IMG/VR virus record: IMGVR_UViG_3300032132_000006
Coordinates: 1 to 63,744 of that record
Strand: one strand, 5' to 3'
DNA: 63,744 nucleotides
DNA from: a virus
Lineage: Duplodnaviria > Caudoviricetes
In this document: positions 1 through 63,744 of the stretch, in pieces
Layout: each line of letters opens with the position of its first letter
Position numbering within the stretch: position 1 is the stretch's first letter
Program-made: the position numbers and the translations under genes
The notes under the pieces: model-generated
Seen by the model: only the letters and a program-made list of their open reading frames with translations
Databases searched by the model: none
Told to the model about the DNA's origin: nothing

Positions 1-127
1 CAGGCACAGCGTTCTTGAGTGCTTCAGCGTTCTGCTGATCTAGTACGCGCTGAGCCATTGGAGTCTTATTAGACTTCTTGGTCGGCGTATAAATATCTGA
101 GGTATACTTACCCATTTTTAACTCCAA
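1..127 (+). repeat. Terminal direct repeat copy 1 (identical to 63618-63744); probable assembly overlap
   Basis: Exact match starting caggcacagc and ending aactccaa; 127 is a common assembler k-mer size; the repeat lies inside a gene. Confidence 0.95.
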
Positions 128-168
128 TTACATTGTGTGCATTATACACTATCTACGCCCCTTTGACT

Positions 169-762
169 TTATACAACACATTCAACTATCTTGCGGCCAA
201 AGTATGCCAGTTTATCTGTTGCGAACACATCACTATGCGACTTACTCGATACCCTGTAATCCGTCTGTTTGTTGTGATTAATACATCGTTTATCTAAGCC
301 TGTGTATCCGATTGCCCCCATTTCACCCCAAGGCCTTACCGCAGAGTAAGGAAGCCACTTGGCCCACTGAACTGGGTTATCACTGGGAGAATGCCAGATA
401 TGACACTCCTCAACGTAGTGACCAGCCGAAAATGTAGAGATCAGTGCTGGGTTTATGTAAATACTCTTGATTATCGGAGCGTGGTAGGTTGTGGTAGCAC
501 GATGTATGATCGCGCACCCGTTAGAGTGCCCTACAGCTACAACTGTGTAGCCGGCCAACTGAGCGGCCACAGCGGCCCTTGTTAATTTCTTGGCAAGCTT
601 ATCATTGCCTCGTCTTGAGCTAATCGGGTTCCAATGCTTATATTCCATCATTAAATAAGGAATGCCAGCTTCTGCAAAAAATGGCCGTAGCTTGGCGGTG
701 GATTGTCTGCCACCGTCATACACATTAAATCCATGTACGAGAATTACCAGCCACTTTCTCAC
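169..762 (-). CDS. Alpha/beta-hydrolase (esterase/lipase-like)
   Basis: ILVHGF oxyanion motif, GHSNG nucleophile elbow, later D and H candidates for the catalytic triad. Confidence 0.8.
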   Translation of the reverse strand: MRKWLVILVHGFNVYDGGRQSTAKLRPFFAEAGIPYLMMEYKHWNPISSRRGNDKLAKKLTRAAVAAQLAGYTVVAVGHSNGCAIIHRATTTYHAPIIKSIYINPALISTFSAGHYVEECHIWHSPSDNPVQWAKWLPYSAVRPWGEMGAIGYTGLDKRCINHNKQTDYRVSSKSHSDVFATDKLAYFGRKIVECVV

Positions 763-765
763 ATT

Positions 766-1017
766 TTAATCCTCGACTAATGTATAAGAAGGAAGATCAA
801 ATCCGCACATTATATACCAGCCTGCCAGACGAGAATCCGATGCCAGCCTCTCTTTGACAGTTGCTAGAGGGGCACCACAGATAAAAAACAATGCGCTATC
901 TGCAACTTCTCTGGCAGCTTCTGTCTCTGCTACCCGCACTTCTCTTTTGTATGTCCCTATAACACCGCACCCTCCAATTAATGATGCAATGATGATTGCG
1001 AAGACTATATATTTCAT
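766..1017 (-). CDS. Small putative lipoprotein
   Basis: MKY, then a hydrophobic stretch, then a LIGGC lipobox-like site; start moved to ATG 1017, which overlaps the upstream stop. Confidence 0.6.
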   Translation of the reverse strand: MKYIVFAIIIASLIGGCGVIGTYKREVRVAETEAAREVADSALFFICGAPLATVKERLASDSRLAGWYIMCGFDLPSYTLVED

Positions 1018-1526
1018 ACTGGCCACCCTTGATTAATCTCTTCATAAAACTTGGCAATCCTAGCTTCTTTGCCAGACATAGCCTTGACCGCCTCAACAAT
1101 GTCGTAACCACGATCATGCACCGCCTGTATCCTAGTGGATACACCAGCCTTTACCGCAGTTCTGTTTGCCGCCGTTAGTGTCATAGATCCGTTTCGGAAG
1201 CTAAACTTCTTAGTGCCGGTCCCTTCCAGAAGATCACTGATTACCTCAAGCTCGTCAGCTCCAACTTTAACCCCCTTCAAGATATAGGGTTTTTTCCTTT
1301 CTTCATTCTGCCTACTGGCTAACTTGCTCCTTAGCGAATCTATAGTTTTGTCTGCTCTGACAGGAGGGGCAAAATAAGGCAAATCAACCCAGCCTTTTTC
1401 AGTCCACATGCATCGCATCTCTCCAACCACTTCAGTAGTTGATGTGTGTGACGGTGGTATTGATGTACCCCGATTTGTGGGGCTTTCACCAGCATACCAA
1501 CCATATTGATTAAAAGCGTAACTCAT
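1014..1526 (-). CDS. Putative tail fibre assembly/chaperone protein
   Basis: Coupled directly downstream of the fibre gene; W-xxx-GW motif and helical C-terminus as in fibre chaperones. Confidence 0.5.
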   Translation of the reverse strand: MSYAFNQYGWYAGESPTNRGTSIPPSHTSTTEVVGEMRCMWTEKGWVDLPYFAPPVRADKTIDSLRSKLASRQNEERKKPYILKGVKVGADELEVISDLLEGTGTKKFSFRNGSMTLTAANRTAVKAGVSTRIQAVHDRGYDIVEAVKAMSGKEARIAKFYEEINQGWPV

Positions 1527-3475
1527 CTAAATATACCCTCTGATGAAAGATTTAATATTCCATGCTTAACGTAACTCACTCCAGATCCCCCATCAGGCTG
1601 TTCAGGTGACTGAAAAATTGTAGTTCCATCTGTAAGCGTTGCGTTGCCACGATACGGACCAGCACGTTCGACGGCAGCACCCTGAGTAGTTCGCTCGACC
1701 CATGTAACAAAATCAGTGCTTGTTAAAATCGATGGTGTTTCGTTACTAACTGTTGCCGGTATTAACCGCTTGAAAAACACGTACACATCGTTAATCTTCG
1801 TAAGATCTCCGGTTGTGTCTGTCGGGCCGAATCCTAGCGAAGTCCAGCTACTAGTTAGGCCAGTAGATGAAGTAAAGTATTCTTCCACCGTATTCTTAAT
1901 CACCAGAGACCCATCGGGCATTTGCCAACTAGCTTCAGGAGTCTCCATTTCCCCGACTGTCGTATACGATGACCAAGTATCTCCGTCAGCAGAATGCCAA
2001 ATAAGTGCGCCAGCACCATCCACCGCAATGAAATTAGACCCCACATAAAATACCCCAGTCTTGGCGGTGCAGGTTACAGAGGTTGTGCATGACCCCCATG
2101 TATCGCCATCGTCAGTACTAAACTCACTCTGGGCACCAGTATTGTTAGTCCTGACAACTGTTCCTGCTCCGTCAGACACAAGCCCTGTGACTGTGCCAGA
2201 TGCGCCTACTGTTGTTTTGGTTGCCCATGTAGCTAGGTCAGTAGACGAATCAACATCCTCTGTTCCTACAGTAGATGAGATGACATACTTTGTACCTGTC
2301 CAGCACGCATAACACCATCCTTGTGTGAGTGTTGAAGTCCTGTCAGTCCAAGTGATCCCGTCAGCAGATGTCTGTAAAGTTGTTGTTGAGTTGCCGTAAT
2401 CTAGGGCGATAAATACATCGTTAGCCGCATACAGCCCCATAACAAGATTATCCATTAGCGGGGCGTTACCAGTTCTATAATATGTAACAAAATCTCCAGT
2501 AAGGCTTGATACAGGTATCTTGCCAACAGTGTTGTCGTTTAGGATTATTTCTGGAGTTCCAGCAGTGGCAGTGGTTATAGTCCAAGCTGACTTAGTGCCT
2601 GAACCTACAGCGGTTTGAATTGTGATCCCAAGACTGCCATCACCAGTAAACGAAGTTGTTGCAATGCCTATCATGTAGTTTGTAGTAGGCGCAGCATCAT
2701 CAGCCACTTTCAGCTCCATGCCAATAGCGAATTCTTTTGATGACTCAACTGTAAATGTCTTTGCGCCAGTGCCTATGCTATTGGATGTTGTCGATGTCCC
2801 TATAGTGGCAATGTTAGTCGCAGCCAGTGCAGCATTAGCGGCAGAGTCTGTAACGTGTCCTGCACAGGTAACTACATCGGCGTTTGTCGTAACAACGTCA
2901 GCATTGGTCAGAGCGACATCTGCGTTAGTCAGAACAACATCGGCATTGGTTGTCACTACATCGGCATTGGTTGCGGTTACATCGTTTCCTGTTGATACCA
3001 CATCAGCGTTTGTTAACACGACATCAGCGTTTGTGGTTACCACGTCAGCAGCAGTGGCCGCTTCACTAGCAGCCAGTTGTCCCAGAGTTATAACCTGAAA
3101 TCCTGCACCGGCAGTCTTGGTTAAGGTAACCATATCGCCAGCAGTAATTACACCTGCGGCAATGCCTGTCCCAGCGTAGTCATTAATGGCCACACTAGCA
3201 CCACCGTTAACCTTAACTAACGTAGTTCCTGAGTTTGTGTATGCAGCCTCAAACCAAACTGACATCCCTTCAACGTATGATCCAAGATCTTCGTTGGTGG
3301 TCAGAACGTATAGCGCACCCGAAGCACTAGCGTCAGTAGCGTATTGGGCCATGTTCATGTCTGCTACCGCAGGATACCCGCCCAGCTCTGTCTCAATCAG
3401 CGTGAACTCATCCCTGATTGCAGAGGAGGAGCCAGATGCTAATGTAGCTGGATTGCCTGTTGCTGTATATGTCAT
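1523..3475 (-). CDS. Tail fibre / receptor-binding protein
   Basis: Follows the nozzle gene; T/A/G-rich; heptad stalk; C-terminal Asp-box-like repeats (TSADGITW, STDLATW, STDDGDTW, SADGDTW, STDFVTW) suggest a beta-propeller. Confidence 0.8.
   Translation of the reverse strand: MTYTATGNPATLASGSSSAIRDEFTLIETELGGYPAVADMNMAQYATDASASGALYVLTTNEDLGSYVEGMSVWFEAAYTNSGTTLVKVNGGASVAINDYAGTGIAAGVITAGDMVTLTKTAGAGFQVITLGQLAASEAATAADVVTTNADVVLTNADVVSTGNDVTATNADVVTTNADVVLTNADVALTNADVVTTNADVVTCAGHVTDSAANAALAATNIATIGTSTTSNSIGTGAKTFTVESSKEFAIGMELKVADDAAPTTNYMIGIATTSFTGDGSLGITIQTAVGSGTKSAWTITTATAGTPEIILNDNTVGKIPVSSLTGDFVTYYRTGNAPLMDNLVMGLYAANDVFIALDYGNSTTTLQTSADGITWTDRTSTLTQGWCYACWTGTKYVISSTVGTEDVDSSTDLATWATKTTVGASGTVTGLVSDGAGTVVRTNNTGAQSEFSTDDGDTWGSCTTSVTCTAKTGVFYVGSNFIAVDGAGALIWHSADGDTWSSYTTVGEMETPEASWQMPDGSLVIKNTVEEYFTSSTGLTSSWTSLGFGPTDTTGDLTKINDVYVFFKRLIPATVSNETPSILTSTDFVTWVERTTQGAAVERAGPYRGNATLTDGTTIFQSPEQPDGGSGVSYVKHGILNLSSEGIFR
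2864..3052 (-). repeat. About nine tandem 7-aa (21-bp) repeats, consensus NADVVxT, in the tail fibre
   Basis: Directly visible in the translation. Confidence 0.9.
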
Positions 3476-3478
3476 AGC

Positions 3479-5878
3479 TTATTCTCTCAATAATCTTCTT
3501 GTAGTGAACCGAAGTGTCGCACCTGACAGCCTCATCGGTGTGAAGTAATCTGAATCTTTAACGATGATCAACGCTATGTTCTCTGCGCTGCCATGTAGTG
3601 CCTCTGCTTTCGGTGATAGAGACTGTGTATCCCATATGAATGAGTCCCAATCGAAGATATCCCAGCGGGACTCCGAGAGAGCAGCAGTAATATCCACGGC
3701 CACCGGCTGAGGTATATCAGCAGATCCGTAGCCTAACTCGTAAGAGAAACTGTATTCTGCATACCCGTTACCACTTACTTCAAACACAATACCGAGATAG
3801 TCTTTGATGTACCGCAGATACTTGCTGTAAGCGAAGTGGAAGAACATAAACGCATCGATGTTATCCCCATCAAAGGATGTGCCCTTATCCATCTCGTAGA
3901 CCATGCCATCATCGGACCCGAACTTGATCACCTCATTACCAGCACTATCCTCTAACGAATACATACAGGTGACAACATGATCAAGCAGAATGGGCATTAT
4001 ACCACGGACAGTATCTCCATCCATTGTGATATAGAAGGCAGTACCGTCTGAGTAAAATATTCTGTACTGGTTCTTGTCCCTAACAATGCACGATGCAACA
4101 GCTAACGTTTTCTTACTGTCGAACGCAGTCTGGATATCTCTTGTTAATGTAGAGTGTTGGAAGTTACCAAAGTCTTGAGCCGTTCTGAGCTGGGCAATAC
4201 CACGATCATCTTGGAATACTGTCTGCACCATGCTCTGGGCAGTGTAAGGATATGATCCTATTTCACCTCGGTACTTTGTAAGCTCCCAGTCAGAAGAGGA
4301 TGATCCATATAATATGTGTATTGTGTTTCGGTTGTGTATGCCTAGAGCGGATCCTAACTGTGAGCTGGGTTCAGCCACGAAGTTAGTTATCGTATCGCCT
4401 GTTGCCAATTCAGCAGCACCTGACACTGGGGTCCACTCGTAAGGAGTATTGATACCTGAGTGCTGAGCAGAAGCCCCGTAGGAAAAGAACAAATGATTCT
4501 TATGCACTATGACGTGCGTAGGCGTATCGGTTGTCATCCCTGTGTCAATTGGAATGTAAGTAGTCCCGTCGAATTCAAAGCCTCTATTGACCGTATCGCA
4601 ACCATATATTCTTTGCGTAGCGGCCTCACCACCGAACTGATTGATCACCATTTCATATCGGCCAGATGGACTTAATGTAATTGCAGTACCGTCTGCCGCG
4701 ATAGTGGCAACATTAACTGCGGCTATTTCTAAACCCTCCGCTTGGAATGCTCCTGACTGAGTAAGGTAAATAAACCTGCCTACAGCATCGCCTCCAGCCC
4801 ATGTACCGCTTTCTAACACTACGCCGGTCAATACAGCAGTTTCACCAGAGACATCGCCTGTGATCGTATCACCGACCGCTGGCACAGTTGTTCCACCAGA
4901 TGTGAAGGATATCTCGTAACCTAAAGGTATTTGCGTCCATCCCGAAGAGGTAGACTTGAATAGATCCGCAGCAGTACCACCAGCGTTATTCCTGAAGCAA
5001 TAGTCCACATCATTCAACATGGTTATGCCAAGGATATCTCCGCTACCTGCGGCCACCGCAATATCACCACGATATTCATCGGCAGCTAGGTTTAGATACT
5101 GTCCATTTAATTGAGCTGATGGCGCACCACCAACAACAGCCAGCGATGCAGCGGTACCTTCTGTTGGTGCAGATAGTGCTGAGATGCCAGATATAGTATA
5201 ACTAACAACTCCACTAGAGCGCTTGAAAGTAATCGATGTGGCGTCAAGGGTTTGTATCGATGAGTGGGCCCCGTTAGTTGTGAAGCTGTAGGTGGGTGCG
5301 CCAGCATCAGCGGAGCCGGCTCCTGATATTCCTGCGACCGTAAAGCTAACAAACACTTGCTCGTTCGTTAACCCGCTCATCTCCAAGATGTTGTACGAGC
5401 CGTCACCTGTGTATGTATAACTGCCCCCTCCGTTATCTACCCAGTGAGTCCCAATGGTTGTTGGGGGGTCGGTCCACACATCACTGCCCAGCACCAGCAA
5501 ATCACTGGTCGCATCAAACGTGCCTGTGATCTTCGTTATGACTAAGTAATTAGGCGTAGTAGTAGTGACAACAGCGAGGACAACAGCAGTGGCCCCAGAG
5601 GTCTCCTGTAGGATCGTATCGCCTACGGAGAAATCACCGGATATTGTTACGTCGATTACTGCGTAGGTTGCATCGGAAGGCTTGGGGTTACCGTCGAATC
5701 TTTCATATCCCTCGATATCAATATACCCACCACGAACACCAATCTCGTAATTCTTTGATGACTTGAGTCTACCTTGGGGCACATCCCATTGAGGAGTCTC
5801 GGTGTCTAGGCCTTCGCCAAACGAAATGTAATCCGTCTTGACTTGAGGCAGAGGAAACTTACGCTTTCGCTTGAACAT
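3479..5878 (-). CDS. Podovirus tail nozzle / packaged-DNA stabilisation protein
   Basis: 799 aa, beta-rich, between adaptor and fibre; GLDT N-terminus and GYERFDG motif. Confidence 0.7.
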   Translation of the reverse strand: MFKRKRKFPLPQVKTDYISFGEGLDTETPQWDVPQGRLKSSKNYEIGVRGGYIDIEGYERFDGNPKPSDATYAVIDVTISGDFSVGDTILQETSGATAVVLAVVTTTTPNYLVITKITGTFDATSDLLVLGSDVWTDPPTTIGTHWVDNGGGSYTYTGDGSYNILEMSGLTNEQVFVSFTVAGISGAGSADAGAPTYSFTTNGAHSSIQTLDATSITFKRSSGVVSYTISGISALSAPTEGTAASLAVVGGAPSAQLNGQYLNLAADEYRGDIAVAAGSGDILGITMLNDVDYCFRNNAGGTAADLFKSTSSGWTQIPLGYEISFTSGGTTVPAVGDTITGDVSGETAVLTGVVLESGTWAGGDAVGRFIYLTQSGAFQAEGLEIAAVNVATIAADGTAITLSPSGRYEMVINQFGGEAATQRIYGCDTVNRGFEFDGTTYIPIDTGMTTDTPTHVIVHKNHLFFSYGASAQHSGINTPYEWTPVSGAAELATGDTITNFVAEPSSQLGSALGIHNRNTIHILYGSSSSDWELTKYRGEIGSYPYTAQSMVQTVFQDDRGIAQLRTAQDFGNFQHSTLTRDIQTAFDSKKTLAVASCIVRDKNQYRIFYSDGTAFYITMDGDTVRGIMPILLDHVVTCMYSLEDSAGNEVIKFGSDDGMVYEMDKGTSFDGDNIDAFMFFHFAYSKYLRYIKDYLGIVFEVSGNGYAEYSFSYELGYGSADIPQPVAVDITAALSESRWDIFDWDSFIWDTQSLSPKAEALHGSAENIALIIVKDSDYFTPMRLSGATLRFTTRRLLRE

Positions 5879-6588
5879 TATGCTAATGGCCTCGCTAATG
5901 AGAACTGTTCTAACTGGTTCCTTTCTAGCTGCCGCATATACTTTCGGGTCATCTTCTCAGAGTGCTCTAACACTTCTGGTGCTGACTGACGATACCCGTA
6001 ATGCTCCAGTGCAAGCCAAACAATCAGATTATGGAACTGTACCGGCATCTCTGGCACATCAGCATCTAAAGCAAGGATCTGAGGTGATCTGTAATACTCA
6101 CTGGTGATTGTGTACAGACCATTAGGAGCTGGGCCTACAACGATCTCATCCTGTGGATTAAACGTAATGTGGGCAGGGTAAGAGTCAACCTGATTGCTTA
6201 TCTTGTAGATTTGCTGGAACCAATCCCATGGAGCAACTGACATCCAAGTTTGGGTGCCTGCTCCAGATGAAGTAAGGTAGATCTTTGGTGGGGTGCGCTT
6301 ATCATTAAAACGCCACTCAGAGAATCGAGTGATTGGGTTCCCAGTGGTTGAGTCTACAGCTTGATCCCATGCATAGGTATCAACAGTATCAACGGTGGGG
6401 AGTGTGAATTCGTGTCGGAGCCAGCGCCAGTGGCCGCCGTTCCTGTTTTGTAGCTCAGTGTATGCGTTCTTAACCCACCGAACGACATCGGCATTCAAGC
6501 CTGTCTGCCCTATAGTGGTGACGGGGCCAGTACCAGAGATACCAGCCTCGCGTGCAGTGTCTTGACAAAGTTGTAAAAAAGTAGCCAT
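5878..6588 (-). CDS. Head-tail adaptor (gatekeeper) protein
   Basis: MxTFLQLCQ start, P.PNG.YTI and MP.QFH.LIVW motifs; lies just before the nozzle. Confidence 0.7.
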   Translation of the reverse strand: MATFLQLCQDTAREAGISGTGPVTTIGQTGLNADVVRWVKNAYTELQNRNGGHWRWLRHEFTLPTVDTVDTYAWDQAVDSTTGNPITRFSEWRFNDKRTPPKIYLTSSGAGTQTWMSVAPWDWFQQIYKISNQVDSYPAHITFNPQDEIVVGPAPNGLYTITSEYYRSPQILALDADVPEMPVQFHNLIVWLALEHYGYRQSAPEVLEHSEKMTRKYMRQLERNQLEQFSLARPLA

Positions 6589-6643
6589 TCGTTACGCCTA
6601 TTGACCCCTAGCCTATGGAGACAACGGGCCTAACCAATTAATA

Positions 6644-7267
6644 TTACTTCTGTCGTAAAACGACCTGAAGCCATGCCCGACCAACAGGAGTATCTTGCAT
6701 TACCGAGAAAGGATAGCGTAAGCCTCTTGTTCCTTTGTTCTCAGTAAATACATTACCATGCCTATCTAACTTCTCTACGTTGTTAAATGTCTCTGGCTTT
6801 GCTCTGGCCAATGTCTCTACAATATATCGAGGGACGGCCTTAGTCTCACCGAAGTTGAAGAAGTGCTTCTTGTTGTTCACTGACACCATAAAGGTCTCAA
6901 CCTCAAGATCATTGTTAGACTCATGTATATGAATCGTAACCATCTCTTGCATGAACCGCTCTATCTTCATCTTGTCTTGGAACTGGGGAGAGTTGATATC
7001 AAATGTACCTTGTATGATATCGCTGTCCACCGTATCTACATTGGTGCCTTCACCCAGATCAAACGAACGAGCATCTGTTTCCTTTCGGACTGTTACAGGT
7101 GTGTCCTTCGCCTTGAGCATTTCGAGTATGGCTTTGTTAACCGCGCCCTGCTCGTTAATTGTTTCACGCAACTCAGTCATTGCGTTATCAGTATTCTCGA
7201 CAACCTTGTCCAAATTCTCTGCAACTTTGGCTATCGTCAACTTGGGTTCTTTCTTTGCTGTGGTCAT
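6644..7267 (-). CDS. Virion/morphogenesis protein downstream of the capsid gene
   Basis: V-VN...VPRYIVETLARAK...RYPFSV pattern that I associate with N4-type capsid loci. Confidence 0.5.
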   Translation of the reverse strand: MTTAKKEPKLTIAKVAENLDKVVENTDNAMTELRETINEQGAVNKAILEMLKAKDTPVTVRKETDARSFDLGEGTNVDTVDSDIIQGTFDINSPQFQDKMKIERFMQEMVTIHIHESNNDLEVETFMVSVNNKKHFFNFGETKAVPRYIVETLARAKPETFNNVEKLDRHGNVFTENKGTRGLRYPFSVMQDTPVGRAWLQVVLRQK

Positions 7268-7308
7268 ATTGATCCCCGTAAAGTAATGGGGCTGTTAAGC
7301 CCCTAAGA

Positions 7309-7842
7309 TTAGCTTGCTTGTGTAGCTGTCATTCCATCTTGAACTGAACACATACCGTCTAGGTACCAGTTAGTCCCATCAGACCAGAAGTGAGCGTAGT
7401 CACCATGCAATGCTTTGCTCGCAATGAAACTGACAGTATCAGAATCCACTGCAACCGATACACTACCAGCAGCATCTTCAGGTGAACATAAGTTACCGTT
7501 GATGATGTTAGCAGATGCGTTAGTTACAACTGTGTGTGAAGTTGTTGGCTCTGTAGCACCAATACGGAAAGTGAACTCTAATCCAGCAGCAGGCGCAGGC
7601 AATGTGCTTACGAATGCAGTAGCTGTATTTAGAATGAAAGTCTTTCCAGTTTCAGATGCTTCGATAACGTTAGTGGTAGTAACCACCTCAATTAAGTCGG
7701 CTTTGCTCAACTGCTTCAACTCAGTCATGTCAATTTCAGTTGTAGAGCCATCGGCATTAACAACATTAATTTTAGAAGTCTTGCCCATTCGCAGATAATC
7801 TGTGATGGTTAATTTGTCTTGTCTATCGTGTAATCTACTCAT
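7309..7842 (-). CDS. Putative capsid decoration / minor structural protein
   Basis: TLPAPAAGLEFTF and SDGTNWY motifs; beta-rich; in the capsid operon. Confidence 0.5.
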   Translation of the reverse strand: MSRLHDRQDKLTITDYLRMGKTSKINVVNADGSTTEIDMTELKQLSKADLIEVVTTTNVIEASETGKTFILNTATAFVSTLPAPAAGLEFTFRIGATEPTTSHTVVTNASANIINGNLCSPEDAAGSVSVAVDSDTVSFIASKALHGDYAHFWSDGTNWYLDGMCSVQDGMTATQAS

Positions 7843-7896
7843 GGTATTATCCTATAAGAATAGCGTAACCCCCACCGAAGCAGGGGAACGAAGGGT

Positions 7897-8379
7897 TTAT
7901 ACAGATACTGGACGGAAAGGCATAGAGCCTACGTCACTGTATGTGTCAACAACGCCAGTTGCTGTCCAGTTGCTTGAGCCGAAAGTCCATGCCGAACCAG
8001 TGCTTCCGTTCTTAATAACTGCGTAGCCGAAAGGCATTACAGTATCGAGAACTGAAGGAAACTCTAGGTTAAACAGAGGCTCATCAGTGTCAGCATCCAT
8101 TGCAACTACCGGACCCTGTTGAACTGCGATGGTGCCAGCAGCAACAATACCGAAGACGAATACACATGCCTCACTCGCAGCCAAAGCTGTGAATGCGTCA
8201 CCTGATGCGTCAGTAGTTGGTGTAGCGGTGTTAGTTTGAGCTGCCAGAGCAGTTGCAAATACACCTTCGATGAAACCGGCAGTAGCAGCAGCGGTAGTAT
8301 AAGTGCTGGTAGTACCAGCAGCCAATCCAGCCTTAGCTACACTGAGAGTCATCCCGTTGTAAAAATTTTGAGATCCCAT
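7897..8379 (-). CDS. Putative head decoration/cement protein
   Basis: A/T/G-rich 160-aa protein immediately after the major capsid gene. Confidence 0.55.
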   Translation of the reverse strand: MGSQNFYNGMTLSVAKAGLAAGTTSTYTTAAATAGFIEGVFATALAAQTNTATPTTDASGDAFTALAASEACVFVFGIVAAGTIAVQQGPVVAMDADTDEPLFNLEFPSVLDTVMPFGYAVIKNGSTGSAWTFGSSNWTATGVVDTYSDVGSMPFRPVSV

Positions 8380-8397
8380 GATCTTATCTCTCTCTAT

Positions 8398-8426
8398 AAA
8401 TTAATAAAGAGGGCCGTTAAGCCCTC
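8398..8426 (-). terminator. Putative intrinsic terminator after the major capsid gene
   Basis: GAGGGC-ttaacg-GCCCTC followed by TTTATTAATTT on the - strand; a similar hairpin lies at 7287-7304. Confidence 0.55.
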
Positions 8427-8433
8427 GACTCGA

Positions 8434-9471
8434 TTAAAGGTCAGTAACACCGCACTCTAACACTGCCATCCATCCATCGTTCTGAACGAAAGAAGCAGAG
8501 TAGAACTTAGCACCAATGTAACCACGCTGACCCAGAGGATCATTCTTGTCTTTCTGGTTTGCAGGAATGCTAGTAGGCTCGAAAGAGTCCATACCACGTA
8601 GAGCGACATCGCCCCATGCATCCTCGGCTACGATGATCATTGGATAAACGTCAACCAATGTACCAGAAGTAACCAGACCAGTTGTCCCGACAGCAGCACC
8701 TGAATCAGTGATAGGCTTTAACTGAGGAGATATGATGAAACGATATCTGTCAGTAGAACCTAGCTCTAATGAGTGCATTACTTTGCGTGAACCATACTCA
8801 GAAACCGCTGTGAATCCAGCAAGCTCTCGAATGTCGTTCTCACAATCGCTGTGGCAGAACACCAAGTATCCAGCTTCAACTGGAGCAGTGTTGTAGTCGG
8901 GTGAAGCAGAAAGGATCTTAGTGATCATCTTGCCTTCGTTACCAGCTATAGAGCGGGTGACGTTACGCAAGTTGCCCAAAGAAACAGCTTCGTCAACAGT
9001 TAGTCGAGTAGTACCACCAGAGTAGAACTTGTTAGTACAGCCTTTCAAAGCACCGTAGCGAATCAATTCGCGAACAAGACCCATACGCTCACCACACTGA
9101 ACTTTCATAGCTTCAGGAATGTTGTCTTCGTAGAGATCTGCTGTCTTATCAGAGTACTGATACAAGCAGCTATACTGACGAAGCTTAACTGTGATGTCCT
9201 GTGGAACTAGGGTATCAGCATCAGGTGTAACACCTTCAGTTGTAAGATGAGCGTTCTCATCCACTACCCACTCGTTGATAGTAGTAGCGTTAGTTGTAGC
9301 ACCACCATAAGGAAGCCAACGACGAAAGATGATCGTGTCGGATTGATTCTTGCCCATCTTGTGCATTGAGCCTGTGATGCCCAGCACTTCAGAGGGGATT
9401 GCGTGCTTTAATATCGCGCCTTTGAGCTTCCCAATTCGGGCCGCTTCAGTGTTAAAATTTTGGATTGCCAT
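8434..9471 (-). CDS. Major capsid protein, N4-gp56 family
   Basis: LTTEGVTP, VYPMIIVAEDAWG.VAL and DPLGQRGYIGAK motifs. Confidence 0.9.
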   Translation of the reverse strand: MAIQNFNTEAARIGKLKGAILKHAIPSEVLGITGSMHKMGKNQSDTIIFRRWLPYGGATTNATTINEWVVDENAHLTTEGVTPDADTLVPQDITVKLRQYSCLYQYSDKTADLYEDNIPEAMKVQCGERMGLVRELIRYGALKGCTNKFYSGGTTRLTVDEAVSLGNLRNVTRSIAGNEGKMITKILSASPDYNTAPVEAGYLVFCHSDCENDIRELAGFTAVSEYGSRKVMHSLELGSTDRYRFIISPQLKPITDSGAAVGTTGLVTSGTLVDVYPMIIVAEDAWGDVALRGMDSFEPTSIPANQKDKNDPLGQRGYIGAKFYSASFVQNDGWMAVLECGVTDL

Positions 9472-9587
9472 GATAAAACTCCATTAATCCAATTAATAAA
9501 AAATACTCCCACAAGGAGAGACCAATTTTACAAAGGACAATGGAGTCGTTTGTTTATATTTGTCGGGGCTATTGCGCCAACTGTGTC

Positions 9588-10514
9588 TTACTTAAAGCCT
9601 TCTAAGAAAGCCTCATGTGCTGTCTGATCCCGTCTAGCTTCACCCTCGCTGGAACTCTTGGTTGCAGCAGTGTTCATGCTTAGACGATCTCTTTTTGCCT
9701 TAGCCTTTTTAGCTGGAGCAGCACGATGTTCTTTGTACTGGTCGAGCATTTCTTTGGCGTCAGACACCTGATTGCTGTTATACAATCGGCCTTTCGAGTC
9801 AGCCCATTCAGGGTACTGCTCTAAAAAAGTAGCCATCATTATACCAGCTTCTGGATCTTTTGCACGTTTTGCCTCTTCATATCGCAGAGCTTCTGCAATA
9901 GGCGGGCCTTCAGCGTACAAATATTCATAGAATTCTTCGGTACCTACATCTGTTTTCCAGTCCTTATGCGCCTTGTTTAGCTCACGCATATCTAGCCGGT
10001 AATTGAATTCATCTTCCGACATCGACTCAGGGATAACAATCTCTGACAAGATATCTTGCTTGGTTATCTCTGCTGCCCTATTGATACCGTTATGGAATTC
10101 AGCGAACTCCTCTTTCAGCTCTGACAGCTCTTCATCGCTATCCAATAGTTCCTTTAGCTGCTTTTTGGCTTCGACAGGATCCGCAGGCTTTGCTCCCAGC
10201 TCTTGTATACGCGCCTTCAGCTCACCGTTCTTACCCTGCATCTGACGGATGGTCTTACGCATCTCTGCCATTTGCTCTGATAAGCTGGGTTCTTCAGCTT
10301 GGTCACTTTCATCACTAGCTTGGTCAGTTTCTTCTTTGGATTCAACGTCTTCGGTTATGTCAGCGACATCAGTGTCGTCAACATCAGGAGTGTCAGGAAC
10401 ACCATCAGACTCGTTAGCGAATTCAAGCGCGAATGCAGCCTGCTCTTCAGCCGCTGCCTGTGCGTCCACTTCTTCCTGTGTTTGTTCCGGTGCGCCTGTG
10501 TCTTCTTCCGTCAT
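9588..10514 (-). CDS. Capsid scaffolding protein
   Basis: Very acidic N-terminus, coiled coil, HxDW motif, AFLEGF end; directly upstream of the capsid gene. Confidence 0.75.
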   Translation of the reverse strand: MTEEDTGAPEQTQEEVDAQAAAEEQAAFALEFANESDGVPDTPDVDDTDVADITEDVESKEETDQASDESDQAEEPSLSEQMAEMRKTIRQMQGKNGELKARIQELGAKPADPVEAKKQLKELLDSDEELSELKEEFAEFHNGINRAAEITKQDILSEIVIPESMSEDEFNYRLDMRELNKAHKDWKTDVGTEEFYEYLYAEGPPIAEALRYEEAKRAKDPEAGIMMATFLEQYPEWADSKGRLYNSNQVSDAKEMLDQYKEHRAAPAKKAKAKRDRLSMNTAATKSSSEGEARRDQTAHEAFLEGFK

Positions 10515-10522
10515 CTTGCCCC

Positions 10523-10783
10523 CTATGATCTGCTCATGTTTTCTACACTTACATCAGTGTTTGGTTTAATCTTTGCTAATAGTGTACGATTTTCAGCTAT
10601 TCTACCACGTAACCAAGCTGTTTTGAACTCATCAAGAGGTTTGTCGTTTTTCTTACGCAATGTCTCTATCTCGTCCTCAAGGTATCGGATGATCTCATGG
10701 GCAGTAGTGCCGCTGTGGTTTATCTTGTTTTGATCTATCCTGCCGGCCGCAAGAGTTGGGTGTAGCTTTTGTGGTGGTTTCAT
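10523..10783 (-). CDS. Small head-module protein (type usually found between portal and scaffold)
   Basis: YLEDEIETLRKKND...TAWLRGRIAE motif; upstream of the scaffold gene. Confidence 0.6.
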   Translation of the reverse strand: MKPPQKLHPTLAAGRIDQNKINHSGTTAHEIIRYLEDEIETLRKKNDKPLDEFKTAWLRGRIAENRTLLAKIKPNTDVSVENMSRS

Positions 10784-10956
10784 TTCTGCTTAACCTCGTT
10801 GTCGGTTTCTGCTCGCAACCAACAATCAAGCAAAGCATTGTTGGCAATGTGCCAAGTGGCTGAAAGCTGAACATTACCCCTTGATACAACATCCTGATGG
10901 TCTTTTATGTGGTACATAGCCTGCTTTAATATCTCTAATCTCTCTGCGTCAGTCAT
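10780..10956 (-). CDS. Hypothetical protein, 58 aa (MTDAERLEILKQ...), not in ORF track
   Basis: GAGGAG RBS; its TGA overlaps the ATG of the next gene. Confidence 0.65.
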   Translation of the reverse strand: MTDAERLEILKQAMYHIKDHQDVVSRGNVQLSATWHIANNALLDCWLRAETDNEVKQK

Positions 10957-10957
10957 T

Positions 10958-11119
10958 TTATGTCTCCTCTACGTTACAGGTGCAGCATTCAGCTTCAGGC
11001 CAACTCTTATTAATCAAAAGCCCGTCCCATTCGCAGCAATAATGCCAGCCCTCTTTACGCTCTGCATCTGTTAGCTTTTCTCCAGTACGTTCCAGCGCTA
11101 GATACCTTTCGTCAGTCAT
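10958..11119 (-). CDS. Cys-rich hypothetical protein, 53 aa (MTDERYLALER...WHYCCEWDG...CCTC), not in ORF track
   Basis: Preceded by the repeated GAGGGG RBS element. Confidence 0.65.
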   Translation of the reverse strand: MTDERYLALERTGEKLTDAERKEGWHYCCEWDGLLINKSWPEAECCTCNVEET

Positions 11120-11138
11120 TTCATATCCCCTCTATACG

Positions 11139-11336
11139 TTATTTGTTGTGACAAGTCAGCTTGCTACATTCTTCACAAAGCAAAACAGTATTAGAATCAT
11201 GGTCTTCAAATCGACATCCGCACTCAGATATTAGCAAACTATATTCCAGAGCTTTTGCCATCCCTTCACGCCTTTTCCTTTTTTCGTAATCAGAAAAACT
11301 CTGTTCCATTGGATGTTGTATATATCGTGATGACAT
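11139..11336 (-). CDS. Small Zn-finger-like hypothetical protein
   Basis: CGC and CEEC motifs; repeated RBS element upstream. Confidence 0.6.
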   Translation of the reverse strand: MSSRYIQHPMEQSFSDYEKRKRREGMAKALEYSLLISECGCRFEDHDSNTVLLCEECSKLTCHNK

Positions 11337-11356
11337 TTCTATATCCCCTCTATGCG

Positions 11357-11524
11357 TTATACACCTAAACTTACTTCATATTGTTTCTGTCTAATTTGAT
11401 GCCTGTATTGATCAATTTGTTTATGCACTCGCGGCCTAGATTTCCTGATCTTTTCCAGCTTCTCAATTTCTTTTTGCAGCCAATCAATTTCAAGGGCATA
11501 TTGCTTCCTCTGGTAGTCATTCAT
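11357..11524 (-). CDS. Basic coiled-coil hypothetical protein, 55 aa (MNDYQRKQY...), not in ORF track
   Basis: Repeated RBS element upstream; its stop lies inside the next copy. Confidence 0.65.
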   Translation of the reverse strand: MNDYQRKQYALEIDWLQKEIEKLEKIRKSRPRVHKQIDQYRHQIRQKQYEVSLGV

Positions 11525-11540
11525 TTCTATATCCCCTCTA

Positions 11541-11720
11541 TTAAGACGTTACCGGCATCGCAGCCTCAACAACAGTTAACCCATCCAGATCGGTGACAGG
11601 GAGTGTCTTGCCATCCATCATATAAAACTCGGTGGATTGGGCGAATATGGGATACCACACGTCCCCTTCTCGCGGGTCTGTTATCCAGTACCATTTACCG
11701 TATTCAATAATATTACCCAT
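11541..11720 (-). CDS. Hypothetical protein, 59 aa (MGNIIEYGKWYW...), not in ORF track
   Basis: Repeated RBS element upstream. Confidence 0.65.
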   Translation of the reverse strand: MGNIIEYGKWYWITDPREGDVWYPIFAQSTEFYMMDGKTLPVTDLDGLTVVEAAMPVTS

Positions 11721-11722
11721 TT

Positions 11723-11965
11723 CTATATCCCCTCAATCAACTTAATCTTATCAGTTGGCACAGACCCTCCTATGCCGTTCTTGAGCGCCATGTACAGTGT
11801 AGTCTCGTCAGGAAACTGTGCGACCATGCCACCTTCGAGGTATTCGATTACATGCGGTGAGTCTTTAATCTTAGCTGGCACCTCATCTGGAGGGACTACA
11901 TCCCATGTGGCACCGTCTTCGCTTTTAAATATAATTAACTCTACTAACCCTAGATCCATGCTCAT
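11723..11965 (-). CDS. Hypothetical protein
   Basis: RBS present; tightly packed in the operon. Confidence 0.6.
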   Translation of the reverse strand: MSMDLGLVELIIFKSEDGATWDVVPPDEVPAKIKDSPHVIEYLEGGMVAQFPDETTLYMALKNGIGGSVPTDKIKLIEGI

Positions 11966-12177
11966 TTTCTACCCCTCTTGGTTAATCTATCTCTACGACA
12001 AGGAAGGCGAGACCTTACTTCATCAAAGTATCCTCTGGAGCCTAGATACCACTTACTCTTCTTAATCTGCCAGCGCCAGTCGTCCCTTGTCTCAACTAGC
12101 CTGAACGATTCGACGCAACCTATACATAAGTCATTAAGGCTCTGGATATCGTATTGGCTAATGGGCACAAAGCTCAT
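11962..12177 (-). CDS. Hypothetical protein
   Basis: ATGA overlaps on both sides. Confidence 0.55.
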   Translation of the reverse strand: MSFVPISQYDIQSLNDLCIGCVESFRLVETRDDWRWQIKKSKWYLGSRGYFDEVRSRLPCRRDRLTKRGRK

Positions 12178-12488
12178 TTTCGTTTAAACCTCACGTAGAC
12201 TACATTCTCTTCTCTGGCCAATACTTCACCCCTGTCATTCCATAAGAACTCTCTTTTAGGGTCACCGTCCTCATTAAGCTCCCGCATCCATCCATCGACA
12301 TCAAATGTCCATTCTATATCTGAGTTGTCCCATTCCTGATCTATCCATGGTTCTACTCTTGTTGTTGCCGCTCCAAAGATATGCTGCTCTGGTAGAGCGT
12401 CAAGGAAGTCATAACCATTGGTCTGCCGGTCACGCTCGTCTACTCTGGCCCAAAATGTCTTGAGGAAGTCAGTCATCGAGAACTTCAT
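12174..12488 (-). CDS. Hypothetical protein
   Basis: GGAGG RBS; operon packing. Confidence 0.6.
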   Translation of the reverse strand: MKFSMTDFLKTFWARVDERDRQTNGYDFLDALPEQHIFGAATTRVEPWIDQEWDNSDIEWTFDVDGWMRELNEDGDPKREFLWNDRGEVLAREENVVYVRFKRK

Positions 12489-12651
12489 TGGTCGCCTCCC
12501 TTTGGAGGGTCATGGTCTCTTTTGCTAACCGCACCATCTCTTCGTGTATATATCTTTTTATTCGGTTGTTAGGCGTACCTTGCAATATCTCGAAGTCATC
12601 ACGGATCTTATCCTTCAGAAACTCCGAATACTGATCCCGCTCTTTAGTCAT
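12469..12651 (-). CDS. Hypothetical protein
   Basis: Operon packing. Confidence 0.55.
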   Translation of the reverse strand: MTKERDQYSEFLKDKIRDDFEILQGTPNNRIKRYIHEEMVRLAKETMTLQREATNEVLDD

Positions 12652-12844
12652 CCTCTTCTACCTCGATGTACATGGATAAAGCTTTCTCATGATAGTCCAT
12701 AGTAATGTAACTAAGCACGCCCAACACTTCAAGGGCCGTCATATGCTCTGGGGCTATCTCATTAATAACCGTCTGTATTGCCAGCACTAGGTTGACCGAG
12801 TGTGGCCTACTTCCTGCGGTCTCAAGCTCAATTACTTCGCCCAT
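12644..12844 (-). CDS. Hypothetical protein (start MGEVIEL)
   Basis: GGAG RBS before ATG 12844. Confidence 0.6.
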   Translation of the reverse strand: MGEVIELETAGSRPHSVNLVLAIQTVINEIAPEHMTALEVLGVLSYITMDYHEKALSMYIEVEEDD

Positions 12845-12870
12845 AGTATTCTCCAATCTAAAACTACATC

Positions 12871-13068
12871 TTACCACAATGTCCTCTTGTCGGCTGCGGT
12901 AGATTCATACACCTCCCAGACTTTCTTCTGCCACGTTGCAACAAGCTCAACCATCTGTTCATATTGCAGGTCGCGTAGTGGTACTTTTATGAGATCCTCT
13001 CCCCTCCAGAAAATAACAGATGTAGGAACAACAAACCCATCTGTCTCAAGATCTACTGATATCTTCAT
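12871..13068 (-). CDS. Hypothetical protein
   Basis: ATGA overlap. Confidence 0.55.
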   Translation of the reverse strand: MKISVDLETDGFVVPTSVIFWRGEDLIKVPLRDLQYEQMVELVATWQKKVWEVYESTAADKRTLW

Positions 13069-13289
13069 CTCAGCTTCCCTTTCATTAAATTCCAGCCATT
13101 AATCAGTGCCGCCGCCGTAAACATAATCGCTATGCCACCCAGCACTATAGCGAAGCCGCCCCAGAAAGGCATAGTGACATACCACCACGACCACGTAATT
13201 ACGCCCGTTAGCTTTAGCGTCACGAACACTACGCCCAATAAACCCAGAACACCTATACCGCCGCTTCTTGAATTGTTTTTCTCACTCAT
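13065..13289 (-). CDS. Small phage membrane protein
   Basis: GIGVLGLLGVVFVTLKLTGVITWSWWYV.MP.W, a widespread phage membrane-protein pattern. Confidence 0.75.
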   Translation of the reverse strand: MSEKNNSRSGGIGVLGLLGVVFVTLKLTGVITWSWWYVTMPFWGGFAIVLGGIAIMFTAAALINGWNLMKGKLR

Positions 13290-13298
13290 AATTTATTC

Positions 13299-13502
13299 CT
13301 AATTAGTCCACATTATAAAACAAAGAAAGCCTAACCATAGGCCATTGATCGCCATGCTTAGGACTGAACTCACCATACATACCACCAGACTAAACAATGT
13401 TAGCGCTGGCATTTCACTTGGACTCTCGGTTGTCTTGATAATTCCCATGCACAACATAAATATTAATGCTGATACCAAGAACCCTATGATCGCTGTTGTC
13501 AT
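13299..13502 (-). CDS. Small membrane protein
   Basis: Two hydrophobic segments. Confidence 0.55.
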   Translation of the reverse strand: MTTAIIGFLVSALIFMLCMGIIKTTESPSEMPALTLFSLVVCMVSSVLSMAINGLWLGFLCFIMWTN

Positions 13503-13688
13503 AACTTGCTCCTATTGTAAAACCATGCGGATCCCCACCTAGCTGGATCAAACTCATCAAACACCCTTAACTTTGACCCCTTACCCCTAGAGCTTAGCCT
13601 AGACGCCACCAGATCCTTGGGCCTGATACCGCTAGAGCAGACAACGACCATCATAACGAATGACCTCTGCCTGCCATGGCCCCAGTTT

Positions 13689-13880
13689 CTACTCCTCATT
13701 GAGCCAAGAGTTTTCAAAGTTAGCGTTAGATAATTCTATTGCAAGCTTTCTCACTCCCTCATTGGGAGGAATGTCACCAGTAACGTAGTCAATCAGCTCC
13801 ATAAACGTTTTATACTCTTCGATTGTTTCGAGTACTATGCTGGCTGGCTGGTATACGTGCTTATGTTCTAACTTCATCAT
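13689..13880 (-). CDS. Hypothetical protein
   Basis: GGAG RBS right after ssb. Confidence 0.6.
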   Translation of the reverse strand: MMKLEHKHVYQPASIVLETIEEYKTFMELIDYVTGDIPPNEGVRKLAIELSNANFENSWLNEE

Positions 13881-13886
13881 TATCTC

Positions 13887-14207
13887 CTAAAAAGGGATGT
13901 CATCATCAAAGTTTTCTTGATGTGCCTGCTGCTGAGGAGCCTGCTGATACTGTTGTTGGGGTTGTTGGGGTTGTGCACCATCAGTCCAAAACACACTGGC
14001 GTTACCCAGTATAGGAGTCTTGGCATCTTTGGCCTCGTCCTGTCGCTTGCTATGAGTGATCATGCCATTATTTTCGTACTGATCCTTGTTATCGACATCT
14101 ACAAATGCCGTCATGTTTAAATACGTTTTACCGTTCTTGTGTTTAACTAAACGGCTCTTGTCGATTGCTGTTACATCGATTGATAATCCGATTCCGTATG
14201 TTGCCAT
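13887..14207 (-). CDS. ssb: Single-stranded DNA-binding protein
   Basis: IDV..IDKS.L...KNGKTYL and PILGN motifs, Q-rich linker, C-terminal DDDIPF tail. Confidence 0.8.
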   Translation of the reverse strand: MATYGIGLSIDVTAIDKSRLVKHKNGKTYLNMTAFVDVDNKDQYENNGMITHSKRQDEAKDAKTPILGNASVFWTDGAQPQQPQQQYQQAPQQQAHQENFDDDIPF

Positions 14208-14228
14208 TTTCTTACTCCAGTTTAAGTT

Positions 14229-14477
14229 TTAAGTTGGTTCTGCTTCCACAATAGTAACTTCCCCGTTGACCCGCTTAAGCGTCCAATCAGTCTCGCGTAA
14301 ATCGAAGCCGTATATTTTCGACATTTCTGCCCACCATTCAGACTCATCTTTTAGCAATGTTTCTTCTCGATTTGCCGCAAAGCACAGCGCTATCTTTGTT
14401 GTGGCCTCCACTGCTCTGCGTGCTTCGTGTATGCTGTCCATTGTTTCTATTTGTTTTGCGGTAAGCTTCATATTCAT
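14229..14477 (-). CDS. Hypothetical protein
   Basis: ATG 14477 is in frame with the track ORF. Confidence 0.55.
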   Translation of the reverse strand: MNMKLTAKQIETMDSIHEARRAVEATTKIALCFAANREETLLKDESEWWAEMSKIYGFDLRETDWTLKRVNGEVTIVEAEPT

Positions 14478-14637
14478 CTCTCTTTGGTTACTGTAGGTGT
14501 CATAATCCGTTGATTTGAGAACTGTAGTGTTCAAATTGTTGGCTCAGTCGGTATTAATACTACCCATATGTCTCATAAAACGATCATATAGCTGCAATAT
14601 GCTCTATTGGTGGCACACTCTATATCCCCTCTATACG

Positions 14638-14997
14638 TTAAGATGTTTCATAGATATTGCCAATGACTTCAATGCAGTCCTTTTTCAGAGCGAGCTGTCT
14701 CTTACGCTGAAGCTCCACGATGTTCGTTAAAAACGCCCTATCTGATTGTCGCGCCCAAAATGCGCCATCAATGAACTGGATTGACCACTTAAATTTGCCG
14801 TCAGAAAGGATGTCACCTTCATAAATCTCAACACCGTTCTTATCCTTTATTCCGGTGTATTGCATTAATGCACCTGCTTGAGCCTCATTAGTCCACGCAG
14901 TTCCATGATAGTTTTTCTTTATTGCGTCTCCACGAATAACAGAAACATCTTTATGCATTGCTTCGCCATCCCAAGCCCTAAACTTAACCTCATTCAT
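14638..14997 (-). CDS. YopX-family protein
   Basis: KFRAWD, LMQYTGIKDKNGVEIYEGDI and EVIGNIYE motifs. Confidence 0.9.
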   Translation of the reverse strand: MNEVKFRAWDGEAMHKDVSVIRGDAIKKNYHGTAWTNEAQAGALMQYTGIKDKNGVEIYEGDILSDGKFKWSIQFIDGAFWARQSDRAFLTNIVELQRKRQLALKKDCIEVIGNIYETS

Positions 14998-15009
14998 TTC
15001 TATATCCTC

Positions 15010-15246
15010 CTACCAGACTGTTTCCCATGGACCCTCGGACGCTCTTGCCTTCTGCCCACAGTCATCACATTCAAACAACCACAGATTGCCAAGGTATGGG
15101 TTTAGCTCCCAGATATCTGAGACATTTTTGTGGTCACAGTATTTATAAAATAATCCATTCTTGTCCTTGAGTTTTAGACAGTCTCTACACTGAATAATTC
15201 CATCTTTACATACATTTAAGTGGCCGTGCTGACAATCACTCATCAT
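15010..15246 (-). CDS. Zn-ribbon hypothetical protein
   Basis: CxH and CxxC motifs, each twice. Confidence 0.55.
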   Translation of the reverse strand: MMSDCQHGHLNVCKDGIIQCRDCLKLKDKNGLFYKYCDHKNVSDIWELNPYLGNLWLFECDDCGQKARASEGPWETVW

Positions 15247-15472
15247 CGCGCCCCTTGGGCTTCCACTCTGGCCATGTTGCTTCTAGCTCTCTACGCATCT
15301 TTATATTTTCCTCTTTGAGTTCGTGCATGCGCTTCTCCACCTTAGCAATATCAATAGCCCCATGTACTATATGCCAATCTGACCACGCCACGACTAAAAT
15401 ACTAATGGCTGGAGCGGATATCATTACAAAAACCAAGCCCCAGAAAATCATCTCGTTCATGCTGCACTCCAT
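15236..15472 (-). CDS. Membrane-anchored coiled-coil protein
   Basis: N-terminal TM helix followed by a coiled coil. Confidence 0.55.
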   Translation of the reverse strand: MECSMNEMIFWGLVFVMISAPAISILVVAWSDWHIVHGAIDIAKVEKRMHELKEENIKMRRELEATWPEWKPKGRDDE

Positions 15473-15822
15473 AACTCATTCAGTCGATTATTCAGGATGC
15501 ACACAGAGCGCTCTCTGGCGTTCATAGGCCAAGGGGAGGATTCCCTAGCCTGTTGCTGCACCCTGTTGTAGATCGGTGCGCTACTGGCCTGAAATTGGCC
15601 CAGCTCCCACGCTACGGTATGCTTACCCTCCCTACTGAATGCGACCTTCCCCGATGCTTGGTCTTTCAGCTTACGAACTACCCACGATGATTGCGTCTTG
15701 CTTAGGCCAAATACGCTATTAACTTCTTTCAGGGTGACCTTTCGCTTCTCACGTATGTACCTGACTACGGACTCATCTAGCTTGGACAGGCTCTTGGTTC
15801 CATGCTTGCCTTTGCTCATCAC
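15457..15822 (-). CDS. Putative winged-HTH DNA-binding protein
   Basis: YIREKRKVTLKEV...FGLSKTQSSWVVRKL, DeoR-like wHTH pattern. Confidence 0.55.
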   Translation of the reverse strand: MMSKGKHGTKSLSKLDESVVRYIREKRKVTLKEVNSVFGLSKTQSSWVVRKLKDQASGKVAFSREGKHTVAWELGQFQASSAPIYNRVQQQARESSPWPMNARERSVCILNNRLNELWSAA

Positions 15823-15950
15823 TTCACCTCCTCAACCTGACAAACAGGAGGGTTAATCGAATGTATCAGCGCGTCTTGTAGGTCAGGCTCACCAGCAAAC
15901 AGGAAAACAAACAACCCAAGCACCAGAATCAACCAAGTATCACTATCCAT
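15819..15950 (-). CDS. 43-aa membrane peptide (MDSDTWLILVLGLFVFLFAGEPDL...), not in ORF track
   Basis: GGAGG RBS; overlaps neighbouring stop and start. Confidence 0.55.
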   Translation of the reverse strand: MDSDTWLILVLGLFVFLFAGEPDLQDALIHSINPPVCQVEEVK

Positions 15951-16339
15951 CACCCCACCTCCGTAAAGCTAGCAAGTGCCCTGCCGTGGAGTTCTGCTGC
16001 TTCTTCGGTTAGGTGTAGTAAGCCCCTATCGCGAATCCTTACATCAACAGTATCGTCATTCCATACGTAGCTATTTGCAATGTCCTCATTCTCAAAGTTG
16101 GGATGGTAATAGCTCTGGCCTATCTCCATCTCCCCTCTATACGGTTCAGGGACTTCGAGGCCGTTGATATTGATGGTTTTGGGCTTGCGTCGGTACTTGC
16201 CGTTTATAGACCATGCGGGATGGTCTGACAGTGAGATAGGGCCACTACCAGTGTTAATCTCCCACAACTCCCAAGGCTTATCGGTAGTCATTGCATCCTC
16301 GGCGTACTGTTTCATTAACTCAGCGTGTACGTGTTTCAT
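15950..16339 (-). CDS. Conserved phage hypothetical protein
   Basis: MKHVHAELMKQYAEDAM..DKPWELWE and YRRKPKTI.ING.EVPEP patterns known from proteobacterial phages. Confidence 0.75.
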   Translation of the reverse strand: MKHVHAELMKQYAEDAMTTDKPWELWEINTGSGPISLSDHPAWSINGKYRRKPKTININGLEVPEPYRGEMEIGQSYYHPNFENEDIANSYVWNDDTVDVRIRDRGLLHLTEEAAELHGRALASFTEVG

Positions 16340-16653
16340 ATCTTCACCGTTATTAAACCAGATTTAATTGCTGTCATCATAGACTCAAATGCATCATCCG
16401 ATGGCTTGGGTTTTTTCCGTAGTGATGACTGAGCGAAATACCCAGACCAGCCCTCTACTCTGTCTATAGCAGATATGTCGAGCCAGTATGAATACTGACT
16501 GGTTGCCTTCAGCCAATGCTGTCCGCAGTGTGGACTAGTCCAGCCGACAATATGCGGAGCCTCGGCCTCCAGAACAATTGCCGGCCCGTCGAATTGAGGT
16601 TGATTTGGCACCGCTACGATAACCTCTTCGCCTACCTGAAAGTATTGAGTCAT
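16336..16653 (-). CDS. Hypothetical protein (SH3-like)
   Basis: FQVGEEV start; GGAG RBS before ATG 16653. Confidence 0.55.
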   Translation of the reverse strand: MTQYFQVGEEVIVAVPNQPQFDGPAIVLEAEAPHIVGWTSPHCGQHWLKATSQYSYWLDISAIDRVEGWSGYFAQSSLRKKPKPSDDAFESMMTAIKSGLITVKI

Positions 16654-16655
16654 GG

Positions 16656-17246
16656 CTAAATCTCCTTGGCCACGCCACAAGCCACGCACTGCTTCCAAAA
16701 TTCTGCGTGAGATACGTTATCGCTTTTATTGTAGCGATTTCTTAAGGCGTAATAGACAATCTTATTTAGGTCATAATCGTCATCGTGCTTATCTCTGCAT
16801 AGCGCCTTGAAAATATCCTTCTGATTACCATCAAAATCAAACACATCACTAATGTCGCCCACCTCAACATCAACAGTACGATACATTGCCCTGTCTGCGG
16901 TCATGGGTAGGCTTAAACTCTTGCGATATTGGCTTGGAGTAGATCCCCCTACCTGCTGATCAAGTGGGGATATAGCCTCATACTTGGCCCTGTCCTGCTC
17001 TACCTTGTCAATATGCTCTTGTCTTACCGCAGCATTGACCCTCCTATGCTCTTTCATTCGCCTAAAATACCCATTACTACTACTATCCAGAGGCTTGTCA
17101 TCAGGTGGGGACAATATCTCTTTGAGTCGAGTTTCAGCATTATGTTTATCTATTTGGTTTTGATGCTCTTTTGATATAGGCGTGTAGAACATATCAGCTA
17201 GATGCTCTGGTTGATCAAATTTGTTGTAGTCTCGTGGATCGGTCAT
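16656..17246 (-). CDS. Hypothetical protein with a DUF3310-like C-terminal region
   Basis: LDQQVGG, KALCR and DLNKIVYY resemble DUF3310/SaV-like motifs. Confidence 0.45.
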   Translation of the reverse strand: MTDPRDYNKFDQPEHLADMFYTPISKEHQNQIDKHNAETRLKEILSPPDDKPLDSSSNGYFRRMKEHRRVNAAVRQEHIDKVEQDRAKYEAISPLDQQVGGSTPSQYRKSLSLPMTADRAMYRTVDVEVGDISDVFDFDGNQKDIFKALCRDKHDDDYDLNKIVYYALRNRYNKSDNVSHAEFWKQCVACGVAKEI

Positions 17247-17412
17247 TGTGTTCTCCCCGTTGATTGTGGTCGGGAAGGTAGGATTCTAACCTACTCAGCT
17301 CTCGCGTCGGTTTTACAGACCGATGTGGCTCTACAACTCCACCGCTTCCCGAATTAAAGTTGGTGTGGACGACTCCATAGACTCCACCATAGGATCTACC
17401 GCTTAGGCTCAT
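17215..17412 (-). CDS. Hypothetical protein
   Basis: AAGGGA RBS before ATG 17412. Confidence 0.4.
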   Translation of the reverse strand: MSLSGRSYGGVYGVVHTNFNSGSGGVVEPHRSVKPTRELSRLESYLPDHNQRGEHNDRSTRLQQI

Positions 17413-17492
17413 CACTTCCCTTGCGACACCAACATATATAGTAAACCACATATAGGGCAGATTTACTAGGGATTTGTGCTTATAAAAGAGGA

Positions 17493-19064
17493 TTAATAAC
17501 CAACAGAGCGGTCTGTTTGCTTTCTAGCGCGGATAGGTGGGCGGGGCTTCTTGCGGTTGTAGTCATCGCCGTCATACGCCTGCCCATATTGACGGAATGC
17601 ATCAGCTCCTTCTGAGTGGATATCGTGTTTGGGTGTGTCGCTAAACCTACCCGTACTAGCGTTCCATTTTTTGCTGTATCTATCGAGGTGAATTATGCCG
17701 GCAGCACATTCAGTTTCGTCGAACCAAGCTGTCGCAAACTTATCTCTGGTTACCTGTATTCCATGCGATATGTCGGGAGTTCTCGGCACGATCACAATGT
17801 TCTTAGGGTTTAATCCAAGTCGAGTTAGCATTACCTTGGGAGAGATATTCTCTTTCTCGCCCTGCCTCTCATGATTACCATCGTGTGGCAGGTAGTGCTT
17901 GCCCCAAACGTAGCCGGTATTCTGTAATTGATTAACAAAGTAGGCGTAAGGCTCTCCCCAGCCCTCGATAAACTTTATGAAGTTGTCGCATTGTCCAACC
18001 CGCTGATGAAGCCAGACTGCGGTACCGTCACCATTCCCGATATCCCAAAATGTATTTACTGGATAACCGGTTCTGTGTGCTACGTGCCCTATCCTGCCCT
18101 GCTTACGGACACTGGTCATTTGTACAGTGTAGTAACAGCCTTCGGATGACTGCTGGAACGCTTCCTTGGATGTCGATGGGAATTCCTGCCACATCTTTTC
18201 TGGCTGGCCGCCAAAATCTGTGTCTCTTGTCGAACACCACCACGCTCGCTGTCTTAATGTCAGAGTACACTGGGCCTCAGCCTCTATAGAATCGAAATAC
18301 TCATTATCTTTTGGAGTGATGATTACATCAGTGGCATCCATAGAATACTTAGGCTCTACCCACCATGGGAAGAAGTTAAACCGATAGTCTTTAGGGGATA
18401 ATTTTTTGCCTTGCAGTTTGAGCTGTTCAGCCTTGGTTGTCATTTCATAGAATGGACCCTCCTGACCCTCTGCGGTACTTTCGATAAACGTGACCCCATT
18501 GGCTGTTACGGCTGGGATTGACCCCGTGATGACTTCCTGCGCACGATCCGGCCATTTAGCACATATCTTCCCGAACTCGGAAACGTGAAGGTATTGGAGA
18601 GTTCCGGAACGAGCCGAAGTTGCCACTCGAATTGCGGAATCGTTATGGGCGAAGTGCAGTTCCGACTTGTTGTCTGACTTGAGTGGAAATCCAGCTCTAA
18701 TTCCGTCCGGTAGATTGTCATAAGCGAATTTAACCTTGTCTCTGAAAATGCCTTGGGCAGTGATTATATCCTGTGCAACTATTGCTGCTCTGCAATTGTC
18801 CCTATTAAGAACACAGTCGAGGAAATAGATGACGATGAATGTAGTAAATCCAAGCTGTCTAGCCTTAAGGATTATGTTTCTATGGTGTAGGTTCTCCATC
18901 ATCTGGATCTGGGGGCCATTAGGAATAAATGGGACGGCAAGCTTTTCTTCGCCGTCATCACCTTTGATCATTATTTTATACAGGCACCCACTAGTGATTC
19001 TCCATACGGGATCCGCTAGGCATTTCTTTAACTCTGCTTCGTTAGTGGGTAGTTTAGGTGTCAT
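17493..19064 (-). CDS. terL: Terminase large subunit
   Basis: ILKARQLGFTT Walker A, LHVSE Walker B, ESTAEG, WDIG..D nuclease motif, LPHDG, HD..S.GADAFR. Confidence 0.95.
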   Translation of the reverse strand: MTPKLPTNEAELKKCLADPVWRITSGCLYKIMIKGDDGEEKLAVPFIPNGPQIQMMENLHHRNIILKARQLGFTTFIVIYFLDCVLNRDNCRAAIVAQDIITAQGIFRDKVKFAYDNLPDGIRAGFPLKSDNKSELHFAHNDSAIRVATSARSGTLQYLHVSEFGKICAKWPDRAQEVITGSIPAVTANGVTFIESTAEGQEGPFYEMTTKAEQLKLQGKKLSPKDYRFNFFPWWVEPKYSMDATDVIITPKDNEYFDSIEAEAQCTLTLRQRAWWCSTRDTDFGGQPEKMWQEFPSTSKEAFQQSSEGCYYTVQMTSVRKQGRIGHVAHRTGYPVNTFWDIGNGDGTAVWLHQRVGQCDNFIKFIEGWGEPYAYFVNQLQNTGYVWGKHYLPHDGNHERQGEKENISPKVMLTRLGLNPKNIVIVPRTPDISHGIQVTRDKFATAWFDETECAAGIIHLDRYSKKWNASTGRFSDTPKHDIHSEGADAFRQYGQAYDGDDYNRKKPRPPIRARKQTDRSVGY

Positions 19065-19293
19065 TCAATTCGCAACACCTGTCTGCTGAATTCCAACACT
19101 CAATAGCTAAGGGCATTCGGTTGTCTGGGTCGGGGTGATAGTCAGCCCTAAACTCCAAAGACCACTGGCCACAACAGGTGCCAACAACATTCATCCACTT
19201 AAACCCCTGTCCAGTATCTATCATCTCTAGGCTTGCAGGCACTTCGCCACAAGGGCATCGCTTTAACCCAGCATCCACTACCTCTTTACTCAT
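19054..19293 (-). CDS. Lar-like (restriction-alleviation type) Zn-finger protein
   Basis: LKRCPCG...C.C...AIECWN pattern. Confidence 0.55.
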   Translation of the reverse strand: MSKEVVDAGLKRCPCGEVPASLEMIDTGQGFKWMNVVGTCCGQWSLEFRADYHPDPDNRMPLAIECWNSADRCCELNDT

Positions 19294-19475
19294 TCTTCAT
19301 TCAACCCCACTGTTGGCACTTCAGCCCAGTCGGTAAGGATCGGACCAAAGAGAGATTCTACTTCCCGATACTCAAGCACTTTGTATTGCTCGACAGTACG
19401 CAAGGAAACATACTGACCCTCTACAGGTGATCCCCATGACTCACGCTCTTTAGTCTTCCATCGTAACTGAATCAC
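19290..19475 (-). CDS. Hypothetical protein
   Basis: QLRW...VLEYR...W.EVPTV pattern; operon packing. Confidence 0.55.
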   Translation of the reverse strand: MIQLRWKTKERESWGSPVEGQYVSLRTVEQYKVLEYREVESLFGPILTDWAEVPTVGLNEE

Positions 19476-19686
19476 CCCGCATCCCCCTTAACTTCCTTAC
19501 CAGCTCTAAATGTTCTATGTGTCCATCCCACATATGATCGATATCATCCGCTGTGGGCATCCTGCCCGACCTGCTTGCGTAATTCCTCTGCCCCATGTCC
19601 GTCCATACATTCAGCAGCCTCATAGCCCTCTCATGAGCCGAGTTGATTAGCAGTAATAGCTCTCTGTCGCTTAAATCAATCATCAT
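19450..19686 (-). CDS. Hypothetical protein
   Basis: Operon packing. Confidence 0.5.
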   Translation of the reverse strand: MMIDLSDRELLLLINSAHERAMRLLNVWTDMGQRNYASRSGRMPTADDIDHMWDGHIEHLELVRKLRGMRGDSVTMED

Positions 19687-20119
19687 TCGATGGTTCTAAC
19701 GTCCGACCAGATACTTCCTTCAAAATTAATTCGACTGGGTTCTCCTTGTCTCCAGATATAACCATCTTGTCAGAGTACTTGGATTTCTTCCTGCCGGCTA
19801 TCCACTTGATCGTGTCGATTGCTACCCTAGCTACGTTTGGCTCTACGTCACCGCGCAATACATCCTGTGCAATATCGCCTATCTGTTCAAAGTCGGCATC
19901 AGCAGATTCATTTCTGGCTTCGTTGTAGTTCAGGGCAAATCGCTCATTGACCCGCAGCCATTCGTATACTGTAGTCCTCGCTGGCATTTTTGGATCCAGC
20001 ACAATTGTACGTAGTGACTGACCCCCTGCCAATCTATTGCAGATTTCATCACTGATATCGTCTGTGTATGTTGTTGGCCTACCTGCTTTACGCTTGGCTG
20101 GCTTTTTAATGCTTGTCAT
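19676..20119 (-). CDS. terS: Terminase small subunit
   Basis: GRPTTY...ICNRLAGGQSLR.I...MP...TVYEWL...F...Y.EAR; Sf6-like small terminase pattern. Confidence 0.85.
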   Translation of the reverse strand: MTSIKKPAKRKAGRPTTYTDDISDEICNRLAGGQSLRTIVLDPKMPARTTVYEWLRVNERFALNYNEARNESADADFEQIGDIAQDVLRGDVEPNVARVAIDTIKWIAGRKKSKYSDKMVISGDKENPVELILKEVSGRTLEPSNDD

Positions 20120-20155
20120 AATATTCTTTCCATGCCCCGTATGTCTCTATCTTAA

Positions 20156-20374
20156 TCATCTATCGTAATTCAGCAGATCAACCGCTGCCCTCATCTTGGC
20201 AAAGTTAGACGCAACAATGGGCCTTAAGTGCTCCTGCACCATGGAGCGCGTAACGACCTCTCGCTTGCCATTAAGCGCAAACACTAAACATTTCTTACGG
20301 GTCTTCTTCACCCGATTAAACATATTTATTTGGGCGTTCCAGCCCATCCCAGCTATAACTCTTTCAAAGATCAT
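20156..20374 (-). CDS. Hypothetical protein
   Basis: Operon packing. Confidence 0.45.
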   Translation of the reverse strand: MIFERVIAGMGWNAQINMFNRVKKTRKKCLVFALNGKREVVTRSMVQEHLRPIVASNFAKMRAAVDLLNYDR

Positions 20375-20375
20375 T

Positions 20376-20627
20376 CTATTGCCTTTGCATCTGATGTAAG
20401 TGTCTCGAACTTTCTTTAAGCTTTTCTACTAATTGAGTCATGTGTAGTAGGTTTGTATGAACCGTCCTAATTTCACCATCTGCAAAGCGAGCTTCACGTT
20501 CAAGCCTAGCTATTTCCAGCCCTCTTTCCCTGTACTTCTCATAGAGACTTGACCATTCACACTTCAACACCACCAGTGAATTAGGGTCGAAGTCTTTAGC
20601 GTATCTTGGGTTCCTTTTATCCGACAT
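20376..20627 (-). CDS. Coiled-coil hypothetical protein
   Basis: GGAGG RBS. Confidence 0.55.
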   Translation of the reverse strand: MSDKRNPRYAKDFDPNSLVVLKCEWSSLYEKYRERGLEIARLEREARFADGEIRTVHTNLLHMTQLVEKLKESSRHLHQMQRQ

Positions 20628-20832
20628 TCGGCCTCCTAAACTTAATCAACTGGTTTTGTAGTCTGGCCCACTCAGGATTAACAGTTCTTTCCTGTCTTGT
20701 GACAAACAACCAAGCTATTCTGTACCATGGTTCTGGGAGAAATTTTGGTGGGAATAAATTAGCTCGTTTATTCAATACCCTCAATGCCCTCGCATCCATA
20801 TCAGCCAATAACCTTTTTGCTAAGTCGTTCAC
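20617..20832 (-). CDS. Hypothetical protein
   Basis: Operon packing. Confidence 0.5.
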   Translation of the reverse strand: MNDLAKRLLADMDARALRVLNKRANLFPPKFLPEPWYRIAWLFVTRQERTVNPEWARLQNQLIKFRRPNVG

Positions 20833-21068
20833 AGCCCTATACCCTCTTTTGGTACGAGGATAGTCTTCTCATGCTTGGCATCGATTAGTATATCCATGAT
20901 ATCAATATAACCCATGCTGTCTGGGCCAGATGCGCTTGCCTGTATAACCAGATCAGTGGCAAAGTCCAGCCCATCCTTGACGCCCTTGTTATACGTCCTA
21001 TCCATATCTAGCTTAACTTTGGCCTTGATACTGTCAGCTTTCTGCCGTAGCTCTTCAGTGCTTAGCAT
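20829..21068 (-). CDS. Hypothetical protein
   Basis: Operon packing. Confidence 0.55.
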   Translation of the reverse strand: MLSTEELRQKADSIKAKVKLDMDRTYNKGVKDGLDFATDLVIQASASGPDSMGYIDIMDILIDAKHEKTILVPKEGIGL

Positions 21069-21303
21069 GTTCAGGATCCCGTTGTTCGTTCTCTGCCTTC
21101 ATTGTCGCGATGATATATTCTCTCAGGGTGGTTATTGCAGTGACCAGCCCCTCGACATCTAACAGCCCGTTCTCGCCGCCATTATCTTCAATCACACTTT
21201 CCCATGTTTGGACTAGTGTGTCACACACATCAACGCTGCCTTGTGTGTAGGATGCAGAGATTAGTGTCTGCACCTCTTCCATACTTAGCTCTGTCTCTTC
21301 CAT
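21055..21303 (-). CDS. Acidic hypothetical protein
   Basis: Operon packing. Confidence 0.55.
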   Translation of the reverse strand: MEETELSMEEVQTLISASYTQGSVDVCDTLVQTWESVIEDNGGENGLLDVEGLVTAITTLREYIIATMKAENEQRDPEHAKH

Positions 21304-21792
21304 TTAGCTCACCATATTCCAGTTGGTTTTAGTTAAACTACGGGCCTTGATAGTTCTGACTTGATCTTCTTTATTGAATCTCGCCTTACGCTCTCTCGCC
21401 TGCTTTGATATGGCCTTTGGCGATCTTCTTACCCATCTAAAAGAGTTGATACTCGCAAGTATTTCTTCTTCGGAGTTTTTATCGTTCCATAAACAATTGT
21501 TTAGTAGCGTGCATCGATCAGATACAAAAGCATGAGCAGGGCGGTTGTACCCACCAAATACCAGATCCCCCGCTCTGTTTCTATCTAAGCATCTTCTAAG
21601 CCCTAAAGTCGCGAACCAATCCAAAGATGTATTTACGTCAGCTATATTGTTGGCATATTCCCCTTCGCATAAGTGTGATGGGTTTGCCTGTGCCAGAAAT
21701 TCAGCAAAAATTACCAGCATATGTTTGTTCTTTCTCCACCCAGATATTAATAATTTATCCCAGAGCGCTTGGTACTGTTCTTTGTTTTCCAT
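21304..21792 (-). CDS. Hypothetical protein (start MENKEQ)
   Basis: GGGGA RBS before ATG 21792. Confidence 0.6.
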   Translation of the reverse strand: MENKEQYQALWDKLLISGWRKNKHMLVIFAEFLAQANPSHLCEGEYANNIADVNTSLDWFATLGLRRCLDRNRAGDLVFGGYNRPAHAFVSDRCTLLNNCLWNDKNSEEEILASINSFRWVRRSPKAISKQARERKARFNKEDQVRTIKARSLTKTNWNMVS

Positions 21793-21904
21793 TTTGTTTT
21801 CCCCGTTTTTTTTAATAGATATCGATGAGGGTGCTGTATGTGACAACAGCGGCATCGTTTTGGGGACCGAACCCAGCGTATGCTTTTACCCTCACCGATA
21901 TTTA

Positions 21905-22261
21905 CTAAATTGTTGTACAGATTGGTGTTAGCTTTAATCTATACGATGGATCCAAAGCAATCTTAGAATTTGTCGCATAGATCCAAGCAATCGAGGCTGG
22001 CAATTTATTCGTTTTGTCATACGGATAAATTAACCATACCACCTTGCCCCAATCTTTTTCTGGTACAACTTCGTGCATTTCTGACTCAGACATCGTTGTC
22101 ATGATCTCTAGTATCTGGCGATTGTCAGACGGTACTGCTATGTAGGCTCCGTACTGATACTTATAACCGCAAGTGCTTGGAAGATCATTTTCACCTTGAG
22201 ACAGATTGATTGTAAGTGCCAACGTGATACTGCACACCAGACCAACAATCAATGCCCTCAT
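21905..22261 (-). CDS. Exported/periplasmic protein (moron-like)
   Basis: N-terminal signal-like hydrophobic segment. Confidence 0.6.
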   Translation of the reverse strand: MRALIVGLVCSITLALTINLSQGENDLPSTCGYKYQYGAYIAVPSDNRQILEIMTTMSESEMHEVVPEKDWGKVVWLIYPYDKTNKLPASIAWIYATNSKIALDPSYRLKLTPICTTI

Positions 22262-22271
22262 ACACTATGAC

Positions 22272-22577
22272 CTACCGTAAACTATTTCGTTCCATCTCAT
22301 CTGCTTTTTTTGCTAAATAAAGCCAAGAAACTGCGACAATCCCATTAAACAGGAACGACAGAAACACTATTAGCGATGTTGATAGATCGCTCAAGAACAC
22401 AGATCCGAACAGCCCAAAAAACACAGCGATTATGCCGCACAGGATTGCAGACCCAAACTCCACAGACCAACTATCATCACCTTCGTACACCGGAAACAAC
22501 GCCACAAATGTAATGATTAGAAATGGCGTAGCCATGATGCCAAACGGTGTTGTAATCGTACTCAAAAACTCATTCAT
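22272..22577 (-). CDS. Membrane protein with about 3 TM helices (moron-like)
   Basis: Hydrophobic segments; GGGGAG RBS; own extended -10 promoter. Confidence 0.65.
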   Translation of the reverse strand: MNEFLSTITTPFGIMATPFLIITFVALFPVYEGDDSWSVEFGSAILCGIIAVFFGLFGSVFLSDLSTSLIVFLSFLFNGIVAVSWLYLAKKADEMERNSLR

Positions 22578-22603
22578 AATCGTTTACTCCCCATATGCTA
22601 GAT

Positions 22604-22645
22604 ATTTTACCATAGTTGGCTTCGATATACATTAAACGTTATAAT
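22604..22645. promoter_or_regulatory. Divergent promoter pair: TGgTAAAAT (- strand, 22604-22612) and TATAAT (+ strand, 22640-22645)
   Basis: Located at a strand switch point; matches to the sigma70 -10 consensus. Confidence 0.6.
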
Positions 22646-22651
22646 GTCTGG

Positions 22652-23095
22652 ATGATAATCACGCAGCTACGCACATATTACCAAGATTATACCGAAGGCG
22701 AACTGTTCATCAACGGTGGCAAGCGCTGGTGCTGGACTCTTGAAGATGTCGGCAGACCGACAAATGTTAAAGTTAAGCACCAAACCTGCATCCCCGAAGG
22801 CCACTACAGCGTAGCTATCAATTACTCAAGCCGCTTTCAGCGCTACATGCTTCTCCTTTACAACCAAAAAAATAAAACTGTTCAGCAATCAGGTATAACG
22901 TTTACCGGCATCAGACCCCATGGGGTTAACGATGTCGATGATACGTCTGGATGCATCGGCCTAGCTTACCAAACTAATCATAACGGTATAGTATGGGACA
23001 AGGCTTCCGACGATTTGTTCCATCTCGTTAAGAAATTCATCGATCAAGGCGAGCGAATCGACTGGATCATCACTCAACAAAACAGCGCATCTTAA
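22652..23095 (+). CDS. DUF5675-family protein, putative endolysin/peptidoglycan enzyme
   Basis: TEGELFING...CWTLED...TCIPEG.Y...F.GIR.H..N...DT.GCI; ATG 6 nt after TATAAT. Confidence 0.75.
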   Translation: MIITQLRTYYQDYTEGELFINGGKRWCWTLEDVGRPTNVKVKHQTCIPEGHYSVAINYSSRFQRYMLLLYNQKNKTVQQSGITFTGIRPHGVNDVDDTSGCIGLAYQTNHNGIVWDKASDDLFHLVKKFIDQGERIDWIITQQNSAS

Positions 23096-23104
23096 GGATC
23101 CCCA

Positions 23105-23371
23105 GTGAAAAACACCGTACAGGAAGTCGTTACAGGCCCAGCAGCCCAAGTAGTAGTCGGAAGCACAGGAATTGCAGCGGCCCTCACTAGTATTATGGGG
23201 TATATCGAAAGCGGTGCAGCAGTCATCGCGCTGGTAGGCGGTGCGGTCATTGTAGTGTTCACCGCAATGCATGGATACAAACGACTACAGCACGACAAAT
23301 TAGAGACAAAAAAGCTCGCTCTAGAGGTTGAAGCACTAGAAAGAGCCAAGAAAGAATCCCCCTCCCCCTAA
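23105..23371 (+). CDS. Putative holin
   Basis: Two hydrophobic segments and a charged C-terminus, next to the DUF5675 gene. Confidence 0.6.
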   Translation: MKNTVQEVVTGPAAQVVVGSTGIAAALTSIMGYIESGAAVIALVGGAVIVVFTAMHGYKRLQHDKLETKKLALEVEALERAKKESPSP

Positions 23372-23426
23372 ATAAATCTATTTTATTTGCAGATTTCCTT
23401 GACTATCTCCTGTATTGGTATATATT
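23371..23426 (+). promoter_or_regulatory. Sigma70-type promoter TTGACT-N16-TATATT with AT-rich upstream element
   Basis: Near-copy of the promoter at 33588-33643. Confidence 0.75.
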
Positions 23427-23461
23427 AAGAGTGTACCACTAATTTTATTAAGGAGATTGAG

Positions 23462-23782
23462 ATGAAGGGTCAATTGCTTTTTGCCGTTACTGACCAGTTT
23501 TACATTATCCCGCTTCAAATAATTAGCGAAGAGGATATACCCGATGCTGGCATTAAAATAAAAACTGTCATCGTTGGGGACTCTATTCGTCACCAAGAAG
23601 TACATTATGAGCATTACTTTCAAGAGATGTGGATGGATGACGGTGTTATAAGTAGCTCTAGTGTCTTCTTTCTAGAGTCTTCTGCCAAAGCCTATGCTTG
23701 CGGCAAAATCAACGGGGCGATAGATATTAAAGAGCATGAACTTCAGCGATTACAGCAAAGACTCTTTGATCTAAATAATTAA
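23462..23782 (+). CDS. Hypothetical (probably early) protein
   Basis: AAGGAG RBS after the promoter. Confidence 0.65.
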   Translation: MKGQLLFAVTDQFYIIPLQIISEEDIPDAGIKIKTVIVGDSIRHQEVHYEHYFQEMWMDDGVISSSSVFFLESSAKAYACGKINGAIDIKEHELQRLQQRLFDLNN

Positions 23783-23799
23783 GACCAGAGGAGAACGAA

Positions 23800-24006
23800 A
23801 TGAACGCTTCCAAGAAAAACAGAATTTCCCACTCAATTGCCAAGGCCTTTGTGTGTGGATCTGTGATCCTGCTGACTATCTCTGGTGTGACTCTTTTGTC
23901 TATCGCTGCGGTGGTTGTTTGGTTCTACGGTGAAGACTTGTTGAGCGACCTATTGAGTGGTCACTTTGACTTGGTTCAAAAACTTCTTCCAAATCTTTGT
24001 AAGTAA
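23800..24006 (+). CDS. Small membrane protein
   Basis: GAGGAG RBS; TM segment. Confidence 0.6.
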   Translation: MNASKKNRISHSIAKAFVCGSVILLTISGVTLLSIAAVVVWFYGEDLLSDLLSGHFDLVQKLLPNLCK

Positions 24007-24014
24007 GGGGAAAA

Positions 24015-24191
24015 ATGATGAATGAACTAACTGACAACCAAAAGCAAATTATTGCTGACGCACAGGGTCGGCTCCTTCCTAGTGAGCGAGTGGCAGTTTC
24101 CATCGCTGCTGAGACTGGGAGCATTGAAGCTCTGGCTCGTTTCTTTGCTGAGGATGGTATTGACTTTAAAGGGGAAAGTAATGAATCTTAA
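24015..24191 (+). CDS. Hypothetical protein, 58 aa (MMNELTDNQKQ...), not in ORF track
   Basis: AAGGGG RBS. Confidence 0.6.
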   Translation: MMNELTDNQKQIIADAQGRLLPSERVAVSIAAETGSIEALARFFAEDGIDFKGESNES

Positions 24192-24423
24192 AAATTTCAG
24201 ATATAAGTATGACGAGAAAAACGATATCTCGATTATCCTTGAAAAGTCTATCAACTGGGATGACTGGGACGGTGATTCAATCGTTTACTCTGTCTTTGTT
24301 GAGTCTGTGAAGGACGGGGTGAGGGACGGCTCTGTGGAGCGGTTCGCAAGTCTGCCAGAGGCAGGACGGTATTTTGAATTAGAAGTTAATCTTTGGGTTG
24401 CGAAAAGAGTAGTGCGCGGTTGA
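24181..24423 (+). CDS. Hypothetical protein (start MNLKNF)
   Basis: GGGGA RBS before ATG 24181. Confidence 0.55.
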   Translation: MNLKNFRYKYDEKNDISIILEKSINWDDWDGDSIVYSVFVESVKDGVRDGSVERFASLPEAGRYFELEVNLWVAKRVVRG

Positions 24424-24542
24424 ACGTTAGCGCCTTATCGCCTGTGAATGTATTACCCGTAGACTACGTGTCGTACTACTAATAAGTGGATTAAGGCTGC
24501 AGCCCGCGTCATTGCTGGCTCTCCGAGTACCAACTGCCTCTA

Positions 24543-24743
24543 TCAGTGAACGACCTTTTCAGCCAGCATATCTTGATGAACATAAATGTAATCGCGCAGG
24601 TCGTTAAGCTCTTCCTGCGTGAAATTTTCTAGCATCCCCTCCTCGTTCAAGTTCACTATCACATCAACCGTCTTCATGAAATCAGCCAGATCCAGCGATG
24701 AAAACAATCCTATCTTTAGGTCTCTTGGCGTAATGTAGTTCAT
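24543..24743 (-). CDS. Hypothetical protein
   Basis: Last gene of the helicase operon. Confidence 0.55.
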   Translation of the reverse strand: MNYITPRDLKIGLFSSLDLADFMKTVDVIVNLNEEGMLENFTQEELNDLRDYIYVHQDMLAEKVVH

Positions 24744-24745
24744 AC

Positions 24746-25144
24746 TTATAGCCCGTATTTTTGTTGAACCCCTATTATCCTTCCCTTAGCCAGTTTGTAC
24801 CGGCGTTTATCTTCTAGGCTCGCGTATACTCCTCGCTCTTCCTGTCTTCTGTATATTTTAACAACTGTCCTGTCAAGATCCAATAATTCTTTTACATCTC
24901 TGGGCATGTAGTTGGCATCACGCTCTAGTTTTTTTCCAAAATATTCTTCTAGGTCTACGCCCAGTGCTTGGTATAACTCCAGTCCTCCAGCTTCACAGAC
25001 ATAGCAGTAAGCGACGATAGGTCTATCCCTGCCTACATTAATCGACATGGCGAAATCTTTATCGTTGTGAACAGGGCATCTGCATATCCAGCCCTTGCCC
25101 CTTGGCTTTACGTTATCCCCCAGTGCTGCCAGTAATTGTCTCAT
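24746..25144 (-). CDS. Stand-alone primase-type (CHC2) zinc-binding domain protein
   Basis: CRCPVHNDK..AMS and YCYVC motifs; no TOPRIM/AEP catalytic domain; coupled to the helicase gene. Confidence 0.75.
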   Translation of the reverse strand: MRQLLAALGDNVKPRGKGWICRCPVHNDKDFAMSINVGRDRPIVAYCYVCEAGGLELYQALGVDLEEYFGKKLERDANYMPRDVKELLDLDRTVVKIYRRQEERGVYASLEDKRRYKLAKGRIIGVQQKYGL

Positions 25145-26652
25145 GCTGTTTTCCTGTTAGCGTACTTAATGTTAGCGTGTCTAATCCAGCCCATGGTGTC
25201 CTCGCCAATTTCTTTTGCAGAGTAGGGCTTTATTGCGTTGGGCCAAACGCCATACCTTGAGCGGTATTTGTTGGGTGCCCAGCCTGACTTATAATTTTTG
25301 TCCTTCCCGTACTTCAGTAATTCAGACAGGAACCTTGTTTTGTTTTCGACAGTATCTGCGGAGTTTAGTTTCTTTAATTCTTTTTGTTCCAGCTCCTGCA
25401 TCTCAACTAGCATCCGATTATCATCAGCCTGTCGCTCTTCTTCTGGCATCGTCCAGCCACAACCATCATCACCATCACAGGCTCTGCCGGTAATCAACTG
25501 GCTACAGTCGGGGCACTCTCTGGACTTCTTTTCTATCTCTTCTTTCTCTTTGGCCAGATCCGTTTCCCTGTAGGTTTTCTCCCCATCATCCAAGTACTCT
25601 GGCACCACATCTTTGGCCGGCCCGAATCGTGAGTAGTTTGAGGCGTGATCCAAGTAGATTGCGTGATCCTTCCCTTCGCTGGTTCTCATCAATCTCCCTG
25701 CACGCTGGACCCAAGAAATTAAACTGGCGACTGGATAGCAATCGACTATGCACTTCACAGACGGCGCATCGTAGCCGGTGTTCAATAATTTACAGCAGGA
25801 CAATACCTTGAACTCACCTCGATCATGAGCCTCGTACAGAGCCTGTCGATCCTCCTGTTTCATGTGGCAGTCTATATGTTCTGCCGTCACACCTGCTTTA
25901 CGGAATCGATTAACCAGTCCTTTAGACATTGCCTGCGACGGAGAGAACGCGATGGTCTGTGAATTCTCCCCGTACTCGAACCAGTTCTTGATTACGTTAC
26001 CCACCAGTGATGTGTGCTGCCGGTCAGATTCTTTTTCTAGGTCTTGAAATGAGTATGTATTAGGATCCGTTTTTCGGACATTAGATAAGTCTATACTTGC
26101 CCCCGCATAATACTTAACGGGGCAGAGATAACCTCTGGACTGTAGCTCTGCTGCGGTTATTGGCACCAGCAGGTTGTTGTATTTAGTTCCCAGTCCTTTC
26201 GAGTATGGTGTTGCGGTAAGTCCGATAATCGGCACCCTATCGTAAGCCTCGATAAATTTATCTATGACTCGATATTGTGTATGCGCCTCGTCTACTAAGG
26301 CCAGCTCGAACTCAGGTAATCGCTTGCCATGCTCACCTACCATCCTGTCTATGGTTTGGATTGATGCGATTTGAATTGGCGCCATTGGATTTGTTAGCGG
26401 GTGGTTTGCCTGCCTCACGCCAAAATTAATTCCCGCAGCCCTGAAGGCTACGATTGACTGCTCTACCAGTTGGGTGCGGTCAACAAAGAAAAACCCTCGT
26501 TTACCTTTGTCCTGACAACCCTTCATGATGTGGGCCGCTATGACTGTCTTACCCATCGCGCATGGAGCTGCGAGTATAGGTCTGTTTTTGCCCTGTCTAA
26601 TTGAGTCCCTGATTTGCTCTACTGCTTTTTCTTGATAGTCTCTAAGTCTCAT
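25141..26652 (-). CDS. SF2 DEAH-box helicase with C-terminal Zn finger
   Basis: LRDYQ Q-motif, APCAMGKT, DEAH, TAT, QRAGRLMR, CPDC. Confidence 0.92.
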   Translation of the reverse strand: MRLRDYQEKAVEQIRDSIRQGKNRPILAAPCAMGKTVIAAHIMKGCQDKGKRGFFFVDRTQLVEQSIVAFRAAGINFGVRQANHPLTNPMAPIQIASIQTIDRMVGEHGKRLPEFELALVDEAHTQYRVIDKFIEAYDRVPIIGLTATPYSKGLGTKYNNLLVPITAAELQSRGYLCPVKYYAGASIDLSNVRKTDPNTYSFQDLEKESDRQHTSLVGNVIKNWFEYGENSQTIAFSPSQAMSKGLVNRFRKAGVTAEHIDCHMKQEDRQALYEAHDRGEFKVLSCCKLLNTGYDAPSVKCIVDCYPVASLISWVQRAGRLMRTSEGKDHAIYLDHASNYSRFGPAKDVVPEYLDDGEKTYRETDLAKEKEEIEKKSRECPDCSQLITGRACDGDDGCGWTMPEEERQADDNRMLVEMQELEQKELKKLNSADTVENKTRFLSELLKYGKDKNYKSGWAPNKYRSRYGVWPNAIKPYSAKEIGEDTMGWIRHANIKYANRKTA

Positions 26653-26657
26653 CCCCG

Positions 26658-26828
26658 TTACCCTCTAGACGTTAATAGGTTTCCATTTTTGTCTCTGATC
26701 TGAATCATGGCTCTGCCACCAATGGCAATTCGCTGATTGACTGAGATGGGCAGGTGTAACTCAGTTACATGGCCGCACCATTCTAGTGCTTTTTTTATTG
26801 TTTTAACTTCGTGAGTGGATTCGGTCAT
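26658..26828 (-). CDS. Hypothetical protein
   Basis: GAGGG RBS before ATG 26828. Confidence 0.45.
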   Translation of the reverse strand: MTESTHEVKTIKKALEWCGHVTELHLPISVNQRIAIGGRAMIQIRDKNGNLLTSRG

Positions 26829-26851
26829 TTCTGACCCTCTTGGACATTCCA

Positions 26852-27058
26852 TTATTTTTTCCCCTTTCTTTTGGCTGGAATCTTAGCTTCGAATATTTTT
26901 CTTTTATCATCAGTAATGACACTGCCCTCTAATCTTCGCGCCCAACCAACTAGCGGTGGCCAAGGTAGCCCAAGGGCATTAACTTGTGATTTAGTCCAAG
27001 CACCTCCTTTAGTTTTGTTATCATTAATCCATTTTCTAGTAACTATCATAGTCTGCAC
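26852..27058 (-). CDS. Small basic hypothetical protein
   Basis: T.GGAWTK.Q..ALG..WPP..GW..RL.G pattern. Confidence 0.65.
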   Translation of the reverse strand: MQTMIVTRKWINDNKTKGGAWTKSQVNALGLPWPPLVGWARRLEGSVITDDKRKIFEAKIPAKRKGKK

Positions 27059-27065
27059 TCTGTAG

Positions 27066-27518
27066 GTTGTTTTGACCTTTACATACGAAAGGATTCAGAT
27101 TTCAGTGTAGGTTGGACAGAAGTAGCCTAAAGAAAGTGGCCAAACGACCACTAAACTAAAGGCAACAAAAAAACGAAATGGAACGAGTCACGAGCGCTTT
27201 TTTTGCCAGAGTCTCTCTCTCTGGTTAGATGCTTTTTCCTTTCGGTTCAGCAGGGCCATCTACAAATAGAGTCAGTTTGGGCAAGGATTTAACCAATGAA
27301 CCCGCTTAACTATTCGCTGCCACCCATTCAGGTTGTGCTGACAACTCAGTACCTGTTACTTACCTTCAGCACCGAATCGGCTTTATATGCTGGAGGTTGT
27401 TGTAGGTTGCTACTAGTAGACGGAAGGATATTAGATTACAATAAACATCTGCTTCGTAGGTGCAACTACGGAGTTTTCCCCAAAACCCTGCTGTTATTTA
27501 CGTGACAGCGGGGTTTTT
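27066..27518 (+). ncRNA. Putative large structured non-coding element (RNA or ssDNA origin structure)
   Basis: About 9 stems in 450 nt with G-U pairs favouring the + strand; ends in a terminator-like hairpin. Confidence 0.5.
27482..27518 (+). terminator. Intrinsic terminator-like hairpin
   Basis: AAAACCCTGCTGTTA-loop-TGACAGCGGGGTTTTT. Confidence 0.7.
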
Positions 27519-27579
27519 CTTTATCGGGTAGACTCATTTAAACAATAATACTCTCATCGAAAAAAATAGCAACCCTCAT

Positions 27580-27628
27580 AGGGGGGCATATTCGGCCACA
27601 TTAAGGGGGATCATTTTCGGCCACATTA
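27580..27628 (+). repeat. Tandem imperfect 24/25-bp repeat (AGGGGG..CAT.TTCGGCCACATTA x2)
   Basis: Copies at 27580-27603 and 27604-27628. Confidence 0.8.
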
Positions 27629-27862
27629 CAGCCTGATAGATTTAAGTGTTTTTAAGTCTCGCATACACCAGCCGCATGTAATTCCTCCACGCGCAACAAC
27701 CTTAAGCTCGTACTCCACCTGACTTTCCCCGTACCCGAAAAATTCTCCACTACAAAGCGTAGCTGGGCCCCCTGCGTTAGTGGGATCAACTAGGTGCCAC
27801 ACGGGGTTTTCAATTTCTTCGAGGTCATCATCTATAAGTACTTTCACCAATTCATGTGACAT
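27626..27862 (-). CDS. Hypothetical Zn-binding protein (start MSHELV)
   Basis: WH...TLC.GE...ITC..C; GGAG RBS. Confidence 0.6.
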   Translation of the reverse strand: MSHELVKVLIDDDLEEIENPVWHLVDPTNAGGPATLCSGEFFGYGESQVEYELKVVARGGITCGWCMRDLKTLKSIRL

Positions 27863-27863
27863 T

Positions 27864-28100
27864 TCAATCTCCTGCCAACTTAATGGCCATATTATGTAAC
27901 TTGGCATTGAACCATCTCCGTATCGCATAGCTGCGAATAAGAGAGATGATCATAAAGTATAGTGAGATCCACGCATTGGCTACTAGCGGAACGTGGATAT
28001 CAAACAGAGGGAATACCAGTAGCTGGGAACAAAACCCAACCACCAGCCCAATAACGATGTTAATTCCCGACTCATAGAGAGAGCTGAGCTTAGTTTGCAT
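27864..28100 (-). CDS. Conserved small phage membrane protein
   Basis: MQTK..S..ES..N...G......Q...FP.F...S..RSY..RRWFN pattern. Confidence 0.75.
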   Translation of the reverse strand: MQTKLSSLYESGINIVIGLVVGFCSQLLVFPLFDIHVPLVANAWISLYFMIISLIRSYAIRRWFNAKLHNMAIKLAGD

Positions 28101-28485
28101 CCCGCCTCTCCATTATCTTGAATTCACTGATCATTATATCGCAGCACCCTGTTGAATTGTGGGTGCCGGCATAAGGGAAAAACCTAGGGAAGTCCCCCCA
28201 TGCACGAAGATCAATATCTAGTCTTATCATGGCATCGTCGAATTCTACGATCAGGGCAGTGTGGATATCAAGGAACACCTTCATATAATATAAGTGTTCA
28301 AGCTTTCTCCTGTCAGCCACAACTTGGCCGAGAGCATCGAGGTTCAGCCCCTCTACCCGATCATATACGCACGCCCCAACCAGATCCCCGTCTTTGAAAA
28401 TATTGTAGTCATACCTGACCCTGCCCTTGGGGGCGACAACATCGCGCCTCCAAAGCCTACTTAATCTCTCCTCAATAGTTTTCAT
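28090..28485 (-). CDS. Hypothetical protein (start MKTIEE)
   Basis: Operon packing. Confidence 0.5.
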   Translation of the reverse strand: MKTIEERLSRLWRRDVVAPKGRVRYDYNIFKDGDLVGACVYDRVEGLNLDALGQVVADRRKLEHLYYMKVFLDIHTALIVEFDDAMIRLDIDLRAWGDFPRFFPYAGTHNSTGCCDIMISEFKIMERRDAN

Positions 28486-28828
28486 TGGACCCAACCACAT
28501 GTCTAGGCTCAGAGATTCTCTTTCTAATCGGAATGATCTCTGGAGGCCTGCTGGCGTATAGTGATTTGTAGACTGGACGAGAGGACATCGCAATCGGCTT
28601 CAAGCTCACTACAGTATCTGCCTTGTAAAAAACAGATGAATGCTTTCCGTTTGGGCGCAGTGTCCTGATGCTCCGCGCTTCTGACATTCGTCTAAGATAA
28701 TCAGTCAGTGATACTCTCGATATGTCAGACAGTTCTGGCCTAGCGTGTATGTCATTGACGCTCGCCCAGTCTCCGATATCCTCTAGCGCTAGTTCGATCC
28801 GCTCTTTTTTTGTAGCTTTAGTTCCCAT
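28472..28828 (-). CDS. Putative winged-HTH protein
   Basis: ISRVSLTDYLRRM recognition-helix-like segment; GGAGG RBS. Confidence 0.55.
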   Translation of the reverse strand: MGTKATKKERIELALEDIGDWASVNDIHARPELSDISRVSLTDYLRRMSEARSIRTLRPNGKHSSVFYKADTVVSLKPIAMSSRPVYKSLYASRPPEIIPIRKRISEPRHVVGSNENY

Positions 28829-28837
28829 GTTACCCTC

Positions 28838-29071
28838 CTAAAATGAGTAGTTTGACTGCTTGGTAATAACAGGCGCGTCCTGATAAACAGCCCGCTTAAC
28901 CTCATAGTTTGGCGAGTCCTTGAATACGCAGTATCGAGTCTCACCGTTTGGACTGGAATCATTACAGACCCCAATATACGGAGGCTGTGGCTCGTTGATT
29001 GCATTCACAATACGATTTGTAGACGCATGGAGTGCAATAATCACTAAGAATGCCGCTGCTAATTCGCTCAT
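28838..29071 (-). CDS. Small membrane-anchored/exported protein
   Basis: N-terminal hydrophobic segment. Confidence 0.55.
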   Translation of the reverse strand: MSELAAAFLVIIALHASTNRIVNAINEPQPPYIGVCNDSSPNGETRYCVFKDSPNYEVKRAVYQDAPVITKQSNYSF

Positions 29072-29289
29072 AATTTTATCCTCTTGATTTCAACTTTAAC
29101 GCTCTTGTTGACATTCATGCTGTGCCCTGTATCTTGAAGCATAGCCTCAGTTGGACGCATATCTCCAGCCACCACTTTACTGACAGTTGCCCTTGATACA
29201 CCCCATGCCTCTGCTGCTGCCGCTTGGGTTTTGTAGTTAAAGAATATAAACTTGCTCAGCCGGTGAGCGTACTGCGTTTGGTTCATCAT
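29068..29289 (-). CDS. XRE/Cro-like HTH regulator
   Basis: TQAAAAEAWGVSRATVSKVVAG...P. Confidence 0.8.
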   Translation of the reverse strand: MMNQTQYAHRLSKFIFFNYKTQAAAAEAWGVSRATVSKVVAGDMRPTEAMLQDTGHSMNVNKSVKVEIKRIKL

Positions 29290-29317
29290 CGTGCCCCTTG
29301 TTATTAACAGAGATGCC

Positions 29318-29380
29318 ATAGTATCACAGGTAATTTAATTTACAAGAAAAGGTTGACAATATTTCCATAGGTGTTATCTT
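29318..29380. promoter_or_regulatory. Back-to-back promoters: TTGTAA-N16-TACTAT (-) and TTGACA-N16-TATCTT (+), both with a TGn extension
   Basis: Located at the main strand switch. Confidence 0.75.
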
Positions 29381-29410
29381 GATGGTGTAAGAACAAGAAA
29401 GGAGAGAGGA

Positions 29411-29530
29411 ATGGATATTTATGTTTTTATTGGGATAGTTGTGCTGCTGTTCTTGGTATACGGGGCGCACAGTCTGGATAAATATTGCGACTCAATGAGG
29501 GCGCTTAAAAAGAAAGAGGAAAAGAAATGA
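29411..29530 (+). CDS. 39-aa membrane peptide (MDIYVFIGIVVLLFLVY...), not in ORF track
   Basis: GGAG/GAGG RBS; first gene after the promoter. Confidence 0.6.
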   Translation: MDIYVFIGIVVLLFLVYGAHSLDKYCDSMRALKKKEEKK

Positions 29531-29748
29531 AAGCAAAGGTCACTTACGTTACTCCACTGCGGGGCCAAGCCATTATTGGTGTTGTGCCCTTTCAGTGGGA
29601 GGGGGACTGGATAATGTCCCTCAAAGTTAAAGACTATCAAGGGATCTACGCAGGACACTGGATTGAAATAATTAGGTGTGACGATAAGTTCGGTGGCCAA
29701 AAATATAAAATGAGTTCGAGACCGGAGGAAGACAATGGCGATTTATAA
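29527..29748 (+). CDS. Hypothetical protein
   Basis: ATGA overlap. Confidence 0.55.
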   Translation: MKAKVTYVTPLRGQAIIGVVPFQWEGDWIMSLKVKDYQGIYAGHWIEIIRCDDKFGGQKYKMSSRPEEDNGDL

Positions 29749-29917
29749 GGCATTTTGGAGAAAGAAGGCAATTGATTTGGAGGCTGATTCCAGTTACGAG
29801 GCCCAAAAAAAGGCTGCTAAGTTGTTTAACGCAAAGAGGTCTTATGAAGTGGCCGTTGTGCTGCTAGAGCTTGACGGTAAAGCTGTCGCTCACTCAGCTC
29901 AGTTCGCGGGAGAATGA
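29735..29917 (+). CDS. Small phage hypothetical protein
   Basis: Y.AF....I.LEADSSYEAQ.KA..LF pattern; GGAGG RBS. Confidence 0.65.
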   Translation: MAIYKAFWRKKAIDLEADSSYEAQKKAAKLFNAKRSYEVAVVLLELDGKAVAHSAQFAGE

Positions 29918-30029
29918 TAATGAGAGTAATTAGAAACAAAAAATCAGGCAAAACCAGAATTCAGTATGCACACCTCATACAAGGACAGTATATGTTTGTT
30001 GAACTTAATGATCTTTGGGAGGTGGTGTC

Positions 30030-30287
30030 ATGAATGAACCAAAACCAAAGTGGGTATCGGAGCCTAATCAGGTTGGATGGTGGGTGGTGAGGCGAAAGAT
30101 TCAGCGCGATAGACCAGACCTGTGGAATACTTATTATTTCGACCTGCTGGACAGCGGTGGCTATGGTTGTGCTGAGTTCTGGCCAGAAGATGCGCTAAGT
30201 GATTTAGAATTTACTGACGTGACTCGAATGATAGAGTTAATTTCAAAACGACAAATTGATGGGGAGAAGATTAATGAAGATTACTAA
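30030..30287 (+). CDS. Hypothetical protein (start MNEPKP)
   Basis: GGAGG RBS. Confidence 0.55.
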   Translation: MNEPKPKWVSEPNQVGWWVVRRKIQRDRPDLWNTYYFDLLDSGGYGCAEFWPEDALSDLEFTDVTRMIELISKRQIDGEKINEDY

Positions 30288-30561
30288 AGAAGTATTTATA
30301 CAGTGCAAGCCTTACTCATGGCAGCAACGAGAGGAATATAACTACATAGCTATGGATTCTGAGCTGGATGGGTATATCACTGTCGGTAGCCAGATCATAA
30401 GCGTCGAGGTTCCAGATGACTTTGATTTTGTGAGTCCACAGATAGCTGGACTGGAAGCGGAGAAAGTCAAGGTTAGGGCAGAAGCATCAGCTCATGTTGC
30501 TGCCATAGATGAAAGCATACAAAACCTAAAAGCATTGGAGTACATTCCAGAGGAGGAGTAA
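30274..30561 (+). CDS. Hypothetical protein (start MKITKE)
   Basis: C-terminal coiled coil ending IQNLKALEY. Confidence 0.6.
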   Translation: MKITKEVFIQCKPYSWQQREEYNYIAMDSELDGYITVGSQIISVEVPDDFDFVSPQIAGLEAEKVKVRAEASAHVAAIDESIQNLKALEYIPEEE

Positions 30562-31067
30562 TGAGCCAGATAATGAAGGCTAAGGTATTCATCGACATGG
30601 ACGGGGTTATTGTTGACTTCGATCATGCGATGAAGGAAAAGGAGATGACTGGTGATGAGGTCAAAATCATCAAGGGAGTCTACCTAAAAATGAGGCCGAT
30701 TGATGGTGCGCTCAAGGCAGTCGAGTCCATCATTGGTATGGGTTACGATGTTTGGATAGCGACTAAGCCCCCGACTGGTTATGCCCATGCCTATGCCGAG
30801 AAGGCCCAGTGGATAATGGATCACCTGCCAATGTTGAAGAGGAAGATAATCATCACTCACGATAAAGGTTTGCTGGGTGGCGTGAATGACTTTCTCTGTG
30901 ATGACAGGCCACACAAGGCTAACTGTGAAAAGTTTGAGGGTACTCTGCTTAGGTTTGTAAAGGGGTACCACTGGCCACAAGCGTTAGAAGAACTGCGAGA
31001 AAATAAATTAAACCAACAACGAATCGAGAGGAAGAAATTATGGATGCTGCAATTCGACAACTCTTAA
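30561..31067 (+). CDS. HAD-superfamily 5'(3')-deoxyribonucleotidase-like protein
   Basis: FIDMDGVIVDF motif I, IAT motif II, EK..W, DK.L..LCDDR motif IV. Confidence 0.85.
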   Translation: MSQIMKAKVFIDMDGVIVDFDHAMKEKEMTGDEVKIIKGVYLKMRPIDGALKAVESIIGMGYDVWIATKPPTGYAHAYAEKAQWIMDHLPMLKRKIIITHDKGLLGGVNDFLCDDRPHKANCEKFEGTLLRFVKGYHWPQALEELRENKLNQQRIERKKLWMLQFDNS

Positions 31068-31345
31068 AGGATCCCGAAGCAATGTGGGAATCGCTGTCAG
31101 TAGACGGTGTTGAGTATAACTTCGATAAGCCAAGGAGTGGCGATGCCAACTACCTTGAGCAGACTGAAAAAATGTTCATCTTTGATAATGAAAGAGCCAT
31201 AGCAATTGGTAATTTTATTGAACTTCATGAGTCTGGCACTGTCGAAGAGAAGATAGCTTTCGATGCTGCAATAGGCTCGATAATTAGAAGGCAAGTGGTT
31301 GCTCACCTTGCCTCAATAAATGAATTCAACAGGGGGAATATATGA
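31040..31345 (+). CDS. Hypothetical protein
   Basis: Operon packing. Confidence 0.55.
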   Translation: MDAAIRQLLKDPEAMWESLSVDGVEYNFDKPRSGDANYLEQTEKMFIFDNERAIAIGNFIELHESGTVEEKIAFDAAIGSIIRRQVVAHLASINEFNRGNI

Positions 31346-32412
31346 GCACAGAAAATCCAGCTAACGTTTACGATATTGTTCGTAGACAAGAAAACAAATT
31401 CGCATCTGTTCTATCAACGCCAGACGTTACGTGGAATAGAGAGTGCCAGTTCGCAATTCAGTCACTACAGAAAAATGAGTTTCTGAATAACACCGCTTGG
31501 GCGAATCAGGTCTCGTTACAGAATGCGATCATCAATGTCGCATCGATAGGGGTGTCGTTAAACCCTGCGCTTAAGCACGCCTATTTGGTACCAAGAGATA
31601 AGGGCGTTTGCTTGGACATATCCTATATGGGATTGCTCCACATCGCTCAAAAGTCTGGGGCCATTCTTTGGGGGCAGGCTAAACTTGTTTACGCCAACGA
31701 TACCTATGAAAACACTGGGATAGATACATCGCCTAACCATATACAAAACACTTTTGGCGATAAAGGTGCAATCGTAGGTGTGTACTGTACTGTTAAGCTG
31801 CCCAGCGGCGAGTACCTGACAGAAGAGATGGACATAGAAACAATAAACAAAATCAGATCGACATCTAAGGCGTCTAACGGCCCTTGGAAAACTTGGCCTG
31901 AAGAGATGATGCGTAAGTCAGTTGTAAAGAGAGCCTCCAAATACTGGCCGCAAACTGACAGGATGAGTGAGGCGGTGGATGCGCTACATAAAATTGAGGG
32001 ACTCGCCACCGAAGAAATAACTGAGCCAGAAATTGCACAGGTTACCGAAGATCAAAAGGCATATTTTGATCAGTTGATTGAAGCGGGCGATGCTCTGGGG
32101 ATGTATGTGTTCTCACAATCATTCAACATAACGGATGCGTCTAGCGCCAGCGCTGGATTATGGGTTAGCCTTTTACACTCGTTTCCAAAAGGAAAGAAGG
32201 GCAAGTACGGGAAAATTGTTAATGACCTAAAATCCACGGGTGACAGTATTTTTGAGGAATATTTGGACGGGTTTGTGAATGCCATAAATGCTGGTGATGA
32301 CCTCGCCGCATCACAGTTGATTGAAGAGCTGGATACAAACACACTTGGCTTGTTGAAAGATAGAATTCCAAGCGAGCTGGTTGGGACATTTCAGAGCATG
32401 AGGGAATTATAA
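31342..32412 (+). CDS. recT: RecT/Redbeta-family single-strand annealing protein
   Basis: AYLVPR...LDISYMGL and PW..WPEEM.RKSVVKRA.KYWP motifs. Confidence 0.92.
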   Translation: MSTENPANVYDIVRRQENKFASVLSTPDVTWNRECQFAIQSLQKNEFLNNTAWANQVSLQNAIINVASIGVSLNPALKHAYLVPRDKGVCLDISYMGLLHIAQKSGAILWGQAKLVYANDTYENTGIDTSPNHIQNTFGDKGAIVGVYCTVKLPSGEYLTEEMDIETINKIRSTSKASNGPWKTWPEEMMRKSVVKRASKYWPQTDRMSEAVDALHKIEGLATEEITEPEIAQVTEDQKAYFDQLIEAGDALGMYVFSQSFNITDASSASAGLWVSLLHSFPKGKKGKYGKIVNDLKSTGDSIFEEYLDGFVNAINAGDDLAASQLIEELDTNTLGLLKDRIPSELVGTFQSMREL

Positions 32413-32615
32413 TGGCTAAGACACAGATGTCTCATGTAAGAGAGGGGTCAAGGGTTACTTTTTACCTTCAGGGTGGGGTTAGAATTATGGGGAAGATACT
32501 ATCATTGCCAAGCGTCCATGGGCTATGGGTTATAGAGCGACTACCAAACGCTGAAACAACGACCTCGCTAACATACATAAACAGGTTTGATTACATGACC
32601 GTCGATAAGTTATGA
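32412..32615 (+). CDS. Small protein, possibly Sm/Hfq-like fold
   Basis: VTFYLQGGVRIMGKI resembles Hfq VSIYLVNGIKLQGQI; weak match. Confidence 0.4.
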   Translation: MAKTQMSHVREGSRVTFYLQGGVRIMGKILSLPSVHGLWVIERLPNAETTTSLTYINRFDYMTVDKL

Positions 32616-33058
32616 GTACCCTGATCCTACAGCACGTTGGCCAAAAGAACGGGGTGGATGTATACGCCCCTATGGAGCCAGATGATGCGAAGTTAATCAA
32701 CGGGCATGATGTACTGGTCTGTGAATTGAAAGCTGGTAAAGCGAGGAGGACGGCACTTCAGAACAAATCCCTGTACCAATATGGTAGACTGGTGGCTGAC
32801 AGGTTAAATAATGGCGGTATAACCAAGCAGGTTTACTTCGATAAAAAGCAGGTAGATTGCGAATGGACTACCGAGAGTGTAGTGGAAGATATCTGGAGAG
32901 AGATCCAGTTTGCTATGTTTGGGCACAGGAAAACATCTCATCTTGAGACAGACCAGATCAGCAAGGTATACGATCAAGTGTCTAGAATATTGTCAGAGAA
33001 CTTCAGTGTAAGACAGGAGTTCCCTAGCAGGTTTAACGGAATGTACGACGAGGCATAA
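32612..33058 (+). CDS. NinB/Orf-like recombination accessory protein
   Basis: RT..QN..L, TS.L and FPSR motifs. Confidence 0.55.
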   Translation: MSTLILQHVGQKNGVDVYAPMEPDDAKLINGHDVLVCELKAGKARRTALQNKSLYQYGRLVADRLNNGGITKQVYFDKKQVDCEWTTESVVEDIWREIQFAMFGHRKTSHLETDQISKVYDQVSRILSENFSVRQEFPSRFNGMYDEA

Positions 33059-33060
33059 AG

Positions 33061-33480
33061 ATGGCAGTCAAGATAAAACCGGCAGATACAGCCTTTTCGC
33101 GATGTGTCAGAACAGCAAACGATTGGCGCTGCGAGCGATGCAATTGCCAGCACATTGAGGGATCACAAGGGCTGCACTGTAGCCACATATACTCGCGCAG
33201 GCACCGCAATATTAGATGGTGTAAAGAGAATGCCCAAGCACTCTGCTTTCCCTGTCATCAGTGGTTTGGTGGATCTCCTGCCGATTCTGGGCCATGGATT
33301 GAGGAATTCGTAGGAGCTGGTACTTTAGATATCCTGCGAGAGAAAATGCATTCGGGGATAAAGGTATCCAAGCTGGAAGAGAAGGATATCGCCGCCCACT
33401 ATCGTAAGCAGCTTAAGATCCTAGAGCAGAAAAGAAATGATGGTGAGACAGGGTATATAGATTTTGAGTCATGGCAGTAG
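33061..33480 (+). CDS. NinG/Rap-like HNH endonuclease
   Basis: AD..FS..VR, CERC, HCSH..SRRH..IRW..EN..ALC..CH. Confidence 0.8.
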   Translation: MAVKIKPADTAFSRCVRTANDWRCERCNCQHIEGSQGLHCSHIYSRRHRNIRWCKENAQALCFPCHQWFGGSPADSGPWIEEFVGAGTLDILREKMHSGIKVSKLEEKDIAAHYRKQLKILEQKRNDGETGYIDFESWQ

Positions 33481-33551
33481 CTAAGACCACTGGCATGTAG
33501 TATTATTAACACACATTAGTTTTCCTCTGAGTTGCTAAGCGCTGCTCCCTC

Positions 33552-33574
33552 GCCCAGTTCTTCTGGGCTTTTTT
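33552..33574 (+). terminator. Intrinsic terminator
   Basis: GCCCAG-ttctt-CTGGGC-TTTTTT. Confidence 0.8.
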
Positions 33575-33587
33575 ATGCCCATCTGAA

Positions 33588-33643
33588 AATAATCTGTTTT
33601 ATTTGAATAAAAAACTTGACCATCTCCTGTATTAGTGTATTAT
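33588..33643 (+). promoter_or_regulatory. Sigma70-type promoter TTGACC-N16-TATTAT with AT-rich upstream element
   Basis: Near-copy of 23371-23426. Confidence 0.8.
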
Positions 33644-33707
33644 CAGGGTGTGTTTCGGGGAAACAAAAAAACCAGCCCCACCTACTTTAACTAATGAGGA
33701 AAGAATT

Positions 33708-34769
33708 ATGTCAAACGTAATCAATTTATTCGGCAATACCCGCGCTCCAGAAGGCAGCCTAGCAGCAGCCCTTGAGGACTATGAGTCAAGCGCTGTTGGC
33801 AAAGCCATCATCGAAGATCAGGAGGCCAGTGAAATGGCTAAGATTGGAAAAGCAATGCAGGATGAGGCCAACGCTGCTGCGTTCAAGGAAGAGAAAGAGA
33901 TCCAAGCTGTGCTGGGTGATCCAGAGCCTGCGTTCCCTGAAGTTGATCAAGAGGTTTTGAAAAACTACCAAGGAAAGGCATCTGACTTCTTCCGCATTGA
34001 GCGAGAGCCGATCTTCAGCGCCTATGGTGAGATAGAAGATCGCAAGGCCTTGTTCGTTAACGAGCGTAAGATCAACATAGTCTCGAATGAATTTGAGGTT
34101 CACCAGCCTATCGACATTATGCAGCGCTTTGCAAATGTCTCAGACTCCCACGGCCTTGAGATCAACCGAGTCCTAAACAATCCTAACAACGGCGGTATTT
34201 TGATCAGCGCCAAGTACGGTCAGCAGGAGATCATGGGAGAGATGCACGACATCAATTTCACTTTCTACACTGCGAACGATTCCAAGTATCGTACTTTCTT
34301 GTCAATGGACTTGTTGAGAATGGCCTGTTTCAACCAGATCCCCACTCTCTACAAAAACAAGGATCGATTCATTATCAGCGAGAAGCACTACAAAAATGCT
34401 CTCGACTATGATGTGATTGATGAGGCTTTGATCAACGTCCCTGCCACTATCTTCGCCTACGAAGAGAAGGCCAATCTGTTGAAGGACAAGGCGTTCTCCA
34501 TGAGCGATTTCATCGAGTTCTACATCCAGTCCTACAATGTTGATCGTGAGGCCAAGTTGTTTGACTCCAAGATCCGTAACCTGAAGGATGTCTACTACAA
34601 CGCCAAGGGCCAGAAGCAGGTCGGCCCTAACGCTTTCAAGGCTTACCAAGCCATCACTTTCATTAACACTCACAACGTTAAGAAGACTGCGATGGTTGAG
34701 GAGAACCGCTTGATCAAGAACGGTAACGACTCTCTCAAACAGCTCGAACGATTGCTTGCTGTTGCTTAA
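33708..34769 (+). CDS. DUF932-like protein, monocistronic
   Basis: IVS..FEVHQP, R.AC.NQ, ..H and AYQAIT...TH patterns; GAGGA RBS before ATG 33708. Confidence 0.65.
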   Translation: MSNVINLFGNTRAPEGSLAAALEDYESSAVGKAIIEDQEASEMAKIGKAMQDEANAAAFKEEKEIQAVLGDPEPAFPEVDQEVLKNYQGKASDFFRIEREPIFSAYGEIEDRKALFVNERKINIVSNEFEVHQPIDIMQRFANVSDSHGLEINRVLNNPNNGGILISAKYGQQEIMGEMHDINFTFYTANDSKYRTFLSMDLLRMACFNQIPTLYKNKDRFIISEKHYKNALDYDVIDEALINVPATIFAYEEKANLLKDKAFSMSDFIEFYIQSYNVDREAKLFDSKIRNLKDVYYNAKGQKQVGPNAFKAYQAITFINTHNVKKTAMVEENRLIKNGNDSLKQLERLLAVA

Positions 34770-34775
34770 TAACTT

Positions 34776-34797
34776 GGGGCTACGGCCCCCTTTTTTT
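34776..34797 (+). terminator. Intrinsic terminator
   Basis: GGGGC-tacg-GCCCC-C-TTTTTTT. Confidence 0.85.
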
Positions 34798-34799
34798 AC

Positions 34800-35051
34800 A
34801 TGGGGAACGATATGAAAATATCAAAGGCCAGACCGACTAACTACGTGGAGCAGGTTGACTTGTTCGCGCTGTCGGTGCTTAGATTAATAGATAGCTTGAT
34901 AGTCATGCTGTCTTTTGGGTATCTTGATTGTGATATGTACAGTCATTACTTGTTCTGTACTGAGTTTAAAATTCATGATGATCTACTACCACAAGAACGC
35001 ACACTAACTGACGTATACAAAAGCTTCTGGGAAAGCTTGGGAGAGGGGTGA
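34800..35051 (+). CDS. Hypothetical protein
   Basis: Operon packing. Confidence 0.5.
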   Translation: MGNDMKISKARPTNYVEQVDLFALSVLRLIDSLIVMLSFGYLDCDMYSHYLFCTEFKIHDDLLPQERTLTDVYKSFWESLGEG

Positions 35052-35205
35052 TGAACGTATATTTGGTGATGAAAGAGGTTGCTCATGAAGGGGATAGCGT
35101 TCTTGTGGTGTACTTGAATAAGAAGGATGCAGATGCCGCCGCTGATCTTTTGAATTCAAAGTGTGGGCGTAATGTTTATTACTATGTGGATGAGAGGAGT
35201 GCGGA

Positions 35206-35433
35206 GTGATGGCAGCAGTTGAAATACTTAATAGCGCTGACGGAAATCTGCGAGCGCATGGTCGATACGTTAAACGCTCATTGGGTGATGGGATGTACGA
35301 CATGGTACTGGCCTTTACCCTGCGAGCAAAGTATAACGGAAAGTTTAAATTGATTGGCGGCGGCTACTCAAGAGAGTTCGCGGTTGAGTTTATAAAAGGG
35401 GAGCAGGGCAATGGATTTAAATCAGCACGCTAA
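35206..35433 (+). CDS. Hypothetical protein
   Basis: GAGGAG RBS. Confidence 0.5.
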   Translation: MMAAVEILNSADGNLRAHGRYVKRSLGDGMYDMVLAFTLRAKYNGKFKLIGGGYSREFAVEFIKGEQGNGFKSAR

Positions 35434-35686
35434 AGGAACTCGTCTATTGCGGGAAAAATCAAACATAAAGACAGAGCTGGAGCATTGGATGAAAACTATA
35501 ACATCCTCAAGGCAGTTGGCATTTTGTGAGAAATCGTTTGGTAACCGTCCAGTTCCGCTAAACACAAGTATGGCGCACCATACTTTTTCCAATTTTAGAG
35601 TGGCTGTCATAGATGAATTAAATCTTAGGCTCTTGGAGATAGATCAGGAATTTTCTAAATTGTCGGGAGAAAGTGATGGATATTGA
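35411..35686 (+). CDS. Hypothetical protein
   Basis: GGAG RBS. Confidence 0.55.
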   Translation: MDLNQHAKGTRLLREKSNIKTELEHWMKTITSSRQLAFCEKSFGNRPVPLNTSMAHHTFSNFRVAVIDELNLRLLEIDQEFSKLSGESDGY

Positions 35687-35858
35687 AAGACAGGTAGAAA
35701 TAATTGAAAAGCAGTTGAGCGCGTTCCATAGCTTGGAAGAAAAGCTGATGTATATGGTCGGGTTCTTTGTCCCAGATCCCAAGTTCTCAAAGGAGGCCTG
35801 CGATCTAGTGATGGGAAGACTATGGCCAGAGGGAGAGGGAAATGAGACAGCCTACTAA
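35673..35858 (+). CDS. Hypothetical protein
   Basis: GGAG RBS. Confidence 0.55.
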   Translation: MMDIERQVEIIEKQLSAFHSLEEKLMYMVGFFVPDPKFSKEACDLVMGRLWPEGEGNETAY

Positions 35859-35974
35859 GAGGCAGCTTATCGTAAGGCTTGAACGCGCTGGGAAAAGCAA
35901 GGATTATATTACGGGGTATCTGCGAGGATGGACTATGGCAGATAAAAGATTCACTAAAGAAAAGGCAAAGCAAA

Positions 35975-36214
35975 ATGACAAATGAAAAGCAACTAACTGC
36001 GGCTGGTATCGCAAAAAGCTATGGGTTTAAAAGCTTGAACGAGATGGCCGCCCATGTAAACAAATCACTATCCTGCTTGCATGGGTGGTACCACAATAAC
36101 CCAGAGCTGTTTCACTCTGCCTGTCTTGGTGCATCTATCCGTAAGGGTGCTGCTGTCACTAAGTTTGCTGAGGTTGTAAAACAGGATCGAGGGGTGTCGG
36201 CAATACTTAGGTAG
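35975..36214 (+). CDS. Small HTH-like protein (start MTNEKQ)
   Basis: AK..GFKSL.EMA..V.KS...L..WY...PELF pattern. Confidence 0.6.
   Translation: MTNEKQLTAAGIAKSYGFKSLNEMAAHVNKSLSCLHGWYHNNPELFHSACLGASIRKGAAVTKFAEVVKQDRGVSAILR
36162..36180 (+). repeat. 19-bp direct repeat AGTTTGCTGAGGTTGTAAA, copy 1
   Basis: Exact copy at 37652-37670. Confidence 0.9.
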
Positions 36215-36276
36215 TTTGGACTAAGCACAGGTTTTACGTCATAATGATCGATCAATTTTTAGGAGAGGGTACAACT

Positions 36277-36438
36277 ATGCACGACTTGGAAGCAATCAAA
36301 GAACTGGCAAAGGAGATGGTGGCAAGTCCTGATACCGTATCCCGTAAGGCGATAGCGCTTGAGATATGTGCAATCTGCAATAGCTTGAAGAAAGAAAAGG
36401 ATCTTGTTAGGTTGGAGCGCGGGGAGCGGCAGGTATGA
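36277..36438 (+). CDS. Hypothetical protein (start MHDLEA)
   Basis: GGAG/GAGG RBS; ATGA overlap with the next gene. Confidence 0.55.
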   Translation: MHDLEAIKELAKEMVASPDTVSRKAIALEICAICNSLKKEKDLVRLERGERQV

Positions 36439-37646
36439 GTGATCTTGAAAAGTACCTTGAGTACTGCAACACAGACCAGCAGAGAGATATTTGCAAAGCT
36501 GTGTTTGAACACGGCAATGCGACACAGGCTGGGAAAGAGCTGGGTCTAGACGAGGGGCAAACCAGAAGTACGTGGCGTAAGATTAAGGCCAGAGCAGCAG
36601 CACAAGGGTGGTCGCCACAGCACGATCTAACACACCCAGTCCCGTCACCATTGGTTATGAAAGGAGCTTCCACGCTCTATGATATGCAGACAGGTGAGGG
36701 TAAGCTGCAATGGATTAAATCCAATTTGGATGCAGAGGCGTTCAAGCTGCTGGCCGAGGTAATCGTTAGTGAGCTAGTACAGGACATTCCCAAAATACCA
36801 ATTACTCCAGCACCAGAACACTCTTTCGGCCAGCTACTCTCACTTTATGTTATAACCGATTATCATTTTGGAATGTTGGCGTGTAAGGAAGAAACAAGAG
36901 GGGCCGACTGGGATATTAAAATCGCAGAAGAAATGTTAATGAATTGGTTCGCTGAGGCAATGAAGCGAACAGAGAATTCTGAGACAGGAGTGTTTTGTCA
37001 GCTTGGAGATTTCCTCCATTTTGATGGCCTTGAAGCTGTTACCCCAGCCCACAAAAATATTTTAGACGCCGACAGTAGATATTATAAAGTGGTTAGGGTT
37101 GCCATTCGGTGTACTCGTCGGGCCATATCAATGCTACTTAATAAACACAAGTACGTTAAGGTTATCTTCGCTGAAGGCAATCACGATCCAGCCGCATCAA
37201 CCGTACTACGCGAGGCGCTTCATTCAATGTACGATGACGAGCCAAGAGTGGATATCGATATCTCGCCAGATCCCTACTATGTAATCGAGCATGGTGCCAC
37301 TAGCCTTTTCTTTCACCATGGCCATAAAAAGAAGCCGCAAGCAATTGATAAAACATTCGCAAGTAAATTCAGAAAAATCTTTGGAAGAACGGAACATTCT
37401 TACGCGCACATGGGTCATATGCACCATGAGTTTAAAAAGGAGTCTGAGCTAATGGTGGTTGAGCAGCACAGAACTTTAGCTTCGGCAGACGCCTACTCAT
37501 CAAGAGGAGGTTACAACGCAGGCAGGGACGCTAAGGTTATTACTTACCATAGTATTTTTGGCAAGAGAAGAGAAGAGGTAGTTTCAGCAGCAGAAATTAT
37601 ATCCATAATAAAAGAGAGGAAGAAAAATGGACGACGAAATCAATGA
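36435..37646 (+). CDS. Calcineurin-like metallophosphoesterase with N-terminal HTH
   Basis: DYH, GDFLH.D, GNHD, HHGH and GHMHH motifs; N-terminal ATQAGKELGL HTH. Confidence 0.85.
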   Translation: MSDLEKYLEYCNTDQQRDICKAVFEHGNATQAGKELGLDEGQTRSTWRKIKARAAAQGWSPQHDLTHPVPSPLVMKGASTLYDMQTGEGKLQWIKSNLDAEAFKLLAEVIVSELVQDIPKIPITPAPEHSFGQLLSLYVITDYHFGMLACKEETRGADWDIKIAEEMLMNWFAEAMKRTENSETGVFCQLGDFLHFDGLEAVTPAHKNILDADSRYYKVVRVAIRCTRRAISMLLNKHKYVKVIFAEGNHDPAASTVLREALHSMYDDEPRVDIDISPDPYYVIEHGATSLFFHHGHKKKPQAIDKTFASKFRKIFGRTEHSYAHMGHMHHEFKKESELMVVEQHRTLASADAYSSRGGYNAGRDAKVITYHSIFGKRREEVVSAAEIISIIKERKKNGRRNQ

Positions 37647-37872
37647 AGATGAGTTTGCTGAGGTTGTAAAGCAAGAGATCGCCAGCATTGGGAGCCAGCA
37701 TAAGGCATCATTTGAGTGGGGTATGAACCAGCCTGAGATAAGTAAATGGCTGAGGAGCAGGGACGAACCGGCAAAGGGGGAAGTGAGGCCACCCAAGAAA
37801 ATAATAGAAGCCCTTGGATATCAAGAGGTTAGGTACATTACTAGGGCGTACATAAAGAAAATGCCCCAGTGA
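37627..37872 (+). CDS. Cro/XRE-like HTH protein
   Basis: GSQHKAS.EWGM.QPEISKWL...P.KKIIEALG; loosely similar to 29068-29289. Confidence 0.6.
   Translation: MDDEINEDEFAEVVKQEIASIGSQHKASFEWGMNQPEISKWLRSRDEPAKGEVRPPKKIIEALGYQEVRYITRAYIKKMPQ
37652..37670 (+). repeat. 19-bp direct repeat, copy 2
   Basis: Exact copy of 36162-36180. Confidence 0.9.
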
Positions 37873-38004
37873 AGGGGCAAGAACAGATAAGGATCAACCT
37901 CCTGTTTAGTGCGTCGGGTAAGACCGATAAACGGCAAGCCTAGATTACCACATCAGCCCACTGCAATCCAGATTTTTGTAGTGGGTTCTTTATGTCTCCA
38001 AATC

Positions 38005-38013
38005 TGGTATAAT
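38005..38013 (+). promoter_or_regulatory. Extended -10 promoter TGgTATAAT for the surface-protein/portal operon
   Basis: Perfect extended -10 ending 34 nt upstream of GTG 38047. Confidence 0.65.
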
Positions 38014-38046
38014 CACTCCATTTACCTCAATGAATATGGGCTATCT

Positions 38047-39687
38047 GTGGGCGACGTAATAGTTAATAGCGCTACTATCACACTGAAAGATCATGGTGGC
38101 GGGACGTATGGAAGTACGGATGCTCCAGTTGCAGATTTTCAATTGCCTGTTGGGAACTACGAAGACTCAAAGTTGACGATGGCTGTCAATGCGCCAAGAC
38201 CAGATGTAGAACGAACAACCAATAGTCGCTACTCGTACATGCACTCAGGTATGGAAAACGCTATGCCTATTGTTGTGCTGGGCGGGGCATACCCTTATCA
38301 CTACGAGATCACATCTAACACAGGTACGGCTGACACATCAACCGCAACTATAGGCGAGACTAGAACATACGACACTGACAGAGACTGGTACGGTTCCGAT
38401 AATCAAAAGGACTATGGGATATTTCGATGGACCCCTACGGGGGATGATGGGGAGACTTACGACTTCACAATAACAGTCACAGGTCAAGATGGTGTCTCCA
38501 TAGATGTAGAGTTCTCAGGTGTAGTGGAAGACTCCAAATTTATATTCGTAGACCCAGTAGGCGGTGACGATGCTAACGCTGGAACCCTAGCTGCTCCGTT
38601 TGAAACAAACGATCATTGGTATATTAATGCGACTGACGGTACGTATGCTGATAAATTTGTGGTTTGGCGAGCTGGGCTACAGACACAGATCACAGGCGGT
38701 CGATTAGCGGGAACATATAAGCCACATGTTTATATTGCCTTTGAAGGGGACGCACAACCCACGTATGACGGCACGATTAGAGATCACCATTTTGAGGGCG
38801 GTGAGTCTTCTCCTGATTTCTTTTGGGCTGGCATACGAGTGAATGGGAGCAGGTCTGATATAGCAGAAAGTAGGTGGTTTGAAGTCTATGGCGGCTCAGG
38901 TTTTGATCGTGCTGTATTTTGGAACAACTACTTTTATGATGCGGATTCGGGAACAGTAGGTACGGACAATGAGGGATGGATTTCGTTTAGATCAGGCACG
39001 TCCAGAGAGTACCTATCCGTAGTAAGTAATACATTTGATACTGCCCCCATTTCAACAGATAACAACGGCTTTGATAGCGTTAGGTTGTACGATGTAACTG
39101 AGTATGTATTTGAGCATAACGTCATCAAGAACTTCACTGGCAGCACTCTAATACAACCAAAGGACTCCATCTTTAATATGTCCATCAGAGCCAATGACAT
39201 GTGGGAAGGAAATACAAATACTCATGGCATAATTATCACAAATCAGAACGGTGGAAACAATCATGAAGTATGCTGGAACTGGGTGCTGAACGATCATGCT
39301 GTGTATATAAATTCAGCAAATAACTCCGTAGATATGAAAGATGTATTCATTTTTAGAAACACACTATCAGGAGAGCCTGCTGGTGGGGTTCATGCCATTG
39401 ACTTGTTTGGTGGAGCGGGCACACCCTTCGGAGACTTGGTGGAAGTAGAGGCGAATGTATTGCTGAGTAACGATGGTGGAGAACATGTTGTACGAACGGG
39501 CAGCTCGCCAATTACAGGTAGCCCCTTCACAGACTCAGAAGCTCAAGCGTTCTTTACAGGCAGTACTTTCGACAACACTCTATATGACTTAGATACTCAG
39601 ACAGATGTCAACATGACAACAGGCAAGCTCCAAAGTGGCGGGCTTACTCATTTAGGCTCATACGGCGCGGAGATTAGCTCAACATGA
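38047..39687 (+). CDS. Putative virion surface protein A1: Ig-like domain plus parallel beta-helix (pectate-lyase-like)
   Basis: GGAYPYHY...YDFTITVT Ig-like region; FVDP..GDD.N.GTL.APF motif; Asn-ladder repeats; start set by identity with the 40916 N-terminus. Confidence 0.65.
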   Translation: MGDVIVNSATITLKDHGGGTYGSTDAPVADFQLPVGNYEDSKLTMAVNAPRPDVERTTNSRYSYMHSGMENAMPIVVLGGAYPYHYEITSNTGTADTSTATIGETRTYDTDRDWYGSDNQKDYGIFRWTPTGDDGETYDFTITVTGQDGVSIDVEFSGVVEDSKFIFVDPVGGDDANAGTLAAPFETNDHWYINATDGTYADKFVVWRAGLQTQITGGRLAGTYKPHVYIAFEGDAQPTYDGTIRDHHFEGGESSPDFFWAGIRVNGSRSDIAESRWFEVYGGSGFDRAVFWNNYFYDADSGTVGTDNEGWISFRSGTSREYLSVVSNTFDTAPISTDNNGFDSVRLYDVTEYVFEHNVIKNFTGSTLIQPKDSIFNMSIRANDMWEGNTNTHGIIITNQNGGNNHEVCWNWVLNDHAVYINSANNSVDMKDVFIFRNTLSGEPAGGVHAIDLFGGAGTPFGDLVEVEANVLLSNDGGEHVVRTGSSPITGSPFTDSEAQAFFTGSTFDNTLYDLDTQTDVNMTTGKLQSGGLTHLGSYGAEISST

Positions 39688-40916
39688 CATTCCCAACGGT
39701 TAATGATAGCAGCACGTATGAGACTTTAAGCTATCTCACAACACATCCGATCACAATGCCCTCGACGATTAATTCGGGGGAGCTGCTTGTCTGCTTTATG
39801 ACTACATCAACCTCCGCAGGCACCGGCCCAGCCCTAGCAGGATGGACAGAAGTTGTTGGAGAATATGGCACTGTTGGGATATCTGATTGCTATGTATTTG
39901 CAAAGGTGGCTTCTGGTTCAGAGGGGGCTACAGAATCCTTTGTGATGGATAATGGTTGTCGGATGGCAGCTATAACCTTGGCTATTACGAGTTGGGAAGG
40001 GACGCTTAGTGGTGTAGAATTCTCAGCAGACAATACGGCTACCGACGCCGCACCCGACACGCTAACGCTCACTCCCAGCTGGGGATCAGACGATACGTTG
40101 TGGGTGTCACAGGTATCTCTAAGACGAGGTAGAACAGTTAGCGTATATCCATATGCAGACAATAACACCTATATCTCCTCTGGGACGAGTAATGGCAACC
40201 CTGCTATGTTCTTGGGCTCTGATGAAATTGCTGCCGCCACTGAAGACCCTAGTGCCGCCACCATAAGCGCGTCTACTGACTGGTGGGGCATCACAATGGC
40301 TGTTCAACCAGCCGCAGGTGGCGCACCCACATTATCACTACCAACTGAAGCAAGCATAACTTCAACTACAGTAACAGTTGGATGTACTTCTGATGATGCT
40401 ACTGGGACTTTATATTACTACATATCTACCAGTGGCACAGCACCAAGCGCATCTGATCTTAAAGATGGAACAAGCTCTGTTAAGTTTGGCAATACGGCTA
40501 GTGTAACGGCGGGGCTTAACACATTTGCTGTTACTGGGTTGACTGCGGAGACAACGTATTACACTTACTTCATTCAAAACGATGGAGCTTCTGATTCTAA
40601 TATCTTAGAGTCTGGATCGTGGGCAACCGTTGGAACTACTATCACAGGCCCAGCTACTATAGTTGAGGGCACAGCAGACACAGCAGATGGTACTGGTCTT
40701 ACAGTTATAAACGCACTAACCATTCAGATCAATGACGACTCGTATTCGATTGAACAAACAATGGGTACGCAAACAGAAACAACCATAGCGTTCACGCCTG
40801 AGTCTGGGGTTAATGATTGTGTAGCAGGAACACCAGCAGCAGGGGTTCCGTTAGAACCTACAATCACAGCAGCAGGAATAACTGCTTATCAATTAGAAAT
40901 AAAGGTTGAAGAATAG
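39684..40916 (+). CDS. Putative virion surface protein B1 with an Fn3-like domain
   Basis: T/S/G-rich; VTGLTAETTYY Fn3 tyrosine-corner motif. Confidence 0.65.
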   Translation: MTFPTVNDSSTYETLSYLTTHPITMPSTINSGELLVCFMTTSTSAGTGPALAGWTEVVGEYGTVGISDCYVFAKVASGSEGATESFVMDNGCRMAAITLAITSWEGTLSGVEFSADNTATDAAPDTLTLTPSWGSDDTLWVSQVSLRRGRTVSVYPYADNNTYISSGTSNGNPAMFLGSDEIAAATEDPSAATISASTDWWGITMAVQPAAGGAPTLSLPTEASITSTTVTVGCTSDDATGTLYYYISTSGTAPSASDLKDGTSSVKFGNTASVTAGLNTFAVTGLTAETTYYTYFIQNDGASDSNILESGSWATVGTTITGPATIVEGTADTADGTGLTVINALTIQINDDSYSIEQTMGTQTETTIAFTPESGVNDCVAGTPAAGVPLEPTITAAGITAYQLEIKVEE

Positions 40917-41851
40917 TGGGTGACGTAATAGTAAATTCAGCTACGATAACCTTAAAGGATCATGGTGGTGGCGTGTATGGGAGCGCCAACCCCTCCGTTG
41001 CTTTAGATACGCCTGATCTTGTGCTTGATGGTTTTGAGACAGGTGATTTAACAGCGCCCAATTCTGGGGATGGCGTAAACACCATCGGGTTTAGCTGGGA
41101 CTCGACTAACGGGACATCCATAGCTAACAAGACCACAGTTATCTATAACTTTAGCGGGGTTGTTAGCATTCCCTTGGTTAACCCAGACCCTGACGATTGG
41201 GATCCACAAACTGGGGATAATAGCTTTCGAGTCTACTATGGCCCAGCAGATGATTGGTCTGAGCAGCGATTCGATACAACCACTCCACAAACTTCTTTGT
41301 ATGTAGGCTACTGGATAATGGTGCCAACGAATTACACAAGGGTTAATGACGGGCCACAGAACAACAATAAGTGGTTCGACATCTTTTGGGGCAACATCGC
41401 AGGATGGCCCACAGATTACTCAAACTCAAACCTACCTCGCTTAGAAATGCAGGACATAGCAGGCAGTGCTGGTGCTTGTAATATGCAGATGCAAGTCCGG
41501 CAACAAGGCGCAGGCACGATACAAACCAGCAGCTCACACTCTGACTTTATAACAGAGGCAGACGCAGGCAGATGGATGCACTGTATGTACTACCTTGGAG
41601 AGTCTAGCGGGACAGACGTAGCAGACGCAGAAGTTAAGTTTTGGCGCAGGTGGGAGGATGATGCCGGTTACACCCTTATATGCTCTCTAGATAGTTTAGT
41701 TATACAGAATACAGTTGGCGAAGGTGTCAATGGCTGGTCTGGTGGCTACTTAATGGGCTTTCTAAACGATCCCTTTGTGGATGCGTCAGTTTGGATGATT
41801 GATGATTTCAGTTGGTGGTCTACTGACCCCACAAGCGGAGTACTTCCATAA
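40916..41851 (+). CDS. Putative virion surface protein A2, ConA/polysaccharide-lyase-like jelly roll
   Basis: DGFETGD, WSEQRF, LYVGYW..VP.NY, NNNKWF, GRWMH and WMIDDF motifs. Confidence 0.6.
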   Translation: MGDVIVNSATITLKDHGGGVYGSANPSVALDTPDLVLDGFETGDLTAPNSGDGVNTIGFSWDSTNGTSIANKTTVIYNFSGVVSIPLVNPDPDDWDPQTGDNSFRVYYGPADDWSEQRFDTTTPQTSLYVGYWIMVPTNYTRVNDGPQNNNKWFDIFWGNIAGWPTDYSNSNLPRLEMQDIAGSAGACNMQMQVRQQGAGTIQTSSSHSDFITEADAGRWMHCMYYLGESSGTDVADAEVKFWRRWEDDAGYTLICSLDSLVIQNTVGEGVNGWSGGYLMGFLNDPFVDASVWMIDDFSWWSTDPTSGVLP

Positions 41852-43287
41852 TGGCAACACACATAATAGGGACAGGTGGTGATTACACTACATTAGCAGC
41901 AGCAGAGGCAGCACTAACGCTACCAGAGGCTGGCGGTACAGTCTATGAGATAACAGGTACGTTGACAGCAGTGCCTACATTTACTGGCGCGAACTACGAT
42001 AACGGATTAACACTAACTGCTAAAACTGGCGAAGAGTGCGACGGTAAAGGCAATGGTGCTTTTATAGATGCAGATGTAGCTACAACTCTGTACTCTCGCG
42101 CATTCACAATTAGTGATCTACGAGTCCGTTCACTAGATGTTTCAAACATTCGGCAAGCAGGTAGCACAGCGGATAAGTGCGTGTTCGGCGAAAACTGTAC
42201 AACAGATGTACTTGTCCATAACTCACAAACAAAACTAGATTTCACTGATTGTATTATTCAAGATGGTAGCGATGATGGAACATATCAGTCGCAAATAGCG
42301 AATAGCGAGACTTTTGTTCAATGCACGTTCGTTGACGCTGCTCGCTATAATGCTATGAGGGTTCACTGTACCGACTGCTTAAGTATTGGCGCAGGTACAG
42401 GTGACTTCTTTGACTTGGCTACAGGCTCAGACTATAACGCATCAGAAGATGCTACAGCGACAAATACTAACTCTATCACTGGCAGGTCAACAACAGACCT
42501 TGAGGACTATGCTGGTGGCAATTACAACCTTGCTAGTGGTTCCTCACTGAACACGTCTGGCAGTGGTGGTGGTAGGATAGGGGCGTTTATTTCAGCGACA
42601 GCATCAGCACCAGTCTTATCCCTCCCAACAGAAGCGTCAATCACCTCAACCACAGTAACCGTAGGCGCAACTACAGACGACGACACCGGAACGCTTTACT
42701 ACTACATTTCTACCAGCGCATCTGCTCCCAGTGCAGCTAACCTAAAGTCTGGATCTGGAGCGGTTAAGTACGGCAGCGATGCAAGCCTTAGTGTTGGAGC
42801 GAACACCTTCGCAGTAACGGGCTTAACATCTGCGGTAACCTACTACACGTATTTTGTGCAGAATGACGGGGCTAGTGACTCTAACATACTTGAATCAGGT
42901 AGCTGGGTTACTGAGGGTGTTGTTGCTAACATACAGTTTGATCCTGAAACAACACATGATGTTATTCAGGCAATGACAACGGGTGATGATGCAGCAAATA
43001 CTACTGATGGCGAAAGTATATTTGCGAGTACAATACTGACAGTAGAAGATAACCATATCGCTCATGTTCCAAAGTCCGTCAATGGTATGAACATTACTTG
43101 GGCAGCAAACGGTACATTTACAACTGACGCAGATCAAACAGAAAATATTACAGCTTCATACTGGGCACCATCAACTGGTAATTGGAGCTGCATCACTTTA
43201 ACGATTGACGATACTGCTGTTAATGTGGCCACAACTGTTACGACATCACCAGCAACCCGATCACGACTTAACTTATATAGACAATAG
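41851..43287 (+). CDS. Putative virion surface protein B2: beta-helix plus Fn3-like domain
   Basis: IG.GGDYTTLAAAEAA start; YNASED.TA; Fn3-like domain about 76% identical to that of B1. Confidence 0.65.
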   Translation: MATHIIGTGGDYTTLAAAEAALTLPEAGGTVYEITGTLTAVPTFTGANYDNGLTLTAKTGEECDGKGNGAFIDADVATTLYSRAFTISDLRVRSLDVSNIRQAGSTADKCVFGENCTTDVLVHNSQTKLDFTDCIIQDGSDDGTYQSQIANSETFVQCTFVDAARYNAMRVHCTDCLSIGAGTGDFFDLATGSDYNASEDATATNTNSITGRSTTDLEDYAGGNYNLASGSSLNTSGSGGGRIGAFISATASAPVLSLPTEASITSTTVTVGATTDDDTGTLYYYISTSASAPSAANLKSGSGAVKYGSDASLSVGANTFAVTGLTSAVTYYTYFVQNDGASDSNILESGSWVTEGVVANIQFDPETTHDVIQAMTTGDDAANTTDGESIFASTILTVEDNHIAHVPKSVNGMNITWAANGTFTTDADQTENITASYWAPSTGNWSCITLTIDDTAVNVATTVTTSPATRSRLNLYRQ

Positions 43288-43298
43288 AGGTAATACCC

Positions 43299-43814
43299 AT
43301 GGGACAAGTACAAGACGTAGCGGTACAGTTTCACACCCACCGCGCAGTTGAGTCGTTAACTCGACCATCTAACACAACAGCATATGCAGCAGGGGATGTT
43401 ATCTCTGCCGTTACGACTAATGATCACTTTACTTTTGCAGGAGCGGTAAGAAACGGAACGAAAAGCAAGCAGCTTGGCGGTGCCTTTGTTACCGCAAGGC
43501 TACATAGCTCTTCAGCGGTGGCTACCAGCTTGGACGCAGAGTTATATTTGTTCTCTGCCGACATTGCTGAGGTTGCAGACAATAGTGCATTCGCGCCTAC
43601 AGATGACGAGATGCTCACCTGTATTGGTGTGATTGATTTCCCTACTGCTGATTGGAAATTCGGAACGCTGAATTCTTTCTGTCAGGTAACTAATTTAGGG
43701 ATAGCTTTCAAGGCAGCCACCACTACCATTTATGGTCAGCTTGTTGCTAGAAATGCATACGTTCCAACGTCAGCAGAAGTGTTCACCATTGAACTAATAA
43801 TCTCGCAGGACTAA
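43299..43814 (+). CDS. Putative structural protein
   Basis: TRPSNTTAYAAGDVI and AYVPTSAEVFTI motifs; beta-sandwich character. Confidence 0.55.
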   Translation: MGQVQDVAVQFHTHRAVESLTRPSNTTAYAAGDVISAVTTNDHFTFAGAVRNGTKSKQLGGAFVTARLHSSSAVATSLDAELYLFSADIAEVADNSAFAPTDDEMLTCIGVIDFPTADWKFGTLNSFCQVTNLGIAFKAATTTIYGQLVARNAYVPTSAEVFTIELIISQD

Positions 43815-43817
43815 GGC

Positions 43818-46079
43818 ATGGATAACTTACAGATCACAGACGCACCGAATGAAGATGTGGGGGAACCCATTGACGGCGAAATGACACAGGAGCAAATCGA
43901 GCAGCTTGATAAAATCGGTTTGGCACTTGCGGAGTCTAGATCTGAAGCGATCAAGCACCGCGCAGCTTCTGGTATTGAGCAGGACTGGGTTGAGGATAGA
44001 GAACACTACGAAGGTATTGATGAAGCCAATCGATCTGAGATTGGGTCTGGCGATACCAAGCCCGTAGGCAGGATTGCAGCAGGCACTGATGATGAGTCAG
44101 GGTCAACTGTATTCTTTAATATCACTCGCCCTTATTGTGACACAGCAACAGCCCGCTTAGGTGATATGTTATTACCTACAGACGATATAGGCTGGTCATG
44201 TGATCCAACCCCTATTCCTGATCTGGTTAATATGGCTGGTGGTAAAATACCTCGCCGCATAGAAAGGCAGATAAAAGAGCAGGTGCCTGACGAAGAAGAA
44301 GCAGCGGCAGTCATGCAGCAGGTTATCGAGCAAGAGAAGGACATTCTTGATGAGGCAAAGACAGCGGCAGAGAGAGCATCGAAGCGTATTGAGGATTGGC
44401 ATGTAGAGTGTCAGTACAACGCAGAGATGCGTATCGTAATTGATGATGCTGGGCAGATAGGAACGGGAGTAATGAAAGGCCCGATTCCTGAAAACAAAAA
44501 GCGTATGGCTTATGTGGGTGGTGAGATAATAGAGCAGGAAGAGCTTCAGCCTGTATCCAGAAGGGTCTCTGCTCATAACTGTTATCCAAACGCCTCTTGT
44601 GGCAATGACATTCAGGACGGGAACGACCACTGGGAGAAGGACGATATCTCCGAGAAGCAGCTACAAAACCTAATCGATCAGGACGGCTACATTGAATCCC
44701 AGATTAGAGCCTGCTTAAAAGAGGGTCCATTCCAAGCTACTGAGATTCAGAACGAACTCGATGACGGTGATCAGTTTGGATTGACACGAAGAGACAAGAC
44801 CAACCTGTACCAAATTTGGTACTACTATGGCCGATTAAAGAAAGAGATTCTAGAGTCTGCCGGTATGGATCTTGATGTGGATGAGGATGACTTCCCCAAC
44901 ATCGACGTACATTTAGTCATGGTTAACAACAGGGTAATTCGTGGGGCACCCAATGCAACAGCCAACGGTGATTTCCCGTATGACTACATGGTATGGCAGT
45001 CACGCATAGGAAGCCCATTTGGGATAGGAATAGCCCGTCAAATACGAGTGCCACAGCGAATTATCAATGGCGCTGGGCGAAACCTAATGGATAACGCAGG
45101 ACTCGCTGGCGGGCCTATGTGGGCCTTTAATCAGGGTATACTAGAGCCTATAGATGGAACCTATGAGATAGCACCAAGGAAAGGATGGTTTATCAGTGAG
45201 GATGCAGAGAACGTCACCGACATCAAACACGCCTTTAGTTTCTTTGGTATGGACATGATGCAAGATGATCTACAGGCAATCATTAACTTAGGGATGCAGT
45301 TTGCTGAACATATCTCTGGACTACCTAGTTTATTGCAAGGACAGCAACAAGAGCACAAGGAAACATTAGGCGGCCAGCAGATGCGCCGAAATGATGGGTC
45401 CACAGTTCTACGCAGAATCGTCAGGCAGTTCGATGACAAGATAACAATCCCTCATATTAATAGATATTACAAATACATCCTGATGTACGGAGAGGAGGAT
45501 GAGAAGGGTGACTTCACTATCTTCGCTCGCGGATCCTCTGCCTTGCTTGAGCGGGATCTACAGAACGAATCCATTATGGAGATGGGACAGTATGTCGGCA
45601 ATCCGATCTTTAAGAAAGATCCTGCCAAGTGGATCGATGAGCTACTGAAGTCTCAGCGGCTGGATCCAAAGAACTTCAATTACGATGATGAAGAGTGGCA
45701 GCAGTTGGTCGAACAGCTCAGCGCACCACCACCAGATTCTTCTGTTGAGGTTGCTAACATTAAGGCCCAGACCACCCAGATGCAGATCCAATCCAAAGCG
45801 GCTACCGATACTGCGATTATGCAGAACGATAACCAGCAGAAGGATGCTGATAGAATGCTTCAGTTAGAGAAGATGACCTCTGATGCAGAGCTACAATTGA
45901 TCGCACTACAGGGTCAGTTGGCCGGCAGCAAGGACGTTAATATGGATAGCATCAAAGCCAAGCTTACTGAGACTATACTGACACTCAAGGCGCAAGTAGC
46001 CATGAATGACTCAGATGTAGCCACACCAGTAGCAGAGCCTGATGGAAGGGCACCAGATGGTGAGAGCTTCGAGAAGTAA
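43818..46079 (+). CDS. Portal protein
   Basis: FFNITRP.C..A.ARL.DML.P.DD..W, GTGVMKGP, GSPFG.GI, R.LMDNAGL.GGP, ET.GG motifs; long C-terminal helical region. Confidence 0.9.
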   Translation: MDNLQITDAPNEDVGEPIDGEMTQEQIEQLDKIGLALAESRSEAIKHRAASGIEQDWVEDREHYEGIDEANRSEIGSGDTKPVGRIAAGTDDESGSTVFFNITRPYCDTATARLGDMLLPTDDIGWSCDPTPIPDLVNMAGGKIPRRIERQIKEQVPDEEEAAAVMQQVIEQEKDILDEAKTAAERASKRIEDWHVECQYNAEMRIVIDDAGQIGTGVMKGPIPENKKRMAYVGGEIIEQEELQPVSRRVSAHNCYPNASCGNDIQDGNDHWEKDDISEKQLQNLIDQDGYIESQIRACLKEGPFQATEIQNELDDGDQFGLTRRDKTNLYQIWYYYGRLKKEILESAGMDLDVDEDDFPNIDVHLVMVNNRVIRGAPNATANGDFPYDYMVWQSRIGSPFGIGIARQIRVPQRIINGAGRNLMDNAGLAGGPMWAFNQGILEPIDGTYEIAPRKGWFISEDAENVTDIKHAFSFFGMDMMQDDLQAIINLGMQFAEHISGLPSLLQGQQQEHKETLGGQQMRRNDGSTVLRRIVRQFDDKITIPHINRYYKYILMYGEEDEKGDFTIFARGSSALLERDLQNESIMEMGQYVGNPIFKKDPAKWIDELLKSQRLDPKNFNYDDEEWQQLVEQLSAPPPDSSVEVANIKAQTTQMQIQSKAATDTAIMQNDNQQKDADRMLQLEKMTSDAELQLIALQGQLAGSKDVNMDSIKAKLTETILTLKAQVAMNDSDVATPVAEPDGRAPDGESFEK

Positions 46080-46132
46080 GCTATGGTACAATGGGGCGTG
46101 CAGTGAGTGACTCCCCGCACAAGCTGTATACT

Positions 46133-46158
46133 AAAGCCCCTTAATTGGGGCTTTTTTT
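46133..46158 (+). terminator. Intrinsic (possibly bidirectional) terminator after the portal gene
   Basis: AAAGCCCC-ttaatt-GGGGCTTTTTTT between convergent operons. Confidence 0.85.
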
Positions 46159-46173
46159 ATGGTATAATATGCC

Positions 46174-46260
46174 ATGCGAATAGACTGGAATACAGTTGGT
46201 TTTTATTTTGTTTTAACGGCTATCATCCTGAATGCCGTCCTTCCTATTGTGATGGATTAG
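46174..46260 (+). CDS. Putative leaderless 28-aa membrane peptide MRIDWNTVGFYFVLTAIILNAVLPIVMD
   Basis: TGgTATAAT at 46160-46168 and ATG 5 nt later; single hydrophobic helix. Confidence 0.4.
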   Translation: MRIDWNTVGFYFVLTAIILNAVLPIVMD

Positions 46261-49200
46261 CTTTGTCGTAGTTCTTATTAAATCTATCCACGATAACCTC
46301 TATCCTTTTCTCGAATCGCTCTATCCTTTTCTCTTTTATCTTGTCAGACAGATTACGAAGCTCAACCTCTTTGATTTGCTTCCGCAGATTACGAAGTTGT
46401 TTCTCGGCAGTCTTTAGGCGAGAGGCTTGTCTGAGCTGCCCAGAATATTCCTTCCTGAACTTGATCTTCTCTTTGCCCCTTAGCGTAGCTGACTCAGCAG
46501 TTAATTGCTTTATCTCGTCGGCCCTGTCATAGAACCTAGACTGGTCGCCATACTGCGCCACCTTGCCACTGATTTTGCGGTAGAAAGGCTTCTCCCTATC
46601 TTCAATCTCTTCACCAAGAATTGTCTTCTCAGCGTACCCAGCAGACAGTGATGCGAACTTACCTGCACCACCCGTAACAAAGCTGAACAAATGATCAAGC
46701 GTATCTGGGGATACATCAATGAATCCTTTTCTGAATGCGGATCCTCCAGTTGCTTCGTTTACAAAACTTGATACCGCCTCCCAGTGAGGTTTGGCGTTCT
46801 TCTTCGCTAGTGCGCTATCTGGCAACTGAACTCCGAATGCAAAGTTTTCTTTGAATATCGATCCTCCGTAGAAGTTTTCATTAACAGCTAGTTGAGCGAA
46901 TGGCTTGCCTACGGTTGGGGTAGCAGTTTTGATTGCCATCTTAGCCGCATCATCAGACGATTCAAATCCTAACGGAGAGAACGATCCAAGAATACTCATT
47001 GCGACATGAGTGCCTAGCTCACCATACCCGCGATAAGAACTATTTTTCGCAGCCTCTGCTGTATCACCCAGCACATAGAATATATTAAATCCGTATGGAA
47101 GCGGGATAGTCCAGTAGTCAGCAGGATCATCGCTACCACCAAAGACGGACTTCATTATAACTATGTTTCTTTCACGAACATGGTTAGGAACTTTGTCATA
47201 CCAGCTCACACCATCATCATCATCATCAGATGCCATTCGATTAATCGTCGCCAGCACATACGCAGCGGCCACAATACCAGCAGAAAATGCCTGCACTTTC
47301 TTGGACTTCATTGCGCGAAGGAGAACAGCACTACCTTGAATAGATGCGTTAGAGAACATATAAAGAGAATTCATTACTGCACCAACCTCACCCTTGCGGT
47401 TGAAGTTAACCGTTAGGTTCTTGGCTAATGATGCGGCCTTCTTTCTGGTTAGGCCAGCTTCAATCCCATGACGGTACACAGATAATCTAACTGCGTTCTC
47501 GACTGCGGTATTAGCATTCTCTACAAAGTCTTTGACGCCATCTTTAAAAACACGAAGATTACTTATAACCGACTTCCCTGTCTCAATAGATCCTGCTTTG
47601 GCTGTGGCTCTCCCAGTGGCTAAGTCTTTTATATTACTGATCACCTGCCCACTTCTGGCCATGGATACCATGGCGTTTAACTCACTCGCTTGCTGGTCTA
47701 TTTCTTTCATATCAAACCAGCCGGTCTTGGCACCATCTTCTCTGAATTGGTCAAACGACTGCTGCCATTCTAAAGCAGATCCAGTTAATTCCTTTCCTCT
47801 CAATGAGGCGTGTATAGCTCTCATCGCAGAAGGAATATCCTTCAGCATCTTGCCCACTAACTTCTTACCTTGCGCCCTTCCTCCGCGCAGATCCTGTTCT
47901 CCCATTAAAGCAAACACCGCAGTCTGTACGTCACGCGCCACGTTCGATACTAAGAACTCAGGGTTGTACGATGTACTCATGGCAGATAGGTATCGAGTCA
48001 TAGTTCCCAATGTCTGGGTGAATATGTTCATTGGCTCTGGACCCATGTTCTGCATGGCACGATTTAATCGCTGATCCTTAATGTGAATGAAGTAAGTTTT
48101 GCCGTCCTTCTTGGTGGCGTAGTATTTTTTAGACCCATCATCATTCTTGGCATCCAGCATATTCTCACTAACTTCATCTACCTCACCTTTAACCCAGCCT
48201 CTGGTCTTGGCAGGATTATCGTCAGAGAAAACCTCCCAGTACTCAGGGTTTGGATTATTCTCAACCATCTTGAGGAATACGTTACCAACATCATTTTTGC
48301 GTGAGCGTATAATCGTTTCGGTGATATCCTTGATAGCGTGAAGCGTAGGAGATTCAGCAGTGCTTCTGCGGCCCATAGCCTTTAAGGATTCTTTGCCACG
48401 AATATCGAAGCCCTTACCAATATTTCCACCAGTACTGCTTTCTTCATTTGTAGCAAGCCCCTTTAATGGGACGTAATTCTTATACGCTCCTTCCCACGCA
48501 TCTGTGATTTCGTTAGCCTGCAAGCCATCCCTCATGAGCTGACGCTTGTATTCAAGCATTCCATAAACATGGTCAGCCAACTCATTGAGCTGCGCTCGCT
48601 TAGAAGGAGTCACCATATTGAGAACCCGCTCTGCCTCCATGTCAGTCATACCAGAGCCGCCATCAGGCATCTCTCGATTAATCTTTCTTATGTGGGCGTT
48701 ACGCTCTTTAGCGTGATTGGCAATCAACCACTCATCCAGTTCCTCTCTTTCGACTTCGTATTTTGCCAGCCCTTCTGCTAACGGTTTGATTGAGCCTTCA
48801 GATAATACTCGAAGATCCTCTTCTGTCTTTCCGTAGAAAGCCTCTTCTGCCAAGTAAGTATTCTCAACCTCTGGAAGATCACCCCTTACTTTTTCGATTT
48901 CCTTTTGAGTCATCAACACAGGCCTAAACTTATCTTGGAATGTGCGGATAGCTGCACCAGTTAGTTTTTCTACTGGAGCATCGAAGCCATGTTCATCATC
49001 CAAGCTAAACAGAATATTATCGCTCTCTGTTTCTGTTGGATCAAAGGCTGCATTGACTGAGCGTATGTTTTTTGGGTCGAAGACAGCGACATCTTCTATC
49101 TCAGGATTCTGCTGCATAAAATCATTAACGTCAGTGTAACCTGTCACCTCTCCAATGCTATCACTGTACATATCTAAAGAAGTATAGGTGCCCGCCTTTT

Positions 49201-52200
49201 CTGCCGCATCCTTATAGGCTCTATTTAAGATTTCATCGTATTGAGTCTCAAGCTCCTTCACTGTATCTTGAGCCGGTTCCAGCGTCTGAGCGAGTTGGGC
49301 AATTTCTTCCTTTGTGACAGACCCAATATTATGAACAATCTTGTCTGTTATTTTTTCTACATCTCGTTGAGCGTTATTGAATTTACGGATCGTTAGCTTA
49401 TCCTGAGTGGATAATACAAGATTACGATCATTCACAGGGACGGCATTTTCAGACCAAGACATCGTTATCTTTTCACCAGTAGATGTTTCATAGCTGAACT
49501 CACCAGTATCTCTTAGGCTTTTTTCCACCTCTTCTCGCGTGAATGAGTCGCGACCCCGAACGGCGTGATCATATCCCATCTCTAGCAGATGCTCCCGCAC
49601 CTCAGTTCCCCCGCTCACTTGCCTAGCAACCTCCCGCCACACTTTATGTGGTGCGGCCTTTCCTAGCCGCAAATAAACTGGTGTAATTGTATTGCCGTCT
49701 ATACCATCGCGATATGCAGCTTGCACGCTTGGAGCTATACCGAACCAGTGGCCATTGAATGGCCTATCAGGGTCAGACGCAGGGAGGCGGTCATTATCAA
49801 ATCCAGCACCTTCTATGCCGCCAGTGTTCGCATGATAATAGACCGTACTGGTATCAAAGCCCTGCTCCTCAGCCCTAGCCATTCTAGATGCTTTATCCAT
49901 TGGTAGGTCTTTGTCTAGGCTGAATTGTTTTTCGGCCTGCCGTTGTTCGTCATTAACGGCCTCAATGGTTACAGCATTCTCATCCCATATGACGTAGTTG
50001 TGTGTGCCCTCGCCCTCTGTGCGACTTTGATTATCTAAATAGCGGAGTCCTTTGATGCCCAAGTCACCTAGAAATAAACTGGCTCCTCTTTCTTCTTTGG
50101 TGGTTGATATTGATAGGTTGCCTTTCGCAACCCCTTCGTACAAGCTCTTCCCGTCCATGTTCCAGAACGCAGATTCCTGTTCATTGATCCAGTCTTGCGC
50201 TCCCTGCTTGGCAATCTTGGCAGACCCTATGAATTCCAACCTTACTTTTTTACCGTCGCGAGTAACATCGACTGCAAATGTTGGACCGCCATCATAATCA
50301 AGGAATTTCTTCCTTAGTCTTTCTGGGGCATCAGAGTACTTGTCATACGGGTACGGCTCTCCGGCCTTGCCTATTTTGGAGGCACGCAGTCTCTCTGGGA
50401 GAAGTTTGTTTAGCTTACTTACATTCTTTTGTATGGCGCTCTTGACCATCTCAGGTTGCTGACTAAGCTTCTTATCCCAATCCAACAGCTCGTTATCTTC
50501 TGGTATGTCTACTTGGTAGAGTTGGCCATGCGCTTTAATTGTAACCGAATCAACATCAAAGTCCTTAAGCTTGCTCATCCCCTTTGCCTTAAACTCAGCG
50601 TTAGTAACCCTAAATGCGTCACCCACAATCTCAGTTAGCACCTCATCCCATGTAGTAGAGCCGTCTTGAATAGCACTCATCACCAATGGATCACGCTTGA
50701 TGTGTGCGACTTCTCTTGCTATAAATTCTTCAGGGGTTTTCGGGAATCCCATTTTATCCCCGTTGAGATAAATATCGTAACTTCCTTCGCTTAACTTATC
50801 CCGATACCATTCAGCAATATTCTTCCTGCCAGCAAAGTACATTCCCCAGCCATAGGCTTGAGCGCCTTCACCAGATCCCATCGCATCCAAACTAAATTTG
50901 TCAAACACATGAGGTGTGCCGTGGTAAGCAGTCATCCACTCAGGAATAAGCGACCCTATGCCAGCCTCTTGTGGGCCTGCCAAGAACTCTTCAGATCGAG
51001 ATAGGATAAGATCAATGTTCGTCATACTGATTGGATTAAAGCCCAAGGCGCGTAATGCATTCTTGAGCATCTCGCGTACCTTACGCATGAACGATCCAAC
51101 CACTCCATCCTTTGCTCTCTGCTCAGCAGCAATGGCAATGAACTCTTTGATTAATGTCTCTCTGGATGCGTTTGGATTTCTCCGTATCGCCTCTGCTCTG
51201 ATAGCATCGAAATTCTTGCCGCCCTTCTCCCTTAGCGAATCATATAGATCGCCAACAGCAGACCAGTCTTCGATAATATTATTTACACCAACATGACCAA
51301 TAAGCTCATGAGCAAGAGTGACCTGTGCGTCCTGTGTATTTTCTAGGTGATCAACAACAATGGTTGCTGTGTCGCCTATAGCGAATCCTTTAGGGCGTTT
51401 GCCTTTAGGGATTGCAGCTTGGACTGACTCAGGTAATTCGTGAGAATAAAGTATTTCAACTTTCACGCCCAGCTTATCACTAATGTTCTCTAACATAGGA
51501 GCAACAGCGGCAACAGCTTGGTCTTTGGTAAACTTAGTTTTAGCCTTACCTTGGAGAGAATTCTCTACTCGTAGTTGTGGCCCTTGTACTGTTTCGGTAT
51601 CAGGTGTTGTGGGAGCTGCTGTCTCTCTTCCGCTCCCAGATCCTGTACTGACTTCGCCTCTGGGTGTGCCAGTTCCAGATAGTTCTTCAGAGTAACTGGA
51701 ATCTGGTTTGCTTTCATCCATTGTTCCAACTGATCCGATCCAGTCTGGTTCGTTGATCCCGCCTGCATGTTCATGAATAATACTCCTCGTTTCTTCTAGT
51801 GTTGCATCACCTGCCTTGTATTTTTCCCAAGCAGCTTTAGCAAATTCTGTGTTTTTCTTTTGCCCTTTATATCCAGCAGTAAATAAACCTCTCACCGCCT
51901 CCCATGTAATGGACTGCATCTGTCTTGGCAATATGCCCCGCTCTGCCGCTGCTCTTCTGTATGCCTCAGCAAAGAAAGGATAGGTTCCACTTAATCCTGC
52001 AACAGTAGATCCTGCGCTACCAGTACCACCAAGATTCTGCTCAACTTCTTTTGACTTTCCTGATAGTGGCTGAATTAATCCCGCGCCAACAGCATGAGTG
52101 TCTATCGTTACGTCACCATGCTTTCCATTGGGAGAGATGATATTGTTGTAAAAGTTTCTTACCTTGTGAGCGCTACCCATGGATGCACTAATGTTTTCCA

Positions 52201-54259
52201 TGCTTGGATCACGAAGGACTGACACAGCCTTGGTTATTTCACTTAACGATCCCCAGCCGGTAGCTTTACGCTTTCCGACTTTACTTACCGCCCAGTCAAG
52301 GAAGTATCCTTCTGGAGATATAATCTTGTGGCCTCTAGGGTGGTGAGCTTCATCATAGGCTCTGATCCATGCTGCTGCCTCAACATTGTTCTCAATATTG
52401 GACAGTGACTTGCCTCTAATGTTTCCATGCAGGATCTTGTTAGCGTCAGAATAATAAATCCTATTCGCAGCATCTTCCATCTCAGGAGTCCAGATGGTGT
52501 CTTGGTTATTAGTAAATACGTCCAGCACTCTTTCGGCCAAACTTACATTCATAAACCAATCTTTCTGTGGACTCAATGATGCCATTACACCAGCAATAGC
52601 TGTGTCCTGAATACCGTATTTCTCTGACCATCTGTCAGCAATGTTTCTAGCACCGTCATACCATAGGTGACTACGCTCTCTTGTATCTGCTGGAACGCGA
52701 TCATACAACCAAAGAAGATTATCTTTAACGTGATCTATAAAGAATTCAGCCAACGCACTATGGGTTGATCCCTCTGGTGCAGGTCTTGAATTTGAATAGC
52801 TAGATACCAGCTCTGCATTTTTACCAAATGATTTAGGCTCGCTCTTAGCTGCCTCTAACCCAACAACTAAGTTTTGCTTTATTGGATCCTCAACTGGCTT
52901 CTTGGAAGTAGGATACCTAGTAGAAATACCATCGTCATCTCTGGCTAAACTAAATTGAACCTCTTCCCCTTCTCTTCTAGGAAGATCCTGTGGGCCGTCC
53001 TTATTTAACTCAGTTACTTCTGCGTCAGATAATATGCGAACGACTTTCATCTCGCCGCCAATCATCCACTCACCCGTCATGTTAGGGTTTGTTTTGTACT
53101 TGTAGTACCCGCCAGTAGGAACCTGATCTGTTATATGGGCGGTACCCACATTCATGGTTCCATCTTTCTTTTTGGTTGCCCGCTTATTAGCTTCTGTCTG
53201 CCAGTCAACATCATCACGCATTTGGATCTCTGCCCATACATGATATTGTGGCCGGTAGTCTGGAGCCTTGGCCCCTTTGGATTTGCCGCCAATGTGAGAG
53301 GCCACTGGTTTTGTTCCTGCGTGCCACCCACCCCTAACAGCGAGAGGCCCGATAGATGACTTAACTTTACCCTTGTCTGTAAGTGCGCCCATCTCTGCAT
53401 TCACCCATGTGCCTACTGGGACAGACTGGTTGCTATTAACAAATAGCGGGAACAATTGATTTGGCGATTTCTTTTTGGTCTTGAATAACTTATAAGCAGT
53501 GACCGTCTTGCCGGTTTCCTGATCATCGTCAAGACTCCACTCGATAGTCTCACTATCCTTGACACTCTGCTCTGCTTCAGCATTGACTTCTTCTTGTGTC
53601 GGCTGGGCTTGCTTGGCACCCTTCAGCTCCATATAAACAACATCAGGCGTTCCGTCAGCCTCTTCCCATCCTTCGGGCTTATACTGCTCATCCCACGTAT
53701 CTCTGCCCACTTCGACAAAGCCATGCTTGGCATATGACTTGGTAAGGAATCCCTCGAAAGCATCCAGCTTAGTTGCGCCTAATTCAATTGCTTTTGGCAT
53801 TAGGGTATCGAGCAATCCTTTGACATTGGAATCAGCAGACTTAAAGACAGAAACTAGATCGCCATCGCTCTTGATAGCAAAGCCAATTAATCCATCTGCT
53901 GACAGGTAATTGGTCATGTCTGCGTATTCGGCCTCACTGTACTGATGCACTGAGCCGCCATGAGGCAAAGTCTCTTTAGCCTTCCCGATAGCCTTGTGAA
54001 ATTTAGATGCTGTGACGGGCTTAAATGAGGGCTTAGCAGACTGCCCTCTGGTTGGGGCAATACCACCCGCTTTGGTGATTTGATCTACCGCATTGGTGCG
54101 CTCTGTCCTAATCTCTTTGGTAAGGTCGGCAACAGCAGATTCATCAGCTTCGTCTTTGTTATAGCCCTCTTCAATATACATCTTCGACAGATCTTTGGCG
54201 CGTGCAGCGTCCTCTGCCGTAATGTTCAGTTTCTTTATGCAAGATGCGAGTGAAGCCAT
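46244..54259 (-). CDS. Giant polyvalent injected protein (GNAT-like, HhH-glycosylase-like, zincin metallopeptidase, two ART-like domains, LPD38-like C-terminus)
   Basis: LDAF..FL..SY..HGF; LSPQ..W..NV and VTIDTH; AHELIGH; YHGTPH.FDKF...GEGAQAYGWG.YF; YYHANT...VFDPKNIRS.NAAFDP; VNFNRKGE...YMF.NA.IQG. Confidence 0.85.
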   Translation of the reverse strand: MASLASCIKKLNITAEDAARAKDLSKMYIEEGYNKDEADESAVADLTKEIRTERTNAVDQITKAGGIAPTRGQSAKPSFKPVTASKFHKAIGKAKETLPHGGSVHQYSEAEYADMTNYLSADGLIGFAIKSDGDLVSVFKSADSNVKGLLDTLMPKAIELGATKLDAFEGFLTKSYAKHGFVEVGRDTWDEQYKPEGWEEADGTPDVVYMELKGAKQAQPTQEEVNAEAEQSVKDSETIEWSLDDDQETGKTVTAYKLFKTKKKSPNQLFPLFVNSNQSVPVGTWVNAEMGALTDKGKVKSSIGPLAVRGGWHAGTKPVASHIGGKSKGAKAPDYRPQYHVWAEIQMRDDVDWQTEANKRATKKKDGTMNVGTAHITDQVPTGGYYKYKTNPNMTGEWMIGGEMKVVRILSDAEVTELNKDGPQDLPRREGEEVQFSLARDDDGISTRYPTSKKPVEDPIKQNLVVGLEAAKSEPKSFGKNAELVSSYSNSRPAPEGSTHSALAEFFIDHVKDNLLWLYDRVPADTRERSHLWYDGARNIADRWSEKYGIQDTAIAGVMASLSPQKDWFMNVSLAERVLDVFTNNQDTIWTPEMEDAANRIYYSDANKILHGNIRGKSLSNIENNVEAAAWIRAYDEAHHPRGHKIISPEGYFLDWAVSKVGKRKATGWGSLSEITKAVSVLRDPSMENISASMGSAHKVRNFYNNIISPNGKHGDVTIDTHAVGAGLIQPLSGKSKEVEQNLGGTGSAGSTVAGLSGTYPFFAEAYRRAAAERGILPRQMQSITWEAVRGLFTAGYKGQKKNTEFAKAAWEKYKAGDATLEETRSIIHEHAGGINEPDWIGSVGTMDESKPDSSYSEELSGTGTPRGEVSTGSGSGRETAAPTTPDTETVQGPQLRVENSLQGKAKTKFTKDQAVAAVAPMLENISDKLGVKVEILYSHELPESVQAAIPKGKRPKGFAIGDTATIVVDHLENTQDAQVTLAHELIGHVGVNNIIEDWSAVGDLYDSLREKGGKNFDAIRAEAIRRNPNASRETLIKEFIAIAAEQRAKDGVVGSFMRKVREMLKNALRALGFNPISMTNIDLILSRSEEFLAGPQEAGIGSLIPEWMTAYHGTPHVFDKFSLDAMGSGEGAQAYGWGMYFAGRKNIAEWYRDKLSEGSYDIYLNGDKMGFPKTPEEFIAREVAHIKRDPLVMSAIQDGSTTWDEVLTEIVGDAFRVTNAEFKAKGMSKLKDFDVDSVTIKAHGQLYQVDIPEDNELLDWDKKLSQQPEMVKSAIQKNVSKLNKLLPERLRASKIGKAGEPYPYDKYSDAPERLRKKFLDYDGGPTFAVDVTRDGKKVRLEFIGSAKIAKQGAQDWINEQESAFWNMDGKSLYEGVAKGNLSISTTKEERGASLFLGDLGIKGLRYLDNQSRTEGEGTHNYVIWDENAVTIEAVNDEQRQAEKQFSLDKDLPMDKASRMARAEEQGFDTSTVYYHANTGGIEGAGFDNDRLPASDPDRPFNGHWFGIAPSVQAAYRDGIDGNTITPVYLRLGKAAPHKVWREVARQVSGGTEVREHLLEMGYDHAVRGRDSFTREEVEKSLRDTGEFSYETSTGEKITMSWSENAVPVNDRNLVLSTQDKLTIRKFNNAQRDVEKITDKIVHNIGSVTKEEIAQLAQTLEPAQDTVKELETQYDEILNRAYKDAAEKAGTYTSLDMYSDSIGEVTGYTDVNDFMQQNPEIEDVAVFDPKNIRSVNAAFDPTETESDNILFSLDDEHGFDAPVEKLTGAAIRTFQDKFRPVLMTQKEIEKVRGDLPEVENTYLAEEAFYGKTEEDLRVLSEGSIKPLAEGLAKYEVEREELDEWLIANHAKERNAHIRKINREMPDGGSGMTDMEAERVLNMVTPSKRAQLNELADHVYGMLEYKRQLMRDGLQANEITDAWEGAYKNYVPLKGLATNEESSTGGNIGKGFDIRGKESLKAMGRRSTAESPTLHAIKDITETIIRSRKNDVGNVFLKMVENNPNPEYWEVFSDDNPAKTRGWVKGEVDEVSENMLDAKNDDGSKKYYATKKDGKTYFIHIKDQRLNRAMQNMGPEPMNIFTQTLGTMTRYLSAMSTSYNPEFLVSNVARDVQTAVFALMGEQDLRGGRAQGKKLVGKMLKDIPSAMRAIHASLRGKELTGSALEWQQSFDQFREDGAKTGWFDMKEIDQQASELNAMVSMARSGQVISNIKDLATGRATAKAGSIETGKSVISNLRVFKDGVKDFVENANTAVENAVRLSVYRHGIEAGLTRKKAASLAKNLTVNFNRKGEVGAVMNSLYMFSNASIQGSAVLLRAMKSKKVQAFSAGIVAAAYVLATINRMASDDDDDGVSWYDKVPNHVRERNIVIMKSVFGGSDDPADYWTIPLPYGFNIFYVLGDTAEAAKNSSYRGYGELGTHVAMSILGSFSPLGFESSDDAAKMAIKTATPTVGKPFAQLAVNENFYGGSIFKENFAFGVQLPDSALAKKNAKPHWEAVSSFVNEATGGSAFRKGFIDVSPDTLDHLFSFVTGGAGKFASLSAGYAEKTILGEEIEDREKPFYRKISGKVAQYGDQSRFYDRADEIKQLTAESATLRGKEKIKFRKEYSGQLRQASRLKTAEKQLRNLRKQIKEVELRNLSDKIKEKRIERFEKRIEVIVDRFNKNYDKANPSQ

Positions 54260-54489
54260 TATTCTATAATCCCAGATAATATAGAGAGTTCAATGATATC
54301 AATTATATCAGATTCTTCTAATCGAAGCTCTTCTAGCTGTTTCTCTCTGATTCTGGCAGAACTGCCGCTACCACCCCCAGCTATGGGAGGGGATACTCGA
54401 ATGGTGTTAGTGAAGAACATGAGCCAAGCTGGACCCATGATTTCGTCGGATTCATAAACGACATCGACGGTCTTGAGCTTATCAACCAT
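54259..54489 (-). CDS. Hypothetical protein
   Basis: Stop/start coupled to neighbours. Confidence 0.55.
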   Translation of the reverse strand: MVDKLKTVDVVYESDEIMGPAWLMFFTNTIRVSPPIAGGGSGSSARIREKQLEELRLEESDIIDIIELSILSGIIE

Positions 54490-55763
54490 TACAAGGATCG
54501 ATCATCGACAGAGGCCTCAAGACTGGCTCGAAATTCAAGCAATCCACTTAAGTCATCATTAATGGTCAGAGTAAATACGTCCTGAAACTCGCCCTTCAGA
54601 ATCACTGGCGACTCAAACTTAACGTCGATTACTGCCCAGACATTAGTGCCATCATCATAAGATGAAATTTCTGTTGTCGGATATTGCATAAAATCAAACA
54701 TCTGTCTAAAGGTTCTTTGCAATACAATACTGCCTCCGCTAGAAATGGTCAGATTGATTCCAACTCCCAACTGGCTTACTCCTAGTAAAGCGTTATAAGC
54801 TAGACTGGGCATAGTGCCATCAGTGACAGTGCCATCCATAAGGTCTGCCATAATAAATCTAATTTCAGTCAACCTCCACCATTCATTGTAGGGTGGAGCG
54901 GCAGTAAACGCCAGCGGAGTCCCAGAAGTCTCAAGCTGTAAATCATCAAACTTTATTGTGGGTCTGGTGCCACCACTGCGGGTAATGGTTATAACCAGCT
55001 CATTGACTACTTCATCAACGATACCCAAGTCTTCAAACGGGATGACAAAGTTTTGTTCTGCAAAGTCACCCGTACTAATATAATTATCTAAAAGAACGGA
55101 GTTTCCGACAGGGGTGCTGTTTAAATTAAATTGAATTATGATGGTGTTTCTAGCAGGATTATATGTATCTAAATCCACCTTGCCTGTAAACGCAGTATAG
55201 TTACTTAAATCGTAAGCGGCTGAAGAGCCGGCATCGAAAGTAGCCTGATCATTGTTGTTAGCAGAGGTTATGGTAATCTTTCCAGAGTCGGCAAAATTCC
55301 ATGCCCCTTGGTTGGCTGTGCCTGCCCACACTGGATCGATAGTGTATGCCTCGTTGCCGTTAGGACATACATCATCGTCACAAGTAAGATCAGCAGCTAG
55401 TATAGAAGTGATATGGCCATTGCCACCAGAGCTGGTTGCATACATCCCTATAGCACAAGTGGTGTCGAAATTTTGGCCGCCTTCAATAATATGATTCAGC
55501 GTGTCTGTATCAGCAGTTCCAGAATCAGCGGCCGTAGTCGTCCCGCCATTATGAATAACGGTGGCAATTGAACCAAACGAAACAGCCTGATTCATATCAA
55601 CGCCAAGACTATCATTGGCAAAGAAGGTACTGCTGCCCGAATACTCTCTCATCGGATGAGTAGCAACAACTAAGCCCGCATGCTTCTCATCGACAACATG
55701 AACGTGGGCCTCGCGTACTTCGCTCTCACCATTAACACCAGTGATCTGTATTTCTAATGACAT
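54489..55763 (-). CDS. Putative structural protein with a carbohydrate-binding-like beta-sandwich
   Basis: Beta-rich and acidic; QNFVIPFEDLG...IKFDDLQL, a CBM-like pattern. Confidence 0.5.
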   Translation of the reverse strand: MSLEIQITGVNGESEVREAHVHVVDEKHAGLVVATHPMREYSGSSTFFANDSLGVDMNQAVSFGSIATVIHNGGTTTAADSGTADTDTLNHIIEGGQNFDTTCAIGMYATSSGGNGHITSILAADLTCDDDVCPNGNEAYTIDPVWAGTANQGAWNFADSGKITITSANNNDQATFDAGSSAAYDLSNYTAFTGKVDLDTYNPARNTIIIQFNLNSTPVGNSVLLDNYISTGDFAEQNFVIPFEDLGIVDEVVNELVITITRSGGTRPTIKFDDLQLETSGTPLAFTAAPPYNEWWRLTEIRFIMADLMDGTVTDGTMPSLAYNALLGVSQLGVGINLTISSGGSIVLQRTFRQMFDFMQYPTTEISSYDDGTNVWAVIDVKFESPVILKGEFQDVFTLTINDDLSGLLEFRASLEASVDDRSL

Positions 55764-55772
55764 TAGTTACGC

Positions 55773-56357
55773 CTACTCAAAATAGAAGAACACAACACCA
55801 AAGGCGCGAACATCTGAAGCGGCCGCATACTCTAACTCAATCGCTACAGCTTGGCCCTGACCTAAACGCACAGAATCTTCAAGCCTCATCTCTTCATGGC
55901 CATAAGCGCCAGAGATACCAGCAAAGTCGATAACCGAACTCTCAGTTAGTCCTGTCATCGGAGTCGAGTTCGAATCTGTTGTAGTGCAGATAGTAGCGGT
56001 GGCAATCTTAGATACGCCGCCTTGGTTCGTCTGCTGGGCTGTGGTGGTGGTTCCACCCACAGGTGTTCCCGTAACTCTGGAGAACTTAAACGCTGAGGAG
56101 GCGGCTTCACAGTTACATCCAACAGAGCTGATAACCATGTGCTTGCCATCAGTCTTGTCGTTCTGAATGTAGGCCACATAATCACCGGCCGTCGCGTTAG
56201 CGTCATCGTATACCAGCGAGTATGTCTCACTTTCGTCGCGAGAATTATAGTACCTTCTACCATCGTATCGGGAGCTAACATTCAGGCGTCCGTCACTGCC
56301 TTGCACTAGCTCCTCTGCTCTCGTTACATCGTTTTCAAACTTAATCTTAGTGGGCAT
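55773..56357 (-). CDS. Putative structural protein
   Basis: Beta-rich; RLGQGQAVAI pattern. Confidence 0.5.
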   Translation of the reverse strand: MPTKIKFENDVTRAEELVQGSDGRLNVSSRYDGRRYYNSRDESETYSLVYDDANATAGDYVAYIQNDKTDGKHMVISSVGCNCEAASSAFKFSRVTGTPVGGTTTTAQQTNQGGVSKIATATICTTTDSNSTPMTGLTESSVIDFAGISGAYGHEEMRLEDSVRLGQGQAVAIELEYAAASDVRAFGVVFFYFE

Positions 56358-56360
56358 ATC

Positions 56361-56705
56361 TTACTCCAGTTCATCTGCTAATATAGGTGTGCCAGTCATA
56401 ATTGCTAACTGTGCGTTTGTAATTTTAACTTGATCTATTAAATTTTCCAGCAAACAGACCATATCAACATTACTCATGTCTAGTGATCCATTCGTTATAT
56501 TGATTGGCGTATAATCACCATCAGAGTCTAATCCAAATAACGTTGTAGGAAAAGGGTTTGTAGTGGATACATCGACAGGCTCAGTGCCTGAAACTGAATA
56601 GGATAATTTATATATCGGATAGAATGTATTATCAACTACATCTACCGCCACCTCCACTGCATTCGGTAATCCACTTGGATTTACTTTAATGCTTGAATTA
56701 CTCAT
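56361..56705 (-). CDS. Putative structural protein
   Basis: VS.TNP.P motif typical of fibre/decoration N-termini. Confidence 0.5.
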   Translation of the reverse strand: MSNSSIKVNPSGLPNAVEVAVDVVDNTFYPIYKLSYSVSGTEPVDVSTTNPFPTTLFGLDSDGDYTPINITNGSLDMSNVDMVCLLENLIDQVKITNAQLAIMTGTPILADELE

Positions 56706-57015
56706 CCCCGTACTCCACGTTCATATCTGCACTTTCAATTCTGTTCTGGCCATTACGCTCAATATTTCCAATGTGGACCGTCTTGATTAATGGCCTATCG
56801 CCGGCCGATATATTTATACCCTTGATGGCCTCTATAAGTTGTTGATTTGTATCGATAATTGCATCCATCAGTTCTGTGGAATGGCCGGCCGTTTGCTGCG
56901 CTACAGTTGGAGCCGGTTTTGTAGGCGCGACCTCCGCTCTTTTCTTGGTAAGTATGCGGGTATCACCCTCATCCTTTAACCTAGAGTATTCGCTGTTGGA
57001 TATTCGTCTAGCCAC
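56698..57015 (-). CDS. Hypothetical protein
   Basis: Operon packing; ER..QNRI.S C-terminal hairpin. Confidence 0.55.
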   Translation of the reverse strand: MARRISNSEYSRLKDEGDTRILTKKRAEVAPTKPAPTVAQQTAGHSTELMDAIIDTNQQLIEAIKGINISAGDRPLIKTVHIGNIERNGQNRIESADMNVEYGDE

Positions 57016-59722
57016 GTAAGCACCTCGCCAGAGCCTTCATTTGATCAATGCGCTCATCAATTTCCTTCATTACAACATCGGCCTTTCTGGACACCATAAC
57101 GGTTGCCCCGTCCTCTGTCTCGCGATCCTCAGACACCCTTATCTTGTTTAATGCTTTTCCTTTGCCCTCGACTTTAGGTAGAGCTTCTTGGCCCTTGCTT
57201 TCCACTCTGCCTTCTTCTTGGCCTTCGCTTCGGACTCCTTTTGCTGCTCCAGTTCCTTCTGTGCCAGTATCTCCTGTAGGTCTTTTTCCATGCTGAAGAA
57301 GATCCTTTTCCGTTGATGGCACAGACTCCTTCCCAGCTTCCTGTACATGGGCCTCTCCTACTTCCGCTTGTCCGAGCTGTTCAGTGACTTTAACATCCGC
57401 TTGACTGTCTCCTTTTGCCGCTCCTCTCCCTTGGATATCTTGGGATATTCCTGCTGCTTCGCCTTTCGTTGCGAGGTAGATGGGGGTCGATATACGCCCT
57501 TCTGCATATTCTTTCTCCAATGCATTTAATAAATTGTCTTCTATATTAGTATACTCTATTTCTTTTAGTGCATCAATAGAAGACTCTTGTGCGTTGTCCT
57601 TTCCGTGGTTGTTGTCAAGAACAGATATCTGTACTCTTGGATCGTCCTTATACTCTTCGGCCAATCGGATAACAGTTGCGACTGCATCCTTATGGGTAGA
57701 TAGGTGTGCGTCCAGAGGAACGACCCTACCAGAACCAAATTCTGCCTCCATCCGTACCGCCCTTGGGAGAGCGCCAACCACTAAGGATTCGACGGGATCT
57801 CTGGTGACCATCACGATGTTGGCTTCTTTGCCGGCCGCCAGTGCCTGCTCTATCTTAGCTTTGCCGGTCTTGTACTTGGCCATAGTCGTATCAACGACAG
57901 TATGGTACCTATCGGTGCTATCAAACTGCTCCATTGCACTAGTCTTACCGGATCCTGCACCACCAGCAGTAAACATGACAGCTTCGTCTTCACCCTCTTG
58001 GGCTGGCTGGGTTAATCTTTCTGTATACAGATCCTTGGTAAATTGACTTGATGTTACGTGAACCGCAGGAGCTAGGGTCCGATCTTCCATATAATGAGCG
58101 TTCAGCTCTCTGGCCGTATCGGTATTAACTACCTTGCCGCCTTTGGAGTCTGGAAGCTTATTGTACTGCTCAACAGCTCCCTCAAAGTCAGAGTCAATCT
58201 GCTCCTTGAATTGTGAGCCAATCTCTTCGTGGCTAGGTTGATCAGCAGGCTTTTCTTTTGCTACTGGCTCTACCCGCTCCTTGATACCCACATGCTCTCG
58301 ATAGCCTTCAATGTTATTGGCTACATGCTCTGGTACTCCAGACTCAACCAGTGCCGCACGGTTGTTAACTTGTACAGGATCTTGTACAGGTTCAGCTATC
58401 GGTAAGTCAGATTGATCTTGCTCATTCAGAAAGTCGCTGGCTGTTGGGTCTGGTGTTTCTTCGCCAAGGATTGTAGATACTGCTTTATCGGCGTAGGCTG
58501 ATATCTCATCTACGGTATTAACTTTTTCTAAATCTTTGGTAACGCTCATTGCAGCGTATTCAGGGTTAAAGCTCTTTCTTGCCAACTCTTCAGCAGTTCC
58601 CTCAAACTCAGCAATGTCCACCATACGATTCATTTCGTTGGCTAGTTCTTGCCCAGCAGTAGGAGCAGCTATACCTAGCCCACCACCCATGATTGTACCG
58701 GCAGCAGTACCCGCAATAGCTGAGTTAAGTGCGTCCTCTGTGGCCTTGCGTGCCTCATCGGCGTGTCTTTGTACTGCAACATTAGATGCGATTGCTTCTG
58801 CACCACTCTGCCCGAACTCTTGTGCGCCCTCACCAGCAGCACCTAAGCCTATTGCTCCAGCTCTGGTCTTGGCAACAGCCTTGCCGCCTAACATCTTACC
58901 TACAAACATCCCCATTGGGGCGCTCATTATAAATGTAGTTAGGGCGGTAATCGCACCAGCTTCACCGCCAGCAGCTTTGGCCACTTGCTCTCTGGCCCGC
59001 GCTGGATCTTTTGTTCCAAGTAAGGCAGCTTGGTATTCTGGGTGGGCAGCCAATTTCTCAAATGACATTGCCATGACTTCTTCTTCGGTGGCCAGTCCAG
59101 TTGAACTTGCCCCTACCAAAGCCTCACCAGATCCCATACCTAACACACCGGCAATCATTGGGGTTATCTTAGGTACCAATTGAAGACCCTTAGCTATACC
59201 TAATCCCGCTCCCATTCCAGCAGCGGTACCTAGTAATGAATTGGCTAACGATAATCCTACGGTGTCCCAAGTTGCATCACCAAGATGATATTCTCCATCC
59301 TTGTCTTGGGTGACGAACTTCTTGCTCATCTCTGCTCTGGCCTCGTCGGTCAATCCGCTCTGCCATTGCTCTAATGATTCTTTACTGACCTCACGAAGAT
59401 ACCCGCCAATGGTATCCATTCCAGCCTTTTCCATAAGCCAGCCCAGACCACCAGTAACAGCGGGGCCACCAGCCATAAGCGCTCGCCCATAATCCTCAAA
59501 GGTTGGGCCTGTGTCTTCTTGTTCAGTGGACAAGTTGGGCGCAGTATGGGCTACTTGTGCAGTGGACAAGTCATCATCGCCAGCAAAGAAGTCTATCTCG
59601 GTTTCTTGTGATACTGGATTGAGATCTTCGTCGTTGGCAAAGAAGTCTATACCTGTGTCACCCACTGGATTAAGGTCTTCGTCATTGGCAAAAAAATCTA
59701 TGCCCTCAAACTCATCATTCAT
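57008..59722 (-). CDS. Injected internal-virion protein with a Zeta-toxin-like P-loop kinase domain
   Basis: Gly/Ala hydrophobic N-terminal half with EGAQE.GQ; FTAGGAGSGKT, VVDTT, RA..GRVVP and DN motifs. Confidence 0.8.
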   Translation of the reverse strand: MNDEFEGIDFFANDEDLNPVGDTGIDFFANDEDLNPVSQETEIDFFAGDDDLSTAQVAHTAPNLSTEQEDTGPTFEDYGRALMAGGPAVTGGLGWLMEKAGMDTIGGYLREVSKESLEQWQSGLTDEARAEMSKKFVTQDKDGEYHLGDATWDTVGLSLANSLLGTAAGMGAGLGIAKGLQLVPKITPMIAGVLGMGSGEALVGASSTGLATEEEVMAMSFEKLAAHPEYQAALLGTKDPARAREQVAKAAGGEAGAITALTTFIMSAPMGMFVGKMLGGKAVAKTRAGAIGLGAAGEGAQEFGQSGAEAIASNVAVQRHADEARKATEDALNSAIAGTAAGTIMGGGLGIAAPTAGQELANEMNRMVDIAEFEGTAEELARKSFNPEYAAMSVTKDLEKVNTVDEISAYADKAVSTILGEETPDPTASDFLNEQDQSDLPIAEPVQDPVQVNNRAALVESGVPEHVANNIEGYREHVGIKERVEPVAKEKPADQPSHEEIGSQFKEQIDSDFEGAVEQYNKLPDSKGGKVVNTDTARELNAHYMEDRTLAPAVHVTSSQFTKDLYTERLTQPAQEGEDEAVMFTAGGAGSGKTSAMEQFDSTDRYHTVVDTTMAKYKTGKAKIEQALAAGKEANIVMVTRDPVESLVVGALPRAVRMEAEFGSGRVVPLDAHLSTHKDAVATVIRLAEEYKDDPRVQISVLDNNHGKDNAQESSIDALKEIEYTNIEDNLLNALEKEYAEGRISTPIYLATKGEAAGISQDIQGRGAAKGDSQADVKVTEQLGQAEVGEAHVQEAGKESVPSTEKDLLQHGKRPTGDTGTEGTGAAKGVRSEGQEEGRVESKGQEALPKVEGKGKALNKIRVSEDRETEDGATVMVSRKADVVMKEIDERIDQMKALARCLRG

Positions 59723-59725
59723 TTC

Positions 59726-60439
59726 TTATTTGCCTTGTAATCGAGATACCACATCTTCGCGAGAAAGATTATATCTAGTCATCATCCTCGTTATGTCTGA
59801 CTCTCTTATGTCCTGACTTCCATATTTGACTGAAGATTTAAACAAGACAGGGCCGCCGCCTTTGAGTTTCTCTTTCTTTGGCTTGGCCTTTGGCTTAGCC
59901 TCTCTTAACTTCTTGTCGGCAGCAGCCTCTATCTTGAGGTCGGCTAACACATCAGCTCTTACTTCCTGTATGTTCTTTTCTGTTTCTCCGTCTGCCTTAA
60001 ATCCACCTGTTCCATTAGCGACCATGGTTTCTGCCATCTTGAGCGCCTGCCTAGACATCTCTTTTGGAGAGGTAGGAAACGGCTCCATAACACCAGTATC
60101 GTGATTAAATATCCCCTGACTAGCAATAATTTCCAACCCAGTCTTTTTGGCGTTATACCTAATATTAGCAGTATCCTTTGCGCTCTCTCTTCGAGATGTG
60201 TCAGACGCTTTAGATCTAGCTGTGTGAGCCGCTTCTTTCTTCACGCTCTCTTTACTGGTAAACATCTGCCCAGCTTCACGCTCTTTGGTTCTGAACTCCT
60301 GATTAGCCTTAGTTTCTTGGGCGCGAACTTTAGCCAACGCTGCGTCACGCTTTGCTAGAGTCTCAGCTTTGATTTGTTCTAACAGCAGATTCTTGCCTGT
60401 CTCAGCAGCTCCACCTATTGCGTCACGTAGAATACCCAT
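59726..60439 (-). CDS. Putative DNA injection protein
   Basis: MGIL..AIGGAA start; K/E/A-rich helical. Confidence 0.55.
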   Translation of the reverse strand: MGILRDAIGGAAETGKNLLLEQIKAETLAKRDAALAKVRAQETKANQEFRTKEREAGQMFTSKESVKKEAAHTARSKASDTSRRESAKDTANIRYNAKKTGLEIIASQGIFNHDTGVMEPFPTSPKEMSRQALKMAETMVANGTGGFKADGETEKNIQEVRADVLADLKIEAAADKKLREAKPKAKPKKEKLKGGGPVLFKSSVKYGSQDIRESDITRMMTRYNLSREDVVSRLQGK

Positions 60440-60441
60440 AG

Positions 60442-61071
60442 TTACTGTCCAACTGTTTGATTGATAATGCTTGGCAATTCCTGTTGAGGTTGTGCCGGTG
60501 CTTGCATTTGTGGAGCCTGTGGAGCAGCTTGTTCTGTTGGATCCCCATCACCAGCGGCAGCACCCTGCTCAGATACTATTCCCTGTATCTCGTCTTCTCC
60601 CATTCCTTCGGATAATCCCTGAATATCTGCTGGATCAATTTCATACTGATCAGACAGCTCCATCATCAGGTACTGACTTGCTTTCGTTAATGTGGGTTGG
60701 TCGACTTGAATAACTCCAGCCTCTTTACCAAACTCTGCAATCTCTAACATGATATCACCGGCCGCCTTAACAATAACCACTTCTGGTATGGTGCCGCCAG
60801 ATTTCTCATCTAACTGACCAAATACCTGAGAGGTTGTCTGGGCTAACGCTTTTGCTGGCTCGCCATCACTTAGCTGATTTAATATCTTCGGTGTCAGCTT
60901 TGGATCCGACAGCACTTCGATCCCAGCCATTACTGTTCGATCAAACGCTTCCTGCTCTTCAGGTGTTGCTGGTACCTCACCGGCAGGCATTTGCTGTTCC
61001 TGCATGGGAGCTTGTGGAGCCTGCTGTGGTGTCGCTTGCTGTGGAGCGCCATTCAATATTGATTCGTTCAT
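60442..61071 (-). CDS. Putative internal virion protein
   Basis: Q/P-rich termini with an acidic helical core; in the injection operon. Confidence 0.55.
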   Translation of the reverse strand: MNESILNGAPQQATPQQAPQAPMQEQQMPAGEVPATPEEQEAFDRTVMAGIEVLSDPKLTPKILNQLSDGEPAKALAQTTSQVFGQLDEKSGGTIPEVVIVKAAGDIMLEIAEFGKEAGVIQVDQPTLTKASQYLMMELSDQYEIDPADIQGLSEGMGEDEIQGIVSEQGAAAGDGDPTEQAAPQAPQMQAPAQPQQELPSIINQTVGQ

Positions 61072-61072
61072 A

Positions 61073-61759
61073 TTAACCTCTTGAATTCAGGATTGGACTT
61101 CTGAAATTGCTTAAGCCCAGATCTATGCTGCCACCAGCAAGCATCGCATCCTCTTCTCTTTTGCGCTGTTTTTCTGCCTGTTTTCTCGCCTCTTCTCCCT
61201 GAACTGCACTTGATATAGCACTAAGCCCCATAGCGGTGAGTGACTTGTTGTCCTTTGCGAATTCTAGCGCCTTGGTGCCGTACTTCTTAGCGCCCTCCAT
61301 TGCAGTGTTTAATATGCCAGTCCCTTGCTGTGCCCCAGCTTCTGCTATCCCATGAGCGATGGAAGGATTGACCATGTTGGCAGTAGATGCAGCTTGGCCA
61401 GCAGATAGGCCATGAGTGACAGCAGGACTAACTAGATTACCAGCACCCACTCCAGCAGCAGCAGTTCCGCTTTGTACAGCAGCAACCTCAGCGGCAGTTT
61501 GCCCAGTTGCAGCAACAGCAGCATCCGCGAGACCGCCTCCTGCCGCCCCAGCTCCTTGTGCAGCACCTTGAACGAAAGCCCCGTTTATCGAGGCGAATGG
61601 GGATTGCCATGCACCAAACGCAGCACCGCCCAAGTAAACAGCAGCCGCAAACATAAGCACCTTGCCGATAGTTGATTTCCTAATCGACCTAAAGCCGGTA
61701 CGAATACCCTTGGCAATTTTCTTAATGCCTTTTTTAACTGCCTTAACTATCTTACTCAT
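61073..61759 (-). CDS. DNA transfer/pilot protein (P22 gp7-like position)
   Basis: Basic amphipathic N-terminus, TM segment, G/A-rich. Confidence 0.65.
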   Translation of the reverse strand: MSKIVKAVKKGIKKIAKGIRTGFRSIRKSTIGKVLMFAAAVYLGGAAFGAWQSPFASINGAFVQGAAQGAGAAGGGLADAAVAATGQTAAEVAAVQSGTAAAGVGAGNLVSPAVTHGLSAGQAASTANMVNPSIAHGIAEAGAQQGTGILNTAMEGAKKYGTKALEFAKDNKSLTAMGLSAISSAVQGEEARKQAEKQRKREEDAMLAGGSIDLGLSNFRSPILNSRG

Positions 61760-61765
61760 AACGGT

Positions 61766-62206
61766 TTACCTTAGTTCCATGTATACGGGTAGAGCCTCAC
61801 TTAGCCCTAGTCGCCTTAGTAATTTTCCTATTCTTGGGTCAGCATTACACTCTAATGTGAAGCAAATCATCTTAATGACTCTTCGCCCTCTGGCCCATCC
61901 TAAAAACTCTCTAATCAATTTAATTCCAGCTCCACTCTTTCTTGTGTAGAACTGGACTACTGTTGCCTGCTTTCTTTCGTAGAACATCATATCGTGAACT
62001 AGCGCACTTACAGCAGCAACCACCTCACCATCTTCCTCAGCTACCCAACAAAAATTAGTGGCAGCAGAAACACATTCTATTGCCATCTTCTCGACCTTCT
62101 CTGGACTGATTACCAGATTAGGGTATGGGTCATTCATTAACGCCTCTAACCCTAACGATGTAATCGCAGGTATGTCAGATGGTGTTGCCGGCCTAATTGT
62201 TACCAT
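61766..62206 (-). CDS. GNAT-fold protein
   Basis: IRPATPSDIP, WVAEEDGEVV, GAG.KL and RRLG motifs; GNAT-like genes are usual next to podovirus injection genes. Confidence 0.85.
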   Translation of the reverse strand: MVTIRPATPSDIPAITSLGLEALMNDPYPNLVISPEKVEKMAIECVSAATNFCWVAEEDGEVVAAVSALVHDMMFYERKQATVVQFYTRKSGAGIKLIREFLGWARGRRVIKMICFTLECNADPRIGKLLRRLGLSEALPVYMELR

Positions 62207-62214
62207 ATATACCT

Positions 62215-63732
62215 TTAGTCGAAGTTCAAGAAGTCAATCGATGTATTAATAATTCCATTCTGCAGGGCAAGAGCGTTTTCCATAAGAATGAGAGATTGAT
62301 CAACTAGACCTTGCTTGGCTGCGGGACTACCCTTCGGATTACTTAATATGTCAGCAACCTGCTGTGAGTAACTAGCGTAAATATTAGCAGCATTCGTAGA
62401 CTCATTAAGGATCTTCTGGTACTCGCCTTGAATCCTAGTAATTACAACCCTGCCCTCTTGAGACAAGTTCTCCATCAAGAATGCCTGAGTATTAGCTCGC
62501 TCATCCTTCTGGATATCAAACTGGTTCAGTCTGTTGTCGCGTTCTTCCTGAGTCAAGTTGGCAAGCTCTTGAGCAGTCATGCCGTATTCTTGCAGCTTAG
62601 CATCCCTGTCTTCTTGGAATCCGTTCAGTCTGGCATCTCGCTCAGCCTGAGTCATTGACTGAATTTCTTGGTTAGTTAAGCCGAAGTTCTGAAGTCTCTG
62701 GTCTCTATCCGCTTGGAAGTCATTCAAACGATAATCTTTCTCAGTATCGTTCATGTTTGCAATTTCTTGGGTTGTTAGTCCATATCCTTGCAAGGTTGCA
62801 TCGCGATCAGCCTGAAGGCCGGCCAAGCGTTCATCGCGCTCCTGCTCGTTCATCGCGTCAATATCTTTGTTCGTTAGACCGAAACCCTGTAGCAAATAAT
62901 CTCTGCTCTGTTGAATATCTCCAGCAGCGCCAAGTTGATCAAGGCTTTGTTGGCCTGTTAGTAGCTGACGATCATATGCGTTTTGATCAGAAAGCTTTTG
63001 TAGATTATATGTATTCCGTGCATCTTGGTTGGCCCTGAGTACGGCTAACTGCTGCTCAGCACCGGCACCGGCAATGGGCAAGGCATAGTCATAACGCGCC
63101 CGCTCAGCATCACCAACAGCCATAGATGTATTTAGTAATCCCTTGGTGTTAGCTTGTTGCTTGGCTCTGGTCTGCTCACTGAGAATTCCAGCGCTATTAC
63201 CATCAATTATCCTCTGGACCCTAGCTTCTATCGTATCCTCGGCACCCAGCGAAATATCTTGTGGGGTGTAGCCGCCGCCATTTGGTGCGCCCTCGATACT
63301 ATAACCAGTGTTCTGGCCGTAGGATGGGGTTGTATCCTGTTGCGTTGCCTGTGCTTTATCGTAATCCTTTTGGCGCATAGCGTTGCCGCTACCATCAATA
63401 AGATGTGGATTCGCCTCCCTCCATGCAGCAGAGTTAAATATGTTTTCGCCGGTTGGCTTATTATATCCCAGTTGATCCACGTTCTCTGTCAATCCAGAGG
63501 TGTTTCCTGACAAGTTTGTGAACTGCCCATTACCTGCGGTCGCTATGCCATCATTACCGTAGGTATTTAAAATACCGCCGTTATTGGGTGGTGGTGGTGG
63601 TGGTGGTGGCGCTCCCGCAGGCACAGCGTTCTTGAGTGCTTCAGCGTTCTGCTGATCTAGTACGCGCTGAGCCATTGGAGTCTTATTAGACTTCTTGGTC
63701 GGCGTATAAATATCTGAGGTATACTTACCCAT
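62215..63732 (-). CDS. Internal virion/injection protein with a poly-Pro tract and 33-aa repeats
   Basis: A.Q.AN.KGLLNTSMA.G...ALPIA motif; GGAG RBS before ATG 63732. Confidence 0.7.
   Translation of the reverse strand: MGKYTSDIYTPTKKSNKTPMAQRVLDQQNAEALKNAVPAGAPPPPPPPPNNGGILNTYGNDGIATAGNGQFTNLSGNTSGLTENVDQLGYNKPTGENIFNSAAWREANPHLIDGSGNAMRQKDYDKAQATQQDTTPSYGQNTGYSIEGAPNGGGYTPQDISLGAEDTIEARVQRIIDGNSAGILSEQTRAKQQANTKGLLNTSMAVGDAERARYDYALPIAGAGAEQQLAVLRANQDARNTYNLQKLSDQNAYDRQLLTGQQSLDQLGAAGDIQQSRDYLLQGFGLTNKDIDAMNEQERDERLAGLQADRDATLQGYGLTTQEIANMNDTEKDYRLNDFQADRDQRLQNFGLTNQEIQSMTQAERDARLNGFQEDRDAKLQEYGMTAQELANLTQEERDNRLNQFDIQKDERANTQAFLMENLSQEGRVVITRIQGEYQKILNESTNAANIYASYSQQVADILSNPKGSPAAKQGLVDQSLILMENALALQNGIINTSIDFLNFD
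62518..62892 (-). repeat. About four tandem 33-aa repeats (LQxF/YGLT.QEI..M...ERD.RL..FQ.DRD..)
   Basis: Visible in the translation. Confidence 0.85.
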
Positions 63733-63744
63733 TTTTAACTCCAA
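63618..63744 (+). repeat. Terminal direct repeat copy 2
   Basis: Exact match to 1-127. Confidence 0.95.

Follow-up and report, generated by a model that had tools for sequence, protein, structure and literature searches.

A gene-free gap ahead of the helicase operon of a marine tailed phage: a probable composite control region with a predicted leader and a candidate countertranscript

What lies in the largest ORF-free gap of a 63.7-kb tailed phage, immediately before the genes for its helicase? The phage record is complete (63,744 bp, with direct terminal repeats; "the window" below means this whole stretch of DNA), and the gap occupies 27059-27625, or 567 nt. The original prediction, which had correctly picked this out as the largest such gap, drew there one highly structured + strand RNA of about 450 nt, antisense to all of the flanking genes. 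Our analysis suggests that the gap is probably a composite control region rather than a single RNA gene, and that its two halves have different histories.

The sequencing runs listed as containing the phage are all marine or seawater DNA metagenomes, with no RNA run among them, and the three DNA runs yielded no usable variants across the gap. Its TerL shares 64% identity with that of Serratia phage Parlo and 56-60% with those of Bcep22-like podophages, which ties the structural module to these phages. No annotated helicase module was found in the first 24 kb of Parlo, and with a best identity of 32% in a tblastn search of the helicase against cultured phages, the module has no close cultured relatives; blastn of 26600-28000 against cultured phages likewise gave no match. 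The phage also encodes a polyvalent protein of 2,671 aa. Between about 29.7 kb and 0.2 kb the genes lie on the - strand, and the sign of the GC skew switches near 29 kb, where gene direction also changes, and not at 27059-27625. The genes bordering the gap and following it are these:

27626-27928, - strand: gene adjoining the gap upstream, 100 aa, phrog_15583
26852-27049, - strand: gene A, 65 aa
26658-26852, - strand: gene B, 64 aa, 42% identical to an ORF of the related contig L002
25141-26652, - strand: SF2 helicase (ResIII 1e-20, Helicase_C 5e-14, phrog_16 1e-69)
24746-25144, - strand: 132-aa protein with a DnaG-type zinc ribbon (Zn_ribbon_DnaG 21.8 bits, below the 24.9 cut-off; phrog_47 primase 1.5e-6)

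The start codon of gene A is probably the ATG at 27049, because the N-terminus read from there is conserved in a second related contig, L004, where an ORF that is 53% identical stands beside a copy of 27060-27345. Gene A is absent from L002 and has no match in Pfam or PHROG. Its Atlas model is similar to accessory domains found in GIY-YIG nucleases and in RNase H proteins, at a level below the naming bar that makes this a lead only. Among the ORFs scanned with Pfam and PHROG no initiator or polymerase was recognised, and neither a tmRNA nor an extra tRNA was found in the gap or in six related loci.

The non-coding nature of the gap, one of the earlier claims, is well borne out. Compared with L004 it has indels of 1, 2 and 14 nt, which are not multiples of three, and 27060-27345 is therefore non-coding. 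There are no - strand ORFs of 30 aa or more in 27050-27538, and the smaller ones there (the longest 23 aa), having no ribosome-binding sites, were dismissed. A + strand ORF of 69 aa (27296-27505) was likewise considered as a gene and rejected because the homologous stretches have indels that are not multiples of three; it belongs to no Pfam or PHROG family. Nor does the gap match any known Rfam family, again as anticipated: across the whole record only a tRNA passes the Rfam 15 gathering threshold, and a search of 26900-27750 with E up to 10 returned just four sub-threshold matches, all over the terminator described below, the best of them mir-1305 with 23.2 bits, where the threshold is 63.

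With respect to folding, the whole gap is more stable than its shuffles, clearly so on the + strand (z -3.88, 0/100 shuffles as good) and less so on the - strand (z -1.90, 5/100). The excess is nevertheless confined to 27351-27540 and is not spread across 450 nt. In that segment the + strand folds at -65.8 kcal/mol (z -5.28, 0/200 shuffles as good) and the - strand at -46.0 kcal/mol (z -2.14, 3/200), an advantage for the + strand that arises because both large stems contain G-U pairs which become A-C on the other strand. In 27055-27350 neither strand does better than shuffled sequence: on the + strand 142/200 shuffles fold as well (z +0.59), and on the - strand 68/200 (z -0.34). The expectation that the element would fold better than shuffles when both strands were compared thus holds for the whole gap and for 27351-27540 and fails for 27055-27350. 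A similar division applies to the assertion that every non-Watson-Crick pair is G-T on the + strand, which is correct for the large right-hand stems and incorrect on the left, where A27264/C27315 and C27140/A27147 are A-C on the + strand and would be G-U on the - strand. Among the individual stems that had been listed, we recover those at 27135-52, 27205-25, 27226-62, 27362-97 and 27452-73 and the terminator at 27482-27518. The hairpins at 27076-92 and 27108-29 and the closing helix GTTGTTTT/AAAGGCAAC, all of them parts of the proposed four-way junction within 27055-27350, find support in neither the minimum free energy (MFE) fold nor the comparison with L004. The better-folding strand also differs between relatives: in L002 the strand equivalent to the phage's + gives z -0.57 vs -4.36 for the helicase strand, and in L004 the corresponding values are -2.47 vs -2.97.

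Two further + strand features of the gap deserve mention:

27362-27397, + strand: hairpin ACCTTCAGCA/TGCTGGAGGT, whose inner stem is CCG/CGG; seen in the + strand MFE fold and weakened on the - strand
27061, 27106 and 27401, + strand: motif TGTAGGTTG, with TGGAGGTTG at 27391, making four copies of 9 nt at irregular spacings of 45, 285 and 10 nt

The hairpin has one G-U pair on the + strand that is A-C on the - strand, and it is not conserved in L002. Exact copies of GTAGGTTG number five in the genome, three of which fall inside the gap together with one near-copy; the gap also contains A7/T7 tracts. The repeated motif is conserved in neither L004 nor L002, and L004 has a repeated motif of its own, one copy of which stands just before its gene A homologue.

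Homologues of the gap itself are few. From an alignment of 42 helicase relatives, 311 viral contigs were retrieved and 80 kept, and nhmmer with the gap as query matched two of these 80 viral loci. One is L004 (gap positions 18-289, E 2e-18; helicase 54% identical) and the other L002 (gap positions 331-486, E 1e-5; helicase 57% identical). As each shares one half, the element is a mosaic, and we have treated it as two parts. Part 1 (27060-27345) is common to L004 and is inherited together with gene A; part 2 (27390-27545) is common to L002, which lacks gene A and has gene B. Over 27060-27345 the global identity to L004 is 61%; the helicase DNA reaches 58% and gene A 53.5%. Judged by its sequence, the phage element is a separate family, known from three contigs only. 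A search for related loci with the single helicase protein as query gave no matches, a metagenome scan with the helicase alignment found the element in 0/65 among the matches listed, beyond which closer relatives may exist, and three DNA pattern scans of viral contigs found no homologue beyond the L004 contig. The nearest helicase relative seen, 70% identical, is on a contig of 6.3 kb. The GC-rich contig L084, which came up in these pattern scans, was set aside as a chance match whose stem positions do not pair.

Part 1 has the following helices, each placed here without regard to strand:

27135-27152: helix a, 5 bp, 2 pairs changed on both sides relative to L004
27205-27225: helix b, 7 bp, 2 pairs changed on both sides relative to L004
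27226-27262: helix c, TAGATG/CATCTA (27226-31/27257-62), 6 bp, 2 pairs changed on both sides
27263-27316: helix d, a long hairpin with 4 pairs of the outer stem changed on both sides and inner stems GGG/CCC and GG/CC
27248-27340: helix e, CAGCA (27248-52)/TGCTG (27336-40), 2 pairs changed on both sides; comparison helix 27248-56/27332-40

Helix e crosses helix c, so that a pseudoknot is possible. When the window is aligned with L004 over 27060-27345, six helices with 42 pairs are obtained and 98.8% of the cells are paired. Thirteen of the 42 pairs are changed on both sides, against 0-1 in controls slid by 1-3 columns, and none of 500 shuffles reaches the observed figure; the two sequences on which the pairs were counted, phage and L004, are also those that yielded the structure.

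Which strand carries these helices is less easily read from the data. As drawn on the + strand, on which the structure itself was derived, the six helices have 7 G-U cells and 1 A-C cell; a symmetric helix-extension rule gives 4 G-U vs 3 A-C cells by our own tally from the alignment. In all three A-C cases the other sequence has a Watson-Crick pair at that place, the appearance expected of an exchange between G-U and Watson-Crick pairs on the - strand, and helix a extends to 7 bp with G-U on that strand, where it also has a terminator-like score. Folding energies do not separate the strands for 27060-27345. Attempts to decide by G-U against A-C counts and alifold energies, for the phage pair and for the related families c1-c5, were contradictory or weak, and these signals were therefore not used. 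On the arrangement described below, part 1 may belong to the - strand as part of a leader.

Part 2 has a different character, with a compact and very stable unit on the + strand:

27447-27524, + strand: candidate small RNA (countertranscript) of ~78 nt, with hairpin 1 (27451-27474), a terminator hairpin (27482-27517) and a U-tract
27437-27442, + strand: -10-like TACAAT for the small RNA, read from the sequence, with a -35, TAGTAG, at 17 nt that is not good

The candidate RNA has an MFE of -35.6 kcal/mol (z -6.35, 0/200 shuffles as good), and a single fold makes up 54% of its ensemble. The terminator at 27482-27518 stands as originally described, with its T-tract on the + strand and, in the terminator scan, 16 pairs on that strand. 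The two-hairpin, terminator-ended RNA of 27447-27524 is therefore the well-supported candidate among + strand products, with a predicted start; it lies on the strand opposite the replication genes and is ended by a predicted intrinsic terminator. The promoter scan detected no TTG-type -35 for it in the phage. TACAAT is aligned with TAAAAT in L002, whose same strand has TTGAAA-17-TAAAAT with 10/12 matches. L002 has the same two-hairpin layout (z -4.11) with a terminator stem of different sequence and a T-tract on the same strand, and the core of hairpin 1, CGUAG/CUACG, is conserved there. The YUNR motif typical of countertranscript loops is absent from loop 1 (GUGCAA) of the small RNA. The notion of an antisense regulator is supported for the terminal ~80 nt, as an RNA ending at the 27482-27518 terminator, and not for the whole 450 nt.

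On the - strand, the region upstream of the operon has the elements listed here:

27545-27572, - strand: sigma-70-like promoter TTGCTA-16-TATTAT, 9/12 matches, with a predicted leader start near 27538
27581-27628, no strand assigned: two 23-bp direct repeats, 87% alike and 25 bp apart, just upstream of the - strand -35
27050-27538, - strand: predicted 5' leader of ~490 nt, heading the operon gene A - gene B - helicase - primase-type Zn-ribbon

The promoter scan as a whole was at chance level, with 1 site found and 2.7 expected, and the ~490-nt leader is a prediction from the position of this promoter combined with the layout in related families. In L002 the helicase strand has TTGTAA-17-TAGAGT at the same distance from the terminator. 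In shared extract coordinates, the - strand promoter occupies 89-116 in the phage and 96-124 in L002, the terminator 148-190 and 155-199, and the opposite-strand -10 ~219-224 and 224-229, respectively. A weaker alternative - strand promoter, TTGCAC-16-TATTGT (7/12), would give a start at ~27431 and no overlap with the small RNA, and the two transcripts would then be divergent and non-overlapping. The direct repeats overlap the stop codon of the upstream gene and are candidate regulator sites; their core, GTGGCCGAA, also occurs inverted at 27133-27144. A repeat pair of its own can be read from the sequence upstream of the L002 promoter. The terminator hairpin is preceded by an A-tract and followed by a T-tract, and could hence terminate in both directions. 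On the - strand it would lie ~20 nt past the predicted start, with a UUUU tail, which implies that the leader needs read-through or that the hairpin is an attenuator.

The argument on layout comes from the wider group of related helicase loci. In most of the helicase relatives, the 2.2 kb before the helicase include a stretch of 300-650 nt that lacks ORFs on the helicase strand; by nucleotide conservation these stretches can be grouped into families. Profiles built for these gap families, c1-c8, show no link to the phage gap, an nhmmer profile of 11 c1 sequences has no match in it at E up to 0.1, and none of ten related loci matches Rfam; as no sequence common to the phage and these families is detectable, the argument from layout is one by analogy. 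The non-coding gaps are more conserved than the adjacent helicase DNA in 7/8 pairs (for example, 89.4% vs 75.6%). At least four other families have, in the same place, a helicase-strand promoter, a conserved non-coding stretch of 450-500 nt and a short opposite-strand unit, running from promoter to terminator, that coincides with the 5' end of the conserved stretch. The helicase-strand promoter lies at the onset of conservation in all seven c2 loci (TTGCAA-17-TAGAAT or a variant), in both c5 loci and in 5/11 of c1, where five extracts end earlier and L090 is ambiguous. An opposite-strand promoter is found 65-125 nt from an opposite-strand terminator in 10/11 of c1, 7/7 of c2, 4/4 of c4, 2/2 of c5 and in L002; those of c4 have 10/12 matches, and the hexamers are conserved while the spacer varies in sequence at a fixed length. 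In c1, a long-range helix has compensatory changes in 4-6 of the 11 sequences at each of its first five pairs. Helix topology is nested in c1 and crossing in the phage element.

Counts of terminators point in the same direction. Within 2.2 kb upstream of the helicase, 82 non-identical loci have 56 opposite-strand and 16 helicase-strand strong terminator-like sites, and in terms of loci, 50 have a strong opposite-strand terminator and 15 a helicase-strand one (n=82), the loci being phylogenetically related so that these are not independent events. Elsewhere the counts (opposite vs helicase strand) are 8 vs 17 further upstream, 5 vs 1 inside the helicase gene and 11 vs 23 downstream. The promoter analysis argues against taking these strong terminators for the ends of long antisense RNAs. 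With promoters on both strands, the design in the relatives is therefore a long helicase-strand RNA or leader plus a short countertranscript to its first 55-80 nt.

The geometry of the phage and L002 matches this design, and for that reason we read the gap as a leader, a countertranscript and a gene A-linked domain. To the overall proposal, a - strand leader of the helicase operon opposed by a + strand countertranscript in the manner of ColE1 RNA I/II or R1 CopA, we would give about an even chance, on the evidence of sequence and of analogy with these relatives. The - strand sigma-70-type promoter (27572-27545), situated behind the two 23-bp repeats, would start an untranslated leader of ~490 nt, which would read into gene A, gene B, the SF2 helicase and the primase-type zinc-ribbon gene. 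About 90 nt inside this leader, the ~78-nt RNA (~27447-27524) would begin on the + strand, head toward the leader promoter and stop at 27482-27518; being antisense within the leader, it would be fully complementary to leader positions ~+15 to +90. The promoter-distal part of the leader (27060-27345), with at least six helices, one of them crossing another, would lie directly before gene A. The small RNA might then pair with the nascent leader, and this pairing could alter leader folding, stability or read-through and so set the expression of the replication genes, as plasmid countertranscripts do.

A more ambitious version, which we regard as distinctly unlikely, would make the ~490-nt - strand transcript an RNA II-like primer or origin transcript, handing the template to the helicase and to the primase zinc-ribbon protein, which has no catalytic domain, with the small + strand RNA as an RNA I-like negative controller. 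If this were true, a ColE1-style RNA-controlled origin would head the helicase module of many uncultured phages, and would exist in several unrelated sequence versions.

How do other explanations fare against a leader with its countertranscript? The single structured ncRNA of 27066-27518 on the + strand, antisense to all flanking genes, ended by the terminator and acting as a primer, sponge or regulator in trans, now seems very unlikely. It would agree with the stronger + strand folding of the whole gap (z -3.88 vs -1.90), with the + strand T-tract of the terminator, with the preponderance of G-U (7 to 1) in the six part 1 helices as drawn, and with the repetition of GTAGGTTG on that strand, since sponge RNAs repeat their binding motifs. 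However, the fold signal comes only from the last ~190 nt, 27055-27350 being worse on the + strand than the average shuffle, and no + strand promoter is seen near 27060, where the best -10 (TATCAT at 27044) has a -35 of 2/6. A single RNA gene is also difficult to reconcile with halves that are inherited separately, with the opposite-strand unit of only 65-125 nt in c1, c2, c4 and c5, whose long conserved part begins at the helicase-strand promoter, and with the better folding of the helicase strand in L002 and other relatives. The opposite extreme would be ordinary punctuation: a bidirectional terminator of the upstream operon, followed by a promoter and a functionless spacer, with the similarity to L004 and L002 due to ancestry or recombination. 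That 27055-27350 is thermodynamically ordinary on both strands, that each half has just one homologue (L004 for 27060-27345, L002 for 27390-27545) and that the A-tract and T-tract around 27482-27517 could let this hairpin act both ways are all compatible with such a picture, which we nonetheless consider the most improbable of those discussed. Against a functionless spacer stand the 13 compensatory pairs, with 0-1 in the slid controls, and the identity to L004 (61% vs 58% for the helicase DNA and 53.5% for gene A); moreover, in 7/8 pairs from other families conservation is higher in the gap than in the helicase gene, and the opposite-strand promoter-to-terminator units are conserved in at least four families and in L002.

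A replication origin is another matter, as it overlaps in part with the leader and countertranscript that we favor. Here the elements for protein binding and unwinding would be the TGTAGGTTG motifs and the A7/T7 tracts, with the gene A protein as one possible ligand, and the hairpins would form in single-stranded DNA, or else the - strand transcript would be a ColE1 RNA II-like primer under the control of the small RNA. The concentration of GTAGGTTG in the gap (three of five genome copies and one near-copy) would suit an origin, as would its place directly upstream of a helicase and a primase-type zinc ribbon in a genome where no initiator or polymerase was recognised in the scanned ORFs. One could also cite the co-inheritance of gene A with 27060-27345, the lead from its Atlas model toward accessory domains of GIY-YIG nucleases and RNase H, and the separate repeated motif of L004 with a copy just before the gene A homologue. 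Against this, the motif is only 9 nt long, irregularly spaced and conserved in neither L004 nor L002; compensatory changes in long-range and crossing helices are more readily explained by a folded RNA than by protein-binding sites on duplex DNA; and the GC skew changes sign near 29 kb rather than at the gap. On balance we think an origin unlikely.

Control of replication genes by antisense RNA is textbook knowledge for plasmids, as in ColE1 RNA I/RNA II, R1 CopA/CopT and pT181, and lambda has its OOP RNA. By working mode, such plasmid countertranscripts and lambda OOP would be the closest known systems to the proposed arrangement, as an analogy that carries no membership in any sequence family. 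The likeness to the plasmid systems would consist in an antisense RNA of 65-125 nt with its own promoter and intrinsic terminator, set inside the 5' leader (here predicted) of replication genes, transcribed toward the leader promoter and ending at or near the leader start, with stem-loops in both partners. The predicted leader of ~490 nt would be close in size to RNA II of ColE1, which has 555 nt. Unlike the plasmids, the replicon here is a 63.7-kb tailed marine phage with terminal repeats, the downstream genes encode an SF2 helicase and a zinc-ribbon protein and not a Rep initiator, and the small RNA would have its target ~400 nt from the first start codon; we found no sequence similarity. 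Lambda OOP overlaps the 3' end of the cII coding region. The candidate RNA would resemble OOP as a short terminator-ended RNA directed against a phage early operon just upstream of replication genes; unlike OOP, it ends 108 nt before reaching the upstream gene's stop codon (27626) and would overlap only the non-coding leader, and with the terminator ending at ~27518-27526 no OOP-type overlap with that gene was found.

Other plasmid countertranscript systems include the antisense RNA (RNAII) of pMV158 (PMC4485353) and those of staphylococcal plasmids (PMC5703833). GOLLD and ROOL are large ornate RNAs of phages and prophages (PMC12286853). They share with our element a length of several hundred nt, conservation, multiple helices, a non-coding nature and a phage genome; the element differs in that it has no Rfam match, its long part is thermodynamically ordinary, and it borders on the start of a gene and makes better sense as a leader. 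Also comparable is the c1 family, which has the same genomic place at the head of helicase and zinc-ribbon genes, a helicase-strand promoter, long-range helices with compensatory changes and no Rfam match, and which also has a short opposite-strand promoter-terminator unit at its 5' end. PMC10690425 reports more than 10,000 candidate viral structured RNAs, and pieces of these gap families could figure among them.

On this reading the element represents a familiar kind of control, with a new sequence and in an unusual host, the helicase module of a marine tailed phage, and it adds a new sequence family to a recurring design of promoter, long conserved folded leader and short countertranscript. 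To our knowledge there is no published account of antisense-RNA control in the SF2-helicase replication modules that uncultured marine phages carry, and a literature search gave no case. The design, as read from sequence features, is wider and so far uncharacterised among uncultured phages, being present in at least four other families and, by opposite-strand terminators, in 50/82 of the related loci. If confirmed, it would provide a handle on the timing of replication in these phages and a set of compact RNA regulator-target pairs, and it would make it possible to ask whether large leader RNAs influence expression in cis or take a direct part in starting replication.

The non-coding gaps upstream of the helicase in related viral contigs fall into sequence families, two of which, c2 and c1, are represented as follows:

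L040:3478-4018, c2 non-coding element of ~450 nt, immediately 5' of the helicase
L029, L098, L054, L076, L041 and other c1 loci, c1 element of ~400-450 nt (alignment A11)

Across the c2 loci (L040, L038, L044, L046, L089, L107 and L026), the element is 81-89% identical between contigs, whereas the helicase DNA of the same contigs is only 72-76% identical. The helicase-strand promoter is kept throughout this family in our sequence comparison, with its -35 box lying in the loop of a covarying hairpin, and a second promoter (TTGCGY-17-TAAACT) is found on the opposite strand. The c2 element has no match in Rfam. With respect to the c1 family, columns 90-97 of alignment A11 pair over a long range with columns 274-280, and each pair of this helix shows 2-6 compensatory changes. 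A further covarying pairing, GGTGATCC/GGATCACC in some members and AGGCAACC/GGTTGCCT in others, would produce a pseudoknot.

Of the window's gap, the locus L004 shares only the first part (27060-27345). Directly past its copy of this part, on the - strand of the locus (L004:1754-2853), are two ORFs of 255 and 119 aa that run antisense to the helicase operon and occupy the place taken in the window by the second part (27390-27545). Neither has a family in Pfam or PHROG.

Elsewhere, the window carries the following genes:

17267-17351, - strand, tRNA-Tyr (GTA) gene, adjoining the large terminase gene
22616-24423, + strand, block of five ORFs (159, 88, 106, 68 and 123 aa)
46244-54259, - strand, polyvalent protein of 2,671 aa with ART-PolyVal (ADP-ribosyltransferase), LPD38 and DUF7178 domains
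57008-59722, - strand, 904-aa protein whose similarity to part of the PHROG for N4-type virion RNA polymerase is weak (1.4e-13)

The five-ORF block, whose first ORF (159 aa) matches phrog_1501, lies within an otherwise - strand half of the window where the local GC skew is about zero, and may represent a cassette of genes on the opposite strand. The ORFs scanned in the window included no recognisable DNA polymerase.

The first gene of the helicase operon, gene A (26852-27049, - strand; 65 aa), has an Atlas model that resembles accessory domains with TM scores of 0.55-0.76, all under the tool's naming bar. These domains occur fused to GIY-YIG nucleases, TnsA-like/sigma-70 region 4 proteins and RNase H proteins; the gene A product may be a small nucleic-acid-binding protein. 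Upstream of the window's predicted - strand promoter are two 23-bp repeats with the core GTGGCC(A/G)AA (27591-27602 and 27616-27627), and an inverted copy of this core lies ~450 bp away (27133-27144) within the hairpin at 27135-52. The three copies could be sites of a single regulator.

Follow-up and report, generated by a model that had tools for sequence, protein, structure and literature searches.

An N-terminal peptide shared by unrelated surface-protein genes as a probable portable docking module in a marine podovirus-like phage

In phages of the K1-5/SP6, KP32 and KP34 types, RBPs are attached by short conserved N-terminal peptides (PMC6872550), and the docking peptide/branching domain pair has been experimentally validated (PMC13352976). 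K1-5, K1E and SP6 combine the adapter protein gp37 with tailspikes that carry a conserved N-terminal hepta- or undecapeptide. In K1-5, two differing peptides bind two sites of one adapter of about 300 residues with a T4gp10-like domain (PMC6872550). In the Klebsiella phages KP32, K11 and KP34, RBP2 carries a conserved peptide by which it is docked to the branching domain of RBP1 (PMC6872550; PMC13352976).

The A1-B1-A2-B2 cassette is a group of four co-oriented genes from the complete, 63.7-kb genome of an uncultured marine podovirus-like phage. The window is the whole stretch of DNA that was analyzed, 63,744 nucleotides in length, and the features described below lie on its plus strand. Consecutive cassette genes overlap by 1-4 nt and lie upstream of the portal gene. 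A1 (38047-39687, 546 aa) contains a peptide of 23 codons (38047-38115), an Ig-like (He_PIG-like) region, and a putative right-handed beta-helix body. B1 (39684-40916, 410 aa) begins in an ATGA overlap with A1 and consists of an N-domain (39684-40298), an FN3 module (40299-40634), and a C-domain termed B1C (40626-40913). A2 (40916-41851, 311 aa) opens with the second peptide copy, also 23 codons (40916-40984), followed by about 75 unmodelled residues and a PL14/PL36 lyase/lectin-like jelly-roll core. B2 (41851-43287, 478 aa) ends in ...LNLYRQ and contains an N-domain (41851-42582), an FN3 module (42583-42918), and a C-domain termed B2C (42919-43284).

An extended -10-like element, TGGTATAAT (38005-38013), was read from the sequence 34 nt 5' of the A1 start and is a possible cassette promoter; it has no -35 match and is absent from the consensus promoter scan output. 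The A1 open frame extends upstream to 37909. GTG 38047 is likely the true start, and the equivalent M-G is the exact N-terminus in the A1 homologues L015 and L018 and in all 16 true peptide matches described below. The cassette is separated from the portal gene by the gene of a 171-aa protein without known family (43299-43814). This candidate structural protein has homologues that adjoin a portal or tail-adaptor gene in relatives. The portal protein (43818-46079; phrog_332 at 3.1e-37 and phrog_1216 at 3.2e-8) ends the same-strand gene run, and a terminator-like hairpin with a T-run follows it at 46133-46154. The sole other plus-strand terminator-like site is a weak hairpin with three G-C pairs within A1 (38247-38268). 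Terminator sites are weak evidence because five were found and 5.4 were expected in shuffles. Short contigs from two other seawater sequencing runs match 37784-38027 and 42925 onward, and none lies on or bridges the stretch from A1 to the FN3 module of B2.

The peptide is the single point of similarity between the two A proteins. Both open with MGDVIVNSATITLKDHGGG(T/V)YGS, which is identical at 22 of 23 residues and at 24 of 29 over a longer span (BLASTP E 5e-11), and a Gly-rich linker follows. Outside the peptide, A1 and A2 are unrelated, with no other BLASTP similarity better than E 2.2. The two copies form direct repeat D1 (68 nt, 76% nucleotide identity) and match at 52 of 69 nucleotides over the peptide. 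Ten of the 23 codons are identical, 12 differ synonymously, and one differs non-synonymously, with a dN of 0.097 and a saturated dS. Conservation therefore acts on protein rather than DNA, and the peptide is, by this codon comparison, under protein-level purifying selection. An earlier sequence-only reading of this stretch had claimed that the genes starting at GTG 38047 and GTG 40916 share near-identical beginnings despite many synonymous changes and then diverge, and both observations hold. A six-frame scan of the window contains the peptide in two copies only, the next best score being 31 against 93. Recent duplication or gene conversion of the peptide was rejected given the saturated dS.

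The peptide also occurs on proteins from ocean metagenomes. A profile search of 1,835,955,588 protein representatives with a cut-off of E<=1e-3 gave 17 matches, 16 of which begin at residue 1. P0054 is a repeat protein and was judged a false positive. Together with A1 and A2, the carriers represent 11 BLAST-unrelated bodies (14 of the 16 true matches were long enough for comparison), including beta-helix and lyase-like jelly-roll proteins. Eleven of the 13 carrier bodies scanned have no Pfam family; P0047 matches Beta_helix above the cut-off and P0052 matches Polysacc_lyase below it. The sequence-only reading had pointed to other N-termini and to natural B-A fusions as places to look for the peptide. 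The former were found in number, and the 17 profile matches include no B-A fusion and no internal peptide copy.

In a second lineage, the peptide variant MGNVIVSNITRTP... is common to P0002, L015, and L018, which have A1-type bodies, and to P0032, which has an A2-type body; as judged from these sequences, the peptide varies in concert on the two body types. A1 homologues are 42-73% identical, and A1-family bodies at 55-73% identity bear differing N-termini. Remoter A2 relatives appear, on reading their sequences, to have signal-peptide-like N-termini instead. The A1 family is present at five loci in metagenome contigs and has no match in viral contigs. Neither the window variant nor the second variant of the peptide pattern matched viral contigs, the FN3 module matched neither viral nor metagenome contigs, and the cassette matched no phage record by megablast. 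The peptide strings occur in none of the papers searched.

None of A1, B1, A2, and B2 matched Pfam, PHROG, or PDB sequences at default thresholds, and a relaxed limit of E<=5 gave sub-threshold hints only. The language-model neighbors of A1 are He_PIG and right-handed beta-helix proteins (scores 0.92-0.84, to be read as leads), and its He_PIG match falls below the cut-off at E 0.024. The AF2 model of A2 has a whole-model pLDDT of 58.5 and a pTM of 0.64, with a pLDDT below 50 for the first 98 residues. Its core (residues 100-305) resembles PL14/PL36 alginate lyases and lectins (Foldseek E 1.8e-7, TM 0.44-0.56). The folds assigned earlier, a beta-helix for A1 and a lyase/lectin-like jelly roll for A2, thus stand as leads from neighbor scores and Foldseek and not as anything firmer. 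These leads suggest that A1 and A2 may be receptor-binding or depolymerase-type surface proteins.

B1 and B2 have in common an FN3 module of 112 residues with 72% identity and a saturated dS. The module (B1 211-319, B2 245-356) aligns with FN3 folds at a middling VIA-align Z of 7.7-6.4 over 86-102 residues, has fn3 as its Atlas feature neighbor (score 0.79), and matches Pur_ac_phosph_N in Pfam below the cut-off (E 0.01). It is predicted to have an FN3 fold, an assignment made at the level of fold. The AF2 model of B1 has a mean pLDDT of 52.6, and its C-domain (residues 314-410) has a pLDDT below 50. Profile comparison of B1C, B2C, and FN3 detected no relationship (hhalign probability <=0.7%), which leaves unsupported the idea that B1 and B2 bear equivalent C-terminal sockets.

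The best explanation for these observations is that A1 and A2 are surface glycan-active heads of a marine podovirus-like phage, likely fixed to the particle by their common N-terminal docking peptide. Each body, a beta-helix in A1 and a lyase-like jelly roll in A2, would sit behind the same plug of about 23 residues and a Gly-rich linker. The peptide would serve as a portable assembly module that fixes any body placed behind it to one conserved particle site, so that new heads could be gained by recombination while the attachment chemistry stays unchanged. A1 and A2 would be made from one late operon with coupled B partners, whose N-domains may be lectin-like or beta-helical and carried on FN3/Ig-like stalks. 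From the position of their genes, both A proteins are presumed to be present in virions, and they would probably decorate the same one. The peptide itself probably docks as an added beta-strand or hairpin.

The proposal of alternative glycan-active heads on one common plug, made in the sequence-only reading, gains support from purifying selection on the peptide, from its residue-1 position in 16 of 17 matches, from the 11 unrelated bodies, and from the variant common to A1 and A2 homologues. Co-orientation of the portal gene with the cassette and a strong terminator-like site found only after it were also counted in favor of docking. Against docking, no T4gp10-like or T7-fibre-like anchor family was found by Pfam or PHROG in A1, B1, A2, B2, or ORFs of at least 150 aa. 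A1 and A2 would moreover be rivals for a single type of site, their plug being the same, unlike in K1-5 with its two differing peptides. The peptide could also act in some other shared process, for example the nucleation of trimers or recognition by a chaperone.

Candidates for the socket of the peptide fall into three classes. A tail adaptor/nozzle or the 171-aa protein is the leading candidate, given a little below even confidence; proteins considered here include an SU10-like adaptor (5878-6588) and its 799-aa neighbor (3479-5878). A conserved B module (B1C, FN3, or B2C) is a tentative second choice, and the share of it that belongs to the B1 C-domain is slim. Anything else is unlikely. A more specific version of docking is given a small chance. 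In it, a co-translated B protein offers an Ig-like module, either the B1 C-domain or the FN3 common to B1 and B2, and the peptide inserts there non-covalently as a donor beta-strand or hairpin. If it were true, A-B pairs would be split fibres, and an uncultured marine podovirus group would mount at least 11 glycan-active heads via one strand-insertion socket.

Docking of the peptide on the FN3 module of B1 and B2, with A1-B1 and A2-B2 forming parallel heterocomplexes in equal amounts through translational coupling, is improbable. Within the cassette, nothing but the peptide and the FN3 module is shared, and each combines protein-level conservation with a saturated dS. The module is 56-74% identical across proteins of many different architectures, which mirrors the spread of the peptide over bodies. 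An overlapping gene also lies 3' of every A gene with a visible 3' side (6/6: A1 and A2 of the window, L015, L016, L017, and L019). However, the module is missing from the B proteins of L019 and P0012, although the N-termini of the L019 A protein and of P0003 have the same general pattern. P0012 is a 309-aa protein with an N-domain and B1C only, and is presumed to neighbor the A1 homologue P0003 on the sole basis that their contigs are equally long (5,244) and come from the same source. By BLAST, the genes downstream of A in L015-L017 resemble neither B1 nor B2, and the FN3 module is constant while the peptide varies between lineages.

An equally poor prospect is that the shared segment has no attachment role and is instead a signal for trimer nucleation, chaperone recognition, or cleaved targeting, or an element that acts in recombination or translation at the level of nucleotides. 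Its extreme N-terminal position and Gly-rich linker would suit a signal, and the A2 model shows an unstructured N-terminus. A nucleotide role is unlikely at 52/69 nucleotide identity versus 22/23 at the protein level. Lineage variants common to unrelated bodies fit a co-evolving particle partner better than a generic folding signal, and the bodies resemble extracellular glycan-active enzymes rather than packaged internal proteins.

Chaperone-usher pili assemble by donor-strand complementation and exchange. By analogy, the sequence-only reading had cast B1 as the virion anchor, with its last ~95 residues forming an Ig-like domain that lacks one strand and receives it in trans from the A peptide. 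Its description of the junction was accurate: B1 ends ...AYQLEIKVEE, and the B1 TAG and A2 GTG overlap by one base. Its remark that the tail of B1 and the head of A2 resemble two strands of a single Ig fold is an impression. Hydrophobic and polar residues alternate in the peptide as in the B1 tail, a pattern typical of beta-strands. A B1C-type domain occurs in all three lineages with a BLAST-identifiable gene after A (the window, L019, and P0012), and over this region the L019 B protein has a weak IPT/TIG match below the cut-off (E 0.18). P0012 is also close in size to the K1-5 adapter protein of about 300 aa.

Against this proposal, none of the 17 peptide matches is fused behind a B-type domain, and three homologues (P0013, P0015, and B of L019) continue past the ...AYxLxxxV strand, within one chain, into a B2C-type domain. 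The A1 peptide follows an intergenic region with no upstream B gene. At L018 and L019, the stop that the peptide gene overlaps belongs to an unrelated protein of 123-126 aa, small and membrane-like, and all cassette junctions overlap; on both counts, the B1/A2 junction is not special. The window and P0012 have the B1 tail (TAYQLE) in common, whereas the peptides presumed to partner it are strongly different. Scans of 37 window proteins (four from the cassette and 33 other ORFs) against PHROGs and/or Pfam detected no chaperone or usher family. Complex prediction with full-length B1 and A2 residues 1-45 gave an ipSAE of 0.00 in both runs, which, without controls, counts neither for nor against binding. 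Completion of B1 in trans is unsupported and improbable. Fusion of B1 to A2 by frameshift or read-through was rejected, since a TGA at 40907, two codons 5' of the A2 start, closes the A2 frame and makes a frameshift fusion impossible. Head switching by DNA inversion is unsupported, with no meaningful inverted repeats found at the flanks of the cassette genes.

To our knowledge, uncultured marine phages have almost no annotation of host recognition. With a portable docking peptide, a short N-terminal tag would allow RBP and depolymerase genes to be found in ocean viromes and would bring to light a reservoir of exchangeable glycan-active heads, for which 11 unrelated bodies are known to date. 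The plug-and-socket logic of Klebsiella, E. coli, and Salmonella podophages would extend to an unrelated lineage, and the identity of the socket would give a handle on engineering or predicting host range.

The A proteins resemble chaperone-usher subunits in idea only: a short N-terminal extension with alternating hydrophobics could add a strand to a neighbor's Ig-like fold. They differ in that a phage particle is not a periplasmic assembly line, no chaperone or usher was found, and the incomplete Ig fold is putative.

A close likeness is to K1-5, K1E, and SP6. Like them, the present podovirus-like phage has two RBPs, here putatively glycan-degrading, that lack a large anchor domain and carry a short conserved N-terminal peptide, and in both systems a given peptide is found again on other bodies in other phages. 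In contrast to those phages, A1 and A2 bear the same 23-residue peptide, which has no sequence likeness to the K1-5 peptides, and Pfam and PHROG gave neither an adapter nor a T4gp10-like domain in the cassette and ORFs of at least 150 aa.

The KP32-type phages are likewise similar: their conserved N-terminal peptide (29 aa in KP32-group A), which attaches the second depolymerase, varies from one phage group to another, and bodies can be exchanged. There the secondary RBP alone has the peptide, and a T7-like anchor is present on the primary one. In the present phage both A proteins bear the peptide and no anchor domain was found in either; downstream of each lies a coupled B gene that encodes FN3/Ig-like modules. 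Relative to the known systems, the peptide is a different one and the same plug is carried by both proteins.

The N-termini of A1 and A2 are identical at 22 of their first 23 residues (24/29; E 5e-11), as the sequence-only reading had noted, and BLASTP finds no further similarity between the two proteins outside this segment. The many synonymous changes claimed for it are likewise borne out: 12 of the 23 codons differ synonymously, 10 are identical, and 1 differs non-synonymously. Nucleotide identity of the peptide-coding DNA is 52/69, with a dN of 0.097 and a saturated dS, and A1 and A2 hold the only two copies in the window. B1 and B2 share a module of their own (residues 206-317 and 245-356) that is 72% identical in protein (81/112; E 6e-42) and 207/336 in nucleotides, and that adopts an FN3 fold with middling structural-comparison scores. 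Peptide and FN3 module, each conserved in protein over diverged nucleotides, are thus both old and kept by selection on the protein.

The four plus-strand genes A1 (GTG 38047 to 39687), B1 (39684-40916), A2 (GTG 40916 to 41851), and B2 (41851-43287) are arranged head to tail and overlap successively by 4, 1, and 1 nt; next come a 171-aa gene and then the portal gene. An extended -10-like element, TGGTATAAT, lies on the same strand 34 nt upstream of the A1 start; it was recognized by reading and is absent from the consensus-scan list. The only clear plus-strand terminator-like site (46133-46154) comes 3' of the portal gene, so the cassette is probably co-transcribed with the portal, with counts of such sites in the window not above those of shuffled sequence. 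This probable co-transcription is the sole ground for calling A1, B1, A2, and B2 virion proteins. An overlapping gene comes next in all six A genes with a visible 3' side (A1 and A2 of the window and those of the metagenome loci L015, L016, L017, and L019), and in three of the six it has BLAST-detectable B modules. Short contigs from two other seawater runs match 37784-38027, just upstream of A1, and 42925-45741 (the B2 C-domain, 171-aa gene, and portal), at 80-99% likeness. One contig departs from the window at 38027, which is 20 nt short of the A1 start, and none of them bridges the cassette.

A 30-column peptide profile, made from A1, A2, and the L015 and L018 homologues, was used to search 1,835,955,588 representative proteins (E<=1e-3). 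The peptide does occur on other N-termini: 16 of the 17 matches begin at residue 1, and the remaining one (P0054), an unrelated repeat protein in which the profile aligns to six repeats within the chain, was judged false. Natural B-A fusions did not appear, as 0 of the 17 matches carries the peptide behind another domain. With P0045 and P0050 set aside as too short, the other 14 of the 16 carriers plus A1 and A2 form 11 groups without mutual BLAST similarity.

Most matches bear a second peptide variant, MGNVIVSNITRTPVENGSNWGS..., while P0053 and P0055 have the window-like variant and P0051 is intermediate. The second variant occurs on A1-type bodies in P0002, L015, and L018 (70-73% identical to A1) and on an A2-type body in P0032 (56%). 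A1-type bodies of 42-64% identity bear quite different N-termini, among them an FN3 domain in P0006/L016 (L016 290-2209) and an unrelated segment of about 40 residues in P0009/L017 (L017 291-1928); in L016 and L017 an overlapping gene again comes next. More distant A2 relatives (34-39%) have N-termini that read as secretion signals. Since one variant is found on both types of body and similar A1-type bodies have differing N-termini, peptide and body are separate modules, the peptide tracking phage lineage and the body being exchanged.

The labels of beta-helix for A1 and jelly-roll lyase/lectin for A2 are reasonable at fold level, judged from predicted neighbours and a predicted model. The nearest language-model neighbours of A1, which serve as leads only, are He_PIG Ig-like and right-handed beta-helix proteins (scores 0.92-0.84), and He_PIG is present in a distant A1 homologue. 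The A2 model (pLDDT 58.5, pTM 0.64), confident in core residues 100-305 and not in residues 1-98, matches PL14 and PL36 alginate lyases, the Chlorella virus vAL-1 lyase, a glucuronan lyase, and legume lectins (Foldseek E 1.8e-7 to 1e-4, TM 0.4-0.56). A Pfam scan of 13 other carriers gave Beta_helix above cut-off in P0047, Polysacc_lyase below cut-off in P0052, and no family in the remaining 11.

B-type proteins are mosaics with a variable N-domain at the front, which is of the B1 type in P0012, P0023, and P0026, Laminin_G_3 in L019, and of other kinds elsewhere. The FN3 module often follows it, at 56-74% identity over many architectures. Their C-terminal modules are of two kinds, B1C (40626-40913 in B1) and B2C (42919-43284 in B2), and profile comparison detects no relationship among B1C, B2C, and FN3. 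P0012 has B1C immediately after the B1 N-domain and shares its end point with B1. In P0013, P0015, and the B protein of L019 (9563-10843), B1C is followed by B2C in one chain, and the window arrangement looks as if A2 and the front part of B2 had been inserted into this tandem. Short tails recur at the ends of B-type proteins, such as ...LNLYRQ in B2 (43267-43284) and P0014, and those of P0013, P0015, and P0019 are of alternating hydrophobic I/G/L. These tails may be a second attachment motif, at the C-terminus.

The peptide most likely acts as a docking plug, in which a short segment able to form a strand, with a glycine-rich linker after it, would fix any body to one conserved site on the particle. 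A1 and A2 would then share one type of site, and its co-evolution with the peptide would yield lineage-specific peptide variants.

The sequence-only reading had cast the A peptide as a donor strand that completes an Ig-like fold of B1C in trans, starting from the B1/A2 junction. The analysis gives this no specific support, and the junction is ordinary in that every cassette junction overlaps. The idea is kept, as an improbable one, because B1C accompanies A genes in all three lineages where this is readable. Against it, A1 bears the same peptide behind non-coding DNA, the peptide genes of L018 and L019 overlap the stop of an unrelated protein of 123-126 aa, and a stop codon two codons before the A2 start closes the A2 frame. 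B1C also runs on into another domain in three homologues, and the window and P0012 have the B1 tail in common but differ in the presumed partner peptides. Recent duplication or gene conversion is rejected as the origin of the shared elements by their saturated dS, and a DNA-level signal is unlikely to account for them, as protein is retained while nucleotides diverge.

Candidate sockets for the docking plug would be the SU10-like adaptor, the 799-aa protein encoded next to it, the conserved modules of the B proteins, and the 171-aa protein. The adaptor (236 aa; 5878-6588, minus strand) matches PF24175 (E 6.8e-13). The adjoining 799-aa protein (3479-5878, minus strand), probably a tail nozzle, is kept beside the adaptor in the loci L011 (54-57% identity) and L002 (29-36%). 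The 171-aa protein (43299-43814, plus strand) is without family. In two relatives (L005 1694-2173, L014 8231-8710) its homologues immediately precede the portal gene, and in a third (L011 9227-9730) the tail-adaptor gene, so it appears to be encoded by a small structural gene moving between portal-side and adaptor-side positions.

The record is a complete 63,744-bp virus carrying direct terminal repeats and encoding a major head protein, terminase, portal, SU10-type tail adaptor, and 2,671-aa giant protein. Its portal has at most 37% identity to any phage record compared, and among named phages the closest are podoviruses from marine or aquatic settings (Pseudoalteromonas, Roseobacter CRP, and Pelagibacter phages; 21-29%). 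These identities indicate an uncultured marine phage only distantly related to known ones. The last ~900 residues of the giant protein (46244-54259, minus strand) match phrog_616 (E 4e-259). Large ORFs upstream of the A gene in L018 (1-3612; 1,203 aa) and directly 3' of the portal gene in L019 (15283-17178; 631 aa) look, by eye, to be of the same kind. A 904-aa protein (57008-59722, minus strand) contains a Zeta_toxin-type kinase domain (PF06414, E 9.8e-10, residues 604-700), also has weak PHROG matches to virion RNA polymerase and DarB-like proteins, and may be injected.

Docking peptides are known from other phages. PMC6872550 describes hepta- and undecapeptides that bind an adapter in K1-5/K1E/SP6, and a conserved peptide, 29 residues at the longest, that binds a T4gp10-like branching domain in KP32/KP34-type Klebsiella phages; according to PMC13352976, the latter pairing was recently validated by engineering. 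The peptide strings of the window were not found in the literature searched. Both systems follow the logic proposed here, a short peptide attaching to the particle. The window differs from both in that its peptide is unrelated in sequence, both A proteins bear one and the same peptide, no adapter or T4gp10-like domain is detectable in Pfam and PHROG scans of the cassette proteins and the other ORFs of at least 150 aa, and a coupled B gene stands behind each A gene. The docking-peptide logic is thus already known, and what is new is the peptide itself, the same plug on both proteins, and the coupled B genes.
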